This document shows, in pieces, positions 1-64,000 of a DNA stretch of 64,000 nt. Numbering within the stretch: the first letter of the stretch is position 1; each line of letters opens with the position of its first letter. The notes beneath the pieces are model-generated. The model saw nothing but the letters and a program-made list of their open reading frames with translations, was not told the origin of the DNA and did not search any database. The stretch lies in IMG/VR virus record IMGVR_UViG_3300032236_001613, positions 186,001 through 250,000 of that record; one strand, given 5' to 3'. The translations under genes were made by a program, and so were the position numbers.

Positions 1-461
1 ATTTTAATGTTATGTTCTTTAATTAAATCTTCGGCCTTGGTTAAATCTAGATTAAGCGTTTCCAACTCAATATCAAGAAATACTGGCTCGAATCCTAACT
101 GTAGAGTAGGATTTAATGTAGTAGGAAATCCTGCAATAGGCATTAACACCTTTGTTCCTTTAGGTAAATGATGCCCGCGCTTACTAGTAAGGCTCGCCAT
201 CATAAGTAAATTCGAGCTCGATCCACTATTAGTAAGTATTCCGTGTTTCTTTCCAAAAAGACGAGGAAAGTGCCTTTCAAATTTTGTACTTTGATCCCCC
301 ATCACTAGCCATCCGCTTAATAGAGTTTCAACTGCCGCTACATATTCATCAGTTGAAAAATACGGTCCAGCATAGTTAACAAAATCTTTACCGGCTTCCC
401 AAGATTTTTGTTGTTGTTTTTCTTCAATATAGATTTTAATGTCTTCGAGTATCTTTTTCAT
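1..461 (-). CDS. DegT/RfbH-family PLP-dependent sugar dehydratase/aminotransferase (runs off the window start)
   Basis: Manual translation from ATG at 461: MKKILEDIK...YAGPYF...GWLVMG...TNSGSSSNLL...FPTTLNP...PVFLDI, typical of the family. Confidence 0.85.
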   Translation of the reverse strand, partial: MKKILEDIKIYIEEKQQQKSWEAGKDFVNYAGPYFSTDEYVAAVETLLSGWLVMGDQSTKFERHFPRLFGKKHGILTNSGSSSNLLMMASLTSKRGHHLPKGTKVLMPIAGFPTTLNPTLQLGFEPVFLDIELETLNLDLTKAEDLIKEHNIK

Positions 462-1180
462 ATTATAATATAATTCTTGTAATGATTTACTAATTCAATT
501 CTTGTTTTTAAATCAGTTGAAGGCCAATGTATTAACCAATCTCCAAATTGCCAATTTCCGTCAAATCCTAAGCGATCCCTTTGATCAGTATAATGATATA
601 ATTGATAATTAAATGAATTCATGTATCTTTGGGGAACTATTTTAACGATATTTTTATACTCCTCATTAATTTTAAGATCTGTATTTTTTTCAATAAATTG
701 CCATGCAGGATCCGTAGTTCCAGGAATTCCTAACATAGTAGCAATGCATTTTTGCTCTGTATCCCAAAATTTTAAAAAAGCTGGCTCTAGATGAATAATT
801 GTATCTAAAAAATTTAAACTTTCTGGGGAATTTTTAATTAATAAACTATCGGCGTTAACTCCATTAACATCGACTGCTATAATAAAATGGTGATCTTTTG
901 AAATTCTATCTTCAATTTTAATTGAAAAATTAGTGATCATCGAATCTGTCCCTGACCACCAAATCCACTCATACTCAGGATGTTCTCTCAAAATGTCTCT
1001 AGCAAAATGTATCTTTTCGAATCCGGTCATTAAAGAGCCGTTTCTAGATGTGGCAAAATTTGAATCTCTTGCATGTACTGCATATCCATGATATTTTGCA
1101 TACTCTACTTTATTCTGTTCCCACGTCAAATCAGCTAAAGGTTTATATCCAATATCGTGATGAGTAATTAATGCATACAT
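458..1180 (-). CDS. GT34 (GMA12/MNN10)-like glycosyltransferase
   Basis: NKVEYAKYHGY, EWIWWSGTDSMITN, DVNGVNADS, GDWLIHW; ATG at 1180 is a more likely start than 1213. Confidence 0.75.
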   Translation of the reverse strand: MYALITHHDIGYKPLADLTWEQNKVEYAKYHGYAVHARDSNFATSRNGSLMTGFEKIHFARDILREHPEYEWIWWSGTDSMITNFSIKIEDRISKDHHFIIAVDVNGVNADSLLIKNSPESLNFLDTIIHLEPAFLKFWDTEQKCIATMLGIPGTTDPAWQFIEKNTDLKINEEYKNIVKIVPQRYMNSFNYQLYHYTDQRDRLGFDGNWQFGDWLIHWPSTDLKTRIELVNHYKNYIII

Positions 1181-1995
1181 TAGAAATAAAACCCGTTTAT
1201 TCTTGGAAACCAAGTATCTCCGTATCCACCGTGTGGAGTTTTAGTTTGTTCGTAGTTTGAAATAATTTCACACCAATATGTTTTACCTAACCCTATAGCT
1301 ACGCTTAATGCAACACTTTGATTTCCGATAAATTGTTCGCATCCTTGTACATATCGAGCCATTTCTAATAAATCGTTAGTTTTCTGATATTGTATTTTAA
1401 TCTTAAAAAAATCTTCAAACTTAGAATGTTCTTCTTCCGTTCCTAAGAAAACTGCATAATCACCTAGCCCGTTATTAATCCATTCCTCCCATCCAGTTAC
1501 TTGTTGATCTCTTCCGTAAAGATATCTTTCCGTCCTGTTAACCACAATAGGCTTTCCAGATACACGTAATGGAGAAACTGGAGTCAACCAAGGTTCGTAT
1601 AACAATTTCCTTTTGATATCAATATTATGAATGTTTAATCCTTGTGTTAATGCGTAACATTCTGTCTGATTACCTTGCCAGCCTTTAATCAAATGGTATT
1701 TCCAATGGTCGCTAAAATCGTAATCAAACGTTTCACCGTTCCATACAGCGACTTTTTCTATATAATCTTGTGCTTCTAATAAAGGAGCTAATATATTATA
1801 ATCGTGTTGTGTTAATCTTCCAGATGCAGGACCGGCGTTTGGCCAACCTAACACGTTTTTTGCGTAATCGTCAAGAGCGTCAAGTTTCACATACATATTA
1901 CCGCCGCCTAACAGTTTTACTAAACATAAGCTGTAGATAGTATCACCAAAAGTGCCTAACGTATAAAAATTATTTACTTTCATTATTATTCCCAA
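1180..1995 (-). CDS. GT9/heptosyltransferase-like glycosyltransferase
   Basis: N-terminal GTFGDTIYSL and C-terminal LLEMARYVQGCEQFIGNQSVALSVAIGLGK. Confidence 0.6.
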   Translation of the reverse strand: MGIIMKVNNFYTLGTFGDTIYSLCLVKLLGGGNMYVKLDALDDYAKNVLGWPNAGPASGRLTQHDYNILAPLLEAQDYIEKVAVWNGETFDYDFSDHWKYHLIKGWQGNQTECYALTQGLNIHNIDIKRKLLYEPWLTPVSPLRVSGKPIVVNRTERYLYGRDQQVTGWEEWINNGLGDYAVFLGTEEEHSKFEDFFKIKIQYQKTNDLLEMARYVQGCEQFIGNQSVALSVAIGLGKTYWCEIISNYEQTKTPHGGYGDTWFPRINGFYF

Positions 1996-2052
1996 TTGAG
2001 GTTATATTGTAAACTATTTAATTAAGACTTACAAGCGAGAATAATATTTTGA

Positions 2053-2865
2053 TTAAGTTAATATTGTTCTATGAAACGCACTATCATAGTGATAAACACC
2101 AGGACGTCTATACCCTTTCCGAATCTTATCCCATAACCAGTTTAAATCATTTTGAATTTTTTCAAAATCAGGATCTCCAGGAAACGGCCATCTTTCTTTA
2201 TTGCAGATAGTAATACAGTTTGGATTAGTAACTATTCGAAAACCGACCTGACTAATTTTTTGACCTAACCATCCAGGAACGACTCTAGACGACCATTCCA
2301 TATCGTAAGGATCGGTGTGATACATTGACTCATCTAATGGTTCATACAACATCACATGCTTTTTACAAACCCAATACCCGCCGTCGAGACACATATAAGG
2401 AACAAAGCAATCAATGTCTCTGGGAATAGGTGTACACATTGGAATTTCTGGATATCCTGGAATTTGATTAAAACCTAATCTCCACCCATTACCATCAGCA
2501 TATTTGGTTTTTCCAAAAGATTTAGCTCGATTTCTATGTACACAAATATCCCAATCAATACCGAATTTTTCAAATTCAGTGTACCAATTACTATCAAATA
2601 AAACATAATCATGCATTACTACACAAACATCGTAACAGCTAGAAAAAACACCTTGATTCTTTTTTCTAGTTGTCCACGGCTTTTCTGTTATTGATTCATC
2701 AAAAGGAATATGAATGGTATTTTTTCTTTTAATGTTGTTTTTTAATCCGCCAATTAATAATATTTCATATTCTGGAATATTATTTGCTTCGATACTATCA
2801 ATAACTTGCTCAACACCTTCATCATTTGTGCCTGATGTAGTAATAACAAAAGAAATGCCTGTCAT
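2053..2865 (-). CDS. GT-A fold (GT2-like) glycosyltransferase
   Basis: ISFVITT start, KKNQGV, VVMHDYVLFD. Confidence 0.6.
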   Translation of the reverse strand: MTGISFVITTSGTNDEGVEQVIDSIEANNIPEYEILLIGGLKNNIKRKNTIHIPFDESITEKPWTTRKKNQGVFSSCYDVCVVMHDYVLFDSNWYTEFEKFGIDWDICVHRNRAKSFGKTKYADGNGWRLGFNQIPGYPEIPMCTPIPRDIDCFVPYMCLDGGYWVCKKHVMLYEPLDESMYHTDPYDMEWSSRVVPGWLGQKISQVGFRIVTNPNCITICNKERWPFPGDPDFEKIQNDLNWLWDKIRKGYRRPGVYHYDSAFHRTILT

Positions 2866-2903
2866 AATTCACCTTTATAAATAAAACTTCAAGGATATTT
2901 ATA

Positions 2904-4031
2904 ATGTCTAATCACGGTCTAAAATATTTTACTCGAGAAAACTGTTTAATAAACAATAATGAAAAAATCGAAGATATATACTCATTTAAAAAGTTTCCAA
3001 TTTTTATAAATTGTACCAGTGATGAAGATAACTTAAACGATCAATTTTATGATATGAACTGGGGTATCTCTGAATCAGGACATTTACAATTGATAGACTT
3101 GTTAAACCCTACACTAATTTATTCTAACTATCACACTACCGGAGTAGTTGGTAAAATTTGGGATAATCACCATAAAAAAATATTCGATTTTATAAATCAA
3201 GATAATTTTAATAGTGTTTTAGAAATTGGCGGCGCTAGCGGTAAGCTGGTAAAACATTTTTGTAATCTTAATAGAGAATTTAATTGGTCAATTATTGAAC
3301 CTTCGATCAAATTGTCAACCATTGATCATCGAGTGACATGCATATCGGCATTTTTTGAAGATTATTCTTTTAATAAAAAGTTTGATACAATAGTGCATTC
3401 TCATTGCTTAGAACATGTATACAATCCTATTGTTTTTCTTAATAAAGTACACTCTTTACTTAACGACAATGGATACCAATATATTTCTATACCTAATATG
3501 AAATATGGATTAGAAAATAACTTTACTAATACTTTAAGTTTTGAGCATACTTTTTATATTGATGAATTTGTTTTAGAGTACTTACTAAATAAAACAGGGT
3601 TTATAGTTGTAGACAAAATAGTAGAAAACCATTCGATTTTTGTTAAAGCTAAAAAACAGAATAAATTGAATATATTACAAAAGGACTTTTTGTATATTAA
3701 AGAACTATTTTACAAATATATGTCTAATTTAAACAATGATGTTGTTACAATTAATTCAAAAATTAAGGATCAAAACTTTTATTTGTTCGGCGCACATATG
3801 TTTTCTTTATTATTATTAAATCTCGGATTGTACAACAAGAATATTGAATGTATTCTAGATAACGATACACAAAAGCAAAATAAAAGATTATATGGTACAC
3901 CGTATTTTGTAAAATCTATAGATTGTTTGAAAAATAAAGAATCACCTATTGTTGTTTTAAGAGCTGGAATTTATACTGATGAAATTAAAGAATCGATAGC
4001 AAAAGTCAATTCAACAACAATTTTTATATAA
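2904..4031 (+). CDS. Class I SAM-dependent (sugar C-methyltransferase-like) methyltransferase
   Basis: VLEIGGASG, FDTIVHSHCLEHV, FEH, C-terminal LFGA/ILDND domain. Confidence 0.8.
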   Translation: MSNHGLKYFTRENCLINNNEKIEDIYSFKKFPIFINCTSDEDNLNDQFYDMNWGISESGHLQLIDLLNPTLIYSNYHTTGVVGKIWDNHHKKIFDFINQDNFNSVLEIGGASGKLVKHFCNLNREFNWSIIEPSIKLSTIDHRVTCISAFFEDYSFNKKFDTIVHSHCLEHVYNPIVFLNKVHSLLNDNGYQYISIPNMKYGLENNFTNTLSFEHTFYIDEFVLEYLLNKTGFIVVDKIVENHSIFVKAKKQNKLNILQKDFLYIKELFYKYMSNLNNDVVTINSKIKDQNFYLFGAHMFSLLLLNLGLYNKNIECILDNDTQKQNKRLYGTPYFVKSIDCLKNKESPIVVLRAGIYTDEIKESIAKVNSTTIFI

Positions 4032-4040
4032 GGAAATACA

Positions 4041-5087
4041 ATGATTATTTGGGTAAATTGTAAAATAACAGACGTTCCATTAAATTCTTCCCCGTTGCGA
4101 TTTAATCTTAGAAAAGAAAGTAGATTTGATATAGCTCGGTATACTTTTGCTAGTTACGCAGCATTAGATTCATTAACAAGTAAAATCATTTTTAATTTAG
4201 AACTTGGAAACGAATTTTTAAATCGCAAAGAAGAAATGGAAAATTGGATAAAAAGTTTGTTTCCGCCGGAAAAATTGTCTATTTCGTGGTACAGATGCAA
4301 TAATCTAACACAATGGAAAGAAGTGCAAACAGTAATTAACAATATAAACGACGATCTTTTATATCTTGCAGGAAATGACGATCATGTTTTTTTTGATAAT
4401 AGTTTAGATTTATATAAAAAAGGATTAAACATATTAGATAACGATCCTGACGAAGATACCGCTCTAGTAAATTGTCATTATCCTGAAAGTTTAAGAGAAG
4501 CATTAAATCATCCTGAGCATCAGCTAACCGATTGTAAAAATTTTGTAAGTATAATACATCGACATTCGATTGGAATCGTTGTTATTAAAAAAGCACTATA
4601 TAATAGATTTTTATCTAAGGTAACAGACCCTGATAAAATAATGTTTCGTATGGATGATTGGCAAATAGACGGATACACAAAAATTTTTATCCCAACAAAA
4701 GAAATAAGCAAACACTTCGATGGGTACTCCCATGTAAATATCGATCCAAATGTTTGCCCTCCATTAGAAATCCCGCCTGGGTTTTTTGAAAAGAATGTAA
4801 CTATTAGATACGGGTTTGACGACTACGATCCGGAATGTGTAAATATTAATCCATTATCAACTAATTTACATGCTATCGATCCTAACGGAGCTGATTATAA
4901 ATTTTGTTTAAACGATATCCCTATTTTTTGGAGACCATTTATTAAACGTATAGTAATAGCTACTGAGTTAGATTCTCAAAAAATGTTCAAAGCTCGTAAT
5001 CAGCATTATATTGATTTAAGTTCGCCTGTGTTTTTTGGAAAAAAAATAGAGATTCCTCAGGTATGGATTGAAAATCATTTAGTGTAA
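4041..5087 (+). CDS. Hypothetical, possibly GT-A-like protein
   Basis: YLAGNDDHVF motif and glycan-cluster context. Confidence 0.4.
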   Translation: MIIWVNCKITDVPLNSSPLRFNLRKESRFDIARYTFASYAALDSLTSKIIFNLELGNEFLNRKEEMENWIKSLFPPEKLSISWYRCNNLTQWKEVQTVINNINDDLLYLAGNDDHVFFDNSLDLYKKGLNILDNDPDEDTALVNCHYPESLREALNHPEHQLTDCKNFVSIIHRHSIGIVVIKKALYNRFLSKVTDPDKIMFRMDDWQIDGYTKIFIPTKEISKHFDGYSHVNIDPNVCPPLEIPPGFFEKNVTIRYGFDDYDPECVNINPLSTNLHAIDPNGADYKFCLNDIPIFWRPFIKRIVIATELDSQKMFKARNQHYIDLSSPVFFGKKIEIPQVWIENHLV

Positions 5088-5133
5088 AATAAAAAAATCC
5101 AACAAATAAATAAAAGCCAAGAAGGTTTACACA

Positions 5134-6225
5134 ATGAATATAGTAATTCCTATGGTAGGTGCAGGGTCTCGATTTGCTAAAGAAGGTTTTCTCGAACCAA
5201 AACCTTTGATTGATGTCTTAGGTAAAACATTAATCGAGCATAGTATTGATAGCTTTAATGTTGCAGGTAAATTTATTTTTATTACTAGAGATTTTCATAA
5301 TCCCGAACATAATAAAAATTTATCTGAAATCTTAAAAAAGAAAAGACCTGAATCAAAAGAAATACGCTTAAAAAGATTAACAAGCGGAGCAGCCGAATCG
5401 GTATTAGCTGCAAAAGAATTGATTAATAACGATGAACCATTAATCATTTATAATTGCGATCAGCTTATTAATTGGAATCCAGAAGATTTTTTAAAGTTTA
5501 TCGTCAAGAAAAAACCCGATACGGCATTAGTTTTATATGACAGTACTGATCCAAAAAATAGTTTTGTCGAAATTATCCAAGGTAAAATTGTTAAATTTGT
5601 AGAAAAAGTGGTTATTTCAAATCATGCTTCTATAGGGTTTCATTATTGGGCACATGGTAGTGATTTTGTAAAAAGTGCAGAACAATTAATTGATAATTTT
5701 AGAGAAGAAGGCAAAAAAGAATGTTACATCAGCGGAACATTTGATTATTTAAAAGATAAAGTTATACTTCCTTATCATGTTCCGAATAGTGAATTCATTC
5801 CATTAGGAACTCCTGAGGATGTTGCAAAATATGTAGGTAAAGTTAAAGAGTTTACAAATGATAAACCTAAAAGCATCTTTATCGACATTGATGGTACAAT
5901 ATTAAAGCATATGCATACTATTTCTGACGTATATAAAGAAGAAGCTGTAGTATTGCCAGGAGTAATAGAAAAGTTAAATGAATGGGATAGTCAGGGATAT
6001 AAAATAATTCTCACAACTGCAAGAAAAGAGAGCACTAGAGAACACACTGAAGCACAACTTAGAAAATTCGGAATAGCATGGGATTATTTAATAATGGGCG
6101 TTGGAGGAAGAAGATATTTAATTAATGACAAATTGTCAGCAACTGATGCAGATCGTGCAGTTTCGATTAATGTTGTCACTAATGATGGGTTTAAAACTAC
6201 TAACTGGAAAAAACACGATCTATGA
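5134..6225 (+). CDS. Sugar nucleotidyltransferase fused to a C-terminal HAD phosphatase
   Basis: IVIPMVGAGSRF...PKPLI at the N-terminus; FIDIDGT, LTTAR, INDK at the C-terminus. Confidence 0.85.
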   Translation: MNIVIPMVGAGSRFAKEGFLEPKPLIDVLGKTLIEHSIDSFNVAGKFIFITRDFHNPEHNKNLSEILKKKRPESKEIRLKRLTSGAAESVLAAKELINNDEPLIIYNCDQLINWNPEDFLKFIVKKKPDTALVLYDSTDPKNSFVEIIQGKIVKFVEKVVISNHASIGFHYWAHGSDFVKSAEQLIDNFREEGKKECYISGTFDYLKDKVILPYHVPNSEFIPLGTPEDVAKYVGKVKEFTNDKPKSIFIDIDGTILKHMHTISDVYKEEAVVLPGVIEKLNEWDSQGYKIILTTARKESTREHTEAQLRKFGIAWDYLIMGVGGRRYLINDKLSATDADRAVSINVVTNDGFKTTNWKKHDL

Positions 6226-6545
6226 AAATAGTAAAATTAAAAGATATGAAAGACGGATGGTTTGTCGGCGGATTTCAACCTACAGCGTATTATACTAAGG
6301 ATGTCGAAGTAAATTATAGAATTCATCCTAAAGGGCAACTTTGGGATGTGCATTATCATAGCACTGTTACTGAAATTACTTTACTAATAAAAGGTAAAAT
6401 GATTATTCAAGGTAAAGAATTAACAGGCGGCGATATTTTTATTATCGAACCTTGGGAAATTACCGACCCAGTTTTTCTAGAAGACTGCGAAACTATTTGT
6501 GTTAAATTACCTAGTATAAATGATAAAAAAGTAGTTAAAAGTTAG
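6222..6545 (+). CDS. Cupin-domain protein
   Basis: GWFVGGF, HYH...E, GDIFIIEPWE; overlaps the upstream stop. Confidence 0.75.
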   Translation: MKIVKLKDMKDGWFVGGFQPTAYYTKDVEVNYRIHPKGQLWDVHYHSTVTEITLLIKGKMIIQGKELTGGDIFIIEPWEITDPVFLEDCETICVKLPSINDKKVVKS

Positions 6546-6550
6546 TAAAC

Positions 6551-7678
6551 ATGGATACCGTACAGAGAAACAATGATATTGTTTATAATAATAATGATTT
6601 AGAGCTCTTATATACATTTAAAAAATTCCCGGTATTTATGGGATGTACAGAACAAGAAATTAAAGACGATGTTTACTATGATTTAAATTTTTTTATCAGC
6701 CGTAAAAGCGGAATGATACAAATAAATCCAGTTGCACCGTTAGAACTAGTGTATCAGACAGAGCATCAATCCGGAGCAGTCGGAGCTGGTTGGTTTAAAC
6801 ATCATAACACATTTGCTAAATTTATAAAAGATTATAATCCTTGCAATGTATTTGAAATTGGCGGCGGACATGGATATTTAAGTAATGAATACTATACGTT
6901 AGATAGCAAAATAAATTGGACTATGATAGAACCTAATCCTTCTATTGTTGAATCTAATGCTACTGTTATTAAAGGATTTTTTAAAACTGTAGATCAGATA
7001 CCCAATCCAGTTGATGCAGTAGTTCATAGTCATTTCTTCGAGCATTTACATTATCCTGCTCAATTTGTTCAAATCTTGTCTTGTTTAAAGAACGGTATAA
7101 AAGTATTTTTTAGTATTCCTGATCTTAAAAAACAACTGGAACAAAAATATACTAATGTATTAAACTTCGAACATACATTTTATTGTACCGACGACTACGT
7201 CGAATGGATTTGGAATCACTATGGATTTAAACTATTAAAAAAGATTTATTTTGAAAACGGACATAGCATTTTTTATGCATTTGAAAAACAAGATACTACA
7301 AACACAGCCGAATATATTAATTCATATGAAACAAATAAAACTATATACTTAAACTATATTGATTATTACAAGAATTTGGTTAAAGATTTAAACAAGAGAA
7401 TTGAAGAAGAAACTAGCCCTGTTTTTATTTTCGGAGCCCATGCATCAACACAGTATCTACTTGCTTATGGCCTAAATGCTGATAAAATTAATGGAATTAT
7501 TGATAATAGTTCTCTTAAAGAAGGTAAACGTTTGTACGGAACTAAGTTTATAAGTCAAAAAACAAGTATATTAAAGGAAATTGAAAACCCTGTAGTAATA
7601 GTACGTGTAGGTATACAAAACGACGAAATTAAAAAAGATATATTAAAAAATATTAATTCAAATGTTACTTTTATTTAA
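6551..7678 (+). CDS. Class I SAM-dependent methyltransferase, paralog of 2904..4031
   Basis: VFEIGGGHG, VVHSHFFEH, FEH, IFGA, IIDNS, KRLYGT. Confidence 0.8.
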   Translation: MDTVQRNNDIVYNNNDLELLYTFKKFPVFMGCTEQEIKDDVYYDLNFFISRKSGMIQINPVAPLELVYQTEHQSGAVGAGWFKHHNTFAKFIKDYNPCNVFEIGGGHGYLSNEYYTLDSKINWTMIEPNPSIVESNATVIKGFFKTVDQIPNPVDAVVHSHFFEHLHYPAQFVQILSCLKNGIKVFFSIPDLKKQLEQKYTNVLNFEHTFYCTDDYVEWIWNHYGFKLLKKIYFENGHSIFYAFEKQDTTNTAEYINSYETNKTIYLNYIDYYKNLVKDLNKRIEEETSPVFIFGAHASTQYLLAYGLNADKINGIIDNSSLKEGKRLYGTKFISQKTSILKEIENPVVIVRVGIQNDEIKKDILKNINSNVTFI

Positions 7679-7681
7679 AGG

Positions 7682-7710
7682 TTGACAGCAGAGATAAATA
7701 AACGTATATT
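7682..7710 (+). promoter_or_regulatory. Sigma70-type promoter heading the tRNA array
   Basis: TTGACA-N17-TATATT. Confidence 0.8.
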
Positions 7711-7757
7711 AAATGACTACGATGCAATGCGTAGACGTTAATAAACAAGGAATAAAG

Positions 7758-7898
7758 ATGATTGCAACGACATTTACTACTCATAATAGTAAGACCTTTA
7801 AAGCAGGTTCTATACCCGCTTGGTCGTCAATTATGAATTATTCATATGATCGCGGTCAAGAAGGGAGTCCAAGGTCCGGAAGTGAGATGTTAGAGTAA
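7758..7898 (+). CDS. Putative attenuator leader peptide (46 aa; an in-frame ATG at 7722 is also possible)
   Basis: AAGGA SD before ATG 7758; stop codon lies in the antiterminator loop; 33 distinct codons in 46. Confidence 0.6.
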   Translation: MIATTFTTHNSKTFKAGSIPAWSSIMNYSYDRGQEGSPRSGSEMLE

Positions 7899-7935
7899 CA
7901 ACAAAACATCTAAAAACACTTAAAGGACCCTAGGA
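7868..7935 (+). promoter_or_regulatory. Antiterminator hairpin overlapping the terminator 5' arm
   Basis: GGTCC 7873-77/GGACC 7925-29, AAGTG 7880-84/CACTT 7917-21, AGATGTT 7885-91/AACATCT 7905-11. Confidence 0.65.
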
Positions 7936-7962
7936 TTAAGAACCCTGGGGTTTTTTGTTTTT
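7926..7962 (+). terminator. Intrinsic terminator (attenuator)
   Basis: GACCCTAGG/CCTGGGGTT stem followed by TTTTGTTTTT. Confidence 0.8.
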
Positions 7963-7963
7963 A

Positions 7964-8072
7964 GCAGTGTGAAAATAAGGTAACGAGGACCTTGCAGCGC
8001 ACTATAAACATGCTGTAAACGGGCGGAACCGGGGATCAAACCTGTGGCGAAAACGCAGGGAGTAAAATCCGG
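7964..8072 (+). ncRNA. Unidentified structured RNA
   Basis: Stems AAGGT/ACCTT, GCAGCG/TGCTGT, CCTGTG/CGCAGG, CCGG/CCGG; possible AGTGT/GCACT pseudoknot. Confidence 0.5.
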
Positions 8073-8122
8073 AATTTATATACTAAAGCATACCCAGTGC
8101 AGTGTTCTTTAGTATATAAATT
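8073..8122 (+). promoter_or_regulatory. Long hairpin, candidate RNase III processing site before the first tRNA
   Basis: Perfect 16-bp inverted repeat AATTTATATACTAAAG/CTTTAGTATATAAATT. Confidence 0.5.
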
Positions 8123-8126
8123 AATT

Positions 8127-8211
8127 GGGTAAGCGCCGGAGTGAGAGAGCCGGATTTGACTGTAAATCAAACGTCCCGACTGAGTAGGTGCGAATCCTAC
8201 CTTACCCACCA
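8127..8211 (+). tRNA. tRNA-Tyr(GTA)
   Basis: TTTGA-CTGTAAA-TCAAA, long variable arm, T-loop TGCGAAT, CCA. Confidence 0.9.
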
Positions 8212-8217
8212 AATAAT

Positions 8218-8321
8218 GCGGCAGTAAGTGCGTAATGGGCTAATGGTGGCCAATCCTGTCTACATGGATCAAATGTAACGGTTGCACCTTGATGTAGGTT
8301 CGAATCCTATCTGCTGCACCA
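8218..8321 (+). ncRNA. Atypical 104-nt tRNA-like gene, possible CTA anticodon
   Basis: Acceptor GCGGCAG/CTGCTGC-A-CCA and canonical T arm; irregular D and anticodon region. Confidence 0.6.
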
Positions 8322-8407
8322 CATTGCAACGGTTCTACCATCGTTAATCGGTAGCGCATACTTGGATGCGAGAAAAGACCTTTTACGTCGACCAAGACTA
8401 ATTTTAT

Positions 8408-8485
8408 GCTCCCATAGTTTAGAAGGGCCCAGAACATCCGATTCTCAGTCGGAAAACGCAGGTTCGAATCCTGCCGGGAGCGCCA
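8408..8485 (+). tRNA. tRNA-Glu(CTC)
   Basis: TCCGA-TTCTCAG-TCGGA, CCA. Confidence 0.9.
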
Positions 8486-8529
8486 TTTTACTTAATAAAT
8501 ATTACAAATTTTAAAATAAAGGGTTACTA

Positions 8530-9135
8530 ATGAATATCTCAGATTACAAACAATTTATAAAAGATACAGGCACTTTAATACAAATTGGTGCTTTTGATGG
8601 TGTTGCTTGCGAAGACTCAGGGTTTAGAGAATTAGTACTTTATAAAAATTATAATGCTCATTTGGTTGAACCAGTTATAGATTTTTTTCAGGCGTTACAA
8701 AAAAACTATAGTAATGCTACGAGTAATGTTCGATTTTATAATCAAGCAATTTATACAGAAAATGGAGAATTACCTTTTTTTAAAAATTACACTGACCCAT
8801 TACAATGTACTTTTATAAGAGAAAATGTAGCTGAATATCATGGGCAAACAATACTAGTACAGTCACGAACTTTTGATACTTTTTTACAAGAAAATAACAT
8901 TAATGAAATCGAAGGATTATTTATTGATGCAGAAGGTGCCGAAGATACTATACTCCAACAGCTTTTTGAAAAAACGAATATCAGACCTAATATAATTCGT
9001 TATGAATGGCCACATTTGCCTGACCCTGTAAACACAATCAGATACATTATGTCTTATGGCTATACTGTTTCTCCCTGCATCTATTCAGGCGGTCGTGTTG
9101 ATAACATTTGTATTAAAAACGACCTTTTAGTTTAA
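8530..9135 (+). CDS. FkbM-family methyltransferase
   Basis: IQIGAFDG, LVEP, LFIDAEGAE, IRYE. Confidence 0.8.
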   Translation: MNISDYKQFIKDTGTLIQIGAFDGVACEDSGFRELVLYKNYNAHLVEPVIDFFQALQKNYSNATSNVRFYNQAIYTENGELPFFKNYTDPLQCTFIRENVAEYHGQTILVQSRTFDTFLQENNINEIEGLFIDAEGAEDTILQQLFEKTNIRPNIIRYEWPHLPDPVNTIRYIMSYGYTVSPCIYSGGRVDNICIKNDLLV

Positions 9136-9139
9136 TCTC

Positions 9140-9214
9140 GGTTCCATAGTATATCGGTTAATACATCGGCTTGTCACGTCGAAGTGAGGGGTTCGATTCC
9201 CCTTGGAACCGCCA
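9140..9214 (+). tRNA. tRNA-Asp(GTC)
   Basis: TCGGC-TTGTCAC-GTCGA, G73, CCA. Confidence 0.92.
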
Positions 9215-9219
9215 AATAT

Positions 9220-9295
9220 GCCATCTTAGCTCAGTTGGTAGAGCAGCAGACTGAAAATCTGCGTGTCCCCGGTTCAATTCCGGGAGATGGTACCA
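9220..9295 (+). tRNA. tRNA-Phe(GAA)
   Basis: GCAGA-CTGAAAA-TCTGC, CCA. Confidence 0.95.
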
Positions 9296-9299
9296 GTTA

Positions 9300-10020
9300 T
9301 TATGCCCATCTCCCGTGATCAAAGCTATTGTCAGGGTTTTTAAATTTTCTTAAAGATGATTCTATTCCGGTTACCGGCCACGATATGTGATTTTTATATA
9401 AATGATATATCAACATGTTTTGTGGAGTAAAACACACTCCTTCGGTTGTATATTGATCAATATAATTAAAAACAGACGAATATATGGACATGACATCGCT
9501 ATTGCCTATAGCAAACTGATCGTTTATCCCTGCTCCTTGTCTTTCGGTATCTGGTGTTATTATCATTGGTGTGTTTATACGGTCAAGGTATTCTTTAACT
9601 TTATTTAAAAATATGTAATTATTTAAGCATAAATCTGGCCTTGCTCTAATCACTAAATCATATTTGCCAAACATAGCTTCGTATTTTTGTCTAATATGAC
9701 CAACACGTTGTACGCCATTAAACATATACCAAGCATGAGAGGCCCATGTATGAGTACTATGAGGTCCGCCTAAAATATATGGTTTAGTTTCATCAAATAT
9801 AGGTTCGGGTACAATATCAAAATGAACTACATAATTATTTTTTGGTAAATTATTAACCAATTTAACATAAAACTCATGTTTGTTATTATTCCAACTAGGA
9901 GGAACCCCTTTATCAATGGAATTGTTAGAATTCCAAACATGTATAAACCAATCTAATTGATCATAGATCAAAATCCTTAGTAAACCTCGGTCGACCTGAT
10001 AATTCAATTGCTACTTTCAT
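9300..10020 (-). pseudogene. Frameshifted putative glycosyltransferase-like gene
   Basis: ATG 10020 gives MKVAIELSGRPRFTKDFDL*; the body (YDLVIRARPDL, INDQFAIG) is in another frame. Confidence 0.6.
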
Positions 10021-10045
10021 GCGACTATTTATTGTTAGAGTTTAT

Positions 10046-10122
10046 GGGGCCATAACTCAATAGGCTAGAGTAACTGGCTTTTAACCAGTAAGTTGTGAGT
10101 TCGAGCCTCACTGGCCCTACCA
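10046..10122 (+). tRNA. tRNA-Lys(TTT)
   Basis: ACTGG-CTTTTAA-CCAGT, CCA. Confidence 0.93.
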
Positions 10123-10129
10123 TTTCAAT

Positions 10130-10206
10130 GCCTCCGTAACTCAATGGATCAGAGTGCTTGGCTTCGAACCAAGAAGTTGGGAGTTCGAATCTCTCCGGGG
10201 GCGCCA
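10130..10206 (+). tRNA. tRNA-Arg(TCG)
   Basis: CTTGG-CTTCGAA-CCAAG, CCA. Confidence 0.93.
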
Positions 10207-10261
10207 TATTACGTGATAAGTAAACAGCAGACAGTTTACAGAAACACAAAGGAGATTTTTA

Positions 10262-10843
10262 ATGAATAAGTTTATTGTTTCGATTATTGCCGGACTTGCT
10301 TTTGCGAATCTTGCAGTAGCCGCGGATTATGCTGGTGTTGATTATCAAGATAAGCAGAAGGTCGACGTTGCTGAACAACACGATGTATTTGGTGCTTATA
10401 TTGGACATAAGTTTTCTGACACAGGATTCTCTGTTGAAGGACGCTTAGAAAATGAAATTGTGCATGATCCTAGTAAGCATGAAGGGCTCGTTCAGGTAAA
10501 AGGAACTTATAATGTACCTGCAGCAATTCTAGAAGTTTATCCTTATGTCAGCGCCACAGTTGGCTATAAGAGCGAAGCAACTAGTAATTTTGATTTTTAT
10601 GTTTTAGAAACGGGATTAAAGTATACCCAACTACCTAACGTAGAACTACGTTATGGACTACGTCTACGTACTCCGTTTAACGAAAGTTCGGTAGGCGAAG
10701 GCAACCATTACCGTACAGTAGAAAATAGCATCAACGCCGTTTATAAACTAGACAGTCATAATGGCGTTACTTTAAAATATGCACGTGAGCATGGTGATAG
10801 CAATTATCACACTTACGGTGTTGGTCTAGTACACTCCTTCTAA
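10262..10843 (+). CDS. Outer-membrane beta-barrel (porin-like) protein
   Basis: Signal peptide ending AVA, alternating beta-strand pattern, C-terminal YGVGLVHSF. Confidence 0.7.
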   Translation: MNKFIVSIIAGLAFANLAVAADYAGVDYQDKQKVDVAEQHDVFGAYIGHKFSDTGFSVEGRLENEIVHDPSKHEGLVQVKGTYNVPAAILEVYPYVSATVGYKSEATSNFDFYVLETGLKYTQLPNVELRYGLRLRTPFNESSVGEGNHYRTVENSINAVYKLDSHNGVTLKYAREHGDSNYHTYGVGLVHSF

Positions 10844-10847
10844 TCAT

Positions 10848-11297
10848 ATGGCAATAATTGCAGCCTTATTATGTCTGCTAGGCTGGTTTTTGCCATTAAC
10901 AGATTATCTAACTCCTAAATCAGGAGTAGGTTATTGGATGGGTATAGTAGGAGCGTCCATGATGCTCCTACTTTTAACTTATAGTCTGCGAAAACGTTAT
11001 AAATTCTTAGATTGGTCACCCCCACTTAGTAAGTGGTTTAATGCACACATATTTTTAGGTCTATATGGGCCTTTATTAATCTTATATCATTGCGGCTATC
11101 ATTTAGGTGCTTTTAATAGTAATATGGCTTTATGGTCGATGATTATAGTTGCTATTAGCGGAGTTATAGGTAGATTTTTATATAATCGTCCTCAATTTAA
11201 AAAAGCATTCGCTATTTGGCATGTGGCACATTTGCCTTTTGTTTTTATGTTAGCTGCAGCAGCAGTTATACATATACTTGCAGTAAACATATATTAA
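10848..11297 (+). CDS. His-containing multi-pass membrane protein (possible heme b ligands)
   Basis: Hydrophobic helices with WFNAHIFLG, LYH, WHVAHLP, IH. Confidence 0.55.
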   Translation: MAIIAALLCLLGWFLPLTDYLTPKSGVGYWMGIVGASMMLLLLTYSLRKRYKFLDWSPPLSKWFNAHIFLGLYGPLLILYHCGYHLGAFNSNMALWSMIIVAISGVIGRFLYNRPQFKKAFAIWHVAHLPFVFMLAAAAVIHILAVNIY

Positions 11298-11305
11298 AAA
11301 CGTAT

Positions 11306-11381
11306 GGTGGCTATAGTGTAGAGGTTCGCACACTAGGTTGTGGCCCTGGTAGTAAGGGTTCAATTCCCTTTAGTCACCCCA
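11306..11381 (+). tRNA. tRNA-His(GTG)
   Basis: G-1:C73, CTAGG-TTGTGGC-CCTGG, CCA. Confidence 0.92.
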
Positions 11382-11447
11382 AATTATTTTTATAATTAGT
11401 CTAGGAATATAGATAATTTTCTCTTATAATTATCTATATAATTTTTC

Positions 11448-11537
11448 GGAAGTGTGGCAGAGTCCGGTTTATTGCAACAGTCTTGAAAACTGTCGAGTTT
11501 AATCGCTCCGTAGGTTCGAATCCTACTACTTCCGCCA
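11448..11537 (+). tRNA. tRNA-Ser(TGA)
   Basis: ACAGT-CTTGAAA-ACTGT, long variable arm, G73, CCA. Confidence 0.95.
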
Positions 11538-11541
11538 AATT

Positions 11542-11599
11542 TAGGATGCTTCCAGCAAATAAAAAACTTTTCTTGAAAAAAAGCCAAAACAGCATCCTG
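11542..11599 (+). ncRNA. Anticodon-display RNA copy 1 (TGA stem-loop)
   Basis: AGGATGCT/AGCATCCT closing stem, CAGCAA, internal CTTTT-CTTGAAA-AAAAG. Confidence 0.7.
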
Positions 11600-11609
11600 T
11601 TTAATTTTA

Positions 11610-11704
11610 CCTCGATAGCACAGGTGTGCGGCTAGGTCTTATAAACCTGGGAGAGTTGCCAGATTAGCGACAACGGGAAGGATCGTTACCTTCATCGAGG
11701 ACCA
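11610..11704 (+). tRNA. Non-canonical tRNA with TAT anticodon and long variable arm
   Basis: CCTCGAT/ATCGAGG-A-CCA; 6-bp stem CTAGGT-CTTATAA-ACCTGG; T-loop ATCGTTA. Confidence 0.75.
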
Positions 11705-11712
11705 AATTTTAG

Positions 11713-11741
11713 TTGACTAATTGGTAAATGCGTGTTAAAGT
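11713..11741 (+). promoter_or_regulatory. Sigma70-type promoter with extended -10
   Basis: TTGACT-N17-(TGt)TAAAGT. Confidence 0.6.
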
Positions 11742-11751
11742 ATACGCATAC

Positions 11752-11780
11752 GCTAAGAAATTAGCAACGCTCTTTAATAA
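11752..11780 (+). promoter_or_regulatory. rrn-type boxB/boxA antitermination site
   Basis: GCTAA-GAAA-TTAGC hairpin followed by CGCTCTTTAATAA. Confidence 0.7.
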
Positions 11781-11795
11781 ATGAAAATAGTTTAT

Positions 11796-11871
11796 GGTCC
11801 CATCATCTAGAGGCCTAGGATATTGCCCTTTCACGGCAAGTACACGGGTTCAAATCCCGTTGGGACTACCA
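11796..11871 (+). tRNA. tRNA-Glu(TTC)
   Basis: TTGCC-CTTTCAC-GGCAA, CCA. Confidence 0.93.
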
Positions 11872-11908
11872 TACTTTTTAACTAAATATCTAGCTACGGA
11901 GAAATACT

Positions 11909-12364
11909 ATGAGCTTTCTAGACGTTTTCAAGAAAGAAAAAGACAAGCTAGTTGAAGAAGTTACTAAAGTCGAATCTACTGTTGTCGAAGAAGTAAAGAA
12001 AGTAGAAGCAGTGGCTGAACGAGCTGTTGCTGCTACCGAAGCAGTAGTTAAAGAAGTTGTAGTAGATTTTGAAAAGATTTTAACAGAAGCCGAGCAGGCA
12101 GCAGAAAGAACTCTACGCGATGTAGAGTTAGCTCGCCAGTTATACGAAAAAGCACTGGCTAGAGCAAATCTAGCAGCTAATAGAGCTAGAGAAGCTGCTG
12201 AACAAGCAGCAGCAAAAGCCCAAGAAGAAGCTGAAAGAGCCTTGTTGAGAGCTGAACGTGCTGCTAAGTTAGTGATTGGTATTTCAGGATCGGCGCCAGC
12301 TCCGGTTATTGCGCCTCCACCAATCGCTCCTGCTCCACCCCCTACAAGTAATACTACTCAATAA
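11909..12364 (+). CDS. Ala/Glu-rich coiled-coil protein with Pro-rich tail
   Basis: Composition; GGAG SD. Confidence 0.6.
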   Translation: MSFLDVFKKEKDKLVEEVTKVESTVVEEVKKVEAVAERAVAATEAVVKEVVVDFEKILTEAEQAAERTLRDVELARQLYEKALARANLAANRAREAAEQAAAKAQEEAERALLRAERAAKLVIGISGSAPAPVIAPPPIAPAPPPTSNTTQ

Positions 12365-12366
12365 TT

Positions 12367-12442
12367 AGTAGTGTAGCATAGTGGCTAATGCAGCACCTTC
12401 ATACGGTGTTTACCATCGGTTCGAGTCCGATCACTACTACCA
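12367..12442 (+). tRNA. tRNA-CAT (elongator Met or Ile2)
   Basis: GCACC-TTCATAC-GGTGT, paired 1:72, CCA. Confidence 0.88.
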
Positions 12443-12446
12443 GTTT

Positions 12447-12561
12447 TAGGATACCTACAGCAACATAAATTACTCATGCTAAGAGAGAGGTCGTTGGTTC
12501 AAGTCCAACCTAGTCTTAGGACTAGTAGCTCAGTTGGTAGAGCACTAAAATGTGTATCCTG
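12447..12561 (+). ncRNA. Anticodon-display RNA copy 2 containing a circularly permuted tRNA (GCT loop)
   Basis: AGGATAC/GTATCCT closing stem; order is anticodon loop, variable loop, T arm, loop-closed acceptor stem, D arm. Confidence 0.8.
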
Positions 12562-12570
12562 TTTTATTCG

Positions 12571-12648
12571 GCACCGGTGGCAGAGTGGCCCAATGCAAGA
12601 GTCTGCAAAACTCTAAAGTCGTCAGTTCGAATCTGACCCGGTGCTCCA
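12571..12648 (+). tRNA. tRNA-Cys(GCA)
   Basis: AGAGT-CTGCAAA-ACTCT, U73, CCA. Confidence 0.93.
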
Positions 12649-12697
12649 ATATACTTGTATAATAGATAACAAACATATATAATATATGAAATTATAC

Positions 12698-12773
12698 GGC
12701 CTCGTAGCCTAGTGGATCAGGCAACAGCCTTCTAAGCTGTCTTACACAGGTTCGAATCCTGTCGAGGTCGCCA
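12698..12773 (+). tRNA. tRNA-Arg(TCT)
   Basis: ACAGC-CTTCTAA-GCTGT, CCA. Confidence 0.93.
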
Positions 12774-12824
12774 AATTAATTAGTTTGACATCTTAATAAA
12801 GATAAGTAATAATATATCAACAAC

Positions 12825-12898
12825 GCGGAATTGGCATATGGGTTGTGCTCCAGCCTTCCAAGCTGGCTAAACGAGTTCGAGTCTCGTATTCCGCTCCA
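12825..12898 (+). tRNA. tRNA-Gly(TCC)
   Basis: CCAGC-CTTCCAA-GCTGG, U73, CCA; TTGACA at 12785 upstream. Confidence 0.93.
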
Positions 12899-12915
12899 AC
12901 TTTTAAGAGGCTCTA

Positions 12916-13134
12916 ATGAATAATCTCGGTGAATTAAGAGATTACGCTGTTGCTCGAGGATATAAAATCAAAGAGTTTAACGGATATGCACTACATATTG
13001 GGCGTGATACTTATACTATGTTAGCTGGAGAAATTTATCTCAATAAGATTAAAACTCCTACTAAAGAAGTTTTAAAGAAATTTACAGAAAAGTCTGCTGC
13101 AAAAAAAACTGCAGCAACAGCAAAGAAAAAATAG
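12916..13134 (+). CDS. Hypothetical basic protein
   Basis: ORF with GAGG SD. Confidence 0.55.
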   Translation: MNNLGELRDYAVARGYKIKEFNGYALHIGRDTYTMLAGEIYLNKIKTPTKEVLKKFTEKSAAKKTAATAKKK

Positions 13135-13140
13135 TTTTGT

Positions 13141-13221
13141 GCCCTAATGGTGAAATTGGTAGACACGCAAGATTTAGGTTCTTGTCTTCGGGTGGGGGTT
13201 CGAGTCCCTCTTAGGGCACCA
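13141..13221 (+). tRNA. tRNA-Leu(TAG)
   Basis: CAAGA-TTTAGGT-TCTTG, short variable arm, A73, CCA. Confidence 0.92.
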
Positions 13222-13228
13222 ATAGTTT

Positions 13229-13289
13229 TAGGATGCCTACAGCAAATTTAAAAATCAAAATGTCAATTTGAAAACAAATGCGCATCCTG
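13229..13289 (+). ncRNA. Anticodon-display RNA copy 3 (GTC stem-loop)
   Basis: AGGATGC/GCATCCT closing stem, CTACAGCAA, internal TCAAA-ATGTCAA-TTTGA. Confidence 0.7.
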
Positions 13290-13298
13290 TTTAAATAT

Positions 13299-13372
13299 GC
13301 CGGTGTAGTATAATGATAGTGCGACGGTCTCCAAAACCGTTAGTGGGAGTTTGATTCTCTCCACCGGTGCCA
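13299..13372 (+). tRNA. tRNA-Trp(CCA)
   Basis: ACGGT-CTCCAAA-ACCGT, CCA. Confidence 0.92.
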
Positions 13373-13384
13373 AATCGAGGACTT

Positions 13385-13699
13385 ATGACAAAAAAATTTA
13401 CATTTAATGATTTACAACCTAGAGTTGAAATGCTAATCGATGCTCTAGAAAATCGTGGCGCTTGTGCTAGCGGCTTACCATATGCTCCGGGCGTTAAAGC
13501 AGTTGCTGAAAACTATAAGTCAATGTTAGATTTTATAAGAAATAAAACAATTAACAAAGACGATCTCATCAACAGTTTATCAACAGCTAAAGCACTTGTA
13601 TTAGAACGAGCAGGTGGTAATCAAATTGATAGAATACGTAAAATTCTAGATGCTCTTGACTCCTATATGATGAGAGAGTATAATAAACAGAACAGTTGA
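13385..13699 (+). CDS. Hypothetical protein
   Basis: GAGG SD before ATG 13385. Confidence 0.55.
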   Translation: MTKKFTFNDLQPRVEMLIDALENRGACASGLPYAPGVKAVAENYKSMLDFIRNKTINKDDLINSLSTAKALVLERAGGNQIDRIRKILDALDSYMMREYNKQNS

Positions 13700-13721
13700 C
13701 CCTTCGTCTAGCGGTAGGACA
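13697..13721 (+). pseudogene. 5' remnant of a tRNA-Gln-like gene
   Basis: TGACCCT-TC-GTCT-AGCGGT-AGGAC-A: acceptor 5' strand plus Gln-type D arm, no 3' half. Confidence 0.65.
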
Positions 13722-13735
13722 AATATAAATACTAT

Positions 13736-14278
13736 ATGCTTAGTAAAAATATTAGTTCAGAGACAATCGAAAAATTAATTGATTCAGGTTTAAAAACCTC
13801 AGAAATTGCATCTAAGCTCGGTATCTCTACTGCAACAGTTTCTTATTGGAAAAAGAAACTCGGAAAAGAACTTAGTAATATCAAACATGATTGGAAAAAA
13901 ATTCAAGAAGCCCACAACAATGGGTCTACTTATTCTCAATTATACAAAGAGTTTGGTGTTACTAAAAGATCATTACAGAAAGCTAGAGATCGAGGAGATT
14001 TCAAGGTTAGACAGCGTAAAAAATTGTCAAAAGATGACGCTAAAATTAGAAAAAGAATTATATGCAGAGAAGCGTGGATGCGGTATTATAGTAGAAAAAA
14101 ATATCAAACTCCGGCTGATGAAGATATTAAAAAATTACAAGAATTTTATGCTAATTGCCCGGTTGGTTATGAAGTAGATCACATCATACCTATAAGTAAA
14201 GGCGGATTACATACATTGTCGAATCTTCAATACTTAACTATTAAAGAGAATAGACAAAAAGGTAATAAGATATTATAA
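13736..14278 (+). CDS. HTH-HNH homing endonuclease
   Basis: N-terminal SEIASKLGISTATVSYW; YEVDHIIPISKGGLHTLSNLQYLTIKENRQK. Confidence 0.88.
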   Translation: MLSKNISSETIEKLIDSGLKTSEIASKLGISTATVSYWKKKLGKELSNIKHDWKKIQEAHNNGSTYSQLYKEFGVTKRSLQKARDRGDFKVRQRKKLSKDDAKIRKRIICREAWMRYYSRKKYQTPADEDIKKLQEFYANCPVGYEVDHIIPISKGGLHTLSNLQYLTIKENRQKGNKIL

Positions 14279-14289
14279 TTTAACACTAT

Positions 14290-14363
14290 TGGGGAATCTT
14301 CTAACGGCAGGAAGGCGGACTTTGACTCCGCTAATCTAGGTTCGAATCCTAGTTCCCCAGCCA
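14290..14363 (+). tRNA. tRNA-Gln(TTG)
   Basis: GCGGA-CTTTGAC-TCCGC, U1:A72, CCA. Confidence 0.93.
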
Positions 14364-14369
14364 ATTTTT

Positions 14370-14443
14370 GCCCGATTAGCTCAAAAGTAGAGCGCACGAC
14401 TGATAATCGTAAGACAAAGGAGCGTTACCTTTATTGGGCACCA
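14370..14443 (+). tRNA. tRNA-Ile(GAT) with atypical D and T loops
   Basis: CACGA-CTGATAA-TCGTA; T-loop AGCGTTA; CCA. Confidence 0.85.
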
Positions 14444-14459
14444 TATAAATAAAGACAAT

Positions 14460-14535
14460 TGGAGTGTAGCTCAGCGGCAGTAGCGTTCGCCTGTTAAGCG
14501 AATGGTCGTAGGTTCGATCCCTACCACTCCAGCCA
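14460..14535 (+). tRNA. tRNA-Asn(GTT)
   Basis: TTCGC-CTGTTAA-GCGAA, CCA. Confidence 0.92.
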
Positions 14536-14543
14536 AATTTTAG

Positions 14544-14572
14544 TTGACCATTTTCGAAATGTTCAATATAAT
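14544..14572 (+). promoter_or_regulatory. Sigma70-type promoter
   Basis: TTGACC-N17-TATAAT. Confidence 0.7.
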
Positions 14573-14601
14573 ATATTCAAGTTAGTAAATAGTTTCGCGT
14601 T

Positions 14602-14675
14602 GGGGGATTGATGTAGTGATAGCCTGGGACCCTTGCACGGTCTTCGCGAGAGTTTGATTCTCTCATCCTCCACCA
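14602..14675 (+). tRNA. tRNA-Ala(TGC)
   Basis: G3:U70, GGACC-CTTGCAC-GGTCT, CCA. Confidence 0.9.
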
Positions 14676-14683
14676 AAGTTTGA

Positions 14684-14757
14684 TGCAGGGTAGTAGAACG
14701 GAACTACGCTAGGCTCATAACCTAGAGAACTTGGTTCGACTCCAAGCTCTGCTTCCA
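14684..14757 (+). tRNA. tRNA-Met(CAT), initiator-like
   Basis: 1:72 mismatch, CTAGG-CTCATAA-CCTAG, CCA. Confidence 0.85.
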
Positions 14758-14766
14758 GTTTGAAAC

Positions 14767-14854
14767 GGATGGTTGCCTGAGCGGTTAAAGGAGCGGGTTG
14801 CTAACCCGTCGCGGTGAAAACTGCGCATAGGTTCGAATCCTATACCATCCGCCA
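14767..14854 (+). tRNA. tRNA-Ser(GCT)
   Basis: GCGGG-TTGCTAA-CCCGT, long variable arm, CCA. Confidence 0.94.
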
Positions 14855-14876
14855 ATTTGTTATATAGAGGAATAAA

Positions 14877-15092
14877 ATGCAAGAGTATAAGCCGACCGGT
14901 AGTTATCGTATGTCACGTCAAGCCAAGCAGATGTTATCTAGGATCCAGGATCCTATTGAGAGAACTGAAGCAAAACGTTTAATTATTCAAAGTGAGTTGC
15001 ATCTTCAGTTGACTCCTAAGCGTAATCCGCTTGATAAGGATCGCACAACTAAAAATAGTCGCAATAATAAAGACGACTCGTTAGAAGAGTAA
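14877..15092 (+). CDS. Hypothetical protein
   Basis: GAGGA SD. Confidence 0.55.
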   Translation: MQEYKPTGSYRMSRQAKQMLSRIQDPIERTEAKRLIIQSELHLQLTPKRNPLDKDRTTKNSRNNKDDSLEE

Positions 15093-15102
15093 ATAAAGTT
15101 AG

Positions 15103-15178
15103 GCCTTCTAAGCATTGCTGGCGATGCACCGGATTTGTAACCCGGGGATAGTCTGTTCGATTCAGACAGAAGGCACCA
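15103..15178 (+). tRNA. tRNA-Thr(TGT)
   Basis: GCCTTCT/AGAAGGC acceptor, loop TTTGTAA, CCA. Confidence 0.85.
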
Positions 15179-15182
15179 GTTT

Positions 15183-15286
15183 AGACGGACCTGTAACCAT
15201 ATTCCGTCTCCGCCGGAGCGAAAACAGGATGGGCTGCTGCCGCGGGGTTTGACTGTTTCCTGACACACAAATAACAGTCATGTGTT
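15183..15286 (+). ncRNA. Pseudoknotted structured RNA between tRNAs
   Basis: AGACGGA/TCCGTCT with CCTGT/ACAGG; GACTGTT/AACAGTC with ACACA/TGTGT. Confidence 0.6.
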
Positions 15287-15289
15287 TAT

Positions 15290-15364
15290 GCCCGGTTAGC
15301 TCAGGGGTAGAGCGTCTGGTTTACATCCAGAATGTCGGCGGTTCGAAACCGTCACCGGGTACCA
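15290..15364 (+). tRNA. tRNA-Val(TAC)
   Basis: TCTGG-TTTACAT-CCAGA, CCA. Confidence 0.94.
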
Positions 15365-15378
15365 GTTTAGTAAGGTCA

Positions 15379-15454
15379 CGGGGTGTAGCTCAGTCTGGTT
15401 TAGAGCGTCCGCTTTGGGAGCGGAAGGTCCAAAGTTCGAATCTTTGTACCCCGA
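15379..15454 (+). tRNA. tRNA-Pro(TGG), no encoded CCA
   Basis: TCCGC-TTTGGGA-GCGGA, C1:G72, followed by AAAA. Confidence 0.9.
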
Positions 15455-15469
15455 AAAATTAAATTTACA

Positions 15470-15901
15470 ATGAAAATAAAAATTACAGATCAAGATCCTG
15501 ACCGTCATAATCACATAGAATATCCTATGGAGATTGGAGGTCAGGCTTTTGCACCTGTAAAAATCGAAAAAGAAAAAGATCTTATGCTAGCTGTCGCACA
15601 ACTTAGCGCACAGCAAGAATATGATCGCATCATGGAATCTGTTTCTATATTACAACGGCAAGCACAAGCACTACAAAGAAGAATGCATTTAACAGAGATG
15701 GTACATGCTGCTAAGTTTAGTTTTGTGCCAATTCCGGGTAAAAGTTATTGGTTAGTCGAAGATACTAAAAAATCTCAAATTATTTTAACCCCAATGGGTC
15801 CATCAGATTGGAGTTGTTTGGCGCCTGAAGAATATAAGTATGTTGCATATGTACGTTGTTTAGGCGATCAAACCTGGCAAGAAATTATAGAGCCCGATTA
15901 G
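15470..15901 (+). CDS. Conserved hypothetical protein (DUF2452-like)
   Basis: YPMEIG..AFAP, AKFSFVPIPGKSYWL, MGPSDW, DQTW. Confidence 0.6.
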   Translation: MKIKITDQDPDRHNHIEYPMEIGGQAFAPVKIEKEKDLMLAVAQLSAQQEYDRIMESVSILQRQAQALQRRMHLTEMVHAAKFSFVPIPGKSYWLVEDTKKSQIILTPMGPSDWSCLAPEEYKYVAYVRCLGDQTWQEIIEPD

Positions 15902-15968
15902 CTCAGTTGGTAGTAGCAACTGATTAGTAATCAGTAGGTCGGCGGTTCGAATCCGTCATCGGGCACCA
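15892..15968 (+). tRNA. tRNA-Thr(AGT)
   Basis: ACTGA-TTAGTAA-TCAGT, CCA; overlaps the upstream CDS end. Confidence 0.9.
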
Positions 15969-16004
15969 TATAAGAAAGATATATACATTTAAGGAGACCA
16001 TATA

Positions 16005-16250
16005 ATGAGTAAAGGAAGTAGAACTAGACCATTGTCGGTCACTAGAAAAACGTTCGATAGTAATTGGGATCGAATTTTTGGAAAAAAGGAATATGATATG
16101 CAAATTAAAGTAAAAGAAGGATCCTTAGGCAGTTGTCCTTGCGGACGCAGTCCGATTAATCGCTGTGTTGGATGGCACAATCTCAACGAAGAGCAGTTAG
16201 CCAAAGCAAAGGCCGATTATGCAGCTAAAGAAGCAAAGAAAACTGCATGA
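16005..16250 (+). CDS. CDGSH-like iron-sulfur domain protein
   Basis: CPCGRSPINRCVGWH. Confidence 0.65.
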   Translation: MSKGSRTRPLSVTRKTFDSNWDRIFGKKEYDMQIKVKEGSLGSCPCGRSPINRCVGWHNLNEEQLAKAKADYAAKEAKKTA

Positions 16251-16651
16251 TAGAAAAAGTTGTAGTTAACGGCACGTTTGATATACTGCACTTAGGGCAT
16301 ATTAGACTTTTAGAATATGCTCGTGAGCTTGGATGGTATTTACTTGTCTTAATTGATTCAGATCGTAGAGTACAAGAACTTAAAGGCCCTACACGGCCGG
16401 TTAACAATCAAGAAGAAAGAGCCGAAATGCTTCGTGCTATTAAGTATGTTGACGAAGTGCAAATTTTTGACAGTGATGATGAATTAAGAAACCTTATTAA
16501 AGAATATCAGCCGGATTTTATGGTTAAAGGTAGTGATTACAGAAATCGTCCTATTATAGGTAGCGAATATTGTAAGGAAATTAAGTTTTATGAGTATATG
16601 GAAGGCTATTCGACCACAAAAAAAATATCAAGTATTATTGATAGGCGATAG
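16247..16651 (+). CDS. ADP-heptose synthase adenylyltransferase domain (RfaE/HldE domain II)
   Basis: NGTFDILHLGH, LKGPTRP, VKGSDY, YSTT. Confidence 0.9.
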   Translation: MIEKVVVNGTFDILHLGHIRLLEYARELGWYLLVLIDSDRRVQELKGPTRPVNNQEERAEMLRAIKYVDEVQIFDSDDELRNLIKEYQPDFMVKGSDYRNRPIIGSEYCKEIKFYEYMEGYSTTKKISSIIDRR

Positions 16652-17384
16652 TTGTACTGACGTTTATCAATACGGAACTGTGGATAGAATTAGTCCAGAA
16701 GCACCTGTACCTATTTTTAAACATAGTCATACAGAAACTAGGCCAGGAATGGCAGCAAACGTACAGTTGAATCTTGAATCGTTTGGAATCGAAGTTACAG
16801 CATTGCTAGGGCCTGGATCAGTAAAGACTAGGCTAGTTGATCTTCGTAGTCGGCAACATGTTCTTAGAATCGATGATGATGCTAACGCCACTCCTATGTT
16901 ATTCGATTCTAAACTTGATCTAACACACTATCATGCGGTAGTGTTTAGTGATTACAATAAAGGATGGGTTAGTTACGAATTAGTTGAAGTAGTACGACAA
17001 AAGTTCGGTGGACCAATTTTTATTGATACTAAAAAACAAGATCTAGCAAAATTTTGGGACTGTTATGTTAAAGTTAACGAAACTGAGTACAATAACAGAT
17101 GGTCTATCAATAATAAATTAATTGTTACATTAGGTAATCGAGGTGCAGTTTATAAAGAACTTGGTCGCAAAGAAGTAGAATTTCCACCAGACACAGTCGA
17201 GGTAGTAGATGTATGTGGTGCTGGAGACACATTTTTAGCAGCCATAGTTGCAGAATACTTAAATAGTAGAGATATTAATAGTGCAATAAAGTTTGCTAAC
17301 CATGCTAGTGCTATAAGTGTACAGCATAGCGGAGTTTATGCATTAACTCGAGAAGATATTAAGAAGATTAAAAAGCGGGTATGA
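16590..17384 (+). CDS. Heptose-7-phosphate kinase domain (RfaE/HldE domain I, PfkB family)
   Basis: RISPEAPVP, SDYNKG, DVCGAGDTF. Confidence 0.9.
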   Translation: MSIWKAIRPQKKYQVLLIGDSCTDVYQYGTVDRISPEAPVPIFKHSHTETRPGMAANVQLNLESFGIEVTALLGPGSVKTRLVDLRSRQHVLRIDDDANATPMLFDSKLDLTHYHAVVFSDYNKGWVSYELVEVVRQKFGGPIFIDTKKQDLAKFWDCYVKVNETEYNNRWSINNKLIVTLGNRGAVYKELGRKEVEFPPDTVEVVDVCGAGDTFLAAIVAEYLNSRDINSAIKFANHASAISVQHSGVYALTREDIKKIKKRV

Positions 17385-17397
17385 TGTAATCGAACCT
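17375..17397 (+). pseudogene. 5' remnant of a tRNA-Gly-like gene
   Basis: GCGGGTA-TG-ATGT-AATCG-AACCT with no 3' half. Confidence 0.5.
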
Positions 17398-17431
17398 TTG
17401 ACTTATATAAATAAGTATATAGGAGTACGAT

Positions 17432-17914
17432 ATGAAATATTGCCCGAAGTGTAATAATGAACATAATAAACCTGGAATGTTTTGCTCAAGATCATGTGCA
17501 AATAGTCGTGTTTGGTCAGAAGAGACCAATTTAAAAAGATCAATAACATCAAAGGGTAATTCCCCGTGGAATAAAGGTATATCCACCGGAATTAACGAAG
17601 AAAGAAATAAAGTTATACGATTAGTTCGATTGGAAAAAAATAGAAATAAATTTTTAAACGGGTTGATAACCGAAAGATCGGCAATAAGGAAACATCTTAC
17701 AAGAGAACATGGTTATTTCTGTTCTATTTGTTCTATTTCAGAATGGCAAGGACAAAAAATTACATTACAAGTAGATCATATAGATGGAAACGCAGGAAAC
17801 AATTTACCTACAAATCTAAGATTAATTTGTCCGAATTGTCATAGTCAAACTAAAACATTTGGAGCAAGAAATAAAGGTTCAGGAAGAGCATCTAGAGGTC
17901 TTCCGTTAAGTTAA
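17432..17914 (+). CDS. HNH homing endonuclease with N-terminal zinc finger
   Basis: CPKC..FCSRSC, PWNKG, LQVDHIDGNAGNNLPTNLRLICPNCH. Confidence 0.9.
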   Translation: MKYCPKCNNEHNKPGMFCSRSCANSRVWSEETNLKRSITSKGNSPWNKGISTGINEERNKVIRLVRLEKNRNKFLNGLITERSAIRKHLTREHGYFCSICSISEWQGQKITLQVDHIDGNAGNNLPTNLRLICPNCHSQTKTFGARNKGSGRASRGLPLS

Positions 17915-17924
17915 ATAATATATC

Positions 17925-17999
17925 GCGGGATTAATTCAGTGGTAGAATGCAACTTTGCCAAAGTTGATGTCACCGGTTCGAGCCCGGTATCCCGCTCCA
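17925..17999 (+). tRNA. tRNA-Gly(GCC)
   Basis: CAACT-TTGCCAA-AGTTG, U73, CCA. Confidence 0.94.
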
Positions 18000-18014
18000 A
18001 CTTATAGGTGATTA

Positions 18015-18374
18015 ATGACACGATTAGAAGGATATGTTGAAAAAGGTTGGGGACATGAGTTAATTTGGGCCACCAACGACAAATACTGTGGTAAAATGAT
18101 GAAATTTAACAAGGATGCTAAATTCAGTATGCATTTCCACAGTGATAAAGACGAAACTTGGTATATTCTTGAAGGAAAATTTCTAGTAAGATGGATTGAT
18201 ACCAAGACTGCTAAAGTAAATGGAAAAGAATTAAATGCCGGTGATGTCTGGCACAATCCTCCATTACTACCGCACCAAGTATTATGTATGGAAGCAGGCA
18301 CTATTATTGAAGTTTCAACTCCGGATAGTGTTGAAGATAATTATCGAGTATTGCCTGGCGACAGTCAACGTTGA
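18015..18374 (+). CDS. Cupin (sugar isomerase-like) protein
   Basis: KGWGHE, SMHFH..KDETWY, PH, IEVSTPD. Confidence 0.8.
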   Translation: MTRLEGYVEKGWGHELIWATNDKYCGKMMKFNKDAKFSMHFHSDKDETWYILEGKFLVRWIDTKTAKVNGKELNAGDVWHNPPLLPHQVLCMEAGTIIEVSTPDSVEDNYRVLPGDSQR

Positions 18375-18380
18375 TCTTAG

Positions 18381-18412
18381 GGTCTACTATTTTAAGTAGT
18401 AGACCTTTTTTT
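18381..18412 (+). terminator. Intrinsic terminator
   Basis: GGTCTACTAT/GTAGTAGACC followed by T7. Confidence 0.85.
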
Positions 18413-18454
18413 ATGACTATTTTTTCTTAAATACTAAAATATTAAGGAATCCTT

Positions 18455-18613
18455 ATGACTAATCCGATTAATCCCGCACGTATTGCAACAGCTAAGAAAA
18501 AATCAAGATGTATGAAATCTAAAAACGGGAACCATCAATGGAAAGAAGTTGGTGAAATCCCTGGAGCACAGCAACAATGCGACTATTGTAATATTATCAT
18601 TAATTGGAAATAA
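18455..18613 (+). CDS. Small 52-aa putative zinc-binding protein (absent from the ORF track)
   Basis: AAGGA SD; C..H-W..CDYC pattern. Confidence 0.5.
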   Translation: MTNPINPARIATAKKKSRCMKSKNGNHQWKEVGEIPGAQQQCDYCNIIINWK

Positions 18614-18649
18614 TTTGACTTTCTAATAGATTGTTATTATAATAGTTGA

Positions 18650-19192
18650 ATGAAAACTTGGATCACTAGCGACCTTCATTTTGGGCACGAACGTATAAAG
18701 ATATTCTGCCCAAAAACTCGTGAACGCTTTACAGATGTGAAGCATATGAACGAAGCTATGATTTTAGAATGGAATGCTTTAGTGCAACCAGAAGATCTAG
18801 TCTACATATTAGGTGATTTTGCATTTACATCCACCCAAGATGCAGTTAAAATTCTTAAAAGGCTTAACGGAGATAAAATCCTTATTGAAGGAAATCATGA
18901 TCGTAAGCATCTAAAAGATACAAACTTTAGAAATTCTTTTAAAGAAATACACAAATATCTTGATATTGTGTATAATAAGACTAAAGTAGTAATGTTTCAT
19001 TATCCCATTGCAGAATGGGATCAAATGTTTAGAGGTAGTGTACATTTTTATGGGCATCTACACGGAAACTCTTCTGGGCTCGAACAATTTCGAGCTAGAG
19101 ATGTTGGCATGGATGCAACTGGTAATATTGTTACATTACTTGATCATGCTATTGCTGACGCACTAAAAGGTCAGCCTAAAAGCTCTCGCTAA
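18650..19192 (+). CDS. Calcineurin-like metallophosphoesterase
   Basis: SDLHFGH, LGD, GNHD, HYP, GHLH. Confidence 0.9.
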   Translation: MKTWITSDLHFGHERIKIFCPKTRERFTDVKHMNEAMILEWNALVQPEDLVYILGDFAFTSTQDAVKILKRLNGDKILIEGNHDRKHLKDTNFRNSFKEIHKYLDIVYNKTKVVMFHYPIAEWDQMFRGSVHFYGHLHGNSSGLEQFRARDVGMDATGNIVTLLDHAIADALKGQPKSSR

Positions 19193-19199
19193 GGTTAAT

Positions 19200-19406
19200 A
19201 TGACAGAATTAGAACAAGCCGAAGAATGTGTTAAACTAGCAAAAGATGCAATCGAATTTGTATTGCATTGTGCAAACGATGAGCGTAAACTTCTTAAAGA
19301 AAAGAATGTTAACGGGCACTATGTTAAAGCTCTTAACGAACTCAATGCAGTTAAAGCACACGCAGAAGCTAAGTTAAAAAGAGCACAAGCTCTAATAGCA
19401 CAATAA
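19200..19406 (+). CDS. Hypothetical helical protein
   Basis: ORF with AAGG SD. Confidence 0.5.
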   Translation: MTELEQAEECVKLAKDAIEFVLHCANDERKLLKEKNVNGHYVKALNELNAVKAHAEAKLKRAQALIAQ

Positions 19407-19416
19407 AAGGAAAAAT

Positions 19417-19638
19417 ATGGCTAAGAAACATAGAATTTTAAAAGAAGAATTGGACTACGTTTGCGCACAGCGTAACTTAACTCTAGTTCAAAAACAGTTG
19501 AGAACTTTAAAAGCTAAAGGAACCGCTACGGAGGAAGAGCTTGAACTTGCGCAGACTCGTGTAGATTTGTTTAAAGAAAAAGCTAAACAAGCTAACGAAA
19601 GTATTGCTCGGGCAGGATTAAGCAAAGGCGCAATTTGA
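19417..19638 (+). CDS. Hypothetical helical protein
   Basis: ORF with AAGGA SD. Confidence 0.5.
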   Translation: MAKKHRILKEELDYVCAQRNLTLVQKQLRTLKAKGTATEEELELAQTRVDLFKEKAKQANESIARAGLSKGAI

Positions 19639-19643
19639 CCTTT

Positions 19644-19752
19644 GCAGCCGTAAGCGAACGGAACTCGGCATAGCTCCTGGGTAGTCCGGACTACTTTAGG
19701 GAACGGGAGAATATAATTCCCCTTGTAGGTTCGAATCCTACCGGCTGCACCA
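19644..19752 (+). ncRNA. tRNA-Leu-like RNA lacking an anticodon loop
   Basis: GCAGCCG/CGGCTGC-A-CCA, canonical T arm, variable arm; anticodon arm ends in GTAGT-CCGG-ACTAC. Confidence 0.7.
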
Positions 19753-19826
19753 TTTTTTAAAGAATTATATACGTAGATAACGGTATTTTTAAAAATGATA
19801 ATTATAAAGTGTAGGAGATACTGCCT

Positions 19827-20561
19827 ATGACCAATATTAGATATTTTAATTGGTCTGCTCTAGATAGAAGCACTATAAAGTCTATACTCAAAAAAATCGG
19901 GCGAGAAGTTATCAATATTCCATTAACTCCGCTAGCTTTTACTAAAAAAATCAGAAAACAAATTAGAAATGCAGGAATTCCTGTAAAAGTAACTACTTCA
20001 TTCCGAGATGAAACAGACGAAAATTCGATCTGGGTAGCAGGATTATACGAAAGTTATAAAGATAAAAAAAATACCAAGTTTATAACACTAACTCTACAAT
20101 ATAATCCTAACGATAATAAAATTTATTGTTCCTATTTAAAATTTGATAAACTTTGTACAAATATTGCCGATACTTTATTACACGAAGTTATTCATGCACG
20201 TCAATATCGTAGACGTAATTATAAAACTATTGTTGGGTACGAAAGTTTTGCTGATTCAGGAAAACAAAGAATAGATCAAGAATATTTTGGACACGACGAC
20301 GAAATAGATGCATATGGGTTTAATATTGCATGTTCATTAACAGATCAATTCGCGTATAATCATAAAGAAATAATGAAATATTTAAATCAGGACTTAAGTG
20401 ACGATAGACTAAAAAGAAATTCATACAGAGATTATCTTAATGCGTTTGATCATAATCATAACCATCCTGTAATTAAAAAATTAAAGAAAAAAATTATTCA
20501 TTATCTTCCGTATGCTGAAATAGGAAAACCTTATAAAACATCTGACTGGTTAAAGAAGTAA
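19827..20561 (+). CDS. HExxH zinc-metallopeptidase-like protein
   Basis: LLHEVIHARQ...Y...DEIDAYG. Confidence 0.6.
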   Translation: MTNIRYFNWSALDRSTIKSILKKIGREVINIPLTPLAFTKKIRKQIRNAGIPVKVTTSFRDETDENSIWVAGLYESYKDKKNTKFITLTLQYNPNDNKIYCSYLKFDKLCTNIADTLLHEVIHARQYRRRNYKTIVGYESFADSGKQRIDQEYFGHDDEIDAYGFNIACSLTDQFAYNHKEIMKYLNQDLSDDRLKRNSYRDYLNAFDHNHNHPVIKKLKKKIIHYLPYAEIGKPYKTSDWLKK

Positions 20562-20642
20562 TTTTTTTGACTCAGAAATCGTAAACTGTGTAGTTAATTC
20601 AGATAATTAATAGACAATACCTACTATAAAAAAAGGACTAAC

Positions 20643-21428
20643 ATGATTAAAGGTAAACTTAATATTCCGACAAAGACTTCAGACCCTGTTGCTAACACTG
20701 CACCGAAACTTAATATTCCGAGACCATTATCGACTCCGGCAAATAATCCGGCACCTCCTGCTCAATCGCAAGGCGCTTATACTGCAGCACCTCCTCAAGG
20801 GCTCCCGCCGTCAATTATGATTGCTGTTCCTGCAATGGAAATGGTTAATGCAGAATTTGCACAACATTTAGCAATGGCTGCTGCTAATATGGTAGCTAAT
20901 GGTGTTAGAATTAATTGTGCATTTAATATCGGGTCGGTTATTACAATTGCTCGTCGAAATCTAGTTGATATATTTTTACAAAGCGATTTTGATTACATCT
21001 GGTGGGTTGATAGCGATATGAAGTTTCCTATCGATGCTCCTATGAGACTGCTAAGACGTAATGTTGAAATTGTTGGATGCAACTATCGACGACGTCGTTT
21101 TCCAAATGCTAATTTTACCGGCATGAGTGGTGGGCCAGGCACCTACACCGAGTTTGTAACTACAGATCGAAGTCCTCCAATGGAACTAATTGATGTTTTA
21201 CCGCATGGTTGTGTTCTAGTTAAGAGAGAAGTATATGAAAAGGTTGCTCAACCTCATTATTTACAAGATTACATTCCAGCAATGAATCTTGAAATTGGAG
21301 AAGATATTTACTTCTGTCAAAAAGCACAGTCAGCAGGATATAAAGTATGGTGTGATCAGGAATTGAGCCGTGAAATCGCTCATATTGGTATTTTTCATTT
21401 TAATTACAATTTAAGTGTCAACAAATAA
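20643..21428 (+). CDS. GT-A fold glycosyltransferase-like protein
   Basis: ARRNLV, WWVDSDM, GEDIYFC, HIG. Confidence 0.7.
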   Translation: MIKGKLNIPTKTSDPVANTAPKLNIPRPLSTPANNPAPPAQSQGAYTAAPPQGLPPSIMIAVPAMEMVNAEFAQHLAMAAANMVANGVRINCAFNIGSVITIARRNLVDIFLQSDFDYIWWVDSDMKFPIDAPMRLLRRNVEIVGCNYRRRRFPNANFTGMSGGPGTYTEFVTTDRSPPMELIDVLPHGCVLVKREVYEKVAQPHYLQDYIPAMNLEIGEDIYFCQKAQSAGYKVWCDQELSREIAHIGIFHFNYNLSVNK

Positions 21429-21444
21429 TTTAAAAGGTGGTATA

Positions 21445-21606
21445 ATGTTTGATAGCATTGAAATCCGTAAAGTAAAAAATGGCGTTATTGTTACTTTGCG
21501 CAATCTTGACGATGAAGACGACGAGTACGTTTACGATACAGATAGAAAAGCTATTAAGTTTGTTAAAGAACTTTTAGATCGTAAAAAAGAAAGTGGTGTA
21601 GAATGA
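21445..21606 (+). CDS. Small hypothetical protein
   Basis: AGGTGG SD before MFDSIEIRKVKNG. Confidence 0.55.
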   Translation: MFDSIEIRKVKNGVIVTLRNLDDEDDEYVYDTDRKAIKFVKELLDRKKESGVE

Positions 21607-21989
21607 TAAAAGAGTATAATATCAAAGATAGAGTATGGATTCATCTTGGTGAACAGTCTCTCGTAGAAGGTCGAGTTGTAGAAATTATCGACCTAGAACA
21701 CTTAGACGAGGGCTACACGAGAGAACAAGAGTTGTATGTAATTGAAATTTCTACACCGATCGAACCGGTATACGAAGTTAGAACATTTGAAGCAATTAGT
21801 CCAGATGCTGAAGGACCGATCACGCTCTATCGTAACTTACAAGGTGTTGTTGCTGCTAATAGACTGTTAAAAAAGGTGGGGGTGAAACTTCCTGATAATG
21901 CAGCAACAACACCTTCTTTTTCTGATGAAACTGCTACTAAAAAGCCAAAACATCGATACTATAAAAAGAAGAAACACTATCATCAATGA
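21603..21989 (+). CDS. Hypothetical protein
   Basis: ORF with ATGA overlap. Confidence 0.55.
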   Translation: MIKEYNIKDRVWIHLGEQSLVEGRVVEIIDLEHLDEGYTREQELYVIEISTPIEPVYEVRTFEAISPDAEGPITLYRNLQGVVAANRLLKKVGVKLPDNAATTPSFSDETATKKPKHRYYKKKKHYHQ

Positions 21990-22291
21990 ACAAAATAACT
22001 TATAAATTCGACGAAGAGAATAATAAGGTATTAGAGTTTAGAAAAGTAGTAGTTCATAAAATCAAAATAATAGGTGAATCTGCCGATCCGGAGATTGAAA
22101 TTGCTGCCCCTTTTTATGAGTGGCAGCAAACTCCTGCCGGACAATTTATAATGAAAAATGCAGTCGATATTAATTGGACGCATTATTTAGAATTTAACTC
22201 ATTCAGCTACATTTACTATGTAGTAGCCACACTCGAAGCAAAAAAACTAACCGAATATTACTTAAGATTTGACAATACCTTTGTTAAATAG
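21986..22291 (+). CDS. Hypothetical protein
   Basis: ORF with ATGA overlap. Confidence 0.55.
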   Translation: MNKITYKFDEENNKVLEFRKVVVHKIKIIGESADPEIEIAAPFYEWQQTPAGQFIMKNAVDINWTHYLEFNSFSYIYYVVATLEAKKLTEYYLRFDNTFVK

Positions 22292-22302
22292 TATTATTAA
22301 GT

Positions 22303-23145
22303 ATGGCATATCATTCAAATTACTGGAGTTGTTCATCTTTTGCTAACTGGCTCCGTGGCAGTATTAAGCCAGATTACTTTTCTAGCTCAGGATGGGCTAA
22401 CTGGAAGAAAGAAAGTTCTAGTAAACATCCTATACGCTATTGGTTAGCCGAAGAAGGATTAGACTATCTACAAGATTTTCTAACATGGCCACTTGAAAAA
22501 CTAAACAATATTAGATACTACGTAAATAATCGTTTTATTATTCGTAGTCATGCACTTACTTCGCATACAAAAGATTGCAAACGTGGAGAATACAATAACC
22601 TCGGTAATCGTATTCTTCCTTGCTTATTCAATGAACTAGTTAACTTTGTTGAGATTGAAACAGCTTGGCATCATATTGCATGTGATACAGAAGCTAGTAA
22701 ACGCTATCTACCACCCTTTTGGGCAAGAGGACGATTTAAAATTAGTGTATGGCGTTGCGCAGAAGCTGGATTAGAAAATCTTAATTGGCAAGCTAATCTT
22801 GTTTATAATGAAGATTGGGGTCTTTCTCCTGGAGATCCAACATACGGAACACCTACTGAACAAGCTATACGAGCAACAGAAATAATAGAATTATATCATT
22901 GGTGGAAGGAGGTTTACCCTAAACGTCCAGATCCACATGATTCTAGTGGATGGAGTAATTATTGCGCTGTAGTTTCAGCGGGTAGTAACGATTTTATGTC
23001 GATGTTCGAAAATCGTAGCGACGAAGATCGAGCAACATCTCGTGAGATATTAGATCGAACTGATAAAATTGAAGTTGCCTACGAAAAAGAAGACGAGGAA
23101 ATGATGATTCGTCTTATTAAAATTAGAAAATCTTTGTGGACCTAA
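22303..23145 (+). CDS. Trp-rich hypothetical phage protein
   Basis: Long ORF ending LIKIRKSLWT; promoter at 22269-22297. Confidence 0.65.
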   Translation: MAYHSNYWSCSSFANWLRGSIKPDYFSSSGWANWKKESSSKHPIRYWLAEEGLDYLQDFLTWPLEKLNNIRYYVNNRFIIRSHALTSHTKDCKRGEYNNLGNRILPCLFNELVNFVEIETAWHHIACDTEASKRYLPPFWARGRFKISVWRCAEAGLENLNWQANLVYNEDWGLSPGDPTYGTPTEQAIRATEIIELYHWWKEVYPKRPDPHDSSGWSNYCAVVSAGSNDFMSMFENRSDEDRATSREILDRTDKIEVAYEKEDEEMMIRLIKIRKSLWT

Positions 23146-23155
23146 GGAGTTTTTT

Positions 23156-23404
23156 ATGAGTAAAAATGAAAAAATATTGAAAGCTAACATTGATGGGAAA
23201 GAACAAGAAATTAAGCTTTCTTTTGAACCCGGATGTTTTGATGATTTCGAAGGTACACAAGAAGAGTTAGATGAATTTTTAGAAGAGCTCACTAAACAAA
23301 TTGCTAGTGGTGAATTTTTTGAAAATGCCGAAACTTTCGATGTCGATGAATTAGAAATTCAAGATATTATTTGTGAAGCTACAGAGAATAGAAAGTTGCA
23401 TTAA
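23156..23404 (+). CDS. Acidic hypothetical protein
   Basis: AAGGAG SD. Confidence 0.6.
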   Translation: MSKNEKILKANIDGKEQEIKLSFEPGCFDDFEGTQEELDEFLEELTKQIASGEFFENAETFDVDELEIQDIICEATENRKLH

Positions 23405-23811
23405 TGGTCGTTAAACGTACTAACATGGAAGAAGATATGCACAACGCAAGTTGGTTTGTGCTTAAAGTGCGTGAATCTGAAATTTATGCACAAAATCTCT
23501 ATGCCGCTATGTGTAATATGCAATTCCAAAAATTAGAAGTAATTCCAATTCTTAAAGAAGAACGGTGGAGTTGTAGTTGGAGATCTTCCGGCGGTATAGT
23601 TGCAGATCTTCGAGATGAAGGCGATTATATGAACTGGTATTGTTCAGGTATTGGTTCAGGCATTGAAGCCGGATCATTCTGCGATGATGACGAACTCAGT
23701 GTTCCTTATGGTGATAATATATCAGGATACGTTGCCGAAGGCACAGTTACAGAAGAAATACGACAAGATTTACGTAAATTAGGTTGGATTCCGATTCCTT
23801 ATAAAGATTGA
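23404..23811 (+). CDS. Conserved hypothetical protein
   Basis: YAQNLYAAMCN, SWRSSGGIVA, YMNWYCSG. Confidence 0.65.
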   Translation: MVVKRTNMEEDMHNASWFVLKVRESEIYAQNLYAAMCNMQFQKLEVIPILKEERWSCSWRSSGGIVADLRDEGDYMNWYCSGIGSGIEAGSFCDDDELSVPYGDNISGYVAEGTVTEEIRQDLRKLGWIPIPYKD

Positions 23812-23869
23812 CTTTTTTGGTAAAGTTTATTATAATAGTGTTTGTTTAATAACACTTTGGTGAAATAAT

Positions 23870-25039
23870 ATGGCCGCTAAGAAAGAAAAGAAGACTACTA
23901 CTCGTGGCAAAAAAGATCCCGCTCCTCAATGGGCAGGACACGAAGCATGGACTGCAGAACAGTTTACTAAACATTTTCATGCTGCGCAGCAGTATTATAA
24001 TATCGAAGATGCAGGTAAATCTGCTAAACAATATGTTATTAATTGGATGGGGCAGGCCGATTATACCAATGATGTAATTCGTGCATACAAAAAAACCAAA
24101 GATTGGCGTACTAGTACCTCAGTTGGCGGCATCGCTGCTAACCTTTTGAAAGGTATGCCTGCGACCTACCCTGGATTTAATAACAATCGTAATACTGAAA
24201 CTTGGCTTCGAGAGCAAATTTCGGAAATTATTAACGATGGTGAGCAAGATATTGATACGGAAATTGCTAAAGAAGCCAAAGCAGAATCTGCTCCTGTTCT
24301 AAACATTCAAGAACGTATCAGCGACCATGCTGGTACTATGTGTGACGAGATCGAAGAAGCTATTGATAATTTTATTATTAATCCGGATAAGTTCAATCCA
24401 GGCGATGTTAAAGTTGCTACTATGCTTCGTAGTAAGGGTGCAAAAGGCCCTCAAGCTCGTTATATTAAAGGTTTTTATGAATCTAACTATAACGATATTA
24501 ATTTGTTAGTTAATGGTGAAGCAGATGCTAACTTAAAAGAAGGATATCGACATCTTTCTAAGAAAAACATTAAAAAACTTTTTGAATTTTATGAGAATAT
24601 TCGTACTGCCTGCGATCAGATCATCGCCGAAGCTAAAGTACTTAAGAAACCACGAAAGAAGAAATTTAAGAGTGCCGAAGATTTAACTAAGAAAGTTAAG
24701 TTTAAGCTTAGTGATGATAAGCTTGGTATTGCTAGTATTCCAGCTTCACAGGTAGTAGGCGCACAACTAGTTGTTGTGTATAATACAAAGAATCGTAAAA
24801 TTGGGTATTATATTTCTAGTGGTATGGCTGGACTACATATTAAAGGTACTAGTATTACCGACTACAGTCCTAAGAGTGTTCAAAAGACTTTACGTAAGCC
24901 TCCTGAGCAGCTCAAGGAGTTTAAGGAACAAAATACACAGAAACGGTTTGAAACTTGGTTTAAAAATATTAAAACTACAGAAACCGAACTTAATGGTCGT
25001 TTAAATTCGGATATTATTATTTTAAAGGCATATAAATGA
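23870..25039 (+). CDS. Hypothetical phage protein
   Basis: 389-aa ORF behind TTGACT-N17-TATAAT (23808-23836). Confidence 0.7.
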   Translation: MAAKKEKKTTTRGKKDPAPQWAGHEAWTAEQFTKHFHAAQQYYNIEDAGKSAKQYVINWMGQADYTNDVIRAYKKTKDWRTSTSVGGIAANLLKGMPATYPGFNNNRNTETWLREQISEIINDGEQDIDTEIAKEAKAESAPVLNIQERISDHAGTMCDEIEEAIDNFIINPDKFNPGDVKVATMLRSKGAKGPQARYIKGFYESNYNDINLLVNGEADANLKEGYRHLSKKNIKKLFEFYENIRTACDQIIAEAKVLKKPRKKKFKSAEDLTKKVKFKLSDDKLGIASIPASQVVGAQLVVVYNTKNRKIGYYISSGMAGLHIKGTSITDYSPKSVQKTLRKPPEQLKEFKEQNTQKRFETWFKNIKTTETELNGRLNSDIIILKAYK

Positions 25040-25446
25040 AAGTAGGACTTAGCTATAGTCGTTGTATACTTGATATTGTCGAAGGACGAGTAAGCGAAGA
25101 CGATGTATTAGTTATTATTACTCGTACTAACTTCGATCCAACTAATGACAATGAATGGAATGAAATTTGGGGACATTATGTATTTTCAGAGTGGCACCAG
25201 TATGATTACTCCGACAAAGAGCATAACGAGTTATTTAGAAATGTAACTTTAAGTTTGCACAAGAATGGAAAATTGCACCAACCAAGAAAATTCGGCGTAC
25301 ATCCGCATCGAAGATCGGAATATTGGTTGGAGACTGTACTTGTTTCTACAGATTTAGAAAAAAATGAGGCAGCTAAAAAGGCGTGGAATAACTTTAAAGT
25401 GATAGCAGGGTTAACTAACATAAATTTAGATAAGGAATATAATTAA
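25036..25446 (+). CDS. Hypothetical protein
   Basis: Coupled [14 protein letters not shown]...GKLHQPR. Confidence 0.6.
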
Positions 25447-26045
25447 TGATTACTAATAATTTGGTACCGATTGTAATTGAAAAAACAGGATCAGGCGAAC
25501 GAGCGTTTGATATCTATAGTCGTTTGCTTAACGAACGTATTGTTTTTTTAAATGGGCCAGTGCACGACCATAGTGCTAACTTAATTGTTGCACAAATGCT
25601 TCATCTCGAAAGTGTTGATTGCGATAAAGACATTAGTTTTTATATTAATAGTCCTGGTGGAGTAGTAACTGCAGGTATGAGCATTTATGATGTCATGCAG
25701 TTTATTAAGCCCGATGTAGCTACATACGTTATGGGACAAGCATGTAGTATGGGCAGTTTGTTAGCTCAAGCCGGGTCACCTGGAAAGCGATTTATGCTGC
25801 CATACGCAAGGCATATGATCCATCAGCCAAGCGGCGGCGCTAGTGGGCAAGCAACTGACATGCAAATTCAAGTTGAAGAAATCCTTAAGATGAAGAAAGA
25901 ACTTACCGGAATTTACGTTAAACACAATAGTAAGGGTAAAACTTATGAGCAACTTGTTTCTGATATGGAACGAGATAAGTTTATGAGCGCACAAGAAGCA
26001 CTTGATTACGGACTTATTGATCAAATTATTGAAAAGCGTAGTTAA
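25446..26045 (+). CDS. clpP: ATP-dependent Clp protease proteolytic subunit
   Basis: [34 protein letters not shown]. Confidence 0.97.
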
Positions 26046-26102
26046 TTTTAATCTGCTAAATAGTAGAAAAGCTCAAAGCTTTTCTACTATACAGGTTAAA
26101 AT

Positions 26103-27140
26103 ATGGTAAAAGTATTCGAATCAGCACCAACAAACTTTAGCGGTGATCAAATTAATGGTGGAACGATCACTAATTTTGCTAGTACAGGTATTAAGGATAA
26201 TGCTTCTAGCGTTACACTTGTAGTTACAGATGGTAAAATTACAGTTCCGTCGATGTCAGTTAACACCATTGATGGTAACGTTACGGTAAGAGGTGATGTT
26301 AAAGTTTATGGTGTTTTAGATGCTGGCTTTATACGAACTACCGAATTAATTGCAAATCAAAGATACGAAAAACAATACTTAGAATTTGCACCCCCAGAAG
26401 GAAATGCTGTAGGATGTGGGCTATTATGGGTTAGCGGAACCTCTAAACAGTTTATTTTAAGAAATAATCCTGAAAGATTCTATTCAACCGAAAGTATCGA
26501 CATACCTGCAATGCAATCTTATTGTATCGAAGCAGTACCTGTTCTTAGCTACGATTCGCTGGGAAGAAATGTTGTTAATAGTAATCTACAAACTGTCGGG
26601 CTTTTAAGGAATCTAGCAACAACAGGCAACTTAACAGTTGATAATTACATACATTATAGCGGAACTTCAAATAGATTAGGGTTAGGCACGGAAAATCCTA
26701 ATGCTCTATTAAGTGTTTTTGATTTTGTACATGGTGTTGAAGTTGTTGTTGATAGTAATGTTTCAAATGGATACGGTAAAGTTGGAACCTTTAATACAAA
26801 AGGTTTCGAACTGGTTACCGACGATACTGCAAGAATTTCCATTTCAGAAACTGGTAATATTACACTTGGGCAAGAACAAAAAGACAGTACTATTATTAGA
26901 GCTTACGGCAAACTTTCCGTTGGTGTAAAAAACCCAACTGAGCAATTTGAAGTAGCAGGAAACGTTAAATTTGGTAATAGACTCTTTACTAACGGAAACT
27001 CTGCCCCACAGTCAGGAGTTTATCAAGTAGGCGATATTGTTTGGAATACTAACCCTACTCCAGGAACATATGTTGGGTGGGTTTGCCTTGTTAGCGGTTC
27101 CCCAGGTGTGTGGAACGGGTTTGGACTAATTGCCTCGTAA
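26103..27140 (+). CDS. Putative virion structural (fibre-like) protein
   Basis: LGLGTENP repeats, GDIVWNTNP..GWVC tail; TAAATA upstream. Confidence 0.55.
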   Translation: MVKVFESAPTNFSGDQINGGTITNFASTGIKDNASSVTLVVTDGKITVPSMSVNTIDGNVTVRGDVKVYGVLDAGFIRTTELIANQRYEKQYLEFAPPEGNAVGCGLLWVSGTSKQFILRNNPERFYSTESIDIPAMQSYCIEAVPVLSYDSLGRNVVNSNLQTVGLLRNLATTGNLTVDNYIHYSGTSNRLGLGTENPNALLSVFDFVHGVEVVVDSNVSNGYGKVGTFNTKGFELVTDDTARISISETGNITLGQEQKDSTIIRAYGKLSVGVKNPTEQFEVAGNVKFGNRLFTNGNSAPQSGVYQVGDIVWNTNPTPGTYVGWVCLVSGSPGVWNGFGLIAS

Positions 27141-27318
27141 AATGCATTTTTTAAAAATTCTTTTTATCTATTGTTTTCTTGCTATTCTTTCGATATGGGT
27201 AACTGTTCAAGTGTTTATAATGTGTCGTTTTAGAAAAAAAGAATCAGCATTATTAAACGAGATCGTTAACGATATTAAAGAAATAAAAAAGAAATTAGAA
27301 TTACTTAAAGAAGAATAG
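27130..27318 (+). CDS. Small membrane protein
   Basis: One TM segment plus coiled tail. Confidence 0.4.
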   Translation: MPRKMHFLKILFIYCFLAILSIWVTVQVFIMCRFRKKESALLNEIVNDIKEIKKKLELLKEE

Positions 27319-27380
27319 CGGTCTACGGCGTCGTCCCGCTTTACAAATTCCGCTGCCTATGTTACATTATTTCATAGGAG
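27317..27380 (+). promoter_or_regulatory. Candidate cis-regulatory RNA upstream of queD
   Basis: AGCGG/CCGCT stem, CGGCG/CGCTG pseudoknot, CCTATG/CATAGG hairpin over the SD. Confidence 0.5.
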
Positions 27381-27386
27381 TTTAAA

Positions 27387-27917
27387 ATGTATACTAGTAC
27401 AAAGTTTTTTAAAGAAATAGGTCCCTGCGCTTATCGCAATTGGAAATCAGATACAGATTGTTATATGCTTCACGGCTATGACCGCAGTTTTAAGTTTGTG
27501 TTTGGTGCTAGCCATCTAGACAAGCAAGGGTTTGTTGTAGATTTTGGCGGGCTTAAAGCTATTAAGCGACAACTAGAAGACTGGTTTGATCATACTGTAA
27601 TTTTACAAGCCGATGATCCCTTAGTGAATACTTTTAGAGAGCTAACAGCTAAAGGTCACTGCAAATTGCAGACTTTTCCGCTTATTAGCTGCGAAGGACT
27701 TGCAGAGTATGTAGGCGAGTATGTTGACTATATGCTCCATGAAGCAAATGGAGGACGTAATTGGGTCGTTAGTTGCGAAATGATCGAAGCTGAAAAGAAT
27801 AGCGCCATTTATAGTGTAAGACCTGATGATCCTGATCGTATGCTTTGGCACGATTTGCAAGCACTTAACGTCAGTATGGAAGAGGAAGCCGGTAAAATTA
27901 AATTTGAGGATCTGTAA
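27387..27917 (+). CDS. queD: 6-carboxytetrahydropterin synthase (QueD/PTPS family)
   Basis: C..LHGY, VVDFG.LK, FDH, CEGLA. Confidence 0.8.
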
Positions 27918-28849
27918 TGAAAAAAATTTTAGTTACCGGTGGTGCCGGATTTTTAGGCAGTCATCTGTGTGATCGTTTAGTAACACAAGGTCATCACGTA
28001 CTTTGTGTTGATAATTATTTTACAGGTAGTAAGAAAAATATTGAGCCGTTACTTCGATATCCTAATTTTGAAGTAATTCGTCAGGATGTTTGCTTTCCTC
28101 TCTACGTTGAAGTGGATGAGATTTATAATCTTGCTTGTCCTGCAAGTCCTGTATATTATCAACATGATCCTATACAGACCACCAAGACCAGTATCCTAGG
28201 CGCATACCATCTATTAGGGCTAGCCAAACGTACAGGTGCAAAGATTTTGCAAGCATCTACTAGCGAAGTGTACGGCGATCCTTTAGAACATCCACAGCGT
28301 GAAGAATACTGGGGTAATGTTAATCCGATTGGAATTCGTAGTTGCTACGATGAAGGTAAACGTGCAGCAGAAACATTATTTTTTGACTATCATAGACAGC
28401 ATAATGTTCGTATTAAGGTTGCACGTATTTTTAATACGTACGGCCCACGTATGTCAGCAAATGATGGTCGAGTAGTCAGCAACTTTATTGTTCAGGCATT
28501 AAACGGTCAAGCTATTACTATATACGGTGATGGAAGCCAAACACGTAGTTTCTGCTATGTCAGCGATCTAGTAGATGGGTTGATAGCGTTAATGAACACT
28601 AAAGATTCCATTACAGGGCCAATTAACCTGGGTAATCCTAGAGAATTTACTATGCTAGAACTAGCAGAAAAAGTTATTGCAGAAACACAAACTACTAGCA
28701 AACTAGTTTTTAAACCATTGCCCGGCGATGATCCAAAACAACGCCGACCGGATATTACTCGAGCGCAGTTATTCCTAGATTGGCATCCGGAGATTTCTTT
28801 AGAAGATGGATTAGTTGATACTGTTAAATATTTTAAGACCGTGATTTGA
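27917..28849 (+). CDS. UDP-glucuronate decarboxylase (extended SDR)
   Basis: [40 protein letters not shown]. Confidence 0.93.
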
Positions 28850-28909
28850 CTTTAAGGTAAAACCAATATATACTGTATCTATTATATAATCAACAGGATA
28901 AATAGGTAT

Positions 28910-29131
28910 ATGAAACTAAAAGAAATTGAAAATTACTACAACAATCTTACTGAATCTCAGCTGTTCGAACAAATTGATCCGGCTAACGATAGCCCAATTT
29001 CAACACAGGATTTAGTAAAGATTGTTAAAACTAATCGTGCTAACCAATGGCAGGAATTGCCAGTAGATGACAATAGTTTCGATGCATATATTGATTCGTT
29101 AGTGGGTAATAATAATGGCAAACGAAGTTAA
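28910..29131 (+). CDS. Small acidic protein, possible antitoxin
   Basis: Overlaps the downstream RelE-like gene. Confidence 0.45.
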   Translation: MKLKEIENYYNNLTESQLFEQIDPANDSPISTQDLVKIVKTNRANQWQELPVDDNSFDAYIDSLVGNNNGKRS

Positions 29132-29540
29132 ATTTGAGGTGTGCCCTCTGTGGAATACTACAGCAGCCGAACTATTACCAAATAATAAAAAATTAGCCGA
29201 GAAGATCAAAGCTTTTAGAGATTTTAAAAAACAAAACCCTATCGCTGCCTTTGGTGGTAGCGATACTATGTTTGTTGGTGCAGGACCTATTGCAAAGGCG
29301 TTAGGAGAACGTGCAAGACACGCTCATTTAACACAAGATATATGTATAGTATATTCTGTATCTGGTAAAAATCCTACAGTCATTAAACTGTATGGCCTTT
29401 TTAGACACAAAGATATCGGCACCGGTGATACTCCAAATATTAGAAAACAGCAATCCGCTGCTGATAGGATGAAAGATCAAACTTGGAATGATTCCGTTCT
29501 TGAAGGTAAAAAAAGAAAATCTTATGCTCGAAAAAAATAA
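29115..29540 (+). CDS. RelE/YafQ-like ribonuclease
   Basis: RHAHLTQDICIVY...IKLYGLFRH resembles the YafQ C-terminal pattern. Confidence 0.55.
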   Translation: MANEVKFEVCPLWNTTAAELLPNNKKLAEKIKAFRDFKKQNPIAAFGGSDTMFVGAGPIAKALGERARHAHLTQDICIVYSVSGKNPTVIKLYGLFRHKDIGTGDTPNIRKQQSAADRMKDQTWNDSVLEGKKRKSYARKK

Positions 29541-29724
29541 TCGGTGGATTATTACGCCTGAAGAAGATCCTGTAACTGGAGAAGTTATCATCACTTTTCC
29601 TCTAGAGTTATTAGAACAAGTCGGATGGATGGAAGGAGACACACTTAATTGGAGTGTGCGAGATGACGGATCAGTTTATCTAACTAAAAAAGAAGAAATT
29701 GACAAAAAGTCAGAAAGTTGTTAA
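29524..29724 (+). CDS. AbrB/MazE-like DNA-binding protein
   Basis: ITFPLELLEQVGWMEGDTLNW...GSVYL. Confidence 0.7.
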   Translation: MLEKNNRWIITPEEDPVTGEVIITFPLELLEQVGWMEGDTLNWSVRDDGSVYLTKKEEIDKKSESC

Positions 29725-29779
29725 ACTATGATCAAATCCGCATTGTAATAGTGCAATGCGATTACTTCCTGAGGTAGTC

Positions 29780-30805
29780 ATGAAACGAATTGGATTTGCA
29801 TGTAAGTGGATTGATCGTCCTGATCAATGCGACGGTATCTCTGCTAAAGATGATGCTAAACAATACAATACTGCTGGCACTACTGTAGCATGGCTTAATC
29901 GGCAAACTCGAGAAGTAGCCGAACAGAAGCTATGGGACATTATGCAATATAACATTGCAGCAACTAAAAGACTCGTTCAACGAGTAGGAGACTTAGATAA
30001 TAGTCTTCGAATGGTTAGACTTTCTAGTGATTTGCTTCCTGTTTATACCGAATCTAGTTGGGCTTACTTTTGGCGACAGTCTTATGTTAGGCAGTATTGT
30101 GAAAGCAAGTTTGCTGAAGTAGGAAATATTGCTCGTGATCGTAATGTTAGGCTTTCTTTTCACCCTGGACAGTTTACTGTTCTTGCTAGCGACAATCCAG
30201 ATATCGTTGAACGTAGTATAGAAGAATTTGAGTATCATGCTGACATGGCTAGATGGATGGGCTACGGTCAAAAGTTTCAAGACTTTAAAATTAATGTTCA
30301 TATTGCCGGTCGTTTAGGTGCACAAGGCATTCGAGATGTTTATCCGCGTTTGAGCACCGAAGCACGTAACTGTATTACTATTGAAAATGAGGAAATGTCA
30401 CATGGGCTGGATGATTGTTTGTCTCTTGGTGAGTTGTTGCCTGTGGTGCTCGATATCCACCATCACTGGATCCGAGAGGGAGAGTATATCGAGCTCGGAG
30501 ATATTCGTGTCCAACGTGTGCTGGACTCTTGGCGTGGGGTGCGCCCTACTCTCCATTATTCTGTTAGCCGTGAAGATTGTCTTATTAATCATTCACCCGA
30601 ACATTTGCCTGATGCTAGGTTGTTATTAGAAGCTGGACACAAAAAACAAAAGCTCCGAGCACATAGTGACTTTTATTGGAATGATTCCGTCAACAAATGG
30701 GCTTTAAGCTTTTTAGAAAATTTCGATATCATGTGCGAGGCAAAGGGCAAGAATCTTGCTAGCTTTGCCTTACACAATCAAGCAAAACAATTAGACTACC
30801 TTTAA
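29780..30805 (+). CDS. uvsE: UV damage endonuclease
   Basis: RIGFACK, RLSS, SFHPGQF, IENEE, LDIHHH, RAHSD, EAKGK. Confidence 0.92.
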   Translation: MKRIGFACKWIDRPDQCDGISAKDDAKQYNTAGTTVAWLNRQTREVAEQKLWDIMQYNIAATKRLVQRVGDLDNSLRMVRLSSDLLPVYTESSWAYFWRQSYVRQYCESKFAEVGNIARDRNVRLSFHPGQFTVLASDNPDIVERSIEEFEYHADMARWMGYGQKFQDFKINVHIAGRLGAQGIRDVYPRLSTEARNCITIENEEMSHGLDDCLSLGELLPVVLDIHHHWIREGEYIELGDIRVQRVLDSWRGVRPTLHYSVSREDCLINHSPEHLPDARLLLEAGHKKQKLRAHSDFYWNDSVNKWALSFLENFDIMCEAKGKNLASFALHNQAKQLDYL

Positions 30806-31090
30806 TGTAGTTTTCTTCTTTGAAGTTTTCTTCTTTGCTGTCTTTACAGCAGGCTTTGCAACTGTCTTTGTAGCACGAGGTTTACGAACCTTTTTAACCG
30901 GTACTTCGGTAACTGCTTCTGAAACAACAGGAGCAGTTTCGACTACAACATCTGCAGTTACTGGCAGTACATTGACTTCAGCAACTGATGACGACATTGT
31001 TGGTTCATCTGATGATCTGTTTGAAAACTTGTACAATACAACACAAACTAGAACTACCGTTCCTGCAATTAACCATGAAATAAAATCCAT
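30791..31090 (-). CDS. Membrane-anchored protein with Lys-rich tail
   Basis: N-terminal TM segment; AGGAG SD. Confidence 0.6.
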   Translation of the reverse strand: MDFISWLIAGTVVLVCVVLYKFSNRSSDEPTMSSSVAEVNVLPVTADVVVETAPVVSEAVTEVPVKKVRKPRATKTVAKPAVKTAKKKTSKKKTTLKVV

Positions 31091-31184
31091 TGTAGATCTC
31101 CTTTACAATATCAACTATTTAATATCAATAAATACCTACAGAATAATTCTTGATTTAGATAAAATTAAAAAGTATAATAATATA

Positions 31185-31913
31185 ATGATAAAAATAAAAA
31201 ATCTAACAGCTAAAATAAAAGATCTCGAAGTATTAAAAAATATTAACTTAGAAGTAAATCCCGGTGAAATTCATGCAATTATGGGTGCACGACAATCTGG
31301 TAAATCGAGTCTAGTACATGCAATTTTAGGAAATCCAATTTTAGAAATTGAAAAAGGTTCTATACTTCACAAAAATAAATCAATTGCTAAAAAAACAATA
31401 GAACAAAGAAGTAATACAGGAATTTATGTTACTTTTCAATATCTTCCAAGTTTGGATGGTATCACAAATCTTGAACTAGCTCGTAGTATTGTAAAAGCAC
31501 ATAGAATTAAAAAAAGTAACAATCAGATAGAAAAAGAGTTTAAAGAACTAGCATTAAAGTTAGGATTGAGTTCTAACCACGGACATAAAAATGTCAACGA
31601 TGAAACTATGACTCCAACTGAATGTAAAAAAAACGAGTTGTTGCATATGATGTTAATCGATCCATCTTTAATTATTTTTGACGAACTCGATAACGATGTT
31701 GAGGAAGACGAAATAGAAAACTTTGCATTAACTATAAAAGAATTCCTCAATGATAAAAAGAAATCAGCAATTATTGTTTCTCACAATAAACAGTTTTTAG
31801 ACATCATCAAACCATCTCATGTAAATATTATGGTCAACGGAACGATCCAACGTAAAGGATCGAATAAATTATTAAAGAGGATCGTAGAAGATGGCAATAC
31901 ACAGCTTCCTTAA
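31185..31913 (+). CDS. sufC: SufC-like ABC ATPase (divergent)
   Basis: PGEIHAIMG..SGKSS, FQY, DELD, IVSH. Confidence 0.8.
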   Translation: MIKIKNLTAKIKDLEVLKNINLEVNPGEIHAIMGARQSGKSSLVHAILGNPILEIEKGSILHKNKSIAKKTIEQRSNTGIYVTFQYLPSLDGITNLELARSIVKAHRIKKSNNQIEKEFKELALKLGLSSNHGHKNVNDETMTPTECKKNELLHMMLIDPSLIIFDELDNDVEEDEIENFALTIKEFLNDKKKSAIIVSHNKQFLDIIKPSHVNIMVNGTIQRKGSNKLLKRIVEDGNTQLP

Positions 31914-32715
31914 AGCAGAAAAAGGTGATCCAGATTGGCAGTTTAGTCCAGAAGATTATTTTGGAAAAGAATTCAAAATAATCGATGCTAGTATTGTTGA
32001 ACTTCAAGAAGGTAAATCTGAACGTGTTGTTTTACGTCAAAACCCAACAGAAAAAGAATTATTAGCAAAACATTTAAAAATAAATCTTCAAAAAAATTCT
32101 ACTCTAGATTTAATTATCTTAAATGAAGTTGATGCATCTTTACAGCAGGTATTTCTATATGATATACATGTTAAAGAGGGAGCTAATTTAAATTTCGGAC
32201 TATTTGTCAAAGATGGTAAACTTAATAAGCATATTGTGCAGGTAGTTCAAGAAGAGCTTTCTATATTTTCTAGTTACGGACTTATATCAAACTCAGTTGA
32301 TGGTGATACAGAAATCGTAACTAAAATTATACACCAAGGGCCCGAATCTTTCAGTAATCAAATATTTCTAGGAATTGCAGACGGCGAAAGTCAGACTGTA
32401 TTTCAAGGTACTACAATGGTTGAGCCCGAAGCAGTAGCTAGCCAAGTCAATATAGAAAATTCTAATTTAGTAGTTGGAGATGCATCTCGTTGTTATAGTA
32501 AACCAGAAAATTATATAAATTCCGACTATTCTGCGTCGTCAATAGGCTCTGAAACTAGTTCTATTAGTTTAGAAAAAATCGGATATTTACAAACTAAAGG
32601 CATCGGTGAAACAGTTGCTAAACAGATGATAGTTTCAAGTTTTAGAAATCAAGTTATTAACTTAGTTACACAAGATGCAATTAAAGAAGAAGTACGTGAA
32701 ATGTATTTAGATTAA
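31891..32715 (+). CDS. SufD/SufB-like beta-helix protein (divergent)
   Basis: TKIIHQGP...VFQG...YLQTKGI; follows sufC. Confidence 0.75.
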   Translation: MAIHSFLKAEKGDPDWQFSPEDYFGKEFKIIDASIVELQEGKSERVVLRQNPTEKELLAKHLKINLQKNSTLDLIILNEVDASLQQVFLYDIHVKEGANLNFGLFVKDGKLNKHIVQVVQEELSIFSSYGLISNSVDGDTEIVTKIIHQGPESFSNQIFLGIADGESQTVFQGTTMVEPEAVASQVNIENSNLVVGDASRCYSKPENYINSDYSASSIGSETSSISLEKIGYLQTKGIGETVAKQMIVSSFRNQVINLVTQDAIKEEVREMYLD

Positions 32716-32815
32716 GTGCGTACATAACTTCTCCTTTATTCACATTAATAATATTAGGTAAATACCTAATATTATACTACCTAAATTTAAGGTAAATATG
32801 GAATAAGGGATAGAT

Positions 32816-34048
32816 ATGACTACTTCATACCAACCAATTGTTATCGGTGCAAATCCAAACGACGGTACTGGCGATAACATACGCGATGCATTTGATAAAG
32901 TTAACAATAACTTTAATACGTTGTACCAATATATCTTTGGTGTTGGCGGATCAACTACCGGCATTAGATATATCGATTTATCCGATGGTCCTCAAAGTTA
33001 TACCACAGGAACAGTACAATCAGTTAATGGTGTAATTGTAGTAACTGTTAATAATGCCGGTAACCAAATTACTAACCGATTACTCTCAAACGGAAACGGA
33101 ATAATCGTTGATGGTTCAAATAACGGAATATTATCTATTCAAAGTGCCTATACTGCTAGTATAACTGCTACAGCATATACCTTAGTTCTAAGAGACGGGT
33201 CTGGAAATATTGCAGGATCATCTGGCGGAGGCGGCACAGCTTCAACATCGTCTAGTCTACTACTAGTTGATGCTACTACATACGAAACTGGTTCGATTTA
33301 CTCAAGTCCGAATACTATTGCCGCAAGAGATAGTAGCGGAAATATTTCAGCTAACCAATTTAACGGTACAGCAACAAGTTCTTTAACATCATTATTTGCA
33401 ACAAATTCGACCAACTCTACTAATACTAACAACTTATTATTAGGAGCAAGTTATGTTGCTGCTTCAACTAGTACTACGGCAAATACAATAGTTGCTAGAG
33501 ATAGCTTAGGTCAAATAAGAGCTACTAGTTTTATTGGAAATTCTTTTATTGGTACATTAACAGGTAGTGCTAGTTTTGCAACTAGTTCAACCAATTCATT
33601 GTATGCAAATACTGCAACTTATGCTACAAACTTTTCAGCCGGTGTATACAGTTCAGGAAATGTATACCCGTTACTTTCAAATGGTGCAATTATGTCAACT
33701 GCATCATCTTATTATTATAATGCAGGAACCGTTTATGCAGTAGATTTTGCAGCAACTTCTGATGCTACTTTAAAAGATATTACAGGTATTATTGATAATC
33801 CCTTAGATAAACTTACAGGAATTAATGGTGTAAGTTATTTTTGGAATAATAAAGCCATGTCTCAAGGAATACCTTCTGGACAAAGACGATTAGGTGTTTT
33901 AGCACAAGAAGTTCAAAAAGTTGCGCCCGAAGCAGTTTCAGAGAATAACGGGCACCTTAGTGTAAACTATACTCAACTAATACCAATATTAATTGAAGCA
34001 ATCAAAGAGCTTAACAAAAAAATCGACAGTTTATCTGGAGCTAAGTAA
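32816..34048 (+). CDS. Tail fibre protein with C-terminal S74 chaperone
   Basis: IGANPNDGTGDNIRDAFDKVN; SDATLK...GVLAQEV...VNY..LIP.LIEAIKEL. Confidence 0.85.
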   Translation: MTTSYQPIVIGANPNDGTGDNIRDAFDKVNNNFNTLYQYIFGVGGSTTGIRYIDLSDGPQSYTTGTVQSVNGVIVVTVNNAGNQITNRLLSNGNGIIVDGSNNGILSIQSAYTASITATAYTLVLRDGSGNIAGSSGGGGTASTSSSLLLVDATTYETGSIYSSPNTIAARDSSGNISANQFNGTATSSLTSLFATNSTNSTNTNNLLLGASYVAASTSTTANTIVARDSLGQIRATSFIGNSFIGTLTGSASFATSSTNSLYANTATYATNFSAGVYSSGNVYPLLSNGAIMSTASSYYYNAGTVYAVDFAATSDATLKDITGIIDNPLDKLTGINGVSYFWNNKAMSQGIPSGQRRLGVLAQEVQKVAPEAVSENNGHLSVNYTQLIPILIEAIKELNKKIDSLSGAK

Positions 34049-36792
34049 TGTCTCTTCCGGTTTGGATAACTCCTTCAGGATTTTTAGGAACAATAACCGA
34101 AAGAACATCAGCGTCTATTGCATTATCGGTAGTAGACACTGCTACTTTTTCTTTAATTAGTGGAATTCTTCCTGTAGGATTAAATCTCAATAATCAAGGA
34201 ATAATATCCGGAATACCTGCTAGTGTCGGCGGTACTGTAACAACTCAGTTTGTTATTAGAGCATCAGACCCAACCAATTCAAGTTTATTAACTGATAGAA
34301 CTTTTACCATTGATACTCAAGGTCTTAGCAATCTTGCATGGGTAACACCGGCAGGATATCTTAATGTTGGGTTTGGTAAAGAATACTATGTTATTAATAA
34401 AGAAAATGTAGACTATCAATTTATTGCAAATCCTGGTCAATTATATTCTTACCTTTCAACAGCAACAGATGCACAAGTTAATACTTTATATCTAAGCAGT
34501 TTAGACAACGTCGATATGGGACAACCGGGTGCGTATCGAAGAGTTGGTGGATACGGAATACAAACCGGAACTACGATAACAAATATTTCTTACACAATTA
34601 ATCCAGTGTTTAATGGGTATGCTATTGGAATAAGCTTACCTACTAATGCAGCACTTACAGCTACTTCTCAGATTATTTTATACGATTCGTTGCCAGCAAA
34701 CCGACAAATAAAATATTTTATTGCCGACGGCGATGGTGATTTACCGCCAGGATTAACTTTAGATAGTTCTGGTCATCTAATTGGTTTAGTAAAAGATAAT
34801 TTAGGATTAAATTATCAAGTTTCTCTAAGTGGCGGATATGACAGCGAAAAATACGACGGATATCCATATGACCATGCAACATTGCACAATGGACAATATA
34901 CTAGTCAAGTAACTTATTATATTCCTAAAACCTATCAATTTTCAGTAACTGCATCGGACGGATTAAATAGTGTCAAACAAAGTTTTCTAATTAGAGTAGT
35001 TGATCCTTCTAATTTAACAGCAGATATAACTTCCTCTGATGCATCGGGCCCGTACGCTGCAGAATCTTCAAGTTTAGTACCGCCTCTCTGGTTGTCGCCA
35101 GTAAACTTAGGTACTATAAGGGCAGTAACTACAGAAATAATTCAATTAAAGAACTACGATCCTTATCCTAACACTGGGATTAAAACTTATAATGCTACAG
35201 CAAAATATAGATGGGCACCTGATACAAAATACATAAATGGTGAATGGGTAATATATTACCCAGGAAATTATTATTTCTTAGGTGATTGGAACGCAGATCT
35301 TAACTATCCGCCTTTATCAAATTCACAGACAACTATTTTAGCTAATAGTCAATATCTTGTATCTGTTGCCGGATTGCAAAATCTCGGTAACGGAAGCATT
35401 TATTACGAAATTGGTGATTTAATAATTTACGACGGTATGTCTTGGAACCGAATACCGAATTATGAGAACTCCTATATATGTAATACTGATCATATGTCTT
35501 CTAACACATTTGATACTGCATATTGGACTCAAAATCAGTTGCCATCTTATTTTAGTTTAGACAAAAAATCCGGAGCACTGTACGGTAAATTACCTTACAT
35601 TCCTGTATACACAGAAGTTGTAAATTTTTATATAAGAATTGATAAACAAGATATATTCCATAATAATGTAGTTTATGCTAATAGGCATTTTAATTTAACT
35701 ATTAAAGGATTAATTGATAATACTATATACTTTGTTACTAAGCCAGATTTAGGATCTCTAAATATTGGGTACTTAAGCGAGATGTTAATACAAGCAGCAC
35801 ATAGTAATTCACCAATAAATGTTTCTTATCAAATTATTGGCGGGAGACTACCACCAGGATTATCATTAAAGCTCGACGGCTCGATTGTAGGAAGAATAAC
35901 ATACGGTACTACAATTGGTGAATATAACTTCACTGTAAGAGCTACTGATATATACAAACAAACAGTTGAACAAAATTTCTTTATTAATGTAACTCAATAT
36001 GATAATGCGGAATATACCCAGATATTTGTAACTCCATTCCTATCTCTAGATAAAAGAGACGAATACAAGTCATTTATTAACGACTTAAGCATTTTTAACA
36101 GAGATTACATATATAGAGTTGACGATCCTGATTTTGGTATACAACAAGATTTAAAACTTTATTTAGAACACGGTATTGAGAAAGCTAACACCAGTGATTA
36201 TTTTGCACCTATGGTTGAGTTTTTTAAAAATAAAAATTTAATCTTCGGAGATGTACAGGTTAAACAAGCTAAAGACTTAAACGGAAACTATTTCTACGAT
36301 GTTGTATACTTAGATATCAGAGAAACTGAATTAAATTCCTTTGGTCAGCCAGTAGATGTTAAGTCTAATACAGCATATCCTAGTAGTATAGCTAATATGA
36401 GGACATTATTAGAAACCGTAATAAGTAACAGTGGAAATATTACGGTTAAAACTGATCAATATCAGTTACCTAGTTGGATGAGAACTTATCAAAGCAGCAC
36501 CGGAAATATTTTAGATTATGTTCCTGCAGTAGTATTATGCTATTGTAAACCTAACACAGGCGATATAATTAGAAAACAAATTAAGGATAGCAACTTCAAT
36601 TTTAATACAATTAATTTTGAAATTGATAGGCTAATTGTCGAAAGTACGCTGGATAATAACAATAGGCAGTACTTAATATTCCCAACAATTATGAAGGATG
36701 GTAATGGAAATCTAATAGATCCGCAAGCTTCTTACTTGTATGGCGCAGGAATAATGCTTACAGAAAACGGGCAAATACTAACAATTAACTAA
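34048..36792 (+). CDS. Large structural protein with putative Ig repeats (baseplate-like)
   Basis: Repeated LPPGL.L..G motifs; structural context. Confidence 0.65.
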   Translation: MSLPVWITPSGFLGTITERTSASIALSVVDTATFSLISGILPVGLNLNNQGIISGIPASVGGTVTTQFVIRASDPTNSSLLTDRTFTIDTQGLSNLAWVTPAGYLNVGFGKEYYVINKENVDYQFIANPGQLYSYLSTATDAQVNTLYLSSLDNVDMGQPGAYRRVGGYGIQTGTTITNISYTINPVFNGYAIGISLPTNAALTATSQIILYDSLPANRQIKYFIADGDGDLPPGLTLDSSGHLIGLVKDNLGLNYQVSLSGGYDSEKYDGYPYDHATLHNGQYTSQVTYYIPKTYQFSVTASDGLNSVKQSFLIRVVDPSNLTADITSSDASGPYAAESSSLVPPLWLSPVNLGTIRAVTTEIIQLKNYDPYPNTGIKTYNATAKYRWAPDTKYINGEWVIYYPGNYYFLGDWNADLNYPPLSNSQTTILANSQYLVSVAGLQNLGNGSIYYEIGDLIIYDGMSWNRIPNYENSYICNTDHMSSNTFDTAYWTQNQLPSYFSLDKKSGALYGKLPYIPVYTEVVNFYIRIDKQDIFHNNVVYANRHFNLTIKGLIDNTIYFVTKPDLGSLNIGYLSEMLIQAAHSNSPINVSYQIIGGRLPPGLSLKLDGSIVGRITYGTTIGEYNFTVRATDIYKQTVEQNFFINVTQYDNAEYTQIFVTPFLSLDKRDEYKSFINDLSIFNRDYIYRVDDPDFGIQQDLKLYLEHGIEKANTSDYFAPMVEFFKNKNLIFGDVQVKQAKDLNGNYFYDVVYLDIRETELNSFGQPVDVKSNTAYPSSIANMRTLLETVISNSGNITVKTDQYQLPSWMRTYQSSTGNILDYVPAVVLCYCKPNTGDIIRKQIKDSNFNFNTINFEIDRLIVESTLDNNNRQYLIFPTIMKDGNGNLIDPQASYLYGAGIMLTENGQILTIN

Positions 36793-36834
36793 CTGCCCAA
36801 TAAAATAAATATGACATAAGAGAGAAAATTTACT

Positions 36835-39800
36835 ATGCCTACAATTTCCAGTTTACCGAGTTTATCTACAACAACAAATTTAAATAATGTGGTATTTCCA
36901 GTAGTTGAAACTGTAGGAAATGTTTCAGTTACTAAAAATGCAACTTTAGGACAGGTTATATCTGCTGCAGTAAGTAGCTCACCGGTAAAATCAGTTGCAG
37001 GGCAAACTGGAAATGTAACATTATCGTACAGAAATATAACAGGAACACCTCCTGTTGCTACTAAAAGCGTAGTAGGAGCTGTTTCTGTAGGTTCCGGTAT
37101 CGGAGTAAGTGCTGCAGGTGTTATTTCTCTTGCTGCAGCTACTACTACTGCATCCGGTGGTGTTGTAATTGGCTCGGGACTTAAAGTTGATTCTAGCGGT
37201 ACAGTTAGTCTAGCTACTGCTACAACTGCAACACTCGGCGGTGTTATAATCGGAAGCGGTTTATCTATAACTACTTCCGGCGTTCTTAGCTCAGTTGCTA
37301 CCATGGGATATGTCGGTTCAATCGGAGCATTAGGATACGCAGGATCGAGAGGATATAACGGATCTGGAGGATTAGGATATACCGGATCAGCCGGAGCAGC
37401 CGGATTACCCGGATCAACGGTACTAATTACCGGAATTACCAGTGTAACAGCAGGCACCGGATTAACAGCAGTTACATCGCTTACTGTTGTTACGCTTAGT
37501 GTTCCGGTAGCTAGTACTACTACATTTGGATCTGTAAAAATCGGTAGCGGACTAACAGTAACATCAGGCACTATTAGTGTAACAGGTGGTGCGGGTGGTG
37601 TTGGATATACCGGATCAGCCGGATCTGGCGGTACTGGAAGTAATACTACTATTGTAGCAGGAACTGGGATCTCAGTAGTTTCGTCAGGAAGCACAGTCAC
37701 AATTAGTGTTCCGGTAGCTAGTACTACTACATTTGGGTCTGTAAAAATCGGTAGCGGACTAACAGTAACATCAGGCACTATTAGTGTAACAGGTGGTGCG
37801 GGTGGTGTTGGATATACCGGATCAGCCGGATCTGGTGGCACTGGCAGCGGATATACAGGTAGCCAAGGTGTTGCTGGTACTACTGGTTATGTCGGATCGG
37901 CAGGATCGGGCAGCACATTTACCGGCGGTACTGTAGCTAACCCCACAACATTTAGTACAACTGCAAGCTTTAATTCGACTGTAAACTTTAGTAGTGCAGT
38001 AACTGCAGTTGGCATTATAGGTTCGACTATAAATAATTTTACAATACTCGGCGGGCTAACAGTAGCTAATGCATTTGGTACAACACAAGGTGCAAGCACT
38101 AACTCAACTACCGGAGCTTTAGTTGTTACCGGCGGGGTTGGTATAAGCGGCAACGTAAATATTGGCGGTAACTTAACTGTTAACGGGCAATCATTATCGT
38201 CAAATGGTTCTAACTCTGCTAATGCAGTATTCACCGGAACAGTTACTGCAGCAAGCTTTGTTTCAACCACAACCGGAACACCGACATTATACGGAGCCAG
38301 TAATTTAAATCTTGCTGCAGTTGGTAGAGTGCAAGTAAGCCAAAGCCCTCTTAGATTATGGTCAATAACATCTGCAACTAGAGCTACTTTAGCACCTGGC
38401 AACGGAGATTTAATTTATAACTCCGATGTTAATAAATTCCAAGGTTATGCAAATAGTGCGTGGGTTGATATCACAGGTGCAAGTGGAAGTGGAAATGGGT
38501 ATACTGGATCAGCAAGTACTGCTGCCGGTTATAACGGATCACTTGGATATACAGGTAGCGCCGGCGCAGGATACACTGGATCAGCAAGTACTGTTGTTGG
38601 TTATAACGGATCACTCGGATATACAGGTAGTACAGGAGCAGGATATACAGGCTCGGCAAGTACTGTAATTGGGTATACAGGGTCGTCGGGCACTTATACC
38701 CAAGGATCTACCGGCACTGTTACACGAACAATAACAGCAAAATTACAAGAATCTGTTAGTGTGCTTGATTTTGGTGCTGATCCTACCGGCGTAGCTGATT
38801 GTACAACAGCATTTAAAAATGCCTTTGCAGTATGGCCATCAAGTGGCACATTGCTTATTCCGGCCGGTACTTATATGTTTACCGGAACAGTTACTACACC
38901 TTCCCTTCCAACTAACGGGTTAATAAAAGGTGCAGGAAATAGTTCGTCTATATTAAAATTCACCGGCGCTGGTAACGGATTAGTATTATCTGCTTCTCAA
39001 TCAATAGAAGATGTACAAATACAAGCAGCAAATGCATCAAACAATATTGGTTTGCAAATTTCTGGATTAAATCAGACTGTTAAACGTGTACAAATTCAAA
39101 ATGGATCAGGTGCATGGTTAATTGGTATTCAATGCTCTGGAACTGTTACAACATTAATCGAAGGGTGTTATACAGGTGCTACAGTAAATTACGGAATACA
39201 GGCAATTAATAACGGCGCTACTGCAGTTACAGGATTGACGCTTGTATCAAACGAGATAAGAGCAAATAGCGTAGGATTGAATATTACTACCAATGGATAT
39301 TCTAATAATGTTGGTGCGTCGTCGGTATGTATATATGGCGGTTCAATTGAGGTGACTAATACAACCGGTCTCTTAATTGATTATCTAACTACTTCAGTTG
39401 CGCATACTGTTATGGTATACGGTACACAGTTCCAACAAAATTTCATAGACGACATTAAAATGACGTCACATGGTATGTTATCACTTTATAACACTCGACA
39501 CGTTGCAGCATCAGGCGGAGCAAATTATGCAGTTAACTGCAGCGGTGTACAAACTAATTCTGTTGTTCGATTAAATGGAATTAGTGTTGACAACGCAGGA
39601 GTCAACACCTCTGCTGTAACAATAGGTGCTAATGTTGCTAATGCATCTATAATAGGTTGTTCTATAAGTGGATCGAAGTTAACATTATCAGCACCTTCTA
39701 AGGTCATGTTATTAGACAACTACTTCTTCGATGGTACTTACAAAGGAAACGTACTAAAAGATGACGGCAGTGGTAACGTTAAATTAACTTTACAAGGAGC

Positions 39801-42129
39801 AACGTACTCGTCTGTATCGCAGCTTTCTAATTCTACTGGTGCTTTCTCCTTCTTTAATAACGGTGTACAATCTTATCAAATTGATTCAGTAGGACGTTTG
39901 AACATGTACAACAAACTGTATCCTGCAAAAGATACTGCTACAACGCAAAGTGTAACAGGATTATATGCAGGATCAGGCGCTCCAAGTAATACAAACGGTA
40001 ATATTGGAGATTTTTATCTACGTGGAGATACTCCAAGCACGGCAGGTCAAAGAATTTATGTAAAAAATTCTAGCACATGGGTTGGTATCGATAGTGGAGG
40101 GGCAGCAGTTAGCGTTGCCGAGTATGGTGCAGTTGGTGATGGTACCACTGACGATACTGCAGCAATTCAAGCAGCATTAAATGCTGTTTCAGCTGCCGGA
40201 GGCGGTCGTGTTATAATTCCGAATAATTTCCGTTGCTTAATTGATAGTGCAAATCTTATTATTCCTAATAGAGTAAACTTAGCAGGTCCGCATCAACGAC
40301 CAGGCCAGTGCTTGCCATTTACTGATGCGACTATTACAGCTACTACCGGCGCAATCATCTTAAATCCTCTTTATACCATTAACCTTGCACCAGGGGTCGC
40401 AGGGTCTACCGGAATTAGTGGTTTATATATTTTTGCTAAAGGGTTAACACTACCTACATCAGATGCTGACGCTATTGCTAAAGTTGCAGCATGGACTGGT
40501 ACTGCTATTACTCTCGGTAGTATTGTACCTATAAAAGATCTTAATACCGGGCACGACAGCTATGTCGGACACTGTCATATATTAGGATTTAATCAAGCAA
40601 TACACGGCGATTGGTGTGCTAGATATGCAATTGAGTATATCACCGGTGATTGCCAAAACGGTATATACATGGCTCATATCTACGATATGGGTCGTATACA
40701 TGACTGTCATTTTTGGGATTTCTTTACCTACGGTCGACCTGCAACAAATTGGCGCTCTGGAACAGCATATTATTTTGATGTAGGCGCCGATTGGGTAACC
40801 GTAGAAAACTGCTTTACATTCGGACATTACACTGGATTCCGTATCGACGGAGCAATAGAAGTAAAATTAATCGGATGTAGTTCAGATGGAAATTCAAGCA
40901 ACAAACCGGCAGGTTCAAAATCTTTCTATATTACTAATACAGCAACAACGCTTGCTCTTAATACTAACCTTGTCTGCTGTCAGGCATCGAGCCATGATAC
41001 CGGGTATTATATTGATGCTACCGATTGGACTAGCTTAGTAATGTGTACAGCGTTTTCAACGTCGTCAAACCATGTCTTTATGGATAAAGGGTCTGTAAAA
41101 ATACTTTCAAGTCATTTTTATAATCCGACACAAAATGCGTCAATTGTAACCGGATCAACACTTAAATGGGCACATCTTTCAGACAATTCGTTTGATACTG
41201 TAGGTAATGTTTATTCATTAAACACAGCTACCCAATACAATGTTGAAATTTTACAGAGTAACAATTATTTTAATTCATTGGGTATCGATGCAAGTACTGC
41301 AAAAATTGTTACCGGCGCTGAATGCGGCGAAAGCAGGTATTCAATTGGCGGTGCAAACGGATATCAACTCCGTTTCTACCATTCAACAGGAACAACAACT
41401 TCACCACGAGTAGTCAATTCCGGCGAACAACTAGGAACTTTATGTTTCTATGGTTATAACGGCAACAGTTTTTACTCAGACACTCAATTATATCCTCATT
41501 TATCACTTAGAGCCCATGTAGACGGACCAGTTAATGGGGCTTATGTTCCAACAGGTTGGATCGTTTCGACATCGCCAAATAATGGACTTATAGCAGATCG
41601 TAACGTCACAGATAGTGCAGGCGATTTTAGACCATTAGCAAATAATGCATATAACTTAGGCAGAGCAGGGGATAGTGCTTGGAAAAACATTTACTCAACT
41701 AATGGAACTATTCAAGTGTCTGACGAAAGGACTAAGACTGAAATTACTACCGCAACATTAGGATTAGATTTTATAAATGCATTACATCCGGTATCTTATA
41801 AATTTAAGGAAGGTAGTACTGTTGTAACTGGACAAATTTATAGAGATGCCGACGGCAACGAATGCTCTGCAGATGCAACCGGTGCAAGACCTGCAGAAAT
41901 TATTTCTCATACTGTACCCGGCGCACGTACTCATTGGGGATTAATTGCTCAAGAAGTTAAACAGGCAGTCGATGCTGCAGGAGTCGACTTTGGAGGATGG
42001 ATATTAACCGATATAAACGATCCAGATAGTCAGCAAGCGTTGAGATACGAACAGTTTATTGCTCCGTTAATTAAAGCAGTTCAAGAACTAACTGCTCAAG
42101 TAAAAGATCTACAGAGTAAGATTAAATGA
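36835..42129 (+). CDS. Tailspike/fibre with two pectate-lyase-like beta-helices and S74 chaperone
   Basis: SVLDFGADPTGVAD and SVAEYGAVGDGTTDDTAAIQAA; GYTGS repeats; SDERTK...GLIAQEV...LRYEQFIAPL. Confidence 0.88.
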   Translation: MPTISSLPSLSTTTNLNNVVFPVVETVGNVSVTKNATLGQVISAAVSSSPVKSVAGQTGNVTLSYRNITGTPPVATKSVVGAVSVGSGIGVSAAGVISLAAATTTASGGVVIGSGLKVDSSGTVSLATATTATLGGVIIGSGLSITTSGVLSSVATMGYVGSIGALGYAGSRGYNGSGGLGYTGSAGAAGLPGSTVLITGITSVTAGTGLTAVTSLTVVTLSVPVASTTTFGSVKIGSGLTVTSGTISVTGGAGGVGYTGSAGSGGTGSNTTIVAGTGISVVSSGSTVTISVPVASTTTFGSVKIGSGLTVTSGTISVTGGAGGVGYTGSAGSGGTGSGYTGSQGVAGTTGYVGSAGSGSTFTGGTVANPTTFSTTASFNSTVNFSSAVTAVGIIGSTINNFTILGGLTVANAFGTTQGASTNSTTGALVVTGGVGISGNVNIGGNLTVNGQSLSSNGSNSANAVFTGTVTAASFVSTTTGTPTLYGASNLNLAAVGRVQVSQSPLRLWSITSATRATLAPGNGDLIYNSDVNKFQGYANSAWVDITGASGSGNGYTGSASTAAGYNGSLGYTGSAGAGYTGSASTVVGYNGSLGYTGSTGAGYTGSASTVIGYTGSSGTYTQGSTGTVTRTITAKLQESVSVLDFGADPTGVADCTTAFKNAFAVWPSSGTLLIPAGTYMFTGTVTTPSLPTNGLIKGAGNSSSILKFTGAGNGLVLSASQSIEDVQIQAANASNNIGLQISGLNQTVKRVQIQNGSGAWLIGIQCSGTVTTLIEGCYTGATVNYGIQAINNGATAVTGLTLVSNEIRANSVGLNITTNGYSNNVGASSVCIYGGSIEVTNTTGLLIDYLTTSVAHTVMVYGTQFQQNFIDDIKMTSHGMLSLYNTRHVAASGGANYAVNCSGVQTNSVVRLNGISVDNAGVNTSAVTIGANVANASIIGCSISGSKLTLSAPSKVMLLDNYFFDGTYKGNVLKDDGSGNVKLTLQGATYSSVSQLSNSTGAFSFFNNGVQSYQIDSVGRLNMYNKLYPAKDTATTQSVTGLYAGSGAPSNTNGNIGDFYLRGDTPSTAGQRIYVKNSSTWVGIDSGGAAVSVAEYGAVGDGTTDDTAAIQAALNAVSAAGGGRVIIPNNFRCLIDSANLIIPNRVNLAGPHQRPGQCLPFTDATITATTGAIILNPLYTINLAPGVAGSTGISGLYIFAKGLTLPTSDADAIAKVAAWTGTAITLGSIVPIKDLNTGHDSYVGHCHILGFNQAIHGDWCARYAIEYITGDCQNGIYMAHIYDMGRIHDCHFWDFFTYGRPATNWRSGTAYYFDVGADWVTVENCFTFGHYTGFRIDGAIEVKLIGCSSDGNSSNKPAGSKSFYITNTATTLALNTNLVCCQASSHDTGYYIDATDWTSLVMCTAFSTSSNHVFMDKGSVKILSSHFYNPTQNASIVTGSTLKWAHLSDNSFDTVGNVYSLNTATQYNVEILQSNNYFNSLGIDASTAKIVTGAECGESRYSIGGANGYQLRFYHSTGTTTSPRVVNSGEQLGTLCFYGYNGNSFYSDTQLYPHLSLRAHVDGPVNGAYVPTGWIVSTSPNNGLIADRNVTDSAGDFRPLANNAYNLGRAGDSAWKNIYSTNGTIQVSDERTKTEITTATLGLDFINALHPVSYKFKEGSTVVTGQIYRDADGNECSADATGARPAEIISHTVPGARTHWGLIAQEVKQAVDAAGVDFGGWILTDINDPDSQQALRYEQFIAPLIKAVQELTAQVKDLQSKIK
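37496..37835 (+). repeat. 133-bp near-perfect direct repeat (37496-37628, 37703-37835)
   Basis: One mismatch seen; 207-bp in-frame offset. Confidence 0.9.
38498..38690 (+). repeat. About 60-bp tandem GYTGS/GYNGS coding repeats
   Basis: GGATCAGCAAGTACTG...GGTTATAACGGATCACT recurs at 60-nt spacing. Confidence 0.8.
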
Positions 42130-43772
42130 TGGAACAAGAGTATATTGTTACGTTACAGGACGGTGTTGACTATGATTCATTTTGGGATGAAATGGATTCA
42201 GTTACTTCTGGATTAGCCTTTGTTCCCGATAGAATAGTAGGTATCGTTAATGCGAGAGAACATAATCCGAGAAATACACATTATTCATTAACAGATGATG
42301 AAGCAGTCTTATTAGCGCAAGATCCTAGAGTATTAGCTGTAGAAATTCCACCATGGAAACGACCAGAGCTGGTAATAGGGCATGGAGTAGTTCAAAACTC
42401 AAATTTTACTAAGCCAACACTTAGTACAGCCACGATTGCAGTTAGTAGTACCGGAACTAATGTTAATTGGGGATTAGCTAGATGCTCTTATATTACAGAT
42501 ATTTATAATGCAGGAACATCAACTACTAGCTTGTATAACTATCATCTTGATGGAACCGGGGTTGACATAGTTATTACCGATTCCGGAATAAATCCAAATC
42601 ATCCGGAATTTCAAGATCAAAATGGAACCAGCAGAGTACAGCAGATTGATTGGTACGCTGCTAGTGGAATAACAGGTACTCAAAGCGTATCTCATTATAG
42701 AGACTGGAATGGTCATGGAACTCATGTAGCTGGTATTGCGGCAGGAAAAACTTACGGATGGGCTAAAAATGCAAGGATTTATAGTATAAAAGTTTCAGGA
42801 TTAGAAGGAACAGGTGACGCCGGTACTGGTATAATAGTTCCTGACTGCCTTGATGTTATACGATTATGGCATCAAAAAAAACCAGTAGACCCGGTAACCG
42901 GTTATAAACGTCCTACAGTAGTTAATGCTAGTTGGGGATATACGATTGCATCAGGATATACTATTCTAGGCGGTAATTATCGAGGAACTACGTGGACCTA
43001 TGGCGGAGCTTTTATTTTTCCAGCTATACAAAACAATTATGGTATCTTTAATGGTTGGGCGGCTCCGGGATACGTACCTTCTTTAAATGCTGATTTAGAC
43101 TTATTAGCGCAAGCTGGCGTTATTGTTTGCACTGCAGCTGGAAATTCACCATTTAAAACAGATGTATCAACTGGAGCAGATTATAATAATTATATTTCAA
43201 GTAATGCAAGAGCATTTGCAATAAATTCAAGTAGCACTTATACAACATCAACTTTATATTATTGTAGAGGAATGAGTCCATTAACTACTTATGGTATTAA
43301 CGTAGGGTGCTCTAATATAGGATACTTATATTCTACAGGTACAGAACTTGCTACATCATTCTCTGCTAGAGGGCCGGGGGTTGATGTTTATGCTCCAGGG
43401 CATCAAATTTTTAGTGCAGCTAGCGATCTTAATTCGGGGATAACCGGTGACGGGTATAACGTTGCTCCTTACTACTTAAATTCATCATATAATCAAGCTA
43501 GTATGAATGGAACTAGCATGTCAAGCCCTCAAGTAGCAGGAGTAGCAGCTTTATACTTACAAGCGAATCCGTCAGCATTAATAAACGAAGTAAAACAATT
43601 TATAGTTAACAACTCACAAAAGGTTTTATACACATCTACAGTAACTACTGGTGATGATTGGACTAATGGTAATAGTTTGTTTGGTGGTAAAGGAAATCTG
43701 TTATATTTTCCATATGCATCGAGCCTTAAAATACAAAACAATGCTACAATAATTGGCGCTAGCATACCGTAA
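42126..43772 (+). CDS. Subtilisin-like S8 peptidase
   Basis: ITDSG, HGTHVAG, AAGN, GTSMSSPQVAG. Confidence 0.95.
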   Translation: MMEQEYIVTLQDGVDYDSFWDEMDSVTSGLAFVPDRIVGIVNAREHNPRNTHYSLTDDEAVLLAQDPRVLAVEIPPWKRPELVIGHGVVQNSNFTKPTLSTATIAVSSTGTNVNWGLARCSYITDIYNAGTSTTSLYNYHLDGTGVDIVITDSGINPNHPEFQDQNGTSRVQQIDWYAASGITGTQSVSHYRDWNGHGTHVAGIAAGKTYGWAKNARIYSIKVSGLEGTGDAGTGIIVPDCLDVIRLWHQKKPVDPVTGYKRPTVVNASWGYTIASGYTILGGNYRGTTWTYGGAFIFPAIQNNYGIFNGWAAPGYVPSLNADLDLLAQAGVIVCTAAGNSPFKTDVSTGADYNNYISSNARAFAINSSSTYTTSTLYYCRGMSPLTTYGINVGCSNIGYLYSTGTELATSFSARGPGVDVYAPGHQIFSAASDLNSGITGDGYNVAPYYLNSSYNQASMNGTSMSSPQVAGVAALYLQANPSALINEVKQFIVNNSQKVLYTSTVTTGDDWTNGNSLFGGKGNLLYFPYASSLKIQNNATIIGASIP

Positions 43773-43799
43773 GAATAAATAAATTTAAAGAGACTTAAC

Positions 43800-44417
43800 A
43801 TGACTAGTACAGTAACAAATTATAGCAGCAATATCAATGTAGCGTTCCCAATTACCGGGGTAGTGAATTCTAGCCAAGGTTTTAGGGATAATTTTAGTAA
43901 TATTTCTAACGCATTTACTGTAGCATCAAGCGAAATTTCCGATCTACAATTAAATGTTGACTCTTTGCTAAACACTCCATATTTAGGTAATAGTTTAACT
44001 AGTTTTACGGTAAACGGTACAGTTACTGCCACTAATTTTGTCGGTACATTGACTGGTGATTTAATTGCTGTAAATGTAACAGCAAATAGCGGTACGATTC
44101 AAACTTTTGCAAGCAATTTAGTTTCTGTTAATACTGTTACTATCACCGGAGGAACATCTAACGCCAATGTTAGCATGACAGGGAGAACACTAGTAGCATC
44201 TGGGTTTGATTCAATTGTACTTACTAATCTTACTTCTCAAAATACCGGAACTGTTGCAGTATTTGCTAATGCTGTTCCAACAAATAACAGAGGAACGGTC
44301 GGTGATGTAAGAGGAATGATGTACGCAACAAGCCAGACCATTTACATTTGCTATGCAAATTATGTTGATGGGTCTACACCTATTTGGACAAAAGTAGCAT
44401 CAAGCAGCACTTGGTAA
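43800..44417 (+). CDS. Putative virion structural protein
   Basis: SQGFRDNF N-terminus; Thr/Ser rich. Confidence 0.55.
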   Translation: MTSTVTNYSSNINVAFPITGVVNSSQGFRDNFSNISNAFTVASSEISDLQLNVDSLLNTPYLGNSLTSFTVNGTVTATNFVGTLTGDLIAVNVTANSGTIQTFASNLVSVNTVTITGGTSNANVSMTGRTLVASGFDSIVLTNLTSQNTGTVAVFANAVPTNNRGTVGDVRGMMYATSQTIYICYANYVDGSTPIWTKVASSSTW

Positions 44418-44423
44418 TAAATT

Positions 44424-44669
44424 ATGTTTCATCCGTTAGTTAGTGATTTAAGCGAGATTAAAGATATTGATTTAGAAAATCAAATAAATCAATTAGGAAG
44501 AAAATACTCTATTGCTGCTAGATCCGGTAATAGTGGGTTATGCAATCAAATTGTTATTGTATTAGAACAATATAAAGACGAACAAAGACGCAGACTACTC
44601 GATAAGAGTAAGAAAGTAAATTTAAAAAACGAAAATAAAGATTTGGACGATTTAATAAACATTAATTGA
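44424..44669 (+). CDS. Hypothetical protein
   Basis: ORF. Confidence 0.55.
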   Translation: MFHPLVSDLSEIKDIDLENQINQLGRKYSIAARSGNSGLCNQIVIVLEQYKDEQRRRLLDKSKKVNLKNENKDLDDLININ

Positions 44670-44700
44670 CTTTTAGAGTTGTTTAATTTATACTACCAGT

Positions 44701-45234
44701 ATGAATAATAATAAATTCGGCGAACTTATATTTGATGAAAATGATATTTTTCAATCATTATACCACGGCAAGATTAAAAAACTTTCCGAACTTAATATTA
44801 AAAATAAAAACTTAATTAAACAATTTAATAGTAATATTGAAAGAAATGCCGATAGTATTGATCAATTAAAAGAGTACATTGAACCTAACTTATCTATAGA
44901 AGAATTTGATCAATTAAATCAAAAAGAATGGTTTATACCAGATAATTATTGCCCAGATTTAATATCACATCTTTTTGATTGTTGTAAAACACCTGAACAA
45001 AGAAATCGAGTAGAATTAGAAATAAATCTTTTTATTCAGCATGGCATGCTTGATGTTCTACATGCTCTTAAATACCTAGTAGATTTTATGAGGGAACATA
45101 ATATTGTTTGGGGTGTGGGCAGAGGTAGTTCAGTATCTAGCTACTGCTTATACTTAATTGGTGTACATAAAATTGATAGTCTAAAATATGGTTTAGACAT
45201 AAACGAATTCCTTAAAGGAGAAAAAGATGGCTAA
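44701..45234 (+). CDS. Stand-alone DnaE (Pol III alpha) fragment-like protein
   Basis: RVELE...VWGVGRGSSVSSYCLYLIGVHKIDSLKYGL..FL. Confidence 0.75.
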   Translation: MNNNKFGELIFDENDIFQSLYHGKIKKLSELNIKNKNLIKQFNSNIERNADSIDQLKEYIEPNLSIEEFDQLNQKEWFIPDNYCPDLISHLFDCCKTPEQRNRVELEINLFIQHGMLDVLHALKYLVDFMREHNIVWGVGRGSSVSSYCLYLIGVHKIDSLKYGLDINEFLKGEKDG

Positions 45235-45493
45235 GAAAATTTATAAAACAATGCAAGGTAGAGAAGTTGATCTAGAAGCAATTCGTTCAAAAAACGAACT
45301 TACAGTTGCAGTCGGTAACGTTCAAATGAACGCCCGTGGAGATCAGCTAGGAAATGGAGGTAAGGTTATTAAAAAGAGAGAAGAAGTAGTTGCCGAATAC
45401 TACGAAGACAATCCAAACGCTGCAGTACAACAAAATATAGTAACGCCTCCTGTTGCTAATATTAACAGCGCAGAGGTCAAAAAGAAAGTATGA
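45227..45493 (+). CDS. Hypothetical phage protein
   Basis: AVGNVQMNARGD; AGGAG SD. Confidence 0.6.
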   Translation: MAKKIYKTMQGREVDLEAIRSKNELTVAVGNVQMNARGDQLGNGGKVIKKREEVVAEYYEDNPNAAVQQNIVTPPVANINSAEVKKKV

Positions 45494-45873
45494 ACAAAAT
45501 TAAAGGAAAATTACGTCCTATCAAGGACAAAATTTTAATTAGTCATATGGAATTTGGAATGGAGAAAACCTCTAGTGGAATTTTACTTCATTCTGATAAC
45601 GGAAAGAGATCCGGAATTCATCCCCGTTGGGCAAAAGTATATGCAGTTGGTGAAGAACAAACCGATGTTAAAGTTGGCGATTGGATTCTTTTAGAACACG
45701 GTAGATGGAGCCGAGGTATTGATTACATTACTCCAGAAGGTGAAGAAATTACTATACAGATGGCAGATAAAGATGCTATACTATTGGTTAGTGATAAAAA
45801 GCCCGACGATGTAATGCGCTCAGTATCTGCAGAAGCGGGATCAAATTATAATTTTAACATACCAGGTGCTTAA
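45490..45873 (+). CDS. groES: GroES/Cpn10-like co-chaperonin
   Basis: LRPIKDKIL, KTSSGILL, VYAVG, VKVGD. Confidence 0.8.
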   Translation: MNKIKGKLRPIKDKILISHMEFGMEKTSSGILLHSDNGKRSGIHPRWAKVYAVGEEQTDVKVGDWILLEHGRWSRGIDYITPEGEEITIQMADKDAILLVSDKKPDDVMRSVSAEAGSNYNFNIPGA

Positions 45874-46241
45874 TGACAAATCCATTTAAAGATCAAGAAA
45901 AATTTATGAAAGCCTGCGATCAAACAGTAGGCAAATTTAATGCAGATCAATACGAACTTTATTTTAATCTTATTCAAGAAGAAATGAAGGAACTATTTGT
46001 TGCAATTTTAGAAACAGATCGTAAAGAACAATTAGATGCCCTAATTGATATCTTAGTTGTTACAATTGGTGCTATTCATAGCATGGGTGCCGATGCCGAT
46101 GGCGCATGGAAGGAAGTTATGCGAACTAACTTTGCTAAGATCGATCGAGAAACTGGCAAAGTACGCAAGCGTGAGGACGGCAAAGTTCTTAAACCTGTCG
46201 GCTGGGCTCCTCCTGATTTAGCACCATTCGTTGAGATTTAA
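45873..46241 (+). CDS. MazG-like nucleotide pyrophosphohydrolase
   Basis: IQEEMKEL, DALID, EVMRTNFAK, REDGKVLKP. Confidence 0.85.
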   Translation: MTNPFKDQEKFMKACDQTVGKFNADQYELYFNLIQEEMKELFVAILETDRKEQLDALIDILVVTIGAIHSMGADADGAWKEVMRTNFAKIDRETGKVRKREDGKVLKPVGWAPPDLAPFVEI

Positions 46242-46252
46242 TAAGGAAAAAC

Positions 46253-46417
46253 ATGGATAACGATACCCCAAACCCAAAAAGACATAAACAGATTAGTCTT
46301 GTTAAAAGCGTAATTCGTATTATAGCAGGTGTTGTATTCTGCTATGGAGATGTAGCATTAGGCGGATTTTTGCTTATTTTAGCCGAAGCATTAGGCATTG
46401 CCGAAGAACTTGTATAA
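46253..46417 (+). CDS. Small 54-aa membrane protein (absent from the ORF track)
   Basis: AAGGA SD; HKQISLVKSVIRI...AEALGIAEELV. Confidence 0.6.
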   Translation: MDNDTPNPKRHKQISLVKSVIRIIAGVVFCYGDVALGGFLLILAEALGIAEELV

Positions 46418-46439
46418 AATATAAAAAAGGTAACAAATT

Positions 46440-46757
46440 TTGAAAAGACCTAACTTTTTAAAGCGTTGGCTTTATCGTATAGTAAGAGATGTAGGCGATT
46501 ACAAGGAATGTGACAATCCTACTGCCACTAGTATAGGCAGCGCCCCTCAATATGATCCTCTCGGTAGTCTTGATAGCCTTGATAGGCCTGTGTTAAATTT
46601 TCGTGTACACTTTGCCGACGGTGGTCGAATTGTGCAGATGAATCATTACAATAATCGTACCGACAAATCGAGCAGTAATTTGTATATTATTACCGAAGAC
46701 AAAGACATTGGTACGGAACTTGGTAAGATTATTACTATGGAAGGACTTCGTCGATGA
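46440..46757 (+). CDS. Hypothetical protein
   Basis: TTG start with AAGG SD; coupled to the next gene. Confidence 0.55.
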   Translation: MKRPNFLKRWLYRIVRDVGDYKECDNPTATSIGSAPQYDPLGSLDSLDRPVLNFRVHFADGGRIVQMNHYNNRTDKSSSNLYIITEDKDIGTELGKIITMEGLRR

Positions 46758-47680
46758 GTAAACAACTTTGGACTGAACAATACAGACCAAAAACTGTTGA
46801 CGGATACGTTTTTCGTGACGAAGCGCAGCGTACACAGATTAACAATTGGATTAAAGAAAAATCCATTCCGCATCTGTTGTTAAGCGGTAGCCCAGGTATT
46901 GGAAAAACTACCTTGGCTAAAATTTTACTAAATGCACTCGAAGTTAACGAATATGATATTTTAGAAATTAACGCTAGTCGTAACAATGGTGTAGATTATC
47001 TAAGAGATACTATTAGTAATTTTATTTGTTTAATTCCTTTTGGAGATTTTAAAGTTGTTCTTTTGGACGAAGCCGATTATCTTAGTTTAAATGCACAAGC
47101 AATTTTGCGAGGACTTATGGAGGAATACCATGAGACAGCTCGTTTTATCTTAACTTGTAATTTTCCACATAAGATTATTCCTGCAATTCATAGTCGTTGC
47201 CAGAGTTTCCATGTGGAAAAAACCGATCAAGTAGAATTCACTGCAAGAGTCGCAACTATTCTAGTAACTGAAAATGTCGAATTTGACCTAGATGTTCTAG
47301 ATACATTTGTTAAATTAACTTATCCTGATTTACGTAAGTGTATCAATCTTTTGCAACAAAACTCGTTTGATAAAAAGTTGTCTTTACCATCTAAGGGCGA
47401 TAACGGTGTATCAGACTATAAAATTGATATGATTGAATTATTTAAGAAAGGTAAAATTAGAGAGGCTAGAACGCTACTCTGTAGCTCTGCAAGACCAGAA
47501 GAAATGGAGGACATTTACAGGTGGTGCTACGACAATCTTGACTTGTTTGGCAAAGACGACGAGACTAAAGATAGTGCGTTGTTGATCATCAAACAGGGTC
47601 TAGTCGACCATACTATTTGTGCCGACAGCGAAATAAATCTTGCCGCAACTCTAGTAAAGTTATCTAGACTTCAAAAATAA
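46754..47680 (+). CDS. Clamp loader AAA+ subunit (RFC/gp44-like)
   Basis: LWTEQYRP, GSPGIGKTT, INAS, LDEAD, SRC. Confidence 0.93.
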   Translation: MSKQLWTEQYRPKTVDGYVFRDEAQRTQINNWIKEKSIPHLLLSGSPGIGKTTLAKILLNALEVNEYDILEINASRNNGVDYLRDTISNFICLIPFGDFKVVLLDEADYLSLNAQAILRGLMEEYHETARFILTCNFPHKIIPAIHSRCQSFHVEKTDQVEFTARVATILVTENVEFDLDVLDTFVKLTYPDLRKCINLLQQNSFDKKLSLPSKGDNGVSDYKIDMIELFKKGKIREARTLLCSSARPEEMEDIYRWCYDNLDLFGKDDETKDSALLIIKQGLVDHTICADSEINLAATLVKLSRLQK

Positions 47681-47715
47681 GCGGTGCTATAGTGCAGGTG
47701 TGTTAGCACCGCTTA
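47678..47715. terminator. Hairpin between convergent genes, probable bidirectional terminator
   Basis: TAAGCGGTGCTA/TAGCACCGCTTA. Confidence 0.7.
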
Positions 47716-47720
47716 CTTTA

Positions 47721-48473
47721 TTAATCGTTTTCTTTATAGATTGACAATATTTCTTTGACTACAGGATGTCTTTCGATATCCTGTGGATCAAACCAAACAA
47801 CATCTACCAATCTAGAATTAGAAAAATCGTCAAACAAATTGACAAATTCTAATAATCCATTTTCTCTTGGGCGATCTGCTTGATTTAAATCACCAGTAAC
47901 TGCCATTCTGCTACCGTCACCAATGCGTGTTAATAACATTTTCATTTGGCTTGGAGTAGCATTTTGCATTTCGTCTGCTACAATGAATGCGTTTTTAAAG
48001 GTTCTACCACGCATGTAAGCTAACGGACTTATTTCAATAATTCCGTTTTCAAGCATGCTAGCAACTTCTTTTGGATGATAATATTCTTCAAAAACATCCA
48101 TAATTGGACGAGTCCAAGGTTCCATCTTCTGATTTAATGTACCAGGTAAAAAACCATGTTCTTCGTCAACACTTACTGCTGGACGAGTTATAATAATTTT
48201 TCTGATACTACCTTCTCTATATAGTTTGATAGCCATTTGAACAGCAATCATTGTTTTACCAGTACCTGCTGGTCCTACAGCAAAAACTATATATTTTTTA
48301 GGGTTTTTTAAGGTCTCGACATAGGTTTCCTGTGCTAAATTACGTGGAATTATGTTTACTTCTGTTTGTTTTCGTGTTTTATGTTTAAATTCCAGTAAAT
48401 TTTTATCATCATTTGCAAAACGTGGGTCTCTATCAACTTGGACCATACGGTCCTTTCTACGTGTCTTAGGCAA
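47721..48473 (-). CDS. phoH: PhoH-family ATPase
   Basis: GPAGTGKT, GFLPG, YMRGRTF, DEMQN, GDLNQ; TTG start after AAGGAG. Confidence 0.95.
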   Translation of the reverse strand: MPKTRRKDRMVQVDRDPRFANDDKNLLEFKHKTRKQTEVNIIPRNLAQETYVETLKNPKKYIVFAVGPAGTGKTMIAVQMAIKLYREGSIRKIIITRPAVSVDEEHGFLPGTLNQKMEPWTRPIMDVFEEYYHPKEVASMLENGIIEISPLAYMRGRTFKNAFIVADEMQNATPSQMKMLLTRIGDGSRMAVTGDLNQADRPRENGLLEFVNLFDDFSNSRLVDVVWFDPQDIERHPVVKEILSIYKEND

Positions 48474-48596
48474 ATTAAGCTCCTTATTGAACAATAATTT
48501 CGAGAACACCTGCAACAATATTTAAGAATAAAATTTAAAAACCCATCCAAACAGCTTTATTTTATATCGTATAAATATAAACATAAGAGAATCACT

Positions 48597-49157
48597 ATGC
48601 ACGACATTGTTGACATTATTAAAAACCTACAAACTTTAACAGTAAACGACTCTGCCTTTAAAATTCTAAAGGATTTTGAAAGGGTTCTCGACGAACTCGA
48701 TGTTTACGTATTTGATAATTGGATTGACGGCGAATTATTTGCAGGGCCCGAAGTCGGCAGATACATGGTTACTTGTAAATTTATATGGCCGTATAAGAAC
48801 ATGCCTCATCCTAGAGGCGGATACCGATTATTAGATTATGGGTGTAAAGTATACTATAAGGAAACAGAATTAATGGTTCCTCGCAAGGTTCACAAACCTA
48901 GCGATTTTAGACCTAATACAAAAAAAGGTAAAATAGATGCTCACCCAGTATGGATAGTTACTATTAAAATGCCTAAAAAGCTAATGCAGGATATCTACCA
49001 AGGATATAAAGAAAAAGACAGTCATAGATTAGCTGATTTGATGAAAGACGACACCAGTAAAAATATGACCCCACAGCAAATTGCTCCGGAGACAGAAATT
49101 AATGAACCGCCAGTTCCGCCACCAGCACCACCAGGCCCGCCCCCAACACAAGCCTAA
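48597..49157 (+). CDS. Hypothetical phage protein
   Basis: ORF behind TATAAATA. Confidence 0.65.
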   Translation: MHDIVDIIKNLQTLTVNDSAFKILKDFERVLDELDVYVFDNWIDGELFAGPEVGRYMVTCKFIWPYKNMPHPRGGYRLLDYGCKVYYKETELMVPRKVHKPSDFRPNTKKGKIDAHPVWIVTIKMPKKLMQDIYQGYKEKDSHRLADLMKDDTSKNMTPQQIAPETEINEPPVPPPAPPGPPPTQA

Positions 49158-49893
49158 GCTTTTCGAAGGGTTACGTGCTGACGATCTAAAAGATATGGTT
49201 TCAAACCATTTCAGAATTGATCAATATAAAAGCAAAATGGGTAACGACGACCATATTATTGTAGTGTCGTTCAAAGTTATGGATAAATTTCCTGCTATTG
49301 ATTTGATGGAATTTATCGAAAAAGGTTATGTCGAAGCACTCGACGCAGATATGAGCTCTGGTGAAGAAAAAGATGGAAAATATTCTGTATTTGTTGAATA
49401 TCAAAGAGACGAAACATTTCCAAAGCATATTTCTCAGTTAATTAAAGATATTTCAAAGCTTTGTAATATTGACCAATGGTTTTTTAAATACTTTAAAGAT
49501 CCAGAAACACATTCTTTTACAAAAGAAGCTATAGAAAAATTCGTACCATTAACACCAGAAGATTACAAATTAAGAGTTAAAGAACATACAATCGATAGCA
49601 TCGATGATGTATTAGATCAAGGTACTACAAAAGTAGTCGATGTAGACGAAAATAATAATTTTATTATAACTAGACCCTATTCAGGTAACTTAGAGTTTAC
49701 TTTAGAAAATATCGGTAGTTACGATGAACTTGTTGCAGAATTGCCAGGGCATATACAGCTAGATGAATCTTCAAATAGCGAAGTACTATTTTTAGAAAAA
49801 TATCTAGGTAATTACGAAATATATAAAATTAATGAAAAATTTTTAATTAAGAACAAGAACCGAGCTATTGTAGTTTCTAAAAAAGGATGGTAA
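49081..49893 (+). CDS. Hypothetical phage protein (start uncertain)
   Basis: Long acidic ORF overlapping the upstream gene. Confidence 0.6.
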   Translation: MLRRQKLMNRQFRHQHHQARPQHKPKLFEGLRADDLKDMVSNHFRIDQYKSKMGNDDHIIVVSFKVMDKFPAIDLMEFIEKGYVEALDADMSSGEEKDGKYSVFVEYQRDETFPKHISQLIKDISKLCNIDQWFFKYFKDPETHSFTKEAIEKFVPLTPEDYKLRVKEHTIDSIDDVLDQGTTKVVDVDENNNFIITRPYSGNLEFTLENIGSYDELVAELPGHIQLDESSNSEVLFLEKYLGNYEIYKINEKFLIKNKNRAIVVSKKGW

Positions 49894-49894
49894 T

Positions 49895-50359
49895 ATGTGG
49901 TTTTTATTACATTTAATCCCTGATAGTTTTTTACATTTACTTGTACATGGAGTGACCTTACTCGGATTTATAGGATTTTTATTAGCTATATTTGCTAAAA
50001 AGATTCCTTTAATATCAAATTACGGCGTGATACTAGGATTTGTAAGTATATTAGTACTAGTACTAGGTGTTTACCTAGAAGGCGGCTACGGTGTTGAAAT
50101 GATGTGGCGTAATAAAGCTGCTGATTTACAAAAACAAGTTGCGTTGGCTGAGGAAAAATCAAAGACTGCTAATAGTAAAATAGAAGTACAGGTAGTTAAA
50201 GAAATACAAACAGTTCACGACGTACAAGTCAAGTGGAAAGAAAAACTAGTAACAATAACAGAAAAAATTGATTCGCAATGTACTGTGGATCCTTCGGCAA
50301 TTGATTTACTTAATAAAGCTGCTATGAATCCTCTAGATTATACTGAGGTAACAAAATGA
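49895..50359 (+). CDS. Putative inner-membrane spanin (Rz-like)
   Basis: TM segments, coiled coil, C-terminal Cys; precedes a lipoprotein. Confidence 0.6.
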   Translation: MWFLLHLIPDSFLHLLVHGVTLLGFIGFLLAIFAKKIPLISNYGVILGFVSILVLVLGVYLEGGYGVEMMWRNKAADLQKQVALAEEKSKTANSKIEVQVVKEIQTVHDVQVKWKEKLVTITEKIDSQCTVDPSAIDLLNKAAMNPLDYTEVTK

Positions 50360-50631
50360 AGAGAATAATTTTAATTATGTTACTATCTTCGCTATATGGG
50401 TGTTGTACAACTCCAGTTCCTGTTGAAAGACATTTTCCCGATGTTCCTACAGAATTAAAAACTCCTTGCCCTAGTGATTTGAAAAAAATCGATCCTAACA
50501 CAACTAAACTTAGCGATGTGGTAAACACAGTTATTGATAATTATAGTCAATATCACGAGTGTGGTGTAAAAGTTAGAGCATGGATTGACTGGTATGATCA
50601 GCAAAAGGCTATTTTTGATAGCGTAAAATGA
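50356..50631 (+). CDS. Putative outer-membrane spanin lipoprotein (Rz1-like)
   Basis: Lipobox LYGC, Pro-rich, NY..YHEC....AW..W. Confidence 0.7.
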   Translation: MKRIILIMLLSSLYGCCTTPVPVERHFPDVPTELKTPCPSDLKKIDPNTTKLSDVVNTVIDNYSQYHECGVKVRAWIDWYDQQKAIFDSVK

Positions 50632-51026
50632 AAAAAGTATTATTTTTAATTTTATTTCTTTTAACTGGATGTAGTACGTTAGTTGATTCATATTTAATGA
50701 AGTACGATACTAATGAATATCAGCTTATTACGGAAATAAGAACTACATCACAACTAGCTAAAGAAAAATGCGACACACCTGATGCTGCTAATGATTCAGT
50801 TAAACTATATTCCTTAACAGTTTCTTTTGTAAATTATACACAATTTTTACCACATGATGATAAAGTAAAAAATGCAGCAGTAGAATTAAACAAAATGTCT
50901 ACTGGGTTGAGAGATCAGTATGCTAAAAGCAGTAAAGTTAGCACTGCCTTTTGCAAGATTAAATTTGAGAACATAGAAAATAGTGCCAAAATTATTCAAC
51001 AGGCAGTAGGAGCTAAATCAAGATGA
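50628..51026 (+). CDS. Lipoprotein
   Basis: Lipobox LTGC. Confidence 0.7.
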   Translation: MKKVLFLILFLLTGCSTLVDSYLMKYDTNEYQLITEIRTTSQLAKEKCDTPDAANDSVKLYSLTVSFVNYTQFLPHDDKVKNAAVELNKMSTGLRDQYAKSSKVSTAFCKIKFENIENSAKIIQQAVGAKSR

Positions 51027-51277
51027 CTATAGAATATAACCAAAGTTTATTATCTAAAATTAGTAGCAATAACCCTGACATTAATGCAGCAGCCGCAAAA
51101 GTAAATGAATATACAGAATTAGCCAAAACAGGACAAATTAGCTACGGCGAACTAGCAGATCTAATCGCAGATATACAAAGTCAAGTAAACATACAATCTA
51201 ATATGGCCGAACTTGATGCTATGAATACACTAAACACTGCAATTAACGGATTAATTATGATAGCAAAAATGGCATAA
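51023..51277 (+). CDS. Hypothetical protein
   Basis: Coupled ORF. Confidence 0.55.
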   Translation: MTIEYNQSLLSKISSNNPDINAAAAKVNEYTELAKTGQISYGELADLIADIQSQVNIQSNMAELDAMNTLNTAINGLIMIAKMA

Positions 51278-51336
51278 ACTACTCACTTAATTTTTAAATT
51301 CTGGTTATTAAATACAAAGTTAATACGGAGTTTAAT

Positions 51337-51957
51337 ATGTCTTTTCCTCTAACTGAACAACAGTTATCTCAGATTATTCCTAGTAATCGACATGTACCGG
51401 AATGGTATGAGGTATTAGCACAATGCTTACCCGACTATGATATCAATACTAAGCCACGCATTGCTGCATTCTTAGCTCAATGTGCACACGAAAGTGGTGA
51501 GTTTAAATTAATTAAAGAAAACTTAAACTATAAATCCGAAACTTTAATGAGGATTTGGCCAAGATTATACCCCACTAAAGAAATTGCTGATCAATATGCT
51601 CATAAACCAGAAATGATTGCTAATAGGTCTTATGGTGGCCGGATGGGCAACGGTCCAGAAGCTACCGGTGATGGCTATAAATTCTGCGGTAGAGGATTAA
51701 TACAAATTACAGGAAAGAATAACTATCAGGCATTTGCAGATAGTCTAGAAATAAGTGTCAACGATGTTCCAGAATATATGGCAACGTTTGAAGGTGCTGT
51801 ACAAAGTGCTTGCTGGTTCTGGGAAAGCAATAACTTAAATCAATGGGCCGATATCGGAGACATTGCTACAATAACAAAAAAAATTAATGGCGGAACTATC
51901 GGTCTTGATGATCGAACAAAACGCTATCAACACGCACTACAAATTTTAGGAGCTTAA
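51337..51957 (+). CDS. GH19 endolysin
   Basis: AAFLAQCAHES, ENLNY, GRGLIQITGKNNY, INGG..GLDDR. Confidence 0.92.
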   Translation: MSFPLTEQQLSQIIPSNRHVPEWYEVLAQCLPDYDINTKPRIAAFLAQCAHESGEFKLIKENLNYKSETLMRIWPRLYPTKEIADQYAHKPEMIANRSYGGRMGNGPEATGDGYKFCGRGLIQITGKNNYQAFADSLEISVNDVPEYMATFEGAVQSACWFWESNNLNQWADIGDIATITKKINGGTIGLDDRTKRYQHALQILGA

Positions 51958-51960
51958 TAG

Positions 51961-52527
51961 ATGAGTATAGTAGATACAGTTTTAAAAATGGTAACCAAAC
52001 AACCTAAAGAAGCGCCAACAGGCTCGCGTAGCGAAAGAGAAGCAAAAATTAAAGACAAAGCAGGCTTAGTTATTAACGTATTTGCATTATTACTTGCAGT
52101 AAACACATTTATTGCAGGTGGTCTTAGCAGTACTGTAATGAACAATACAATTAAAGCTAACGATTTATGGAATTTTTATCAGGCAAAAAGCGTTAAACAA
52201 ACACAATATATGTTAGCAAGCGAACAAACTACCGATTCTGTTAAAGCTGCCAAATGGGCAGAAAAAGCAGCTAGTTACGAAAGCGATCCTGCTACTGGCG
52301 AAGGTAAAAAAGAAATATTCGAAAAGGCTAAAAAATTAGAAGCAGATAGAGATGCAGCAAAAAAACGTAGTCCATGGATTGGATATGCTAGCACTGCTTA
52401 TCAACTAAGCATTGTTCTATTATCGGCAAGTATTCTTGCAGTAAACATGTATCTATTCTGGGGAAGTTTTGTAGTTGCAGGAGTAGGATTATTATTAATG
52501 AGCCAAGGTATTTGGATGTGGTTCTAA
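51961..52527 (+). CDS. DUF4337-like membrane protein
   Basis: NDLWNFYQAKS, QLSIVLLSAS, three TM segments. Confidence 0.7.
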   Translation: MSIVDTVLKMVTKQPKEAPTGSRSEREAKIKDKAGLVINVFALLLAVNTFIAGGLSSTVMNNTIKANDLWNFYQAKSVKQTQYMLASEQTTDSVKAAKWAEKAASYESDPATGEGKKEIFEKAKKLEADRDAAKKRSPWIGYASTAYQLSIVLLSASILAVNMYLFWGSFVVAGVGLLLMSQGIWMWF

Positions 52528-52536
52528 GGAGCAATT

Positions 52537-53040
52537 ATGGCCGACGATACAGAGGATAAAGATAAAGAACATTGGATGAACAGTAAATGGCGTCCTGCTA
52601 TGGGGTGGATGTACATGTTTGTCTGCTTTTTTGATTTTGTAATAGCACCAGTAGGCTGGAGTGTTTTACAAGCATTAGAAAAAGGTCAAGTAAACATGCA
52701 ATGGCAACCGTTAACCTTACAAGGTGCCGGATTATTCCATTTAGCAATGGGTGCTGTTTTAGGACTTGCTGCATACGGTCGCACACAAGAAAAGATCGCT
52801 GGTGCAAACAATGGAGGGGCAGGCCCATCTAGCTTAGGCGGAGGGGTTGCAACAGGGTTAGGTACTACCTATACACCACCTCCGCCACCACCACCACAAC
52901 CTGTTGCACCTGCGCCGGTTGCAGCGCCTACTCCTGCTCCAGTTGTACCTGTTGTTAAGGTACCAACTATTAGTCCAGGAGTAGTTACAGGATTTGGAGG
53001 TAAAAAAGCACCTCCTCCACAAGAAGATCCACCAATTTAA
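52537..53040 (+). CDS. Putative 3TM holin with Pro-rich tail
   Basis: WRPAMGW, GAVLG...GRTQEK. Confidence 0.7.
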   Translation: MADDTEDKDKEHWMNSKWRPAMGWMYMFVCFFDFVIAPVGWSVLQALEKGQVNMQWQPLTLQGAGLFHLAMGAVLGLAAYGRTQEKIAGANNGGAGPSSLGGGVATGLGTTYTPPPPPPPQPVAPAPVAAPTPAPVVPVVKVPTISPGVVTGFGGKKAPPPQEDPPI

Positions 53041-53051
53041 GGAGTTTATTA

Positions 53052-53255
53052 ATGAAAAAAATTTTAGCATTGATGGCATGCTTACTACTTGCTCAATCTG
53101 CATTTGCAGGTGGTGTTGATAAAGTAGTTTGCAAAGATAAAACAGATAAAGTAGGCAAAGTTGTTAAAGATAAAAAAGGAAACGTGGTACAGGTTTGTAA
53201 AACCATTAAGGTACATAAAAAGTTAGAAGGTGCAGAACCAGTTCCTAACAAATAA
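53052..53255 (+). CDS. Small secreted protein
   Basis: Signal peptide ending AFA; two Cys. Confidence 0.6.
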   Translation: MKKILALMACLLLAQSAFAGGVDKVVCKDKTDKVGKVVKDKKGNVVQVCKTIKVHKKLEGAEPVPNK

Positions 53256-53275
53256 TGATACCTTGACAATAAATT

Positions 53276-53314
53276 AAAGGTGTACTATACTATTTGTATG
53301 GTACACCTTTTTTT
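53276..53314 (+). terminator. Intrinsic terminator overlapping a sigma70 promoter (53263-53291)
   Basis: AAAGGTGTACTA/TGGTACACCTTT plus T run; TTGACA-N17-TATACT. Confidence 0.65.
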
Positions 53315-54142
53315 ATGACAAACTATTATCAAACATTAGGAATTGACAAAACTGCCGACGAAAACGCTATTAAACAAGCGTACCGTAAAATGGCTATGCG
53401 ACACCACCCCGATCGTGGCGGTGATCAAGCAGAATTTCAAAAAATTCAAGAAGCTTACAGTGTATTAAGCGATCCTGTAAAACGTCAACAATACGATAAC
53501 CCGCAACCTCAACCGCAATTCCATCATTTCCACGGAGGCGGTGTGCCACCTGGTTTTGAAGATCTATTTAGACAGTTTGGTGTGAATTTCGGGTTCGAGG
53601 GCGGATTCCGGCAGCAACCAAGAAATAGAACATTAAATCTTCAAACAACAATTAGTCTAGAAGACTCACTTACTGGTAAAGAACTTGTAGCAAACATAAC
53701 TTTACCAAATGGTAGAGAAAACATTATAAATGTAAAAATTCCTCCTGGCATACAGGACGGAAACACACTTAGACTAAGAGAAATGGGCGACGATTCTGTT
53801 CCAGGAGTGCCTCGAGGTGATGTACATTTAGTGGTGCATGTAATACCTCATAAGGACTTCCAAAGGCATGGCGACGATTTAGTAAAAGAAGTTAGTATTA
53901 ATGTGTTTGATGCAATGCTTGGGTGTATTCTATCTGTTTATACGTTAGACCAAAGATTATTAGAAGTTAATATTCCTGCAGGTACTCAACATGACACTAC
54001 ATTAAGTGTACAAGGGCACGGCATGCCAAATGTAAATGATCCGCGATTCCGAGGAAGACTACTTTTAAATTTAAAAATCTTTGTTCCAAATCTCACTGCT
54101 GATCAGATAGAATTAATAAAAAAAGCAAGTTTGTTAAATTAA
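53315..54142 (+). CDS. DnaJ/CbpA-like co-chaperone without zinc finger
   Basis: J domain with HPD, G/F region, DnaJ C-terminal domain. Confidence 0.92.
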   Translation: MTNYYQTLGIDKTADENAIKQAYRKMAMRHHPDRGGDQAEFQKIQEAYSVLSDPVKRQQYDNPQPQPQFHHFHGGGVPPGFEDLFRQFGVNFGFEGGFRQQPRNRTLNLQTTISLEDSLTGKELVANITLPNGRENIINVKIPPGIQDGNTLRLREMGDDSVPGVPRGDVHLVVHVIPHKDFQRHGDDLVKEVSINVFDAMLGCILSVYTLDQRLLEVNIPAGTQHDTTLSVQGHGMPNVNDPRFRGRLLLNLKIFVPNLTADQIELIKKASLLN

Positions 54143-54170
54143 ATTCAATCAATAAAAAGGAAATTATTAA

Positions 54171-56444
54171 ATGTTAGAACCAGATAAAGAATTGTCTAGT
54201 ATGTTTGAAACAGCTATTATGGTAGCTATTGATAATAAACACGAATACTTAACATTAGAACACTTCCTATACGGAATGGTTTCTAACGATGATTTTGCTG
54301 AAATGCTTAACAAATTTGGTGCCAAAGTTAACGAATTGCAGCAAAATTTAGAAATTTATATTTCAGATGAACTAGCTGACATTGCTACGCTTCAGCCCGG
54401 CCAACGCCCGAAAAAGACTAATATGATCGAGCGTATGCTTAATCGTGCTTTTACACAAGTATTATTCAGCGGGAGGCACGAAATTTCACCAATTGACTGC
54501 TTAATTAGTTTGTTTGCAGAAAAGCATAGTCATGCAAACTACTTTATGAGGAAAGCAGGAATTGAAAAAGATAAGTTCTTAGAATTCTTCATGAAAGATC
54601 ATTCAGTAGTCGAAGAAAAAGAAGCAAACGACACAAATGATAAGCATCTAGAAAAATTCTTAGTTCAATATTGCACAAATCTCTCAGCAAAAGCTAAGAA
54701 CAAGCAAATCGATCCTGTGATTGGAAGAGAAAAAGAAATCGAAGAACTAACACTAATCTTAGCACGTCGTTCAAAGTCAAATGTTATGTTGATTGGCGAT
54801 CCCGGTGTAGGTAAAACAGCTATTGCCGAAGGTGTTGCAAAGAAGATTTTCGAAGGCAACGTTCCTAAGTTTATTCAAGATCATACTGTATATGCTTTAG
54901 ATATTGCAGCAATGCTTGCAGGAAGTAAGTATCGAGGCGATTTTGAGGAACGACTCAAAGCTGTTCTAAATGCACTTGAAAAGAAAAAGAATTGCATATT
55001 GTTTATCGACGAAGCTCACATGATGAGCGGAGCAGGAGCAGTAAGTGGCAGCAGTAATGATATGAGCAATATGCTTAAACCGGCATTAACAAAAAGTTCT
55101 ATTAAAGTAATTGCTTCGACTACTTGGGAAGAGTTCCGCAAGCATTTTGAAAAAGACCGTGCACTGATGCGTAGATTCCAACGTGTTATAGTTAATGAGC
55201 CAGACGAAGAAACTGCTATTAAAATTGTTAGCGGCGTTAAAAAGTATTACGAAAAGCATCATAGCGTTAAAATTACCAAGCAAGCAGTAGTTGATAGTGT
55301 TAAGTATTCTATTAAGTATATGAGTGATAAAAAGCTACCTGATAAAGCATTGGATTTAATTGATTGTGCAAGTGCAAGATTTAAGTTGCGTGACGAAGAA
55401 GGTGGCATTGTCGACCATGACGAAATTGTTTTTGAAGTAGCTAAAATTACCGGCTTGCCTTTAGATCAAATTGCTGCTAAAGAATCAAATAATCTTCAAA
55501 ATCTTGAAAAGAATATGAAGCTAAATCTATTCGGTCAAGAAACCGCAGTTGATGCACTACTTGATAAAATCTTTATTGCACAAGCTGGTTTAAAATCAAT
55601 TAATCGTCCAATTGGTAACTTCTTGTTTGTAGGACCTACTGGTGTAGGTAAGACTGAGGCAGCAAAACAGCTAGCGTCAAACATGGGAGTTTCACTGGTG
55701 CGTTTTGATATGAGCGAGTATCAAGAACAACATTCGGTCGCTAAGTTTATTGGTAGCCCTCCAGGATATGTAGGGTTTGAAGATAATGCTGGTCAATTAA
55801 TTACTAAATTACAAGAGAATCCAAACGGAATTCTATTGTTTGACGAAATTGAAAAAGCTCATCCTAGTGTTGTTACAGTGCTATTGCAATTAATGGATAA
55901 TGGATTTGTTACTGGAAGTAACGGTAAACGTGCCGACGGTAGAAATGCTATTGTTATTATGACTAGTAACTTAGGTGCATCTGACGCTGATAAAAATTCA
56001 GTTGGGTTTGGCAACCTTGAAAAAGAATACGATCCTAAAGATGCTGTTAATAAGTTCTTTTCCCCAGAATTTAGAAACCGTTTAGACGGTATTATTAAAT
56101 TTGGTAAGCTTGATCATAGTACGATGGTTAAAGTTGTTAATAAATTTATTGGTGAACTTAACTCGCTGGTTAAAGATCGTAACGTACACGTTAAGCCTAC
56201 AGCCGAAGCTATTGAATTTTTGATTAAGAAAGGATTCAATAATAAGATGGGTGCAAGACCATTACAACGAACTATTGACGAGTACGTTAAACGCCCACTA
56301 AGTAAAGAAATACTATTTGGAAAACTTGTTAATGGCGGAATTGTAGAAGTTGACGTAATTAACGATGCATTAGTATTAAACTATGTCGATGTTTTGCCAG
56401 TTGTAAAAGTGGAAACAGATGAAAATCAAGAGATTGAAAACTAA
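54171..56444 (+). CDS. clpA: ClpA-family AAA+ unfoldase
   Basis: HEYLTLEH N-domain, GDPGVGKT and GPTGVGKT, VGF loop. Confidence 0.93.
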   Translation: MLEPDKELSSMFETAIMVAIDNKHEYLTLEHFLYGMVSNDDFAEMLNKFGAKVNELQQNLEIYISDELADIATLQPGQRPKKTNMIERMLNRAFTQVLFSGRHEISPIDCLISLFAEKHSHANYFMRKAGIEKDKFLEFFMKDHSVVEEKEANDTNDKHLEKFLVQYCTNLSAKAKNKQIDPVIGREKEIEELTLILARRSKSNVMLIGDPGVGKTAIAEGVAKKIFEGNVPKFIQDHTVYALDIAAMLAGSKYRGDFEERLKAVLNALEKKKNCILFIDEAHMMSGAGAVSGSSNDMSNMLKPALTKSSIKVIASTTWEEFRKHFEKDRALMRRFQRVIVNEPDEETAIKIVSGVKKYYEKHHSVKITKQAVVDSVKYSIKYMSDKKLPDKALDLIDCASARFKLRDEEGGIVDHDEIVFEVAKITGLPLDQIAAKESNNLQNLEKNMKLNLFGQETAVDALLDKIFIAQAGLKSINRPIGNFLFVGPTGVGKTEAAKQLASNMGVSLVRFDMSEYQEQHSVAKFIGSPPGYVGFEDNAGQLITKLQENPNGILLFDEIEKAHPSVVTVLLQLMDNGFVTGSNGKRADGRNAIVIMTSNLGASDADKNSVGFGNLEKEYDPKDAVNKFFSPEFRNRLDGIIKFGKLDHSTMVKVVNKFIGELNSLVKDRNVHVKPTAEAIEFLIKKGFNNKMGARPLQRTIDEYVKRPLSKEILFGKLVNGGIVEVDVINDALVLNYVDVLPVVKVETDENQEIEN

Positions 56445-57072
56445 AAAACTATTTTATAATAAATGGATTTATAAAATTCAATGTGTAGTTAACGGAGGGT
56501 GGTATCTAAGCATGCCACCTAGCCGTTATTCGTATTGGATTGGTAAAATGAAACCAGATTCAGCCCAAGAATTAGATATTGTTAAATCAAAACTAAGTAT
56601 TTTTGCTGATAAAGAAATAAAATTAAGATTTGAATATAATCGTATTAGTATATTTTGTAATGATCGGGCAATATTTACAGATATAGAAGCGACCCTTAAT
56701 GATTGGATAGAGCAAATTTATGAACCGGAGAACGATAAAGAGCAAGATTTTTTATTAAACTCAGGAAGACGTAAACGTCTTTGTAAAATTTATCCAAAAG
56801 GGATGTATCGATACAAAGCGTATTTTAATACAAGAGCAATGAATTCAGATGTAAGAACATCATTCTACGAATGGTTCGTTAAGTACGATGCTAGTAAAAT
56901 GTCCATTCCTAATAAAACAAAAAGATGGCTAACAGGGTTGGACTTTTACGGTGCAACTCCTTTTATGTACGTATCTGATCAAAAAATGCTAGCTTTGGCA
57001 TCAATGCGATTAGGTAACGGAATTAGAATGATTGAAGAGTTTATACTAGAAAATGACATAAATACTGGATAG
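56419..57072 (+). CDS. Hypothetical protein
   Basis: ORF. Confidence 0.6.
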   Translation: MKIKRLKTKKLFYNKWIYKIQCVVNGGWYLSMPPSRYSYWIGKMKPDSAQELDIVKSKLSIFADKEIKLRFEYNRISIFCNDRAIFTDIEATLNDWIEQIYEPENDKEQDFLLNSGRRKRLCKIYPKGMYRYKAYFNTRAMNSDVRTSFYEWFVKYDASKMSIPNKTKRWLTGLDFYGATPFMYVSDQKMLALASMRLGNGIRMIEEFILENDINTG

Positions 57073-57081
57073 GAAACTCTT

Positions 57082-57501
57082 ATGCCAGCTTTAAGTAGTC
57101 AATTTCAATTTATTATAAACAGTGGTTCGTTCACAACAACTACGGTAGCTATACCATCAGCTGCAATTGCTCCAGATGGAACTGCTAATTTTTATTCTAT
57201 TCCTCAAAAAGGCGATGGATACTTTGGAGCAGCTGATGGACTACATACTGTCACTTATACAGTTACTCCAAACTTTTCCGGTAGCTTGAGTATGCAAGCT
57301 ACTCTAGCTACTAATCCCGGCAATGTTGATTGGTTTACAGTAGCGAATTCAACTGTAACTTATACGTTTCCTATCGTTCCAGCAACTACCACTACAAATT
57401 ATGTAAACTTTACAGGTAATTTTGTATGGGTAAGAGCAGTAGTAAATAGAGACGGAACGAATCCAAACGGTACTGTAAACTTTATAAACTACAATCACTA
57501 A
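57082..57501 (+). CDS. Putative virion structural beta-sandwich protein
   Basis: KGDGYFG..DGLHTV, NFTGNFVWVRA; TAAATA upstream. Confidence 0.55.
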   Translation: MPALSSQFQFIINSGSFTTTTVAIPSAAIAPDGTANFYSIPQKGDGYFGAADGLHTVTYTVTPNFSGSLSMQATLATNPGNVDWFTVANSTVTYTFPIVPATTTTNYVNFTGNFVWVRAVVNRDGTNPNGTVNFINYNH

Positions 57502-57552
57502 ATTTTCTTTAATTAAAAATACATAAATACTTCATGTTCATTGGAGTATAAG

Positions 57553-58587
57553 ATGAATCTTAACGAAATTAGTAGCGAACTTGCTAAACGTGTCTCAAAG
57601 CTTCGTAAATTACAGCAATTACAATCTACAGTTAAAGGATTATCGTCATTACATGGCGATGAAGTAGCAAAACATTCTCAAGATGCAGATATGTATTTAA
57701 ATAAAGCCAAGGCTGCTAAAGCATATGCTAATAAACCAACAAAGATTAGGGAGTCATACTCAGCTAAAACAGAAAAAAGAATAAAAGATTTAGAAAGAAT
57801 TGTAAAAGAAGAAATTCGCTTACTTAGACAAGAAATATTAGAACATGATAAAAATTTAAACGAGAAATGGAGCAAAAAATATAAACGTAGTATTAATTGC
57901 TCACACCCTAAAGGATTTAGTCAACGTGCTCACTGTGCTGGAAAGAAAAAGCATAACGAAAGTGCTGTGATGGAAATGATCTGTCCTGATTGCGGAATGT
58001 GCAAGACACATAGCAATCTTAATGAAGATAAGAAAAGACAAATGAGTCGAGCTGCTAAGGGCACTATGAAATACGGCAAAGACGGAATGAAGGCTCTTGC
58101 AAAAGCTGGAAAAGATGGTGCTAGTGAGAAAAAGCTAGACACTATCCGCGACAAATACAATCAATATGACGAAAGTGCAGAGCAAAGACAACTTGAAAAA
58201 AGTTTTGACCTTATTGAACAGATGGTTGAATCTTTAGCTCTAGAGTATAACGTAGATCCTGAGATAATTTGGGAAAAATTTGAAAAAGTTAGCGATCGTA
58301 CTTTATTAAAAGAAGCTGCAGCCTGGCAAAAGAAATCAGGTAAGAACAAAAACGGCGGATTAAACAAGAAAGGTGTTGCAAGCTATCGTAGAGAGCATCC
58401 TGGAAGTAAATTGCAGACTGCCGTTACTACTAAACCGAGCAAACTTAAAAAAGGAAGTAAAGCTAGTAAACGCCGCAAGAGTTTTTGTGCTCGCATGAAA
58501 GGTATGAAGAAAAAACGTACTGGAGCTAAAACTAAGAGAGATCCAAATAGTCGTATAAACAAATCTTTAAGAAAGTGGAATTGCTAA
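57553..58587 (+). CDS. Basic modular protein, probable internal head protein
   Basis: Short Lys-rich modules separated by LNE/IRE/LKE motifs; RRKSFCARM...LRKWNC. Confidence 0.6.
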   Translation: MNLNEISSELAKRVSKLRKLQQLQSTVKGLSSLHGDEVAKHSQDADMYLNKAKAAKAYANKPTKIRESYSAKTEKRIKDLERIVKEEIRLLRQEILEHDKNLNEKWSKKYKRSINCSHPKGFSQRAHCAGKKKHNESAVMEMICPDCGMCKTHSNLNEDKKRQMSRAAKGTMKYGKDGMKALAKAGKDGASEKKLDTIRDKYNQYDESAEQRQLEKSFDLIEQMVESLALEYNVDPEIIWEKFEKVSDRTLLKEAAAWQKKSGKNKNGGLNKKGVASYRREHPGSKLQTAVTTKPSKLKKGSKASKRRKSFCARMKGMKKKRTGAKTKRDPNSRINKSLRKWNC

Positions 58588-58588
58588 T

Positions 58589-59191
58589 ATGAGAGATGAA
58601 GATAAACAAATAAGAGATCAAGCTTATCAAAAAGATAAGTCTAAATTAGCCGATGAATTATTTTGGTTTATACTCGACCATGATAAACTTCATAAAGAAC
58701 ATTTTATGCCTTTAGCAAAGAGAATTAAAAAAGCTCAAAAAGAAAAAAACTTCGACCATAAGGATTATATCAAAGAATGGCTACCTATGGTTGATAAAGC
58801 ATGTTTAGAATACTATAAATTAAACCAGCTCGAAGGTGCTCCAAAAGATGTTTTTACTAAAGAATTTCGTAGAGACATGTGTCATCGTTTAGCTGACCAA
58901 CACCATAGAGATATTGAAAGTGGTGAATATGTTTTAGGTGAATCAGGGCAAGCACAAATGGCCGGCCCAAGTGGTCCACAGTACGACACAACAGGCAATC
59001 AAAGATTAGAATCACAAAAACAGAGATTGGATCCAAAATGCTGGAAAGGATATCGTAAATCAGGAACAAAACTTAAAAGTCGTGGCAAAGGTAAAGGAAA
59101 GATTAGAGTCAATAATTGTGTAAAAGTAAGTGAATCTTGGGAAGCAGAGATTTCTAAGTATGTTCAGCTATTAGAAAAAAAATATAGGTAA
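58589..59191 (+). CDS. Hypothetical protein with CWKGY module
   Basis: CWKGYRKSGTK...VNNCVK. Confidence 0.6.
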   Translation: MRDEDKQIRDQAYQKDKSKLADELFWFILDHDKLHKEHFMPLAKRIKKAQKEKNFDHKDYIKEWLPMVDKACLEYYKLNQLEGAPKDVFTKEFRRDMCHRLADQHHRDIESGEYVLGESGQAQMAGPSGPQYDTTGNQRLESQKQRLDPKCWKGYRKSGTKLKSRGKGKGKIRVNNCVKVSESWEAEISKYVQLLEKKYR

Positions 59192-59198
59192 CATTATA

Positions 59199-59558
59199 AT
59201 GAGAGCTAGTGAATTTATAAAAGAAGATAAACTTAGAAAAGGCGCTGTAGCTGCTGTGCCAGATATGAGAGTACATCCTGGATTAGATAACTCTAGCCCA
59301 TATGCTCCATGGCGATTTGGAATTGCATTAGCAGGATCTCCTGATTTTGATATGGACAAAGAAGGGCCAACTGGTCAGAAACTTGTAACAATAGCTTACA
59401 CCGATGCCGATGCGGAGATTATTAAAGCTACAGAAAAATTTATGGGGTCAAAAGGTAGTAATGTTACTACTGCCGGTAGCCAGGAATTAGAATTTGTTAA
59501 TAAAGTAAGTCCTGTGTCTTCTTGGAATAACAAGAAGAAAGGTAAGAAAAAGAAATGA
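59199..59558 (+). CDS. Probable internal head protein
   Basis: N-terminus MRASEFIKE. Confidence 0.55.
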   Translation: MRASEFIKEDKLRKGAVAAVPDMRVHPGLDNSSPYAPWRFGIALAGSPDFDMDKEGPTGQKLVTIAYTDADAEIIKATEKFMGSKGSNVTTAGSQELEFVNKVSPVSSWNNKKKGKKKK

Positions 59559-59956
59559 AAATAAGAGAACTAATGGAAGGTGTAATGCAGACAGGAGACC
59601 CGGGAATGGGTACTCCTGAAGCTAATAAAGCTGGATGGGGATCGGGTAATTACACTAGTCAACGTCCGGGATCTTGGAACGGCACTGCAGAAGATACAAG
59701 CAATACTCCTAAATCTAAAAAAGTAAAAAAAGTAAAAGAAGCAGCTACCTCCGGTGCAACTAGTTCGGGATCAATCGCTACTGTTGCTAATCCACAATTA
59801 AGTCCAGGTCCTGCACGCGGCAAGAAATCATATACTGGCACACCCGGACATAGTGGAACTAAAGCTCCTCCGCAGCCCAAACCAAAGAATAACACCGGAA
59901 AAAATGCTCTCGATATGAAGGGAGTTAGTATTTTTGGTCAACCAATCAAGAGATAA
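59555..59956 (+). CDS. Probable internal head protein
   Basis: N-terminus MKIRELME; VKEAATSGATS. Confidence 0.55.
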   Translation: MKIRELMEGVMQTGDPGMGTPEANKAGWGSGNYTSQRPGSWNGTAEDTSNTPKSKKVKKVKEAATSGATSSGSIATVANPQLSPGPARGKKSYTGTPGHSGTKAPPQPKPKNNTGKNALDMKGVSIFGQPIKR

Positions 59957-59959
59957 ACT

Positions 59960-60457
59960 ATGAAAAAGAAAAATCTAGTAGCAAAACATGCAAAGTCAAC
60001 TACATCAGGCGCAGGCCCACATAAGGATCGTAAAAAAGCTATGAAAAAAGGCGAAACAAAACATAAAAAGAAATATGTTGAAAACTTTGATGGTGGCGAA
60101 GAATATAATGACGAAGCCGGTATGCTCAAGACTAATCTGCATACTATGATGAGAGCATGTAAAGGACTACATAATCTTGTTAGTTCTGATGAAAATTTAC
60201 CTGAATGGGCTCAAGAAAAAGTTGCACAAGCAAAAGGCATGTTAGTTGCAGTATGGGATTATATGGAAAGCCAGCACGAAGAAGGTAACGTCTATACCAA
60301 CGAAGCAACAAAAAAATCTTTAAAAAATCATCCATGGAAAGGATCCAAAGCTATTGCGGATAAAAATCGTTTAAAATCCGAAAAAGAAAAATCTAAAAAG
60401 TCATACAATGATAAATTAGCCGAATCATTAGAAAGAGCACTGCGTAAATTAAAATAA
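59960..60457 (+). CDS. Basic hypothetical protein
   Basis: ORF, LPEWAQEKV module. Confidence 0.6.
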   Translation: MKKKNLVAKHAKSTTSGAGPHKDRKKAMKKGETKHKKKYVENFDGGEEYNDEAGMLKTNLHTMMRACKGLHNLVSSDENLPEWAQEKVAQAKGMLVAVWDYMESQHEEGNVYTNEATKKSLKNHPWKGSKAIADKNRLKSEKEKSKKSYNDKLAESLERALRKLK

Positions 60458-60510
60458 TAATTGACTTGTTAGTGTAGATCTCATATAGTATCTCTACAAG
60501 GAGAATAATA

Positions 60511-60786
60511 ATGAGTAAAGTATTCGGCGACCCAGAAAAACAAAAGCTTAAGCAAATTGTTTCTGAGGGTGTTACTGTTAAACAGGAAATTCAAGTGCTT
60601 ACAGAAGGTCTTAATGATACTATTAAGTCTATCGCAGAAGAGCTTGATATTTCGGCTGGCGAAATTAAGCAGGCAATCAATATTGCCCTCAAAGGAAATT
60701 GGGATCAAGTTTGGAAGAAGTTCGATACTATCGAAACTATTCTTGATATTACTGGTCATGCAGTCCGAAAGGAGGACGAGGTATGA
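60511..60786 (+). CDS. Small putative DNA-binding protein (T4 DsbA-like)
   Basis: Size and helical pattern; promoter 60461-60489. Confidence 0.45.
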   Translation: MSKVFGDPEKQKLKQIVSEGVTVKQEIQVLTEGLNDTIKSIAEELDISAGEIKQAINIALKGNWDQVWKKFDTIETILDITGHAVRKEDEV

Positions 60787-61142
60787 GTGATTATTGGGGA
60801 TATCATCTAATGCTTGATTGTTCGGGGTGTAATGATAATATTAAAGACCGTGAACAAATTTATCAATTCGCTAAGGAAATGGTAAAACGCATCGATATGA
60901 TTGCGCATGGCGAGCCTATTATCGAATACATGCTGCCTGGAGATCCTAAGGAAGGGTACAGTTTAATGCAGTTGATTCAAACTAGCAATATTTGTGCACA
61001 CTTTGTTAATCCTGACAATACAGCTTATATTGACATTTTTAGTTGCAAGGAATACGACATCGAGACTGCCAAGGCCGTAGTTGCAGAGTTTTTCGCTCCT
61101 ACTAAGGTTCGTGTTAATTTTATTACACGACACGCTAATTAA
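60783..61142 (+). CDS. speD: S-adenosylmethionine decarboxylase proenzyme-like
   Basis: GYHLMLD, GYS..QLIQTSNICAH, YIDIFSC. Confidence 0.8.
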   Translation: MSDYWGYHLMLDCSGCNDNIKDREQIYQFAKEMVKRIDMIAHGEPIIEYMLPGDPKEGYSLMQLIQTSNICAHFVNPDNTAYIDIFSCKEYDIETAKAVVAEFFAPTKVRVNFITRHAN

Positions 61143-61165
61143 ATAAATATTATTAGAACATGGTT

Positions 61166-61220
61166 TGGCCAGCCATAAATGGCCATTTAGACGGTCTGTG
61201 AGCCATAAATCACAAGGAGA
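61166..61220 (+). promoter_or_regulatory. Twin-hairpin translational operator candidate
   Basis: Two different stems with the identical loop GCCATAAA; the second abuts AGGAG. Confidence 0.65.
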
Positions 61221-61226
61221 AAAAAT

Positions 61227-63929
61227 ATGAGTTACGTCGATTCCATGTGGGATCGCGAAAACGATATCGTAAATGTCGTTGAACGTGATCCTGTAAAAGG
61301 AAGAATATTCCAACAATATCCAGCAAAGTATTTGTTTTATTACCCAGATGTTAAGGGTAAGCATAATAGTATATTTGGCACACCTTTAAGTAAGGTTACA
61401 TCAAGAAGTTATAAAGAACACATGAAAGAGCAAAGGATCCATAGTGGTCGTAAGCTCTTTGAAAGCGATATTAATCCAGTATTTCGATGTCTGGAAGAAA
61501 ATTATTTAGGAAAAGATGCTCCTAAATTAAACGTAGCATTTTTCGATATTGAGGTTGATTTTGATCCCGAAAGAGGTTATGCAACCCCTGATGATGCATT
61601 CATGCCAATCACTGCAATTGCAGTACATTTACAGTGGTTAGATACTTTGATATGTCTAGCTGTTCCTCCTAAGACATTAACTATGGAACAAGCTCTCGAA
61701 CAGGTAAAAGATTTTCCTAATACCATTTTGTTCCAAAATGAGTACGAGCTACTTGATACATTTTTAACTCTCATCGAAGATGCAGATGTATTGAGCGGGT
61801 GGAATTCCGAAGGATTCGATATTCCATATACTGTCAATCGAGTAATTAAAGCTCTTAGTAAAGAAGATACTAGAAGGTTTTGTCTTTGGAATCAATTTCC
61901 AAAAAGACGAGAGTACGAAAAGTATGGAAAAACTTCAGTAACTTACGATATTATAGGTCGTGTTCATCTCGACAGTCTGGCTTTATATAGAAAGTATACA
62001 TATGAAGAACGCCATAGCTGGAAGCTTGATTCAGTTGCTGAAGATGAACTTGGTGAGCGTAAAACACAGTACGAAGGTACACTTGACCAATTGTATAACA
62101 ATGATTTTAAAACATTTATTGAGTACAATAGACAAGACTGCGCAATCTTAGAAAAACTCGATAAAAAATTAAAGTTTATTGACTTAGCTAACACAATTGC
62201 ACATGAAAATACTGTGCTACTTCAAACTACAATGGGCGCCGTTGCTGTTACCGAACAAGCTATTATTAATGAGGCACATAGTTTAGGGTTGATTGTTCCT
62301 AGTCGTACTAAACAAGATGACAAGGACATTACCGACGACGATGATGGTCCATCAGATACACAAGCAGCAGGTGCTTATGTAGCATATCCTAAAAAAGGAT
62401 TACATGATTGGATTGGATCAATGGACATTAACAGTCTGTATCCATCTGTTATTCGTGCTTTAAATATGGGTCCCGAGACAATTATCGGTCAGCTAAGACA
62501 AGAATATACTAAGGCAGAAATTTCTGCTAAAATGGCAAAAGGATCTAGTTTTGCTGCTTCTTGGGAAGGCAAGTTTGGAAGTAATGAGTTCGAACTTGTT
62601 ATGTCTAAAGACATTGCACAAGACATAACTGTCGATTGGGAAGATGGCAAAAGCGATGTACTAACCGGTGCACAGATTTATTCTTTAATCTACGAAAATA
62701 ATAATCCTTGGCTGTTAAGTGCAAATGGTACTATTTTTACTGTAGAGAAGGAAGGAATTATTCCTGGCTTGCTAGCACGTTGGTATAAAGAGCGTAAAGA
62801 ACTTCAAAAGAAATTAAAAGCAGCAATTGAAGCAGGAAATAAAGTCGAAGAAGAGTACTGGGATAAAAGACAGCTAGTTAAGAAAATTAACTTAAACAGT
62901 CTTTACGGTGCAATTCTTAATCCTGGTTGCAGATTTTTTGATAATCGAATTGGGCAGTCAACAACATTAACTGGTCGTCGAATTGCTAGACATATGGCAT
63001 CAAAAATTAATGAAATTATTACCGGCGAATATAATCATGTCGGTAAAGCTATCATTTACGGCGATACTGACTCTGCATACTTTAGTGCTTACAGTACGTT
63101 AAGAAATGAAATCAATAAAGGAGTTATTCCTTGGGATAAGGATACTGTAATTCAACTTTATAATACTGTAGCTGAAGAAGTTAACAACACATTTCCTCAA
63201 TTCATGTTAGATGACTTTCATTGCCCTAAGAAGCGTGGTGAAGTTATTAAAGCAGGACGAGAAATCGTTGCTATTAAAGGACTGTTTATTACTAAAAAAC
63301 GATACGCTGTTCTTTATTATGATAAAGATGGTAAACGTCAAGACCTTGGTGGAAAGCCTGGTAAAATTAAAGCCATGGGCCTAGATCTTAAAAGAAGCGA
63401 CACACCAGAATTCATGCAAGAGTTCCTTAGCGAAATTCTAAATAAAGTACTCAACGGTGCAGGTGAGGATGAGATTTTAGAAAGGATTTCTGTCTTTAGA
63501 ACTGAATTTAAATCACGTCCAGGTTGGGAAAAAGGCAGCCCTAAAAGAGCAAATAACATTACCGATTATCAATCGAGAGAAGAAAAAGCCGGTAAAATTA
63601 ATATGCCAGGACATGTTAGAGCAAGTATTAATTGGAATACATTACGTAGAATGAACGATGACAAATATTCATTACAAATCGTTGATGGTATGAAAGTTAT
63701 TGTTTGCAAACTCATTGATAATCCAATGGGGTTTACTAGCGTGGCGTATCCAACGGACGAACAAAGACTACCAAAATGGTTTCAAGAGCTACCTTTCGCT
63801 CATTCAGAGATGGAAGGTGTCATTATTAACAATAAGCTAGAAAATCTTATCGGAGTTCTTGAATGGGATTTGAACTCAACTAAACAGGACTCAACATTTG
63901 GAAGTTTATTTTCGTTTGGATCAGAATAA
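61227..63929 (+). CDS. Family B DNA polymerase
   Basis: FDIE, GWNSEGFD, DINSLYPS, KINLNSLYG, YGDTDS, KKRY. Confidence 0.98.
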   Translation: MSYVDSMWDRENDIVNVVERDPVKGRIFQQYPAKYLFYYPDVKGKHNSIFGTPLSKVTSRSYKEHMKEQRIHSGRKLFESDINPVFRCLEENYLGKDAPKLNVAFFDIEVDFDPERGYATPDDAFMPITAIAVHLQWLDTLICLAVPPKTLTMEQALEQVKDFPNTILFQNEYELLDTFLTLIEDADVLSGWNSEGFDIPYTVNRVIKALSKEDTRRFCLWNQFPKRREYEKYGKTSVTYDIIGRVHLDSLALYRKYTYEERHSWKLDSVAEDELGERKTQYEGTLDQLYNNDFKTFIEYNRQDCAILEKLDKKLKFIDLANTIAHENTVLLQTTMGAVAVTEQAIINEAHSLGLIVPSRTKQDDKDITDDDDGPSDTQAAGAYVAYPKKGLHDWIGSMDINSLYPSVIRALNMGPETIIGQLRQEYTKAEISAKMAKGSSFAASWEGKFGSNEFELVMSKDIAQDITVDWEDGKSDVLTGAQIYSLIYENNNPWLLSANGTIFTVEKEGIIPGLLARWYKERKELQKKLKAAIEAGNKVEEEYWDKRQLVKKINLNSLYGAILNPGCRFFDNRIGQSTTLTGRRIARHMASKINEIITGEYNHVGKAIIYGDTDSAYFSAYSTLRNEINKGVIPWDKDTVIQLYNTVAEEVNNTFPQFMLDDFHCPKKRGEVIKAGREIVAIKGLFITKKRYAVLYYDKDGKRQDLGGKPGKIKAMGLDLKRSDTPEFMQEFLSEILNKVLNGAGEDEILERISVFRTEFKSRPGWEKGSPKRANNITDYQSREEKAGKINMPGHVRASINWNTLRRMNDDKYSLQIVDGMKVIVCKLIDNPMGFTSVAYPTDEQRLPKWFQELPFAHSEMEGVIINNKLENLIGVLEWDLNSTKQDSTFGSLFSFGSE

Positions 63930-63984
63930 ATTAGACATTGACTTTTTTTCGTTTTCTAAATACAATTAACAAAAGGAAATTATT

Positions 63985-64000
63985 ATGAAATCATATTTGC
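63985..64000 (+). CDS. Start of the next gene (truncated)
   Basis: AAGGA SD then ATG. Confidence 0.4.

What the first reader, a model, noticed from the sequence alone, without database searches (positions are those of the whole stretch)
17375..17999. Second, unrelated HNH with the same remnant-HNH-replacement layout at tRNA-Gly
Seen: GCGGGTATGATGTAATCG..., resembling a Gly tRNA 5' end and supplying the kinase stop codon, then TATAAATA, a zinc-finger HNH and an intact tRNA-Gly(GCC) starting GCGGGAT. Two independent cases suggest a general strategy. In both, the remnant overlaps the upstream gene's stop codon, which may explain why it is retained. The remnant is short, so its identity is less certain.
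Basis: partly seen in the sequence, partly recalled or inferred. Interest (0 to 1): 0.65.

Follow-up and report, generated by a model that had tools for sequence, protein, structure and literature searches.

The report
HNH endonuclease cassette beside a tRNA-Gly stump
A selfish HNH nuclease gene in an uncultured 328-kb lake phage sits between a genuine 24-base stump of one glycine tRNA gene and the phage's only intact copy of that tRNA, a layout that recurs at other tRNAs and in other phages.

Summary
Window 17375-17398 is a real 5' fragment (acceptor arm plus D arm) of a widespread phage tRNA-Gly(GCC) family. Its first 16 bases are the exact 5' end of 113 intact tRNA-Gly genes in IMG/VR. Every HNH-free relative that keeps a tRNA here has an intact tRNA-Gly(GCC) starting at the homologous base, overlapping the kinase stop codon. 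These are L002/L228, L225/L226 and a contig joint in an independent lake metagenome.

Window 17375-17924 (stump, TATAAATA, Shine-Dalgarno, HNH ORF) is an insertion/deletion polymorphism. In an independent sample 17387-17954 is about 99.5% identical, while the flanking genes are only 85-92% identical. That is the signature of a moving homing-endonuclease cassette.

The layout recurs:
- at tRNA-Gln in this window;
- at tRNA-Val in the sister phage, where this window is the HNH-free allele;
- in four more HNH loci;
- once with a GIY-YIG enzyme.

The stop-codon idea does not explain retention, because most stumps follow another tRNA. It is undecided whether the stump is the resident gene's relic or baggage that came with the cassette. 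This is a new variant of a known kind (SegB and phage T5 F-Tfl endonucleases in tRNA clusters).

The parts
16590..17384 (+). PfkB-family sugar kinase ORF. Its last three codons and stop (AAG CGG GTA TGA) are encoded by the tRNA stump.
   Evidence: C-termini of relatives.
17375..17398 (+). 5' stump of an 'A-type' phage tRNA-Gly(GCC): acceptor 5' strand plus D arm, tRNA positions 1-24. Weaker similarity may continue to about 17405.
   Evidence: The 16-mer is the exact 5' end of 113 intact tRNA-Gly genes. An intact tRNA sits at the same place in L002, L228, L225 and L226.
17389..17431 (+). Predicted interrupted hairpin. AUCG.ACCUU (17389-17398, inside the stump) pairs with AGG.AG..CGAU (17421-17431, the Shine-Dalgarno and the bases before the AUG). 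TATAAATA lies in the loop. The hairpin is weak in this window.
   Evidence: Fold -15.3 kcal/mol, z -2.19. A duplex test gave z about 0 for the window, but 27 of 40 relatives had dG <= -8 with covarying arms.
17406..17413 (+). TATAAATA, a T4-type late-promoter-like element 18 nt upstream of the HNH start.
   Evidence: Genome-wide, 19 of 25 copies are intergenic and 16 lie within 60 nt of a same-strand ORF start.
17432..17914 (+). Freestanding HNH endonuclease gene (160 aa) with a Cys4 finger and an HNH domain.
   Evidence: Pfam and PHROGs. Invariant catalytic and zinc residues. 80 relatives, all in tRNA-containing loci.
17375..17924 (+). The 550-bp segment that is present or absent between alleles (stump + promoter + HNH), flanked by a GCGGG direct repeat.
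   Evidence: X2 contig joint 17374->17925, 5 bases shared. Homology with L225/L226 stops at 17371 and resumes at 17925.
17925..17999 (+). Intact tRNA-Gly(GCC), 'C-type' allele. It is the only tRNA-Gly(GCC) in the 328-kb genome.
   Evidence: It is 74% identical to the L225 allele.
18000..18014 (+). tRNA-cupin spacer ACTTATAGGTGATTA, which carries the cupin Shine-Dalgarno. It is homologous to the spacer in L227.
18015..18374 (+). Cupin gene. In about 35 more distant relatives it, or another gene, starts at the kinase stop (ATGA overlap) with no tRNA between.
13697..13721 (+). Case 1: 5' stump (25 nt) of a tRNA-Gln(TTG). Its first three bases are the stop of ORF 13367-13699.
13724..14278 (+). Case 1: TATAAATA (13724-13731) and an HTH-HNH endonuclease ORF (13736-14278).
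14290..14363 (+). Case 1: intact tRNA-Gln(TTG) of a different allele. It is the only one in the genome.
15290..15364 (+). tRNA-Val(TAC), an HNH-free allele. The sister phage L226 has a 20-nt Val stump, an HNH gene and a different intact tRNA-Val here.
15892..15968 (+). tRNA-Thr(AGT), an HNH-free allele. L225 has an HNH gene inserted exactly at its 5' end. The two tRNA alleles differ only at 6 positions (23-43).

Best explanation
Window 17375-17924 is a freestanding HNH homing-endonuclease cassette lodged at the 5' edge of the phage's tRNA-Gly(GCC) gene.

Its left border is a real 24-nt stump of another tRNA-Gly(GCC) allele (type A). The most likely origin of such stumps is as follows.
1. The endonuclease cuts or nicks an HNH-free tRNA gene in the D-stem / anticodon-stem region (inferred).
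2. The break is repaired from a donor in which the HNH gene lies just upstream of a tRNA of the same anticodon.
3. When donor and recipient share only the tRNA as homology, the right end copies the donor's tRNA 5' part, HNH gene and promoter.
4. The left end, which is the recipient's tRNA up to the break, is joined illegitimately.
5. The product is stump - promoter - HNH - complete tRNA.

Once formed, the whole block, stump included, spreads among related phages by ordinary homing.

Expression probably follows the T4 scheme. A TATAAATA late promoter lies inside a hairpin that occludes the Shine-Dalgarno in read-through transcripts. The hairpin's upstream arm lies in, or derives from, the tRNA D-arm fragment.

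Shown here: stump identity, insertion/deletion polymorphism, recent horizontal spread, recurrence, and promoter/hairpin architecture in relatives.

Inferred: the cleavage site, the repair route and the timing of expression.
For: Stump identity and synteny:
- 113 of 121 exact 16-mer hits are 5' ends of intact tRNA-Gly genes.
- An intact tRNA-Gly(GCC) starts at the homologous base in L002/L228 (type A) and in L225/L226 (type B; kinase 84%, cupin 95% aa identity).

Mobility:
- Homology with L225/L226 breaks at 17371 and resumes at 17925.
- Run X2 holds an HNH-free joint 17374->17925.
- Run X2 also holds a contig over 17387-17954 with 3 differences, while its kinase and cupin contigs are 85-92% identical.

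Recurrence:
- 7 of 67 unique HNH-family loci have a 5'-anchored tRNA fragment within 110 nt upstream of the start, against 1 of 670 control segments (Fisher p 2.8e-7).
- In 5 of the 7, a Gly fragment is paired with an intact tRNA-Gly(GCC) 1-11 nt after the HNH stop.
- Across the survey (aligned ends 16-28) and the cases read by eye (L226, L071), the stumps end at about tRNA positions 20-31.
- L226 against the window at tRNA-Val has flanks 95% and 91% identical. The stump is 17/20 like the HNH-free allele and the intact tRNA only 14/20.
- HNH-1 relatives L292/L293 have a Gln stump, an HNH gene and tRNA-Gln.
- A GIY-YIG/NUMOD3 gene sits behind the same A-type stump.

Family link to tRNAs:
- 55 of 66 loci have a same-strand tRNA within 150 nt.
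- Gly(GCC) makes up 24% of adjacent tRNAs against 6% of all tRNAs in those loci (p 7e-7).

Candidate target:
- The tRNA-Thr(AGT) alleles of the window (HNH-free) and L225 (HNH+) differ only at 6 positions, 23-43, with compensatory anticodon-stem changes.

Regulation:
- NATAAATA lies 17-32 nt before the start in 40 of 67 loci.
- The hairpin arms covary: GGTAGAG/CTCTACC, GTAGACCT/AGGTCTAC, GGTTAAGG/CTTTAACC.
- TATAAATA is intergenic in 19 of 25 genome copies.
- The scheme is known for I-TevI-III, segB and mobE (PMC2988022).

The catalytic residues are intact.
Against: - No cleavage data exist. The target site is inferred from stump ends and from one pair of tRNA-Thr alleles.
- Stump ends scatter over tRNA positions 20-31 rather than falling at one point.
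- In X2 an HNH-free allele already carries a C-like tRNA at the kinase stop.
- 11 other C-type tRNAs in IMG/VR have no HNH upstream.
- So at this locus the intact tRNA may be the resident and no replacement need have occurred.
- The hairpin is weak in the window itself (duplex -5.5 kcal/mol, z about 0; whole fold z -2.2). Case 1 has none.
- 3' stumps are not enriched (3 of 67 against 12 of 670).
- The closest full relatives are only about 82% identical in DNA.
- The tRNA library used in the survey is enriched for the very families searched.
Confidence: 0.6

Rival explanations
1. The stump is baggage; there was no replacement at this locus. The resident gene at the kinase stop was always the C-type tRNA-Gly. 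A cassette that already carried an A-type 5' fragment, picked up at an earlier site and kept as the upstream hairpin arm, inserted exactly at the tRNA's 5' end.
For: - Run X2 holds an HNH-free allele with a C-like tRNA directly after the kinase. The tRNA unitig depth (19.3) is close to the sum of the HNH+ (9.3) and HNH- (7.7) contigs.
- C-type tRNAs are common and not HNH-linked.
- C is closer than A to the sister phage's B allele.
- L225 shows insertion exactly at a tRNA 5' end without a stump.
- In L071 the hairpin's 3' arm is matched to the stump sequence.
- Other cassettes carry collapsed GCGGTAGAG-like pieces next to the promoter.
Against: - An A-type tRNA occupies this very locus in L002/L228, with the same AAG CGG GTA TGA kinase ending.
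- At tRNA-Val in L226 the stump resembles the HNH-free resident allele more than the intact copy does.
- The HNH-free C allele could itself arise by partial co-conversion, or by deletion between the GCGGG repeats.
Confidence: 0.35
2. The stump is retained because it supplies the upstream gene's stop codon.
For: Both stumps in the window contain the stop codon of the upstream ORF. L227 keeps the 5' 23 nt of a dead tRNA at the kinase stop.
Against: - Only 10 of the 24 stump bases are needed for the kinase.
- Stumps in L071, L045, L036, L223 and L226 follow a tRNA or a spacer, with no ORF to terminate.
- Any nearby in-frame stop would serve.
- In L225 the cassette's own promoter (ATAAATAA) supplies the stop.
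Confidence: 0.08
3. The resemblance is chance or an assembly artefact. The sequence is just the kinase 3' end and a spacer.
For: The piece is short. Rfam's tRNA model gives no hit at E<=1.
Against: - The 16-nt exact match is specific to tRNA-Gly 5' ends.
- Intact tRNAs lie at the syntenic position.
- About 35 relatives without a tRNA end the kinase differently (EEIx*, ATGA overlap).
- Independent contigs in X2 and X4 carry the junction.
Confidence: 0.02
4. The stump and the downstream sequence are the two exons of one interrupted tRNA (an intron carrying an endonuclease ORF).
For: Endonuclease ORFs in group I introns of tRNA genes are known in bacteria (own knowledge). L054 has a 5' piece before and a 3' piece after the HNH gene.
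Against: - The downstream tRNA is complete by itself.
- The stump acceptor GCGGGTA does not pair with the downstream 3' strand ATCCCGC.
- No group I intron family was reported by Rfam in 7600-18600.
Confidence: 0.02

Closest known systems
Phage T4 SegB (GIY-YIG freestanding homing endonuclease in the tRNA gene cluster; PMC2330249, PMC13096335)
   Same: - It is a freestanding endonuclease gene inside a phage tRNA cluster.
- It recognises a conserved tRNA-gene motif.
- It drives preferential inheritance of itself and neighbouring tRNA genes.
- SegB homologues are statistically associated with tRNAs.
- T4 segB also has the late promoter and RBS hairpin (PMC2988022).
   Different: - The enzyme here is HNH with a Cys4 finger, not GIY-YIG.
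[quoted passage not shown]
- A tRNA 5' stump followed by a full same-anticodon tRNA was not found described for SegB in my searches.
Phage T5 F-TflI, F-TflII, F-TflIV (endonucleases encoded in the T5 tRNA region; Akulenko et al. 2004, as cited in PMC2330249)
   Same: Their ORFs lie in a phage tRNA gene cluster (PMC2330249). That they are HNH enzymes is my own recollection.
   Different: No sequence comparison was made here. Their relation to tRNA stumps is unknown to me, and the primary paper is not in the held library.
T4 I-TevI/II/III and Aeh1 mobE expression control (late promoter inside an RBS-sequestering hairpin; PMC2988022)
   Same: TATAAATA lies between two complementary arms, and the 3' arm covers the Shine-Dalgarno and start. 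The arms covary across relatives.
   Different: The upstream arm here is a tRNA D-arm fragment or a D-loop-like GGTAGAG. The hairpin is weak in this window. Nothing has been tested experimentally.
Endonuclease gene plus foreign gene end replacing a resident gene end and leaving a pseudogene piece (Allomyces mitochondrial atp6; recalled from memory, Paquin et al. 1994)
   Same: A mobile endonuclease gene arrives with a functional copy of part or all of the target gene, and a non-functional resident piece remains beside it.
   Different: That case is a protein-coding gene in an organelle with a 3' end replacement. Here it is a whole tRNA with a 5' stump in phages. It is a recollection only and was not checked here.
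Integrase-mediated insertion into tRNA genes (attP carrying a tRNA 3' end)
   Same: A mobile element restores a functional tRNA and leaves a partial tRNA copy at its other border.
   Different: There is no integrase here. The duplicated part is the 5' end and differs in sequence from the intact gene. The element is about 550 bp with only a nuclease gene.

Membership tests
HNH (His-Me finger) endonuclease | Beta-beta-alpha-metal motif with a catalytic His (DH), conserved Asn residues and, in this subtype, two CxxC zinc pairs. | tested here: met
   Pfam HNH 23.8 bits against a cut-off of 21.4. phrog_10822, E 1.8e-26. C97, C100, H116, N123, N128, C133, C136 and H137 are invariant in 9 relatives.
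Freestanding homing endonuclease gene | Presence/absence polymorphism between otherwise collinear genomes, at a fixed site. | tested here: met
   L225/L226 and the X2 joint lack 17375-17924. L225/L226 carry related HNH genes at tRNA-Val and tRNA-Thr where the window has none.
Freestanding homing endonuclease gene | Evidence of horizontal spread: the element is much more similar between genomes than its flanks are. | tested here: met
   The X2 contig over 17387-17954 has 3 differences in 568 nt, while its kinase and cupin contigs are 85-92% identical. This comes from contigs of one sample and is not phased.
Freestanding homing endonuclease gene | Site-specific cleavage of the endonuclease-free allele and resistance of the endonuclease-bearing allele. 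| not testable with these tools
   There is indirect evidence only. Stump ends fall at tRNA positions 20-31. The tRNA-Thr alleles differ only at positions 23-43.
Freestanding homing endonuclease gene | Super-Mendelian inheritance in mixed infection. | not testable with these tools
   The phage is uncultured.
tRNA gene (for the 17375-17398 piece) | A complete cloverleaf recognised by tRNA finders. | tested here: not met
   There is no ARAGORN or Rfam call. Only positions 1-24 are present, so it is a fragment and not a gene.
T4-type late-promoter / RBS-hairpin control | A TATAAATA box inside a hairpin whose 3' arm covers the Shine-Dalgarno or start. | tested here: inconclusive
   It is clear in relatives (27 of 40 with dG <= -8, covarying arms). 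It is weak in the window. The promoter role is inferred from the intergenic bias of TATAAATA.
SegB family (GIY-YIG) | A GIY-YIG catalytic domain. | tested here: not met
   The window protein has only HNH matches. A GIY-YIG/NUMOD3 enzyme occupies the same layout in L223.

The most novel reading that the evidence does not exclude
These cassettes may be a tRNA-allele swapping drive. Each endonuclease lineage would travel with, or beside, a tRNA allele whose D-stem / anticodon-stem differs from the alleles it cuts. Phage tRNA genes would then be overwritten again and again: A, B and C types occur at one kinase locus, and compensatory anticodon-stem changes occur in tRNA-Thr. The tRNA fragment left behind is then re-used as the regulatory hairpin arm of the cassette. 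The resulting tRNA diversity could also help phages escape host nucleases that cut tRNAs, as was recently shown for SegB-amplified tRNA-Tyr.
Probability: 0.15. Interest if true: 0.8.

Novelty: new variant of a known kind. Interest (0 to 1): 0.55.

Why it matters
Endonuclease genes in phage tRNA clusters are known, but what they do to the tRNA genes themselves is poorly documented.

These data show three tRNA-Gly(GCC) alleles at one conserved position in related phages. They also show stumps that mark past invasions and a block that has moved recently between diverged lake phages.

This gives a concrete, testable picture of how selfish nucleases remodel phage tRNA sets. It suggests where the enzymes cut. 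It also offers tRNA 5' stumps as a simple genomic marker for finding such events.

For annotators there are two practical lessons. Short tRNA-like pieces upstream of endonuclease genes are real relics. In this phage, ORF ends often lie inside tRNA genes.

Tried and rejected
- A megablast of 16200-18400 against GenBank phages found nothing. Distant blastn hit only tRNA and HNH pieces of jumbo phages such as CBB, GAP32 and XbC2.
- Rfam at E<=1 gives no partial tRNA hit at either stump.
- The relatives search for ORF 13367-13699 gave one 41% relative, followed by a tRNA-Ser. It is uninformative for case 1.
- The 3'-stump survey showed no enrichment (3 of 67 against 12 of 670).
- I tested whether the C-type tRNA is cassette-borne. 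All 11 other C-type tRNAs lack an upstream HNH, so that idea gained no support.
- The split-tRNA / intron reading was rejected, because the acceptor strands do not match and the downstream gene is complete.
- Chance and misassembly were rejected.
- The hairpin in the window is not significant in the duplex test.
- PDB sequence search gave only weak matches: McrA (E 0.0025) and I-HmuI (E 0.019).
- Literature searches for truncated, partial or remnant tRNA together with homing endonuclease found no description of this layout. The held library is incomplete, so this is not proof of novelty.
- No structure prediction, complex prediction or large protein search was run. None was needed.
Full report
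**Context**

The window is bases 186001-250000 of a 328-kb IMG/VR virus record. It is an uncultured jumbo phage found in freshwater and lake metagenomes. Positions 8.1-18 kb hold a cluster of 25 ARAGORN tRNA genes interspersed with small ORFs. The finding lies at the right end of that cluster.

**Observation**

- The PfkB kinase ORF (16590-17384) ends AAG CGG GTA TGA. GCGGGTATGA... starts at 17375.
- TATAAATA is at 17406-17413 and AGGAG at 17421-17425.
- The HNH ORF is 17432-17914 (Pfam HNH; phrog_10822, E 1.8e-26). It has an N-terminal Cys4 finger and an intact CxxC/DH/N/CPNCH set, invariant in nine relatives.
- tRNA-Gly(GCC) is 17925-17999. It is the only tRNA-Gly(GCC) in the genome.
- The other HNH gene of the window (13736-14278, HTH + HNH) shows no pairwise similarity to this one.

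**Is the short piece a tRNA remnant?**

Yes.
- The 16-mer at 17375-17390 is unique in the genome.
- In IMG/VR it has at least 119 exact occurrences. Of the 121 examined, 113 are the first 16 bases of an intact tRNA-Gly, 99 with anticodon GCC.
- Against the consensus of that 'A-type' family the window matches to tRNA position 24, with one substitution, one polymorphic site and one missing base. It then decays.

Synteny gives the same answer.
- In L002/L228 (kinase 57% identical) an intact A-type tRNA-Gly(GCC) starts at the same GCGG and gives the kinase the same ending, K-R-V-stop.
- In the closest relatives L225/L226 (ctp 90%, kinase 84%, cupin 95% aa identity) an intact but different 'B-type' tRNA-Gly(GCC) starts at the same base. 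The kinase there ends AAG CGG AAA TAG.
- L227 (kinase 78%) has an internally deleted tRNA there. It is followed by the same 15-nt spacer and cupin start as window 18000-18017.
- About 35 more distant relatives have no tRNA. Their kinase ends EEIx and its TGA overlaps the next gene's ATG.

**The cassette is mobile**

- DNA homology with L225/L226 runs to 17371 and resumes at 17925. The tRNA itself is only 74% identical.
- In an independent lake metagenome (X2) one contig joins 17374 directly to 17925, with GCGGG shared on both sides.
- Another X2 contig covers 17387-17954 with 3 differences.
- A third X2 contig equals the tRNA (17925-18000) exactly.
- The X2 kinase and cupin contigs are only 85-92% identical to the window.
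- A second independent run (X4) bridges 17252-17431.
- X1, the likely source sample, spans everything but does not count as independent.

Thus 17375-17924 is an insertion/deletion polymorphism that has moved recently between diverged phages.

**The layout is general**

- Case 1 of the window: 13697-13721 is a 25/25 match to the 5' end of phage tRNA-Gln(TTG) genes. It begins with the stop of ORF 13367-13699 and is followed by TATAAATA, the HTH-HNH gene and the genome's only tRNA-Gln(TTG), of another allele.
- The relatives L292/L293 (67% identical) have a different Gln stump, the HNH gene and a tRNA-Gln.
- The sister phage L226 has, between flanks 95% and 91% identical to the window:
  - the first 20 nt of a tRNA-Val;
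  - a hairpin and promoter;
  - an HNH gene;
  - a different intact tRNA-Val(TAC).
- The window has just one tRNA-Val starting at the same base.
- L225 has another HNH gene exactly at the 5' end of tRNA-Thr(AGT) without a stump. The two Thr alleles differ only at six positions, 23-43, with compensatory anticodon-stem changes.
- L223/L224/L117 have the same A-type Gly stump, TATAAATA and a 287-aa GIY-YIG/NUMOD3 ORF running into an intact tRNA-Gly(GCC).

Survey of the HNH family (80 loci, 67 unique):
- All 80 loci contain tRNAs, and 55 of the 66 unique loci other than the window have a same-strand tRNA within 150 nt.
- Gly(GCC) is 24% of adjacent tRNAs against 6% overall (p 7e-7).
- Seven loci have a 5'-anchored tRNA fragment within 110 nt upstream of the start, against 1 of 670 controls (p 2.8e-7).
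- The fragments' aligned parts end at tRNA positions 16-28.
- 3' fragments are not enriched, though L031 and L054 have clear ones.

**Regulation**

- In 40 of 67 loci, NATAAATA lies 17-32 nt before the start.
- In 27 of those, the sequence just 5' of it pairs (dG <= -8) with the sequence just before the ATG.
- The arms covary: GGTAGAG/CTCTACC, GTAGACCT/AGGTCTAC, GGTTAAGG/CTTTAACC.
- In L071 and L036 the upstream arm lies in the tRNA stump.
- This is the T4 arrangement described for I-TevI-III, segB and mobE (PMC2988022).
- In the window, AUCG.ACCUU of the stump pairs with the Shine-Dalgarno region. Support is weak: fold z -2.2, duplex z about 0.
- TATAAATA behaves as a promoter-like signal in this phage. 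Of 25 copies, 19 are intergenic in a roughly 90% coding genome and 16 precede a same-strand ORF.

**Mechanism**

The best-supported reading is a tRNA-gene-targeting homing endonuclease. Stumps would arise when a cut tRNA is repaired from a donor that shares only the tRNA as homology. The block then spreads by ordinary homing.

Stump ends, and the Thr allele differences, point to the D-stem / anticodon-stem as the target. This is inference, because no cleavage data exist.

Whether this particular stump is the relic of a resident A-type tRNA or came with the cassette cannot be decided.
- For a resident relic: an A-type tRNA sits at this locus in L002, and the Val case points the same way.
- For baggage: X2 has an HNH-free allele with a C-like tRNA, C-type tRNAs elsewhere lack an HNH gene, and some cassettes carry old collapsed fragments.

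Stop-codon supply does not explain retention. Most stumps follow a tRNA or a spacer.

**Comparison and novelty**

The closest known systems are:
- T4 SegB (GIY-YIG, targets the T-psi-C motif, drives inheritance of the tRNA region; PMC2330249), with its tRNA association and segmental amplification (PMC13096335);
- the T5 F-Tfl endonucleases in the tRNA cluster (cited in PMC2330249).

The stump-endonuclease-same-anticodon-tRNA layout, its recurrence across enzyme families, and the re-use of the stump as a hairpin arm were not found in the held literature.

I class it as a new variant of a known kind, with interest 0.55.

Noticed in passing
window 12463-12572 (+): Rfam YrlA (Y RNA-like) match of 44 bits, below the gathering score of 69. 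The stretch contains tRNA-like halves between tRNA-Met and tRNA-Cys.
   Followed up: no
window 8127-8208 and 14370-14440 (+): Rfam tRNA hits (42 and 54.5 bits) that ARAGORN did not call. By eye they are a Tyr-like tRNA with a long variable arm and an Ile(GAT)-like tRNA.
   Followed up: no
window 8218-8325 (+): A sequence of about 105 nt with tRNA-like ends (GCGGCAG ... GGTTCGAATCC ... CTGCTGCACCA) called by neither tool. It may be an interrupted or degenerate tRNA.
   Followed up: no
window 11544-11599 and 13231-13289 (+): Repeated spacer elements (TTTAGGATGC ... GCATCCTGTTTAA) between tRNAs. They give spurious sub-threshold Rfam hits and may be processing or terminator hairpins.
   Followed up: no
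G000 genome-wide; window 2876, 2896, 13724, 14444, 17406, 48570: TATAAATA is intergenic in 19 of 25 genome copies, and 16 have a same-strand ORF start within 60 nt. This suggests T4-type late promoters in this uncultured jumbo phage.
   Followed up: partly
L227:855-895 (Ga0163203_1061110): A tRNA-Gly at the kinase stop with an internal deletion that starts at about tRNA position 23, the same region where the stumps end. It could be a repair scar or an assembly error in a 1.1-kb contig.
   Followed up: partly
window 15470-15968; L225:1-640: The DUF2452 ORF ends inside tRNA-Thr(AGT). In L225 an HNH cassette sits between them, its ATAAATAA supplies the ORF stop, and the HNH ORF in turn ends K-P-D-stop inside the tRNA.
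   Followed up: yes
window 16247-18374 and 2904-9135: A sugar-nucleotide gene set is embedded in and around the tRNA cluster: cytidylyltransferase-like, PfkB kinase, cupin and several methyltransferases including an FkbM type. The ctp-kinase-cupin trio is conserved in more than 60 related contigs.
   Followed up: partly
window 17510-17626 (HNH residues about 27-65): A 39-residue insert (..WSEETNLKRSITSKGNSPWNKG..) is absent from eight aligned relatives. It looks NUMOD3-like by eye only, with no Pfam hit.
   Followed up: no
L117, L223, L224, L236: ARAGORN calls tRNAs with anticodon CTA ('tRNA-Pyl', i.e. amber-reading suppressor-like) in several related phage contigs.
   Followed up: no

Follow-up and report, generated by a model that had tools for sequence, protein, structure and literature searches.

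A conserved pseudoknot RNA preceding queD-like genes of uncultured freshwater phages competes with a ribosome-binding-site hairpin and is a strong candidate for a new riboswitch class

The window analyzed here is a stretch of 64,000 nucleotides, corresponding to bases 186001-250000 of a 328-kb IMG/VR jumbo-phage record. All features described below lie on the plus strand and are numbered from the first base of the window. A small open reading frame (ORF) of 62 amino acids with a hydrophobic N-terminus (27130-27318) is separated by a 68-nt gap from a gene of 176 amino acids (27387-27917), which belongs to the PTPS/QueD family, as indicated by matches to Pfam PTPS (3.5e-13) and PHROG 2389 QueD-like (1.5e-33); the nearest solved structure is the CPH4 synthase 7v0f (3e-06). 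An NAD-dependent nucleotide-sugar epimerase/dehydratase gene (27917-28849) follows, and because its start overlaps the queD stop, it is probably in the same operon. The same pairing of genes is seen in the closest relative (L003, whose protein is 89% identical) and in two further loci, L019 and L025, and a homologous small ORF precedes the element in L003 and L019.

The gap contains the elements of an RNA structure. The 5' strand of a first helix, P1 (AGCGG, 27317-27321), pairs with its 3' strand (CCGCU, 27336-27340), and the TAG stop of the upstream ORF (27316-27318) overlaps the first two bases of P1. Between the strands of P1 lie a loop L1 (UCUAC, 27322-27326), the 5' strand of a second helix P2 (GGCGUCG, 27327-27333), and a short loop L2 (UC, 27334-27335). 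The loop L3 (UUACAAAUUC, 27341-27350) then leads to the 3' strand of P2 (CGCUGCC, 27351-27357), so that P1 and P2 form an H-type pseudoknot. [quoted passage not shown] The initial annotation had described P1, a loop-to-tail pseudoknot, and the SD hairpin, and all of these features were confirmed to be present. When folded as a single sequence, however, the region was unremarkable, with a minimum free energy (MFE) of -18.6 kcal/mol and a z of -1.36, and 18 of 200 shuffles folded as well.

Comparison with other sequences gave much stronger evidence. Nearly every match has the same ~75-nt element, and the element was found directly before a QueD-like gene in more than 300 viral and metagenomic loci. 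Two DNA patterns recovered 53 and at least 120 viral contigs, and of 156 copies, 144 lay directly before a QueD-like ORF, whereas the others were cut by contig ends, frameshifted, or had one small ORF in between. A profile search found one copy in the 328-kb genome (E 9e-15), and BLAST found exactly one copy in each of five other phage records of 214-354 kb. Many loci were found through patterns taken from the element itself, which inflates its apparent conservation; we therefore drew 80 loci from each of three QueD-like subfamilies by protein similarity alone, and the element was present in 69, 68, and 61 of them, several of the misses being contig ends or divergent copies. Such protein-ascertained sets reduce this bias but do not remove it. 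The core of the element was 81.5% identical between loci whose proteins were under 40% identical and whose coding DNA was 48.5% identical. Megablast of 26000-30000 and blastn of the element gave no match among GenBank phages. BLAST of the element against about 1,200 bacterial genomes, a sample drawn from the order of a Burkholderiales genome and the classes of a Taibaiella and a Salinibacterium genome, gave only chance-level partial matches of at most 15 bits, as compared with 50-85 bits for true copies.

Base pairing in the pseudoknot was supported by covariation. In an alignment of protein-ascertained loci (A3), three of the five P1 pairs showed compensatory changes (AU/UA/GU; GC/CG/UA/UG; CG/AU/UA) and 99% of cells were paired. 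For P2, G27327, G27328, C27329, and G27330 pair with C27357, C27356, G27355, and U27354, respectively, the last being a wobble pair; U27331 and C27353 form an invariant mismatch, and C27332 and G27333 pair with G27352 and C27351. The fourth pair alone showed A:U 52, G:C 39, G:U 14, and U:A 9 in alignment A1, and P2 pair 25:50 of A3 showed UA 50, GC 23, AU 22, CG 6, and GU 5. In the wider set, the whole outer half of P2 was swapped, as in GGCG/CGCC, GGCA/UGCC, GGCU/AGCC, GCAU/AUGC, ACGC/GUGU, GGUG/CACC, GAUG/CAUC, and GACG/CGUC, and the inner CA/UG changed together to CG/CG in the subgroup of the window and to UA/UA in two loci (L032 and L189). On A1, 95.7% of cells were paired and the covariation score was 0.154 against at most 0.122 for slid controls; on A3, the score was 0.224 against at most 0.058, and 0 of 500 shuffles reached the score in either case. 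The outer two P2 pairs are imperfect in about a third of sequences of the window's type, and because alignments of the variable L1 and of 7- versus 8-position P2 variants are imperfect, the per-column counts for A3 understate pairing in the outer P2.

This register of P2 lies 3 nt further 3' and is longer than that of the initial annotation, which had paired 27326-27330 (CGGCG) with 27351-27355 (CGCTG). The earlier register is possible in the window, but it is only 84% paired across the family and fails in the nine GGCU/AGCC sequences. An alternative fold that had been proposed to use a second CCGCT (27350-27354) is not conserved, since this motif is peculiar to the subgroup of the window (consensus CUGCY). 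Unpaired residues at the P1/P2 junction, namely U27331, C27335, A27345, A27347, U27349, and C27350, never vary, and C27335 lies immediately 5' of the P1 3' strand. By contrast, L1 begins N-C-U and varies in length from 3 to 10 nt. P3 was 99.4% paired in A1 but almost invariant, with compensatory variants seen only in locus L098 (CCAUUG/CGAUGG), the L004 group (CCUGAUG/CAUCAGG), and a few single pairs.

Three different expression platforms were found downstream of the same pseudoknot. Type A, which is that of the window, has the CCUAUG/CAUAGG hairpin, whereas types B and C have longer helices in which the end of the P2 3' strand plus the next bases pair with the start-codon region, for example UGCCAUUG with CAAUGGCA. 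In 224 of 230 unique platforms, the MFE fold paired at least two bases of the P2 3' strand with the SD-AUG region. In the window, the last two bases of P2 (C27356 and C27357) are also the first two bases of P3; P3 is worth -6.2 kcal/mol and drops to 0.0 without the two shared C-G pairs, and the P2 duplex is worth about -7.4 kcal/mol. The pseudoknot and the initiation-region helix thus exclude each other and are of similar strength, which is the design of a switch: with the pseudoknot formed, the ribosome site is free (ON), and with it unformed, the hairpin closes (OFF). This ON polarity is inferred with regard to its operation in vivo.

Promoter-like sequences also differed among the platform types. 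Types B and C commonly have a near-consensus sigma-70 promoter (TTGACC, 17 nt including TG, then TATAAT) that ends 7-8 nt before P1, which would place the pseudoknot at the 5' end of the mRNA. A TAnnnT box in that position was found in 15 of 36 type B elements and in 19 of 30 other elements, which include type C, as compared with 39 of 176 type A elements and 34 of 242 background controls, so that upstream -10 boxes were enriched only where an internal one is missing. In type A, a promoter-like site lies inside the element instead. A promoter scan of the window found TTTACA-17-TACATT with a TG (9 of 12), consisting of a -35-like hexamer at 27340-27345, a TG at 27360-27361 in the P3 stem, and a -10-like hexamer at 27363-27368 in the P3 loop; in type A, the -35-like hexamer reads TTTACA, TATACA, or TTGACA. 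Across 116 type A loops, the -10-like box had the conservation profile of a true -10, with T and A in 116/116, the final T in 114/116, and weaker middle positions (T66/A83/A82%). A search for similar promoters elsewhere in the genome was uninformative. Transcripts starting at this putative internal promoter would begin in the 3' arm of P3, lack both the pseudoknot and the anti-SD arm, and be translated without control, and if it is the main promoter, most queD mRNA in type A would escape the switch. Covariation within type A sequences nevertheless shows that the pseudoknot is under RNA-level selection there, and it would therefore act on read-through transcripts from the upstream genes, which all lie on the same strand.

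In element-bearing loci, the commonest neighbors were GTP cyclohydrolase I (FolE; 68 loci) and a QueE-like radical-SAM protein (57 loci), and other frequent neighbors were phosphoribosyltransferase, MazG, HIT, cytidylyltransferase-like, kinase-like, glycosyltransferase, and epimerase genes. The genome of the window has FolE and QueE-like genes about 41 kb away and no QueC or TGT/DpdA detectable by Pfam, and the five other jumbo records showed no TGT/DpdA and at most marginal QueC-model hits. A FolE/QueD/QueE-only set is what Cellulophaga phage phiST has, and that phage replaces guanine by 7-deazaguanine (PMC10516641). The association with que/fol genes in homologs, which the initial annotation had named as a check, therefore holds. 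All of these QueD-like proteins, however, have HGY and AY where canonical QueD has HGH and AH, so that two of the three zinc-binding histidines are missing and neither the exact reaction nor the pathway assignment is certain.

Taken together, window 27317-27380 is one copy of a conserved cis-acting leader RNA of phage queD-like genes, and we are highly confident of its structural part, that is, a conserved pseudoknot competing with the initiation-region helix. Most likely the pseudoknot is the aptamer of a riboswitch, in which a small molecule from or near the GTP-to-7-deazaguanine pathway would stabilize it and switch on translation of queD and the genes behind it. In the absence of ligand, protein, or expression data, we consider this complete account, including the small-molecule effector, only somewhat more likely than not. 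The arguments for a small-molecule effector are indirect, and include the invariance of the unpaired junction residues, the constancy of the element across divergent proteins and phage backgrounds, association with a single pathway, and the joining of a conserved sensor-like domain to interchangeable platforms, which is what riboswitch classes look like. The invariant C27335 recalls the specificity cytosine of preQ1-I riboswitches (PMC10622847) and suggests, by inference only, a ligand with a guanine-like face, such as a pterin, 7-deazaguanine, or guanine. An ON switch before a biosynthetic gene is unusual if the ligand is the end product, and ON polarity argues for a substrate or demand signal rather than end-product feedback. 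The stems are also unusually invariant, in that two P1 pairs never change and P3 changes in only a handful of sequences, which would fit protein recognition or recent spread as well. The proposal of the initial annotation, a riboswitch-like H-type pseudoknot that does not match preQ1-I well and acts as a translational switch, is supported, with correction of the P2 register and of the polarity, since the pseudoknot frees the ribosome site.

The same RNA switch may instead operate without a small-molecule ligand, an alternative that we regard as less likely but that cannot be excluded. In one version, the pseudoknot folds first during transcription and gives a short window of translation before the more stable SD/AUG-sequestering helix forms, as a kinetic timer like that of the MS2 maturation-gene leader; in the other, a phage or host protein binds the pseudoknot, much as gp32 appears to bind the pseudoknot of its own T4 leader, although here the gene encodes an enzyme and the pseudoknot strand directly competes with the initiation-region helix. 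The location of the pseudoknot at the very 5' end in types B and C suits folding order, and the near-invariant stems suit sequence-specific protein recognition. On the other hand, the element is constant across three platform types and across phage backgrounds whose QueD-like proteins share under 40% identity, which a shared small molecule explains more simply than a co-evolving protein does, and a kinetic timer would not need invariant unpaired junction residues.

It is doubtful that the element is a divergent preQ1-I riboswitch (RF00522) that binds preQ1, preQ0, or a close 7-deazaguanine. An H-type pseudoknot with a 5-bp P1, an invariant unpaired C directly 5' of the P1 3' strand, where preQ1-I places its specificity cytosine, conserved adenines in L3, and a location before a que gene would favor such membership. 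However, searches with Rfam 15 gave only tRNAs and chance hits, with no family matching at gathering score on the whole window, at E<=10 on 27250-27450, or at E<=5 on six loci representing types A, B, and C. The dimensions also disagree: P2 spans 7-10 positions and carries an invariant U-C mismatch instead of being 3-4 bp, L2 is 1-3 nt, L3 is 10-11 nt (N3-A-N-AAAUUC) and not poly-A, and the aptamer is 41 nt in the window and up to 48 nt elsewhere rather than 30-36 nt. In addition, the SD lies 19 nt beyond P2 and the P2 3' strand is the anti-initiation-region strand, so that the pseudoknot is the ON state, whereas preQ1-I sequesters the SD in P2 (PMC10622847).

A reading in which the region holds only ordinary DNA signals, with a weak terminator for the upstream ORF followed by a sigma-70 promoter for queD, is very unlikely. 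The promoter scan, the conserved -10-like box, and the UUU that follows P1 are compatible with it, but a terminator scan called nothing at 27317-27345, and P1 is a 5-bp stem with a 14-nt loop and a UUU-A tail. Promoter spacers are not normally invariant as this one is, long-range Watson-Crick covariation between loop and spacer has no DNA-level explanation, types B and C keep the pseudoknot without the internal promoter, and the element is single-copy and specific to one gene. A mobile promoter/stem-loop cassette of the T4 PeSL type, suggested by very high nucleotide identity across otherwise different contigs and by a stem-loop next to a promoter-like site, is least likely of all, since there is one copy per genome in six large records, 144 of 156 copies lie directly before a QueD-like ORF, the element does not flank both sides of a cassette, and compensatory changes show selection on pairing.

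No description of a queD or PTPS RNA motif or of a phage 7-deazaguanine riboswitch was found in literature searches, and the element appears to be undescribed. Phage riboswitches are rare, and most are copies of host classes, whereas this element looks phage-specific, is abundant, and is tied to 7-deazaguanine DNA modification, a major anti-restriction strategy. It remains possible, although we put this at somewhat less than even, that it represents a new riboswitch class, confined so far to uncultured freshwater phages, in which a 41-48-nt pseudoknot binds a guanine-faced metabolite of the GTP-to-7-deazaguanine route and switches on translation of the DNA-hypermodification genes of the phage, combined in one platform type with an internal promoter so that only read-through transcripts are regulated. 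Candidate ligands would be dihydroneopterin triphosphate or CPH4 as feed-forward signals, or CDG, preQ0, or 7-deazaguanine, and it would be the first riboswitch dedicated to phage DNA modification. If it binds a metabolite, it adds a new small aptamer fold and a new ligand-RNA pair, shows that phages meter their own DNA-modification pathway, and offers a compact ON switch usable as a sensor. Even without a ligand, it is a clean natural case of one RNA domain wired to three different translation-control platforms, one of which overlaps a promoter, and is useful for studying how regulatory RNA and promoter signals share sequence.

Among known systems other than preQ1-I, the leaders of T4 gene e (lysozyme) and I-TevI resemble the type A platform, in that a hairpin buries the ribosome-binding site on long read-through transcripts and a promoter, which in type A is inferred from sequence only, is placed so that its own transcripts lack the 5' arm and are translated (PMC3014915). 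The T4 promoters are gp55 late promoters (TATAAATA), whereas the putative one here looks like a sigma-70 extended -10, and T4 has no conserved pseudoknot competing with the hairpin. In SAM-II, SAM-V, and other H-type pseudoknot riboswitches, the whole aptamer is likewise a classic H-type pseudoknot of roughly 45-50 nt with conserved loop residues suited to triplex contacts, and control is translational. The element described here differs from them in its conserved residues and in its gene association, which is with queD rather than with methionine/SAM genes, and whereas ligand binding sequesters the SD in those classes, here it would release it.

We found that the pseudoknot is joined to a different expression platform in the variants of types B (loci L506, L460, L402 and similar) and C (loci L434, L539, L442, L447 and similar), in which a near-consensus sigma-70 promoter (TTGACC-17-TGnTATAAT) commonly ends 7-8 nt before the pseudoknot helix P1. 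In these variants, a long helix pairs the 3' strand of the second pseudoknot helix, P2, with the AUG and second codon (UGCCAU/AUGGCA), which probably constrains the N-terminus of the protein to Met-Ala. In contrast, close relatives with QueD 84-86% identical to that of the window (loci L004-L006 and L026-L028) lack the pseudoknot, and the region lies inside an upstream ORF. These relatives nevertheless keep GCUGCC and a Shine-Dalgarno (SD) hairpin with compensatory changes (CCUGAUG/CAUCAGG, with a loop of 22 nt), and this looks like loss of the sensor with retention of the hairpin. The element was not found in loci whose QueD is 68-73% identical (L007-L012 and L033-L050, mostly from marine samples): in the ones inspected (L007-L012), the QueD-like gene abuts or overlaps the upstream gene and there is no room for the element, and the profile search found no element in any of these loci. 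The element seems to be confined to the freshwater lineages.

With regard to the surrounding genes, the region in the window is flanked by homologues of a ClpP protease (25446-26045; Pfam 6.4e-78) and a UvdE UV-damage endonuclease (29756-30805; 1.6e-38), and a block of 26 tRNA genes lies on the + strand at 8127-17996, in this 328-kb phage record with a CheckV completeness of 92%. In the flanks of element-bearing loci, recurrent neighbours are phosphoribosyltransferase, MazG, HIT, cytidylyltransferase-like and APS-kinase-like genes, two glycosyltransferase families, and an NAD-dependent epimerase, which suggests that the deazapurine is processed at the nucleotide level, or that sugars are added to it.

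The QueD-like protein encoded at 27387-27917 (P0001), as well as all of its QueD-like relatives in alignment A2, has C-x3-H-G-Y and A-Y where canonical QueD (PDB 7v0f) has H-G-H and A-H. Two of the three zinc-binding histidines are replaced by tyrosine, a feature that is invariant across subfamilies, and the enzyme may not be a standard CPH4 synthase. Outside the window, FolE and a QueE-like radical-SAM gene (loci L002 and L341) lie together about 41 kb downstream of queD, at 254672-255196 and 256180-257031 of contig C1 of the phage record (G000). Pfam searches found no QueC and no TGT/DpdA in this record, and five other jumbo records showed no TGT/DpdA and only marginal QueC-model hits in two of them. 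The set resembles that of Cellulophaga phage phiST, which makes 7-deazaguanine DNA.

What the first reader, a model, noticed from the sequence alone, without database searches (positions are those of the whole stretch)
61166..61226. Twin hairpins with identical 8-nt loops at the DNA polymerase ribosome-binding site
Seen: TGGCCA-GCCATAAA-TGGCCA and TGTGA-GCCATAAA-TCACA, different stems with the same loop, the second touching AGGAG. Known: T4 gp43 represses its own translation through a single hairpin with an 8-nt loop next to the SD. Inference: a duplicated autogenous operator.
Basis: partly seen in the sequence, partly recalled or inferred. Interest (0 to 1): 0.6.

Follow-up and report, generated by a model that had tools for sequence, protein, structure and literature searches.

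The report
Twin pseudoknot leader of phage polymerase
The two look-alike hairpins in front of this jumbo phage's DNA polymerase gene are real, conserved in hundreds of related phages and only there. Each is probably a tiny pseudoknot, and together they most likely form a switch on the mRNA that limits how much polymerase is made.

Summary
Two hairpins, TGGCCA/GCCATAAA/TGGCCA and TGTGA/GCCATAAA/TCACA, lie between a promoter-like ATAAATA and the AGGAG ribosome-binding site of a 900-aa family-B DNA polymerase in a 328-kb uncultivated jumbo phage.

The same arrangement sits in front of the polymerase gene in all 159 loci of the first two protein-led scans and in most of a third, more distant set. 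Both stems covary heavily (88% of cells paired, 194 double changes, 0 of 500 shuffles as high). A conserved GGU 5-8 nt upstream of each loop pairs with the loop's GCC, with compensatory AGU:GCU and GGA:UCC variants. Each unit is therefore probably a ~25-nt H-type pseudoknot rather than an open 8-nt loop.

The element is single-copy in six large genomes, keeps its place although at least 12 unrelated genes lie upstream, and abuts the Shine-Dalgarno sequence. A motif-only scan of IMG/VR gave 78 of 79 hits directly before polB; the same pattern in bacterial genomes gave only chance hits. Rfam has no match and there is no sequence likeness to the T4 gp43 operator.

Best reading: a translational operator, most likely autogenous as in T4, RB69 and RB49. 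Binding by the polymerase was not tested.

The parts
61143..61149 (+). ATAAATA, promoter-like motif. It resembles the T4 late -10 element TATAAATA (own knowledge). The predicted transcript start is about 61155.
   Evidence: ATAAATA is the most enriched 7-mer in upstream regions of this genome: 34 of 148 regions, 22-fold. In 22 genes it lies 4-8 nt before the ATG and in others 17-30 nt; here it lies 77 nt before. An AAATA block is conserved at >=70% in alignment A1. The transcript start is inferred, not measured.
61162..61185 (+). Module 1: GGU (61162-61164), linker U (61165), stem 5' strand UGGCCA (61166-61171), GCC (61172-61174) pairing with the GGU, A-rich loop AUAAA (61175-61179), stem 3' strand UGGCCA (61180-61185).
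   Evidence: The four core stem pairs are paired in 63 of 63 distinct sequences, with 2-3 pair types each. GGU:GCC is 94% paired, with AGU:GCU (3 sequences) and GGC:GCC / GGU:ACC variants. A GGA:UCC variant occurs in the L302 group.
61186..61192 (+). Variable linker between the two modules.
   Evidence: Not conserved in sequence and variable in length in A1.
61193..61214 (+). Module 2: GGU (61193-61195), linker C (61196), stem 5' strand UGUGA (61197-61201), GCC (61202-61204), loop AUAAA (61205-61209), stem 3' strand UCACA (61210-61214).
   Evidence: Helix 2 is 95% paired and all 5 pairs show double changes. There are 15 G-U pairs, which fit only the + strand. A complementary triplet lies 5, 6 or 8 nt upstream of the loop in 101 of 103 distinct sequences.
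61215..61219 (+). Shine-Dalgarno sequence AGGAG, directly abutting module 2.
   Evidence: The SD core starts -2 to +3 nt from the stem end in almost all of 143 distinct sequences. The stem end lies 9-13 nt from the start codon.
61227..63929 (+). Family-B (T4 gp43-like) DNA polymerase gene, 900 aa.
   Evidence: PF00136 and PF03104; phrog_262, 8e-187; 27% identity to T4 gp43; 50% to Sinorhizobium phage Phosso.
60783..61142 (+). Upstream gene, S-adenosylmethionine decarboxylase-like. Context only, not part of the element.
   Evidence: PF02675 and phrog_3125. This gene lies upstream of pol in only 4 of 158 loci; at least 12 unrelated genes take this position elsewhere.

Best explanation
The ~72-nt leader of the DNA polymerase mRNA carries two tandem copies of a small structured module. 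Each module reads GGU, 0-3 nt, a 4-8 bp variable stem, GCC, AYAAR, then the stem's return strand. Each probably folds as an H-type pseudoknot: a fixed 3-bp helix GGU:GCC, a freely covarying second helix, and an A-rich loop lying across the fixed helix.

The 3' module ends 0-3 nt before the Shine-Dalgarno sequence. I propose that it is a translational operator. A protein recognises the invariant GGU:GCC/A-rich face and, once bound to the 3' module, sterically keeps the 30S subunit off the ribosome-binding site. That protein is most likely the polymerase itself when it is not engaged on DNA, as in T4, RB69 and RB49. The 5' module would add a second or cooperative binding site.

**Shown:** the structure, its conservation and covariation, its fit to the mRNA strand only, its position next to the SD, its single-copy status and its exclusive link to polB.

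**Inferred:** that it acts on translation (about 0.7), that each unit is a pseudoknot (about 0.75), and that the polymerase is the ligand (about 0.45).
For: 1. **Real, conserved structure.** In 63 distinct leaders 88% of cells are paired, with 194 double-change cells and 0 of 500 shuffles as high. Slid controls give 22-40% paired. RNAalifold finds both hairpins on its own.
2. **RNA, sense strand.** The stems contain G-U pairs (15 in one pair of helix 2; U.G in GGU:GCC). These would be A.C mismatches on the other strand.
3. **Pseudoknot.** A triplet complementary to loop nt 1-3 sits at a fixed short distance in about 98% of modules. Variants keep the pairing: GGC:GCC, GGU:ACC, AGU:GCU and GGA:UCC.
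4. **Gene-specific.** The covariance model finds one strong hit in each of six genomes of 164-353 kb (52-93 bits); the next best hits have E > 0.5. Simple loop-and-stem hits elsewhere in the genome equal the chance expectation.
5. **Travels with polB.** At least 12 unrelated upstream genes are seen, yet the intergenic distance mostly stays 67-86 nt. A motif-only scan of IMG/VR gave 78 of 79 hits directly in front of polB homologs of 53-84% identity.
6. **Tied to an initiation site.** Module 2 abuts the SD. In L062, L166, L222 and L243 the element instead precedes a short leader ORF. In L062 that ORF's stop overlaps the pol ATG as ATGA.
7. **Unusually long leader.** Other ATAAATA-associated genes in this genome have the motif 4-30 nt before the ATG.
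8. **Precedent.** T4, RB69 and RB49 polymerases repress their own translation through a hairpin at the RBS. The loop AA/AC bases matter there (PMC3014915; sequences read). The only invariant loop bases here, besides CC, include an AA, usually as YAA.
9. **Polymerase clefts accept pseudoknots.** Small RNA pseudoknots are known high-affinity ligands of a polymerase template-primer cleft (HIV-1 RT aptamers, PMC2588506).
10. **No RegA.** No RegA homolog is found in the genome; the positive control on T4 works.
Against: - No binding or expression data exist.
- There is no sequence similarity to the T4/RB69 operator. The review states there is no evidence of a pseudoknot in the gene 43 operator.
- T4-type polymerases act as monomers (own knowledge), so two sites are not obviously needed.
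- Nearly identical polymerases occur with a single module (L330) and with none (L331). Nearer named relatives (Phosso, Atu_ph07) lack the element. The polymerase therefore does not depend on it.
- The fixed GGU:GCC helix rests on few independent compensatory events, about two. A conserved helix with an A-rich loop is also what a small-molecule aptamer would look like.
Confidence: 0.5

Rival explanations
1. The element is a translational operator, but it is bound by another phage or host RNA-binding protein rather than by the polymerase. A dimer that contacts both modules is one possibility.
For: Two equivalent modules suit a dimeric binder (own knowledge: the E. coli thrS operator has two anticodon-like arms bound by dimeric ThrRS). 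Nearly identical polymerases exist with and without the element. All the structural and positional evidence fits this reading equally well.
Against: A regulator that controls exactly one gene in a 328-kb genome is less economical than autogenous control. There is one strong covariance-model hit per genome. No RegA homolog is present. No candidate gene is linked to the element: upstream neighbours vary freely. Downstream neighbours were not examined.
Confidence: 0.2
2. The element is a tandem small-molecule riboswitch. Each mini-pseudoknot would be an aptamer, for a nucleotide or other metabolite relevant to replication, and ligand-stabilised folding next to the SD would tune translation.
For: The module is a compact H-type pseudoknot with a fixed helix, an A-rich loop and a free second helix. 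It sits next to an SD and occurs in tandem. This resembles the small pseudoknot riboswitches and the two-hairpin guanidine-II arrangement (own knowledge). The fixed GGU:GCC identity suggests recognition beyond pairing.
Against: No Rfam 15 family matches, even at E <= 10. The SD is not part of either helix and no anti-SD segment is conserved. L1 length (0-3 nt) and stem length (4-8 bp) vary, which is unusual for a tight pocket. The motif is absent from the bacterial and archaeal rows inspected: 0 of 80 pattern hits had stems. It is confined to one gene of one phage clade.
Confidence: 0.1
3. The element is a protein-independent cis structure. It could be a 5'-terminal fold that protects the mRNA from decay, a standby or enhancer site for the 30S subunit, or a put-like RNA that modifies the transcribing RNA polymerase.
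For: If ATAAATA is the promoter, the modules start about 8 nt from the 5' end of the transcript. That is the right place for a stabiliser or a put-like element. HK022 put RNAs are twin stem-loops just downstream of promoters (own knowledge).
Against: A stabiliser or antiterminator needs neither the near-invariant GGU/GCC/AA bases nor tight abutment to the SD (-2 to +3 nt), which is kept even when a leader ORF intervenes. The pol RBS is already strong (AGGAG, 7-nt spacing). The single-module forms keep the SD-proximal unit.
Confidence: 0.12
4. The hairpins are a chance pair, a terminator of the upstream gene, or a DNA-level site such as a palindromic operator or an origin.
For: TGGCCA is a palindrome. 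The single-sequence fold is not significant (z -0.65). HP1 follows the stop codon of the upstream gene.
Against: The element is conserved with covariation in more than 250 loci. No terminator-like site was found and there is no U-run. It is independent of which gene lies upstream. The G-U pairs fit one strand only. In most relatives the stems are not palindromes.
Confidence: 0.03

Closest known systems
Autogenous translational operator of T4 / RB69 / RB49 DNA polymerase (gene 43)
   Same: It lies in the leader of a homologous family-B polymerase gene. It is a short stem (4-6 bp) closing 8 nt, next to the Shine-Dalgarno sequence. It is single-copy and gene-specific. The loop contains an essential-looking AA, usually YAA: T4 has UAAC and RB49 has UAAA.
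   Different: There are two units instead of one. The loop sequence is unrelated (GCCAYAAR versus AAUAACUC). The first three loop bases probably pair with an upstream GGU to form a pseudoknot, which is not known for gene 43. The structure abuts the SD, whereas T4 has 8 nt between them and in RB49 the stem contains the SD. The polymerases share only 27% identity. Binding was not tested.
T4 gene 32 (and E. coli rpsO / rplT) pseudoknot operators
   Same: All are autogenously regulated mRNAs whose operator includes an H-type pseudoknot in the leader. The L20 operator has two binding sites (PMC3014915; PMC1888825, listed).
   Different: The genes and binding proteins differ. The gene 32 pseudoknot lies well upstream, and repression spreads along unstructured RNA. 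Here two tiny (~25 nt) identical-type pseudoknots lie directly at the SD.
SELEX pseudoknot aptamers against HIV-1 reverse transcriptase
   Same: These are small RNA pseudoknots that bind in the template-primer cleft of a polymerase (PMC2588506). From my own recollection, not checked here, they have a conserved first helix, an A-rich loop and a covarying second helix, which is the same logic as in this motif.
   Different: They are artificial, target an unrelated polymerase family and share no sequence. This is an analogy for plausibility only.
Guanidine-II (mini-ykkC) and preQ1-I riboswitches
   Same: Guanidine-II has two tandem hairpins with the same conserved loop, the second at the SD. PreQ1-I is a minimal H-type pseudoknot with an A-rich loop at the SD. 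Both descriptions are from own knowledge.
   Different: There is no Rfam match. The loop sequences differ (ACGR tetraloop; preQ1 core). The SD is not sequestered. The motif is restricted to phages and to one gene.

Membership tests
T4-type gp43 translational operator | Lies in the 5' leader of the phage's family-B DNA polymerase gene, at or overlapping the ribosome-binding site | tested here: met
   The element lies at 61162-61214, the SD at 61215-61219 and the pol ATG at 61227. The same holds in relatives.
T4-type gp43 translational operator | A single, non-pseudoknotted hairpin (T4: 5-bp stem, 8-nt loop) | tested here: not met
   Two units are present in nearly all members. The loop's GCC pairs with the upstream GGU. 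Stem and loop sizes do resemble those of T4.
T4-type gp43 translational operator | Loop carrying the UAAC (T4, RB69) or UAAA (RB49) determinant | tested here: inconclusive
   The window loops read GCCAUAAA and so contain UAAA. Across the clade only AA is invariant, and the base before it is U or C in module 1 but any base in module 2. Four bases carry too little information to show homology.
T4-type gp43 translational operator | Bound by its own polymerase, with repression of translation | not testable with these tools
   Needs gel shift, toeprinting or reporter assays. Complex prediction takes no RNA.
H-type RNA pseudoknot | Two interleaved helices, each supported by covariation | tested here: met
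   The variable helix is very strongly supported. For the GGU:GCC helix, 94% of cells are paired. Single-side changes keep the pairing in about 40 modules, and there are two compensatory variants, AGU:GCU and GGA:UCC. Support for the short helix is moderate, and no structure probing exists.
Any described RNA family (Rfam 15, including preQ1, guanidine-II and other riboswitches) | Match to the family covariance model | tested here: not met
   cmscan of 60500-61800 at E <= 10 gave no hit over the element.
Intrinsic transcription terminator | G+C-rich hairpin followed by a U-run | tested here: not met
   The scan found 0 terminator-like sites in 60700-61400. HP1 is followed by UUUAGAC.

The most novel reading that the evidence does not exclude
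The twin modules may be the first natural pseudoknot ligands of a replicative family-B DNA polymerase. That would make them an operator class that evolved independently of the T4 hairpin, and a natural counterpart of the SELEX pseudoknots that plug a polymerase's template-primer cleft. More radically, they could be a tandem riboswitch that lets a virus set its polymerase level by sensing a small molecule such as a nucleotide.
Probability: 0.45. Interest if true: 0.75.

Novelty: new variant of a known kind. Interest (0 to 1): 0.62.

Why it matters
Autogenous translational control of a replicative DNA polymerase is known experimentally only from T4 and a few close relatives, and it was the system on which SELEX was invented. 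This finding shows a differently built, much better conserved leader element on the homologous gene, in a large clade of uncultivated jumbo phages (more than 250 contigs from many samples).

If the polymerase binds it, this kind of feedback is widespread, and it has been reinvented or remodelled with a tandem pseudoknot architecture. The motif is small (~25 nt per unit), modular and richly sampled by natural variation. That makes binding, structural and synthetic-biology tests direct. It is also a candidate new RNA family and a sequence marker for this phage clade.

Tried and rejected
- **DNA similarity to named phages:** blastn of the region against 50,697 phage records found nothing. Relatives had to be reached through the protein.
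- **Single-sequence folding:** not significant (z -0.65), so the case rests on comparison.
- **Rfam 15:** no match.
- **Terminator and sigma-70 promoter scans:** no terminator and no convincing promoter.
- **Other copies in the genome:** regex hits equal chance. The covariance model finds only the pol site in the phage's own genome and in five other large relatives.
- **RegA-type repressor:** none in the genome; the T4 positive control works.
- **Bacterial or archaeal occurrence:** 80 listed pattern hits, none with stems.
- **Nearer named relatives:** Phosso and Atu_ph07 have no such element.
- **L062 as an exception:** rejected. The element is there, followed by a leader ORF.
- **Cross-module pairing (loop 1 with the GGU between the hairpins):** disfavoured, because the GGA:UCC variant changes the upstream triplet only.
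- **treekit tree:** the run was killed by the sandbox. A smaller FastTree run was used instead.
- **Literature:** Petrov & Karam 2002 (PMC137073) is not held. No paper describing this motif was found.

Full report
**1. What is in the window**

The window is bases 186001-250000 of a 328-kb IMG/VR virus record, estimated 92% complete. The ORF at 61227-63929 encodes a 900-aa family-B DNA polymerase, supported by several searches:
- It matches PF00136 and PF03104 and phrog_262 at 8e-187.
- It is 27% identical to T4 gp43 over 716 residues, E 2e-54.
- Its best named relatives are jumbo phages: Sinorhizobium phage Phosso at 50%, Agrobacterium phage Atu_ph07 at 45%, and the 121Q/GAP32 group at about 44%.

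The gene upstream (60783-61142) is S-adenosylmethionine decarboxylase-like.

- TGGCCA-GCCATAAA-TGGCCA at 61166-61185
- TGTGA-GCCATAAA-TCACA at 61197-61214
- AGGAG at 61215-61219
- ATG at 61227

RNAfold returns these two hairpins as the centroid. The fold of this one sequence is no better than that of shuffled sequence (z -0.65). The 8-mer occurs twice in the window, both times here.

**2. Conservation**

DNA search against named phages finds nothing. The polymerase protein, however, retrieves hundreds of IMG/VR contigs.

The first two protein-led scans gave 159 loci with polymerases 74-87% identical to their queries. All of them carry the same arrangement. L062 at first looked like an exception, but it has the element 120 nt further upstream (see section 5).

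An alignment of 63 distinct leaders (A1) was tested with the two-hairpin structure:
- 88% of cells are paired.
- All 11 pairs show a change on both sides, in 194 cells.
- The covariation score is 0.73, against 0.28 in shuffles (0 of 500 as high).
- With the 3' partners slid by 1-3 columns, only 22-40% of cells pair.

The four inner pairs of each stem are paired in essentially every sequence, with two to four pair types each. RNAalifold finds the same two helices unaided. One pair of the second helix is G-U in 15 sequences. On the complementary strand that would be an A.C mismatch, so the structure belongs to the mRNA strand.

**3. The '8-nt loop' is probably half of a pseudoknot**

The invariant bases are not spread over the loop. 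In module 1 they are G-C-C-A-Y-A-A-D and in module 2 G-C-C-N-N-A-A-R. Each hairpin is also preceded by a conserved GGU.

A triplet complementary to loop bases 1-3 lies 6-7 nt upstream of the loop in module 1 (100 of 103 distinct sequences). In module 2 it lies 5, 6 or 8 nt upstream (101 of 103).

The variants keep the pairing:
- GGC with GCC (U.G becomes C-G), in 18 modules of 103 distinct leaders by the strict parse and 34 of 143 by a looser one
- GGU with ACC (U-A), in 6 modules
- AGU with GCU (G-C becomes A-U, a change on both sides), in L024, L070 and L073
- GGA with UCC (U.G becomes A-U, both sides), in a separate marine-type subclade of 9 loci

Mismatches are about 3 in 206 modules by the strict parse.

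In the GGA:UCC case only the triplet upstream of module 1 changed; the GGU between the hairpins did not. The pairing is therefore within a module.

The order GGU, stem 5' strand, GCC, AYAAR, stem 3' strand is an H-type pseudoknot. It has a fixed 3-bp helix, a variable 4-8 bp helix, a first loop of 0-3 nt, no nucleotide between the helices, and a 5-nt A-rich loop that would cross the minor groove of the fixed helix. That geometry is feasible (own knowledge).

The short helix rests on about two independent compensatory events. I rate the pseudoknot at about 0.75.

**4. Specificity for the polymerase gene**

- Within the 328-kb genome, hairpins with a GCCNNAAN loop and at least 4 bp number 9, against 4-12 in shuffles. 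Only the two at pol have the GGU and an SD.
- A covariance model of the twin element (R1) gives one hit of 81 bits (E 1e-18) in the phage's own genome; the next hit is 14 bits.
- The model gives exactly one strong hit in each of five other large relatives of 164-353 kb (52-93 bits; all others E > 0.5).
- The gene upstream of the element belongs to at least 12 unrelated families across loci, while the intergenic distance mostly stays 67-86 nt.
Of the 79 loci listed, 78 have the element directly before a polB homolog of 53-84% identity. The other one is a chance match without stems.
- The same pattern in 596 Gb of bacterial and archaeal genomes gave 80 listed hits, none with stems. This is both a negative control and evidence that the motif is not bacterial.

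**5. Link to translation initiation**

Across 143 distinct leaders, the stem of module 2 ends 9-13 nt before the start codon. The SD core begins -2 to +3 nt from the stem end.

In L062, L166, L222 and L243 the element precedes a short leader ORF instead of pol, and pol starts about 120-180 nt downstream of it. In L062 that ORF is 42 codons long and its stop overlaps the pol start as ATGA. The element thus stays with the first initiation site of the unit.

ATAAATA is the most enriched 7-mer upstream of genes in this genome: 34 of 148 regions, 22-fold. It lies 4-8 nt before the ATG of 22 genes and 17-30 nt before many others, but 77 nt before pol. If it is a T4-late-like -10 element (own knowledge of its geometry), the transcript starts near 61155 and module 1 begins about 8 nt from the 5' end. 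This is inference.

**6. Limits of the family**

A third protein-led scan started from a divergent member. Its leaders fall into three classes:
- twin elements, in most
- a single module next to the SD, in L329, L330, L333 and L334, preceded by a different hairpin
- no element, in several lineages

Phosso and Atu_ph07 have none.

On a FastTree of representative polymerases rooted with T4, the twin form lies on both sides of the basal ingroup split. Single and absent forms are interleaved in one subclade; L330 (single) and L331 (none) have nearly identical polymerases. The twin is therefore probably ancestral in this clade, and the single form is a reduction. Rooting on the long T4 branch and sparse sampling are caveats.

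**7. Mechanism**

The best-supported reading is a gene-specific translational operator. A ligand recognises the invariant GGU:GCC helix with its A-rich strand, and bound next to the SD it blocks the 30S subunit.

By analogy with T4, RB69 and RB49, the ligand is most likely the polymerase itself. In those phages gp43 binds a hairpin at its own RBS and the loop AA/AC bases matter (PMC3014915; sequences). Four further points fit this:
- The element is single-copy.
- No RegA homolog is present.
- The only invariant loop bases besides CC include an AA.
- Polymerase clefts are known to accept small pseudoknots (PMC2588506).

None of this shows binding. The rivals are:
- another protein, perhaps a dimer using both modules (0.2)
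- a tandem riboswitch (0.1)
- a protein-independent stabiliser, standby site or put-like element (0.12)
- chance, a terminator or a DNA site (0.03)

The comparative data effectively exclude the last of these.

**8. Comparison and novelty**

The element works like the gene 43 operator in position and probable logic, but it is not a member of that family. It has no sequence likeness, has two units, and is probably pseudoknotted; for gene 43 no pseudoknot is known.

It matches no Rfam 15 family, and I found no description in the searchable literature.

I class it as a new variant of a known kind, the autogenous-type leader operator of a phage replication gene. It is realised as a new, well-supported RNA motif.

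Noticed in passing
Whole genome G000. In-window examples: ATG at 13736 and 28910 (ATAAATA 4-5 nt upstream); 2904, 5134, 17432, 36835, 43800, 48597 (18-23 nt upstream): ATAAATA resembles the T4 late-promoter element and is the top enriched upstream 7-mer. In 22 genes it ends 4-8 nt (mode 5) before the ATG with no Shine-Dalgarno sequence. With T4-late geometry the transcript would then start at the AUG, giving a set of apparently leaderless mRNAs alongside SD-led ones. The gene starts came from a crude ORF caller.
   Followed up: partly
G000:C1 about 71000-80100, minus strand (outside the window): Thirteen near-identical sigma-70-like promoters of the form TTGACcttTTGGTAAAACCtgcTATAAT. Each is followed about 20 nt later by AAGGAG, and they are spaced 300-1800 nt apart. 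This looks like an early-gene cluster with a repeated strong promoter that carries a conserved spacer.
   Followed up: no
L062:1879-2004; also L166, L222, L243: In a few relatives a short leader ORF lies between the twin element and pol. In L062 it has 42 codons, contains several cysteines, and its stop overlaps the pol ATG as ATGA, which suggests translational coupling. Whether the leader ORFs of the four loci are related to one another was not checked.
   Followed up: partly
L329, L330, L333, L334 (about 40-70 nt upstream of the pol ATG): The single-module lineages carry another conserved structure in place of module 1: a hairpin GCC(C)...(G)GGC followed by AUGUA. The nearly identical polymerases of L331, L340 and L345 have neither module, but keep an AUGUA-like stretch and a long-range GUUUCC...GGAAAC complementarity.
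   Followed up: no
L362, L363, L364 (match 1001-4237): The polymerase match spans 3237 nt instead of about 2667 nt. This implies an insertion of roughly 570 nt in the gene, possibly an intein or a mobile endonuclease. It was not examined.
   Followed up: no
window 60783-61142: An S-adenosylmethionine decarboxylase-like gene lies directly upstream of pol. It is found in that position in only 4 of 158 loci. This is an auxiliary-metabolism-type gene in a jumbo phage.
   Followed up: no
window 60963-61364, minus strand: A 133-aa ORF on the opposite strand spans the whole element. The conservation pattern there is stem covariation, not codon-like, so the ORF is most likely spurious.
   Followed up: partly
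window 61172-61183: In this phage only, HP1 can also fold as GCCA-UAAA-UGGC, because its stem is TGGCCA. Relatives with other stems cannot do this, so the alternative fold is not conserved.
   Followed up: yes
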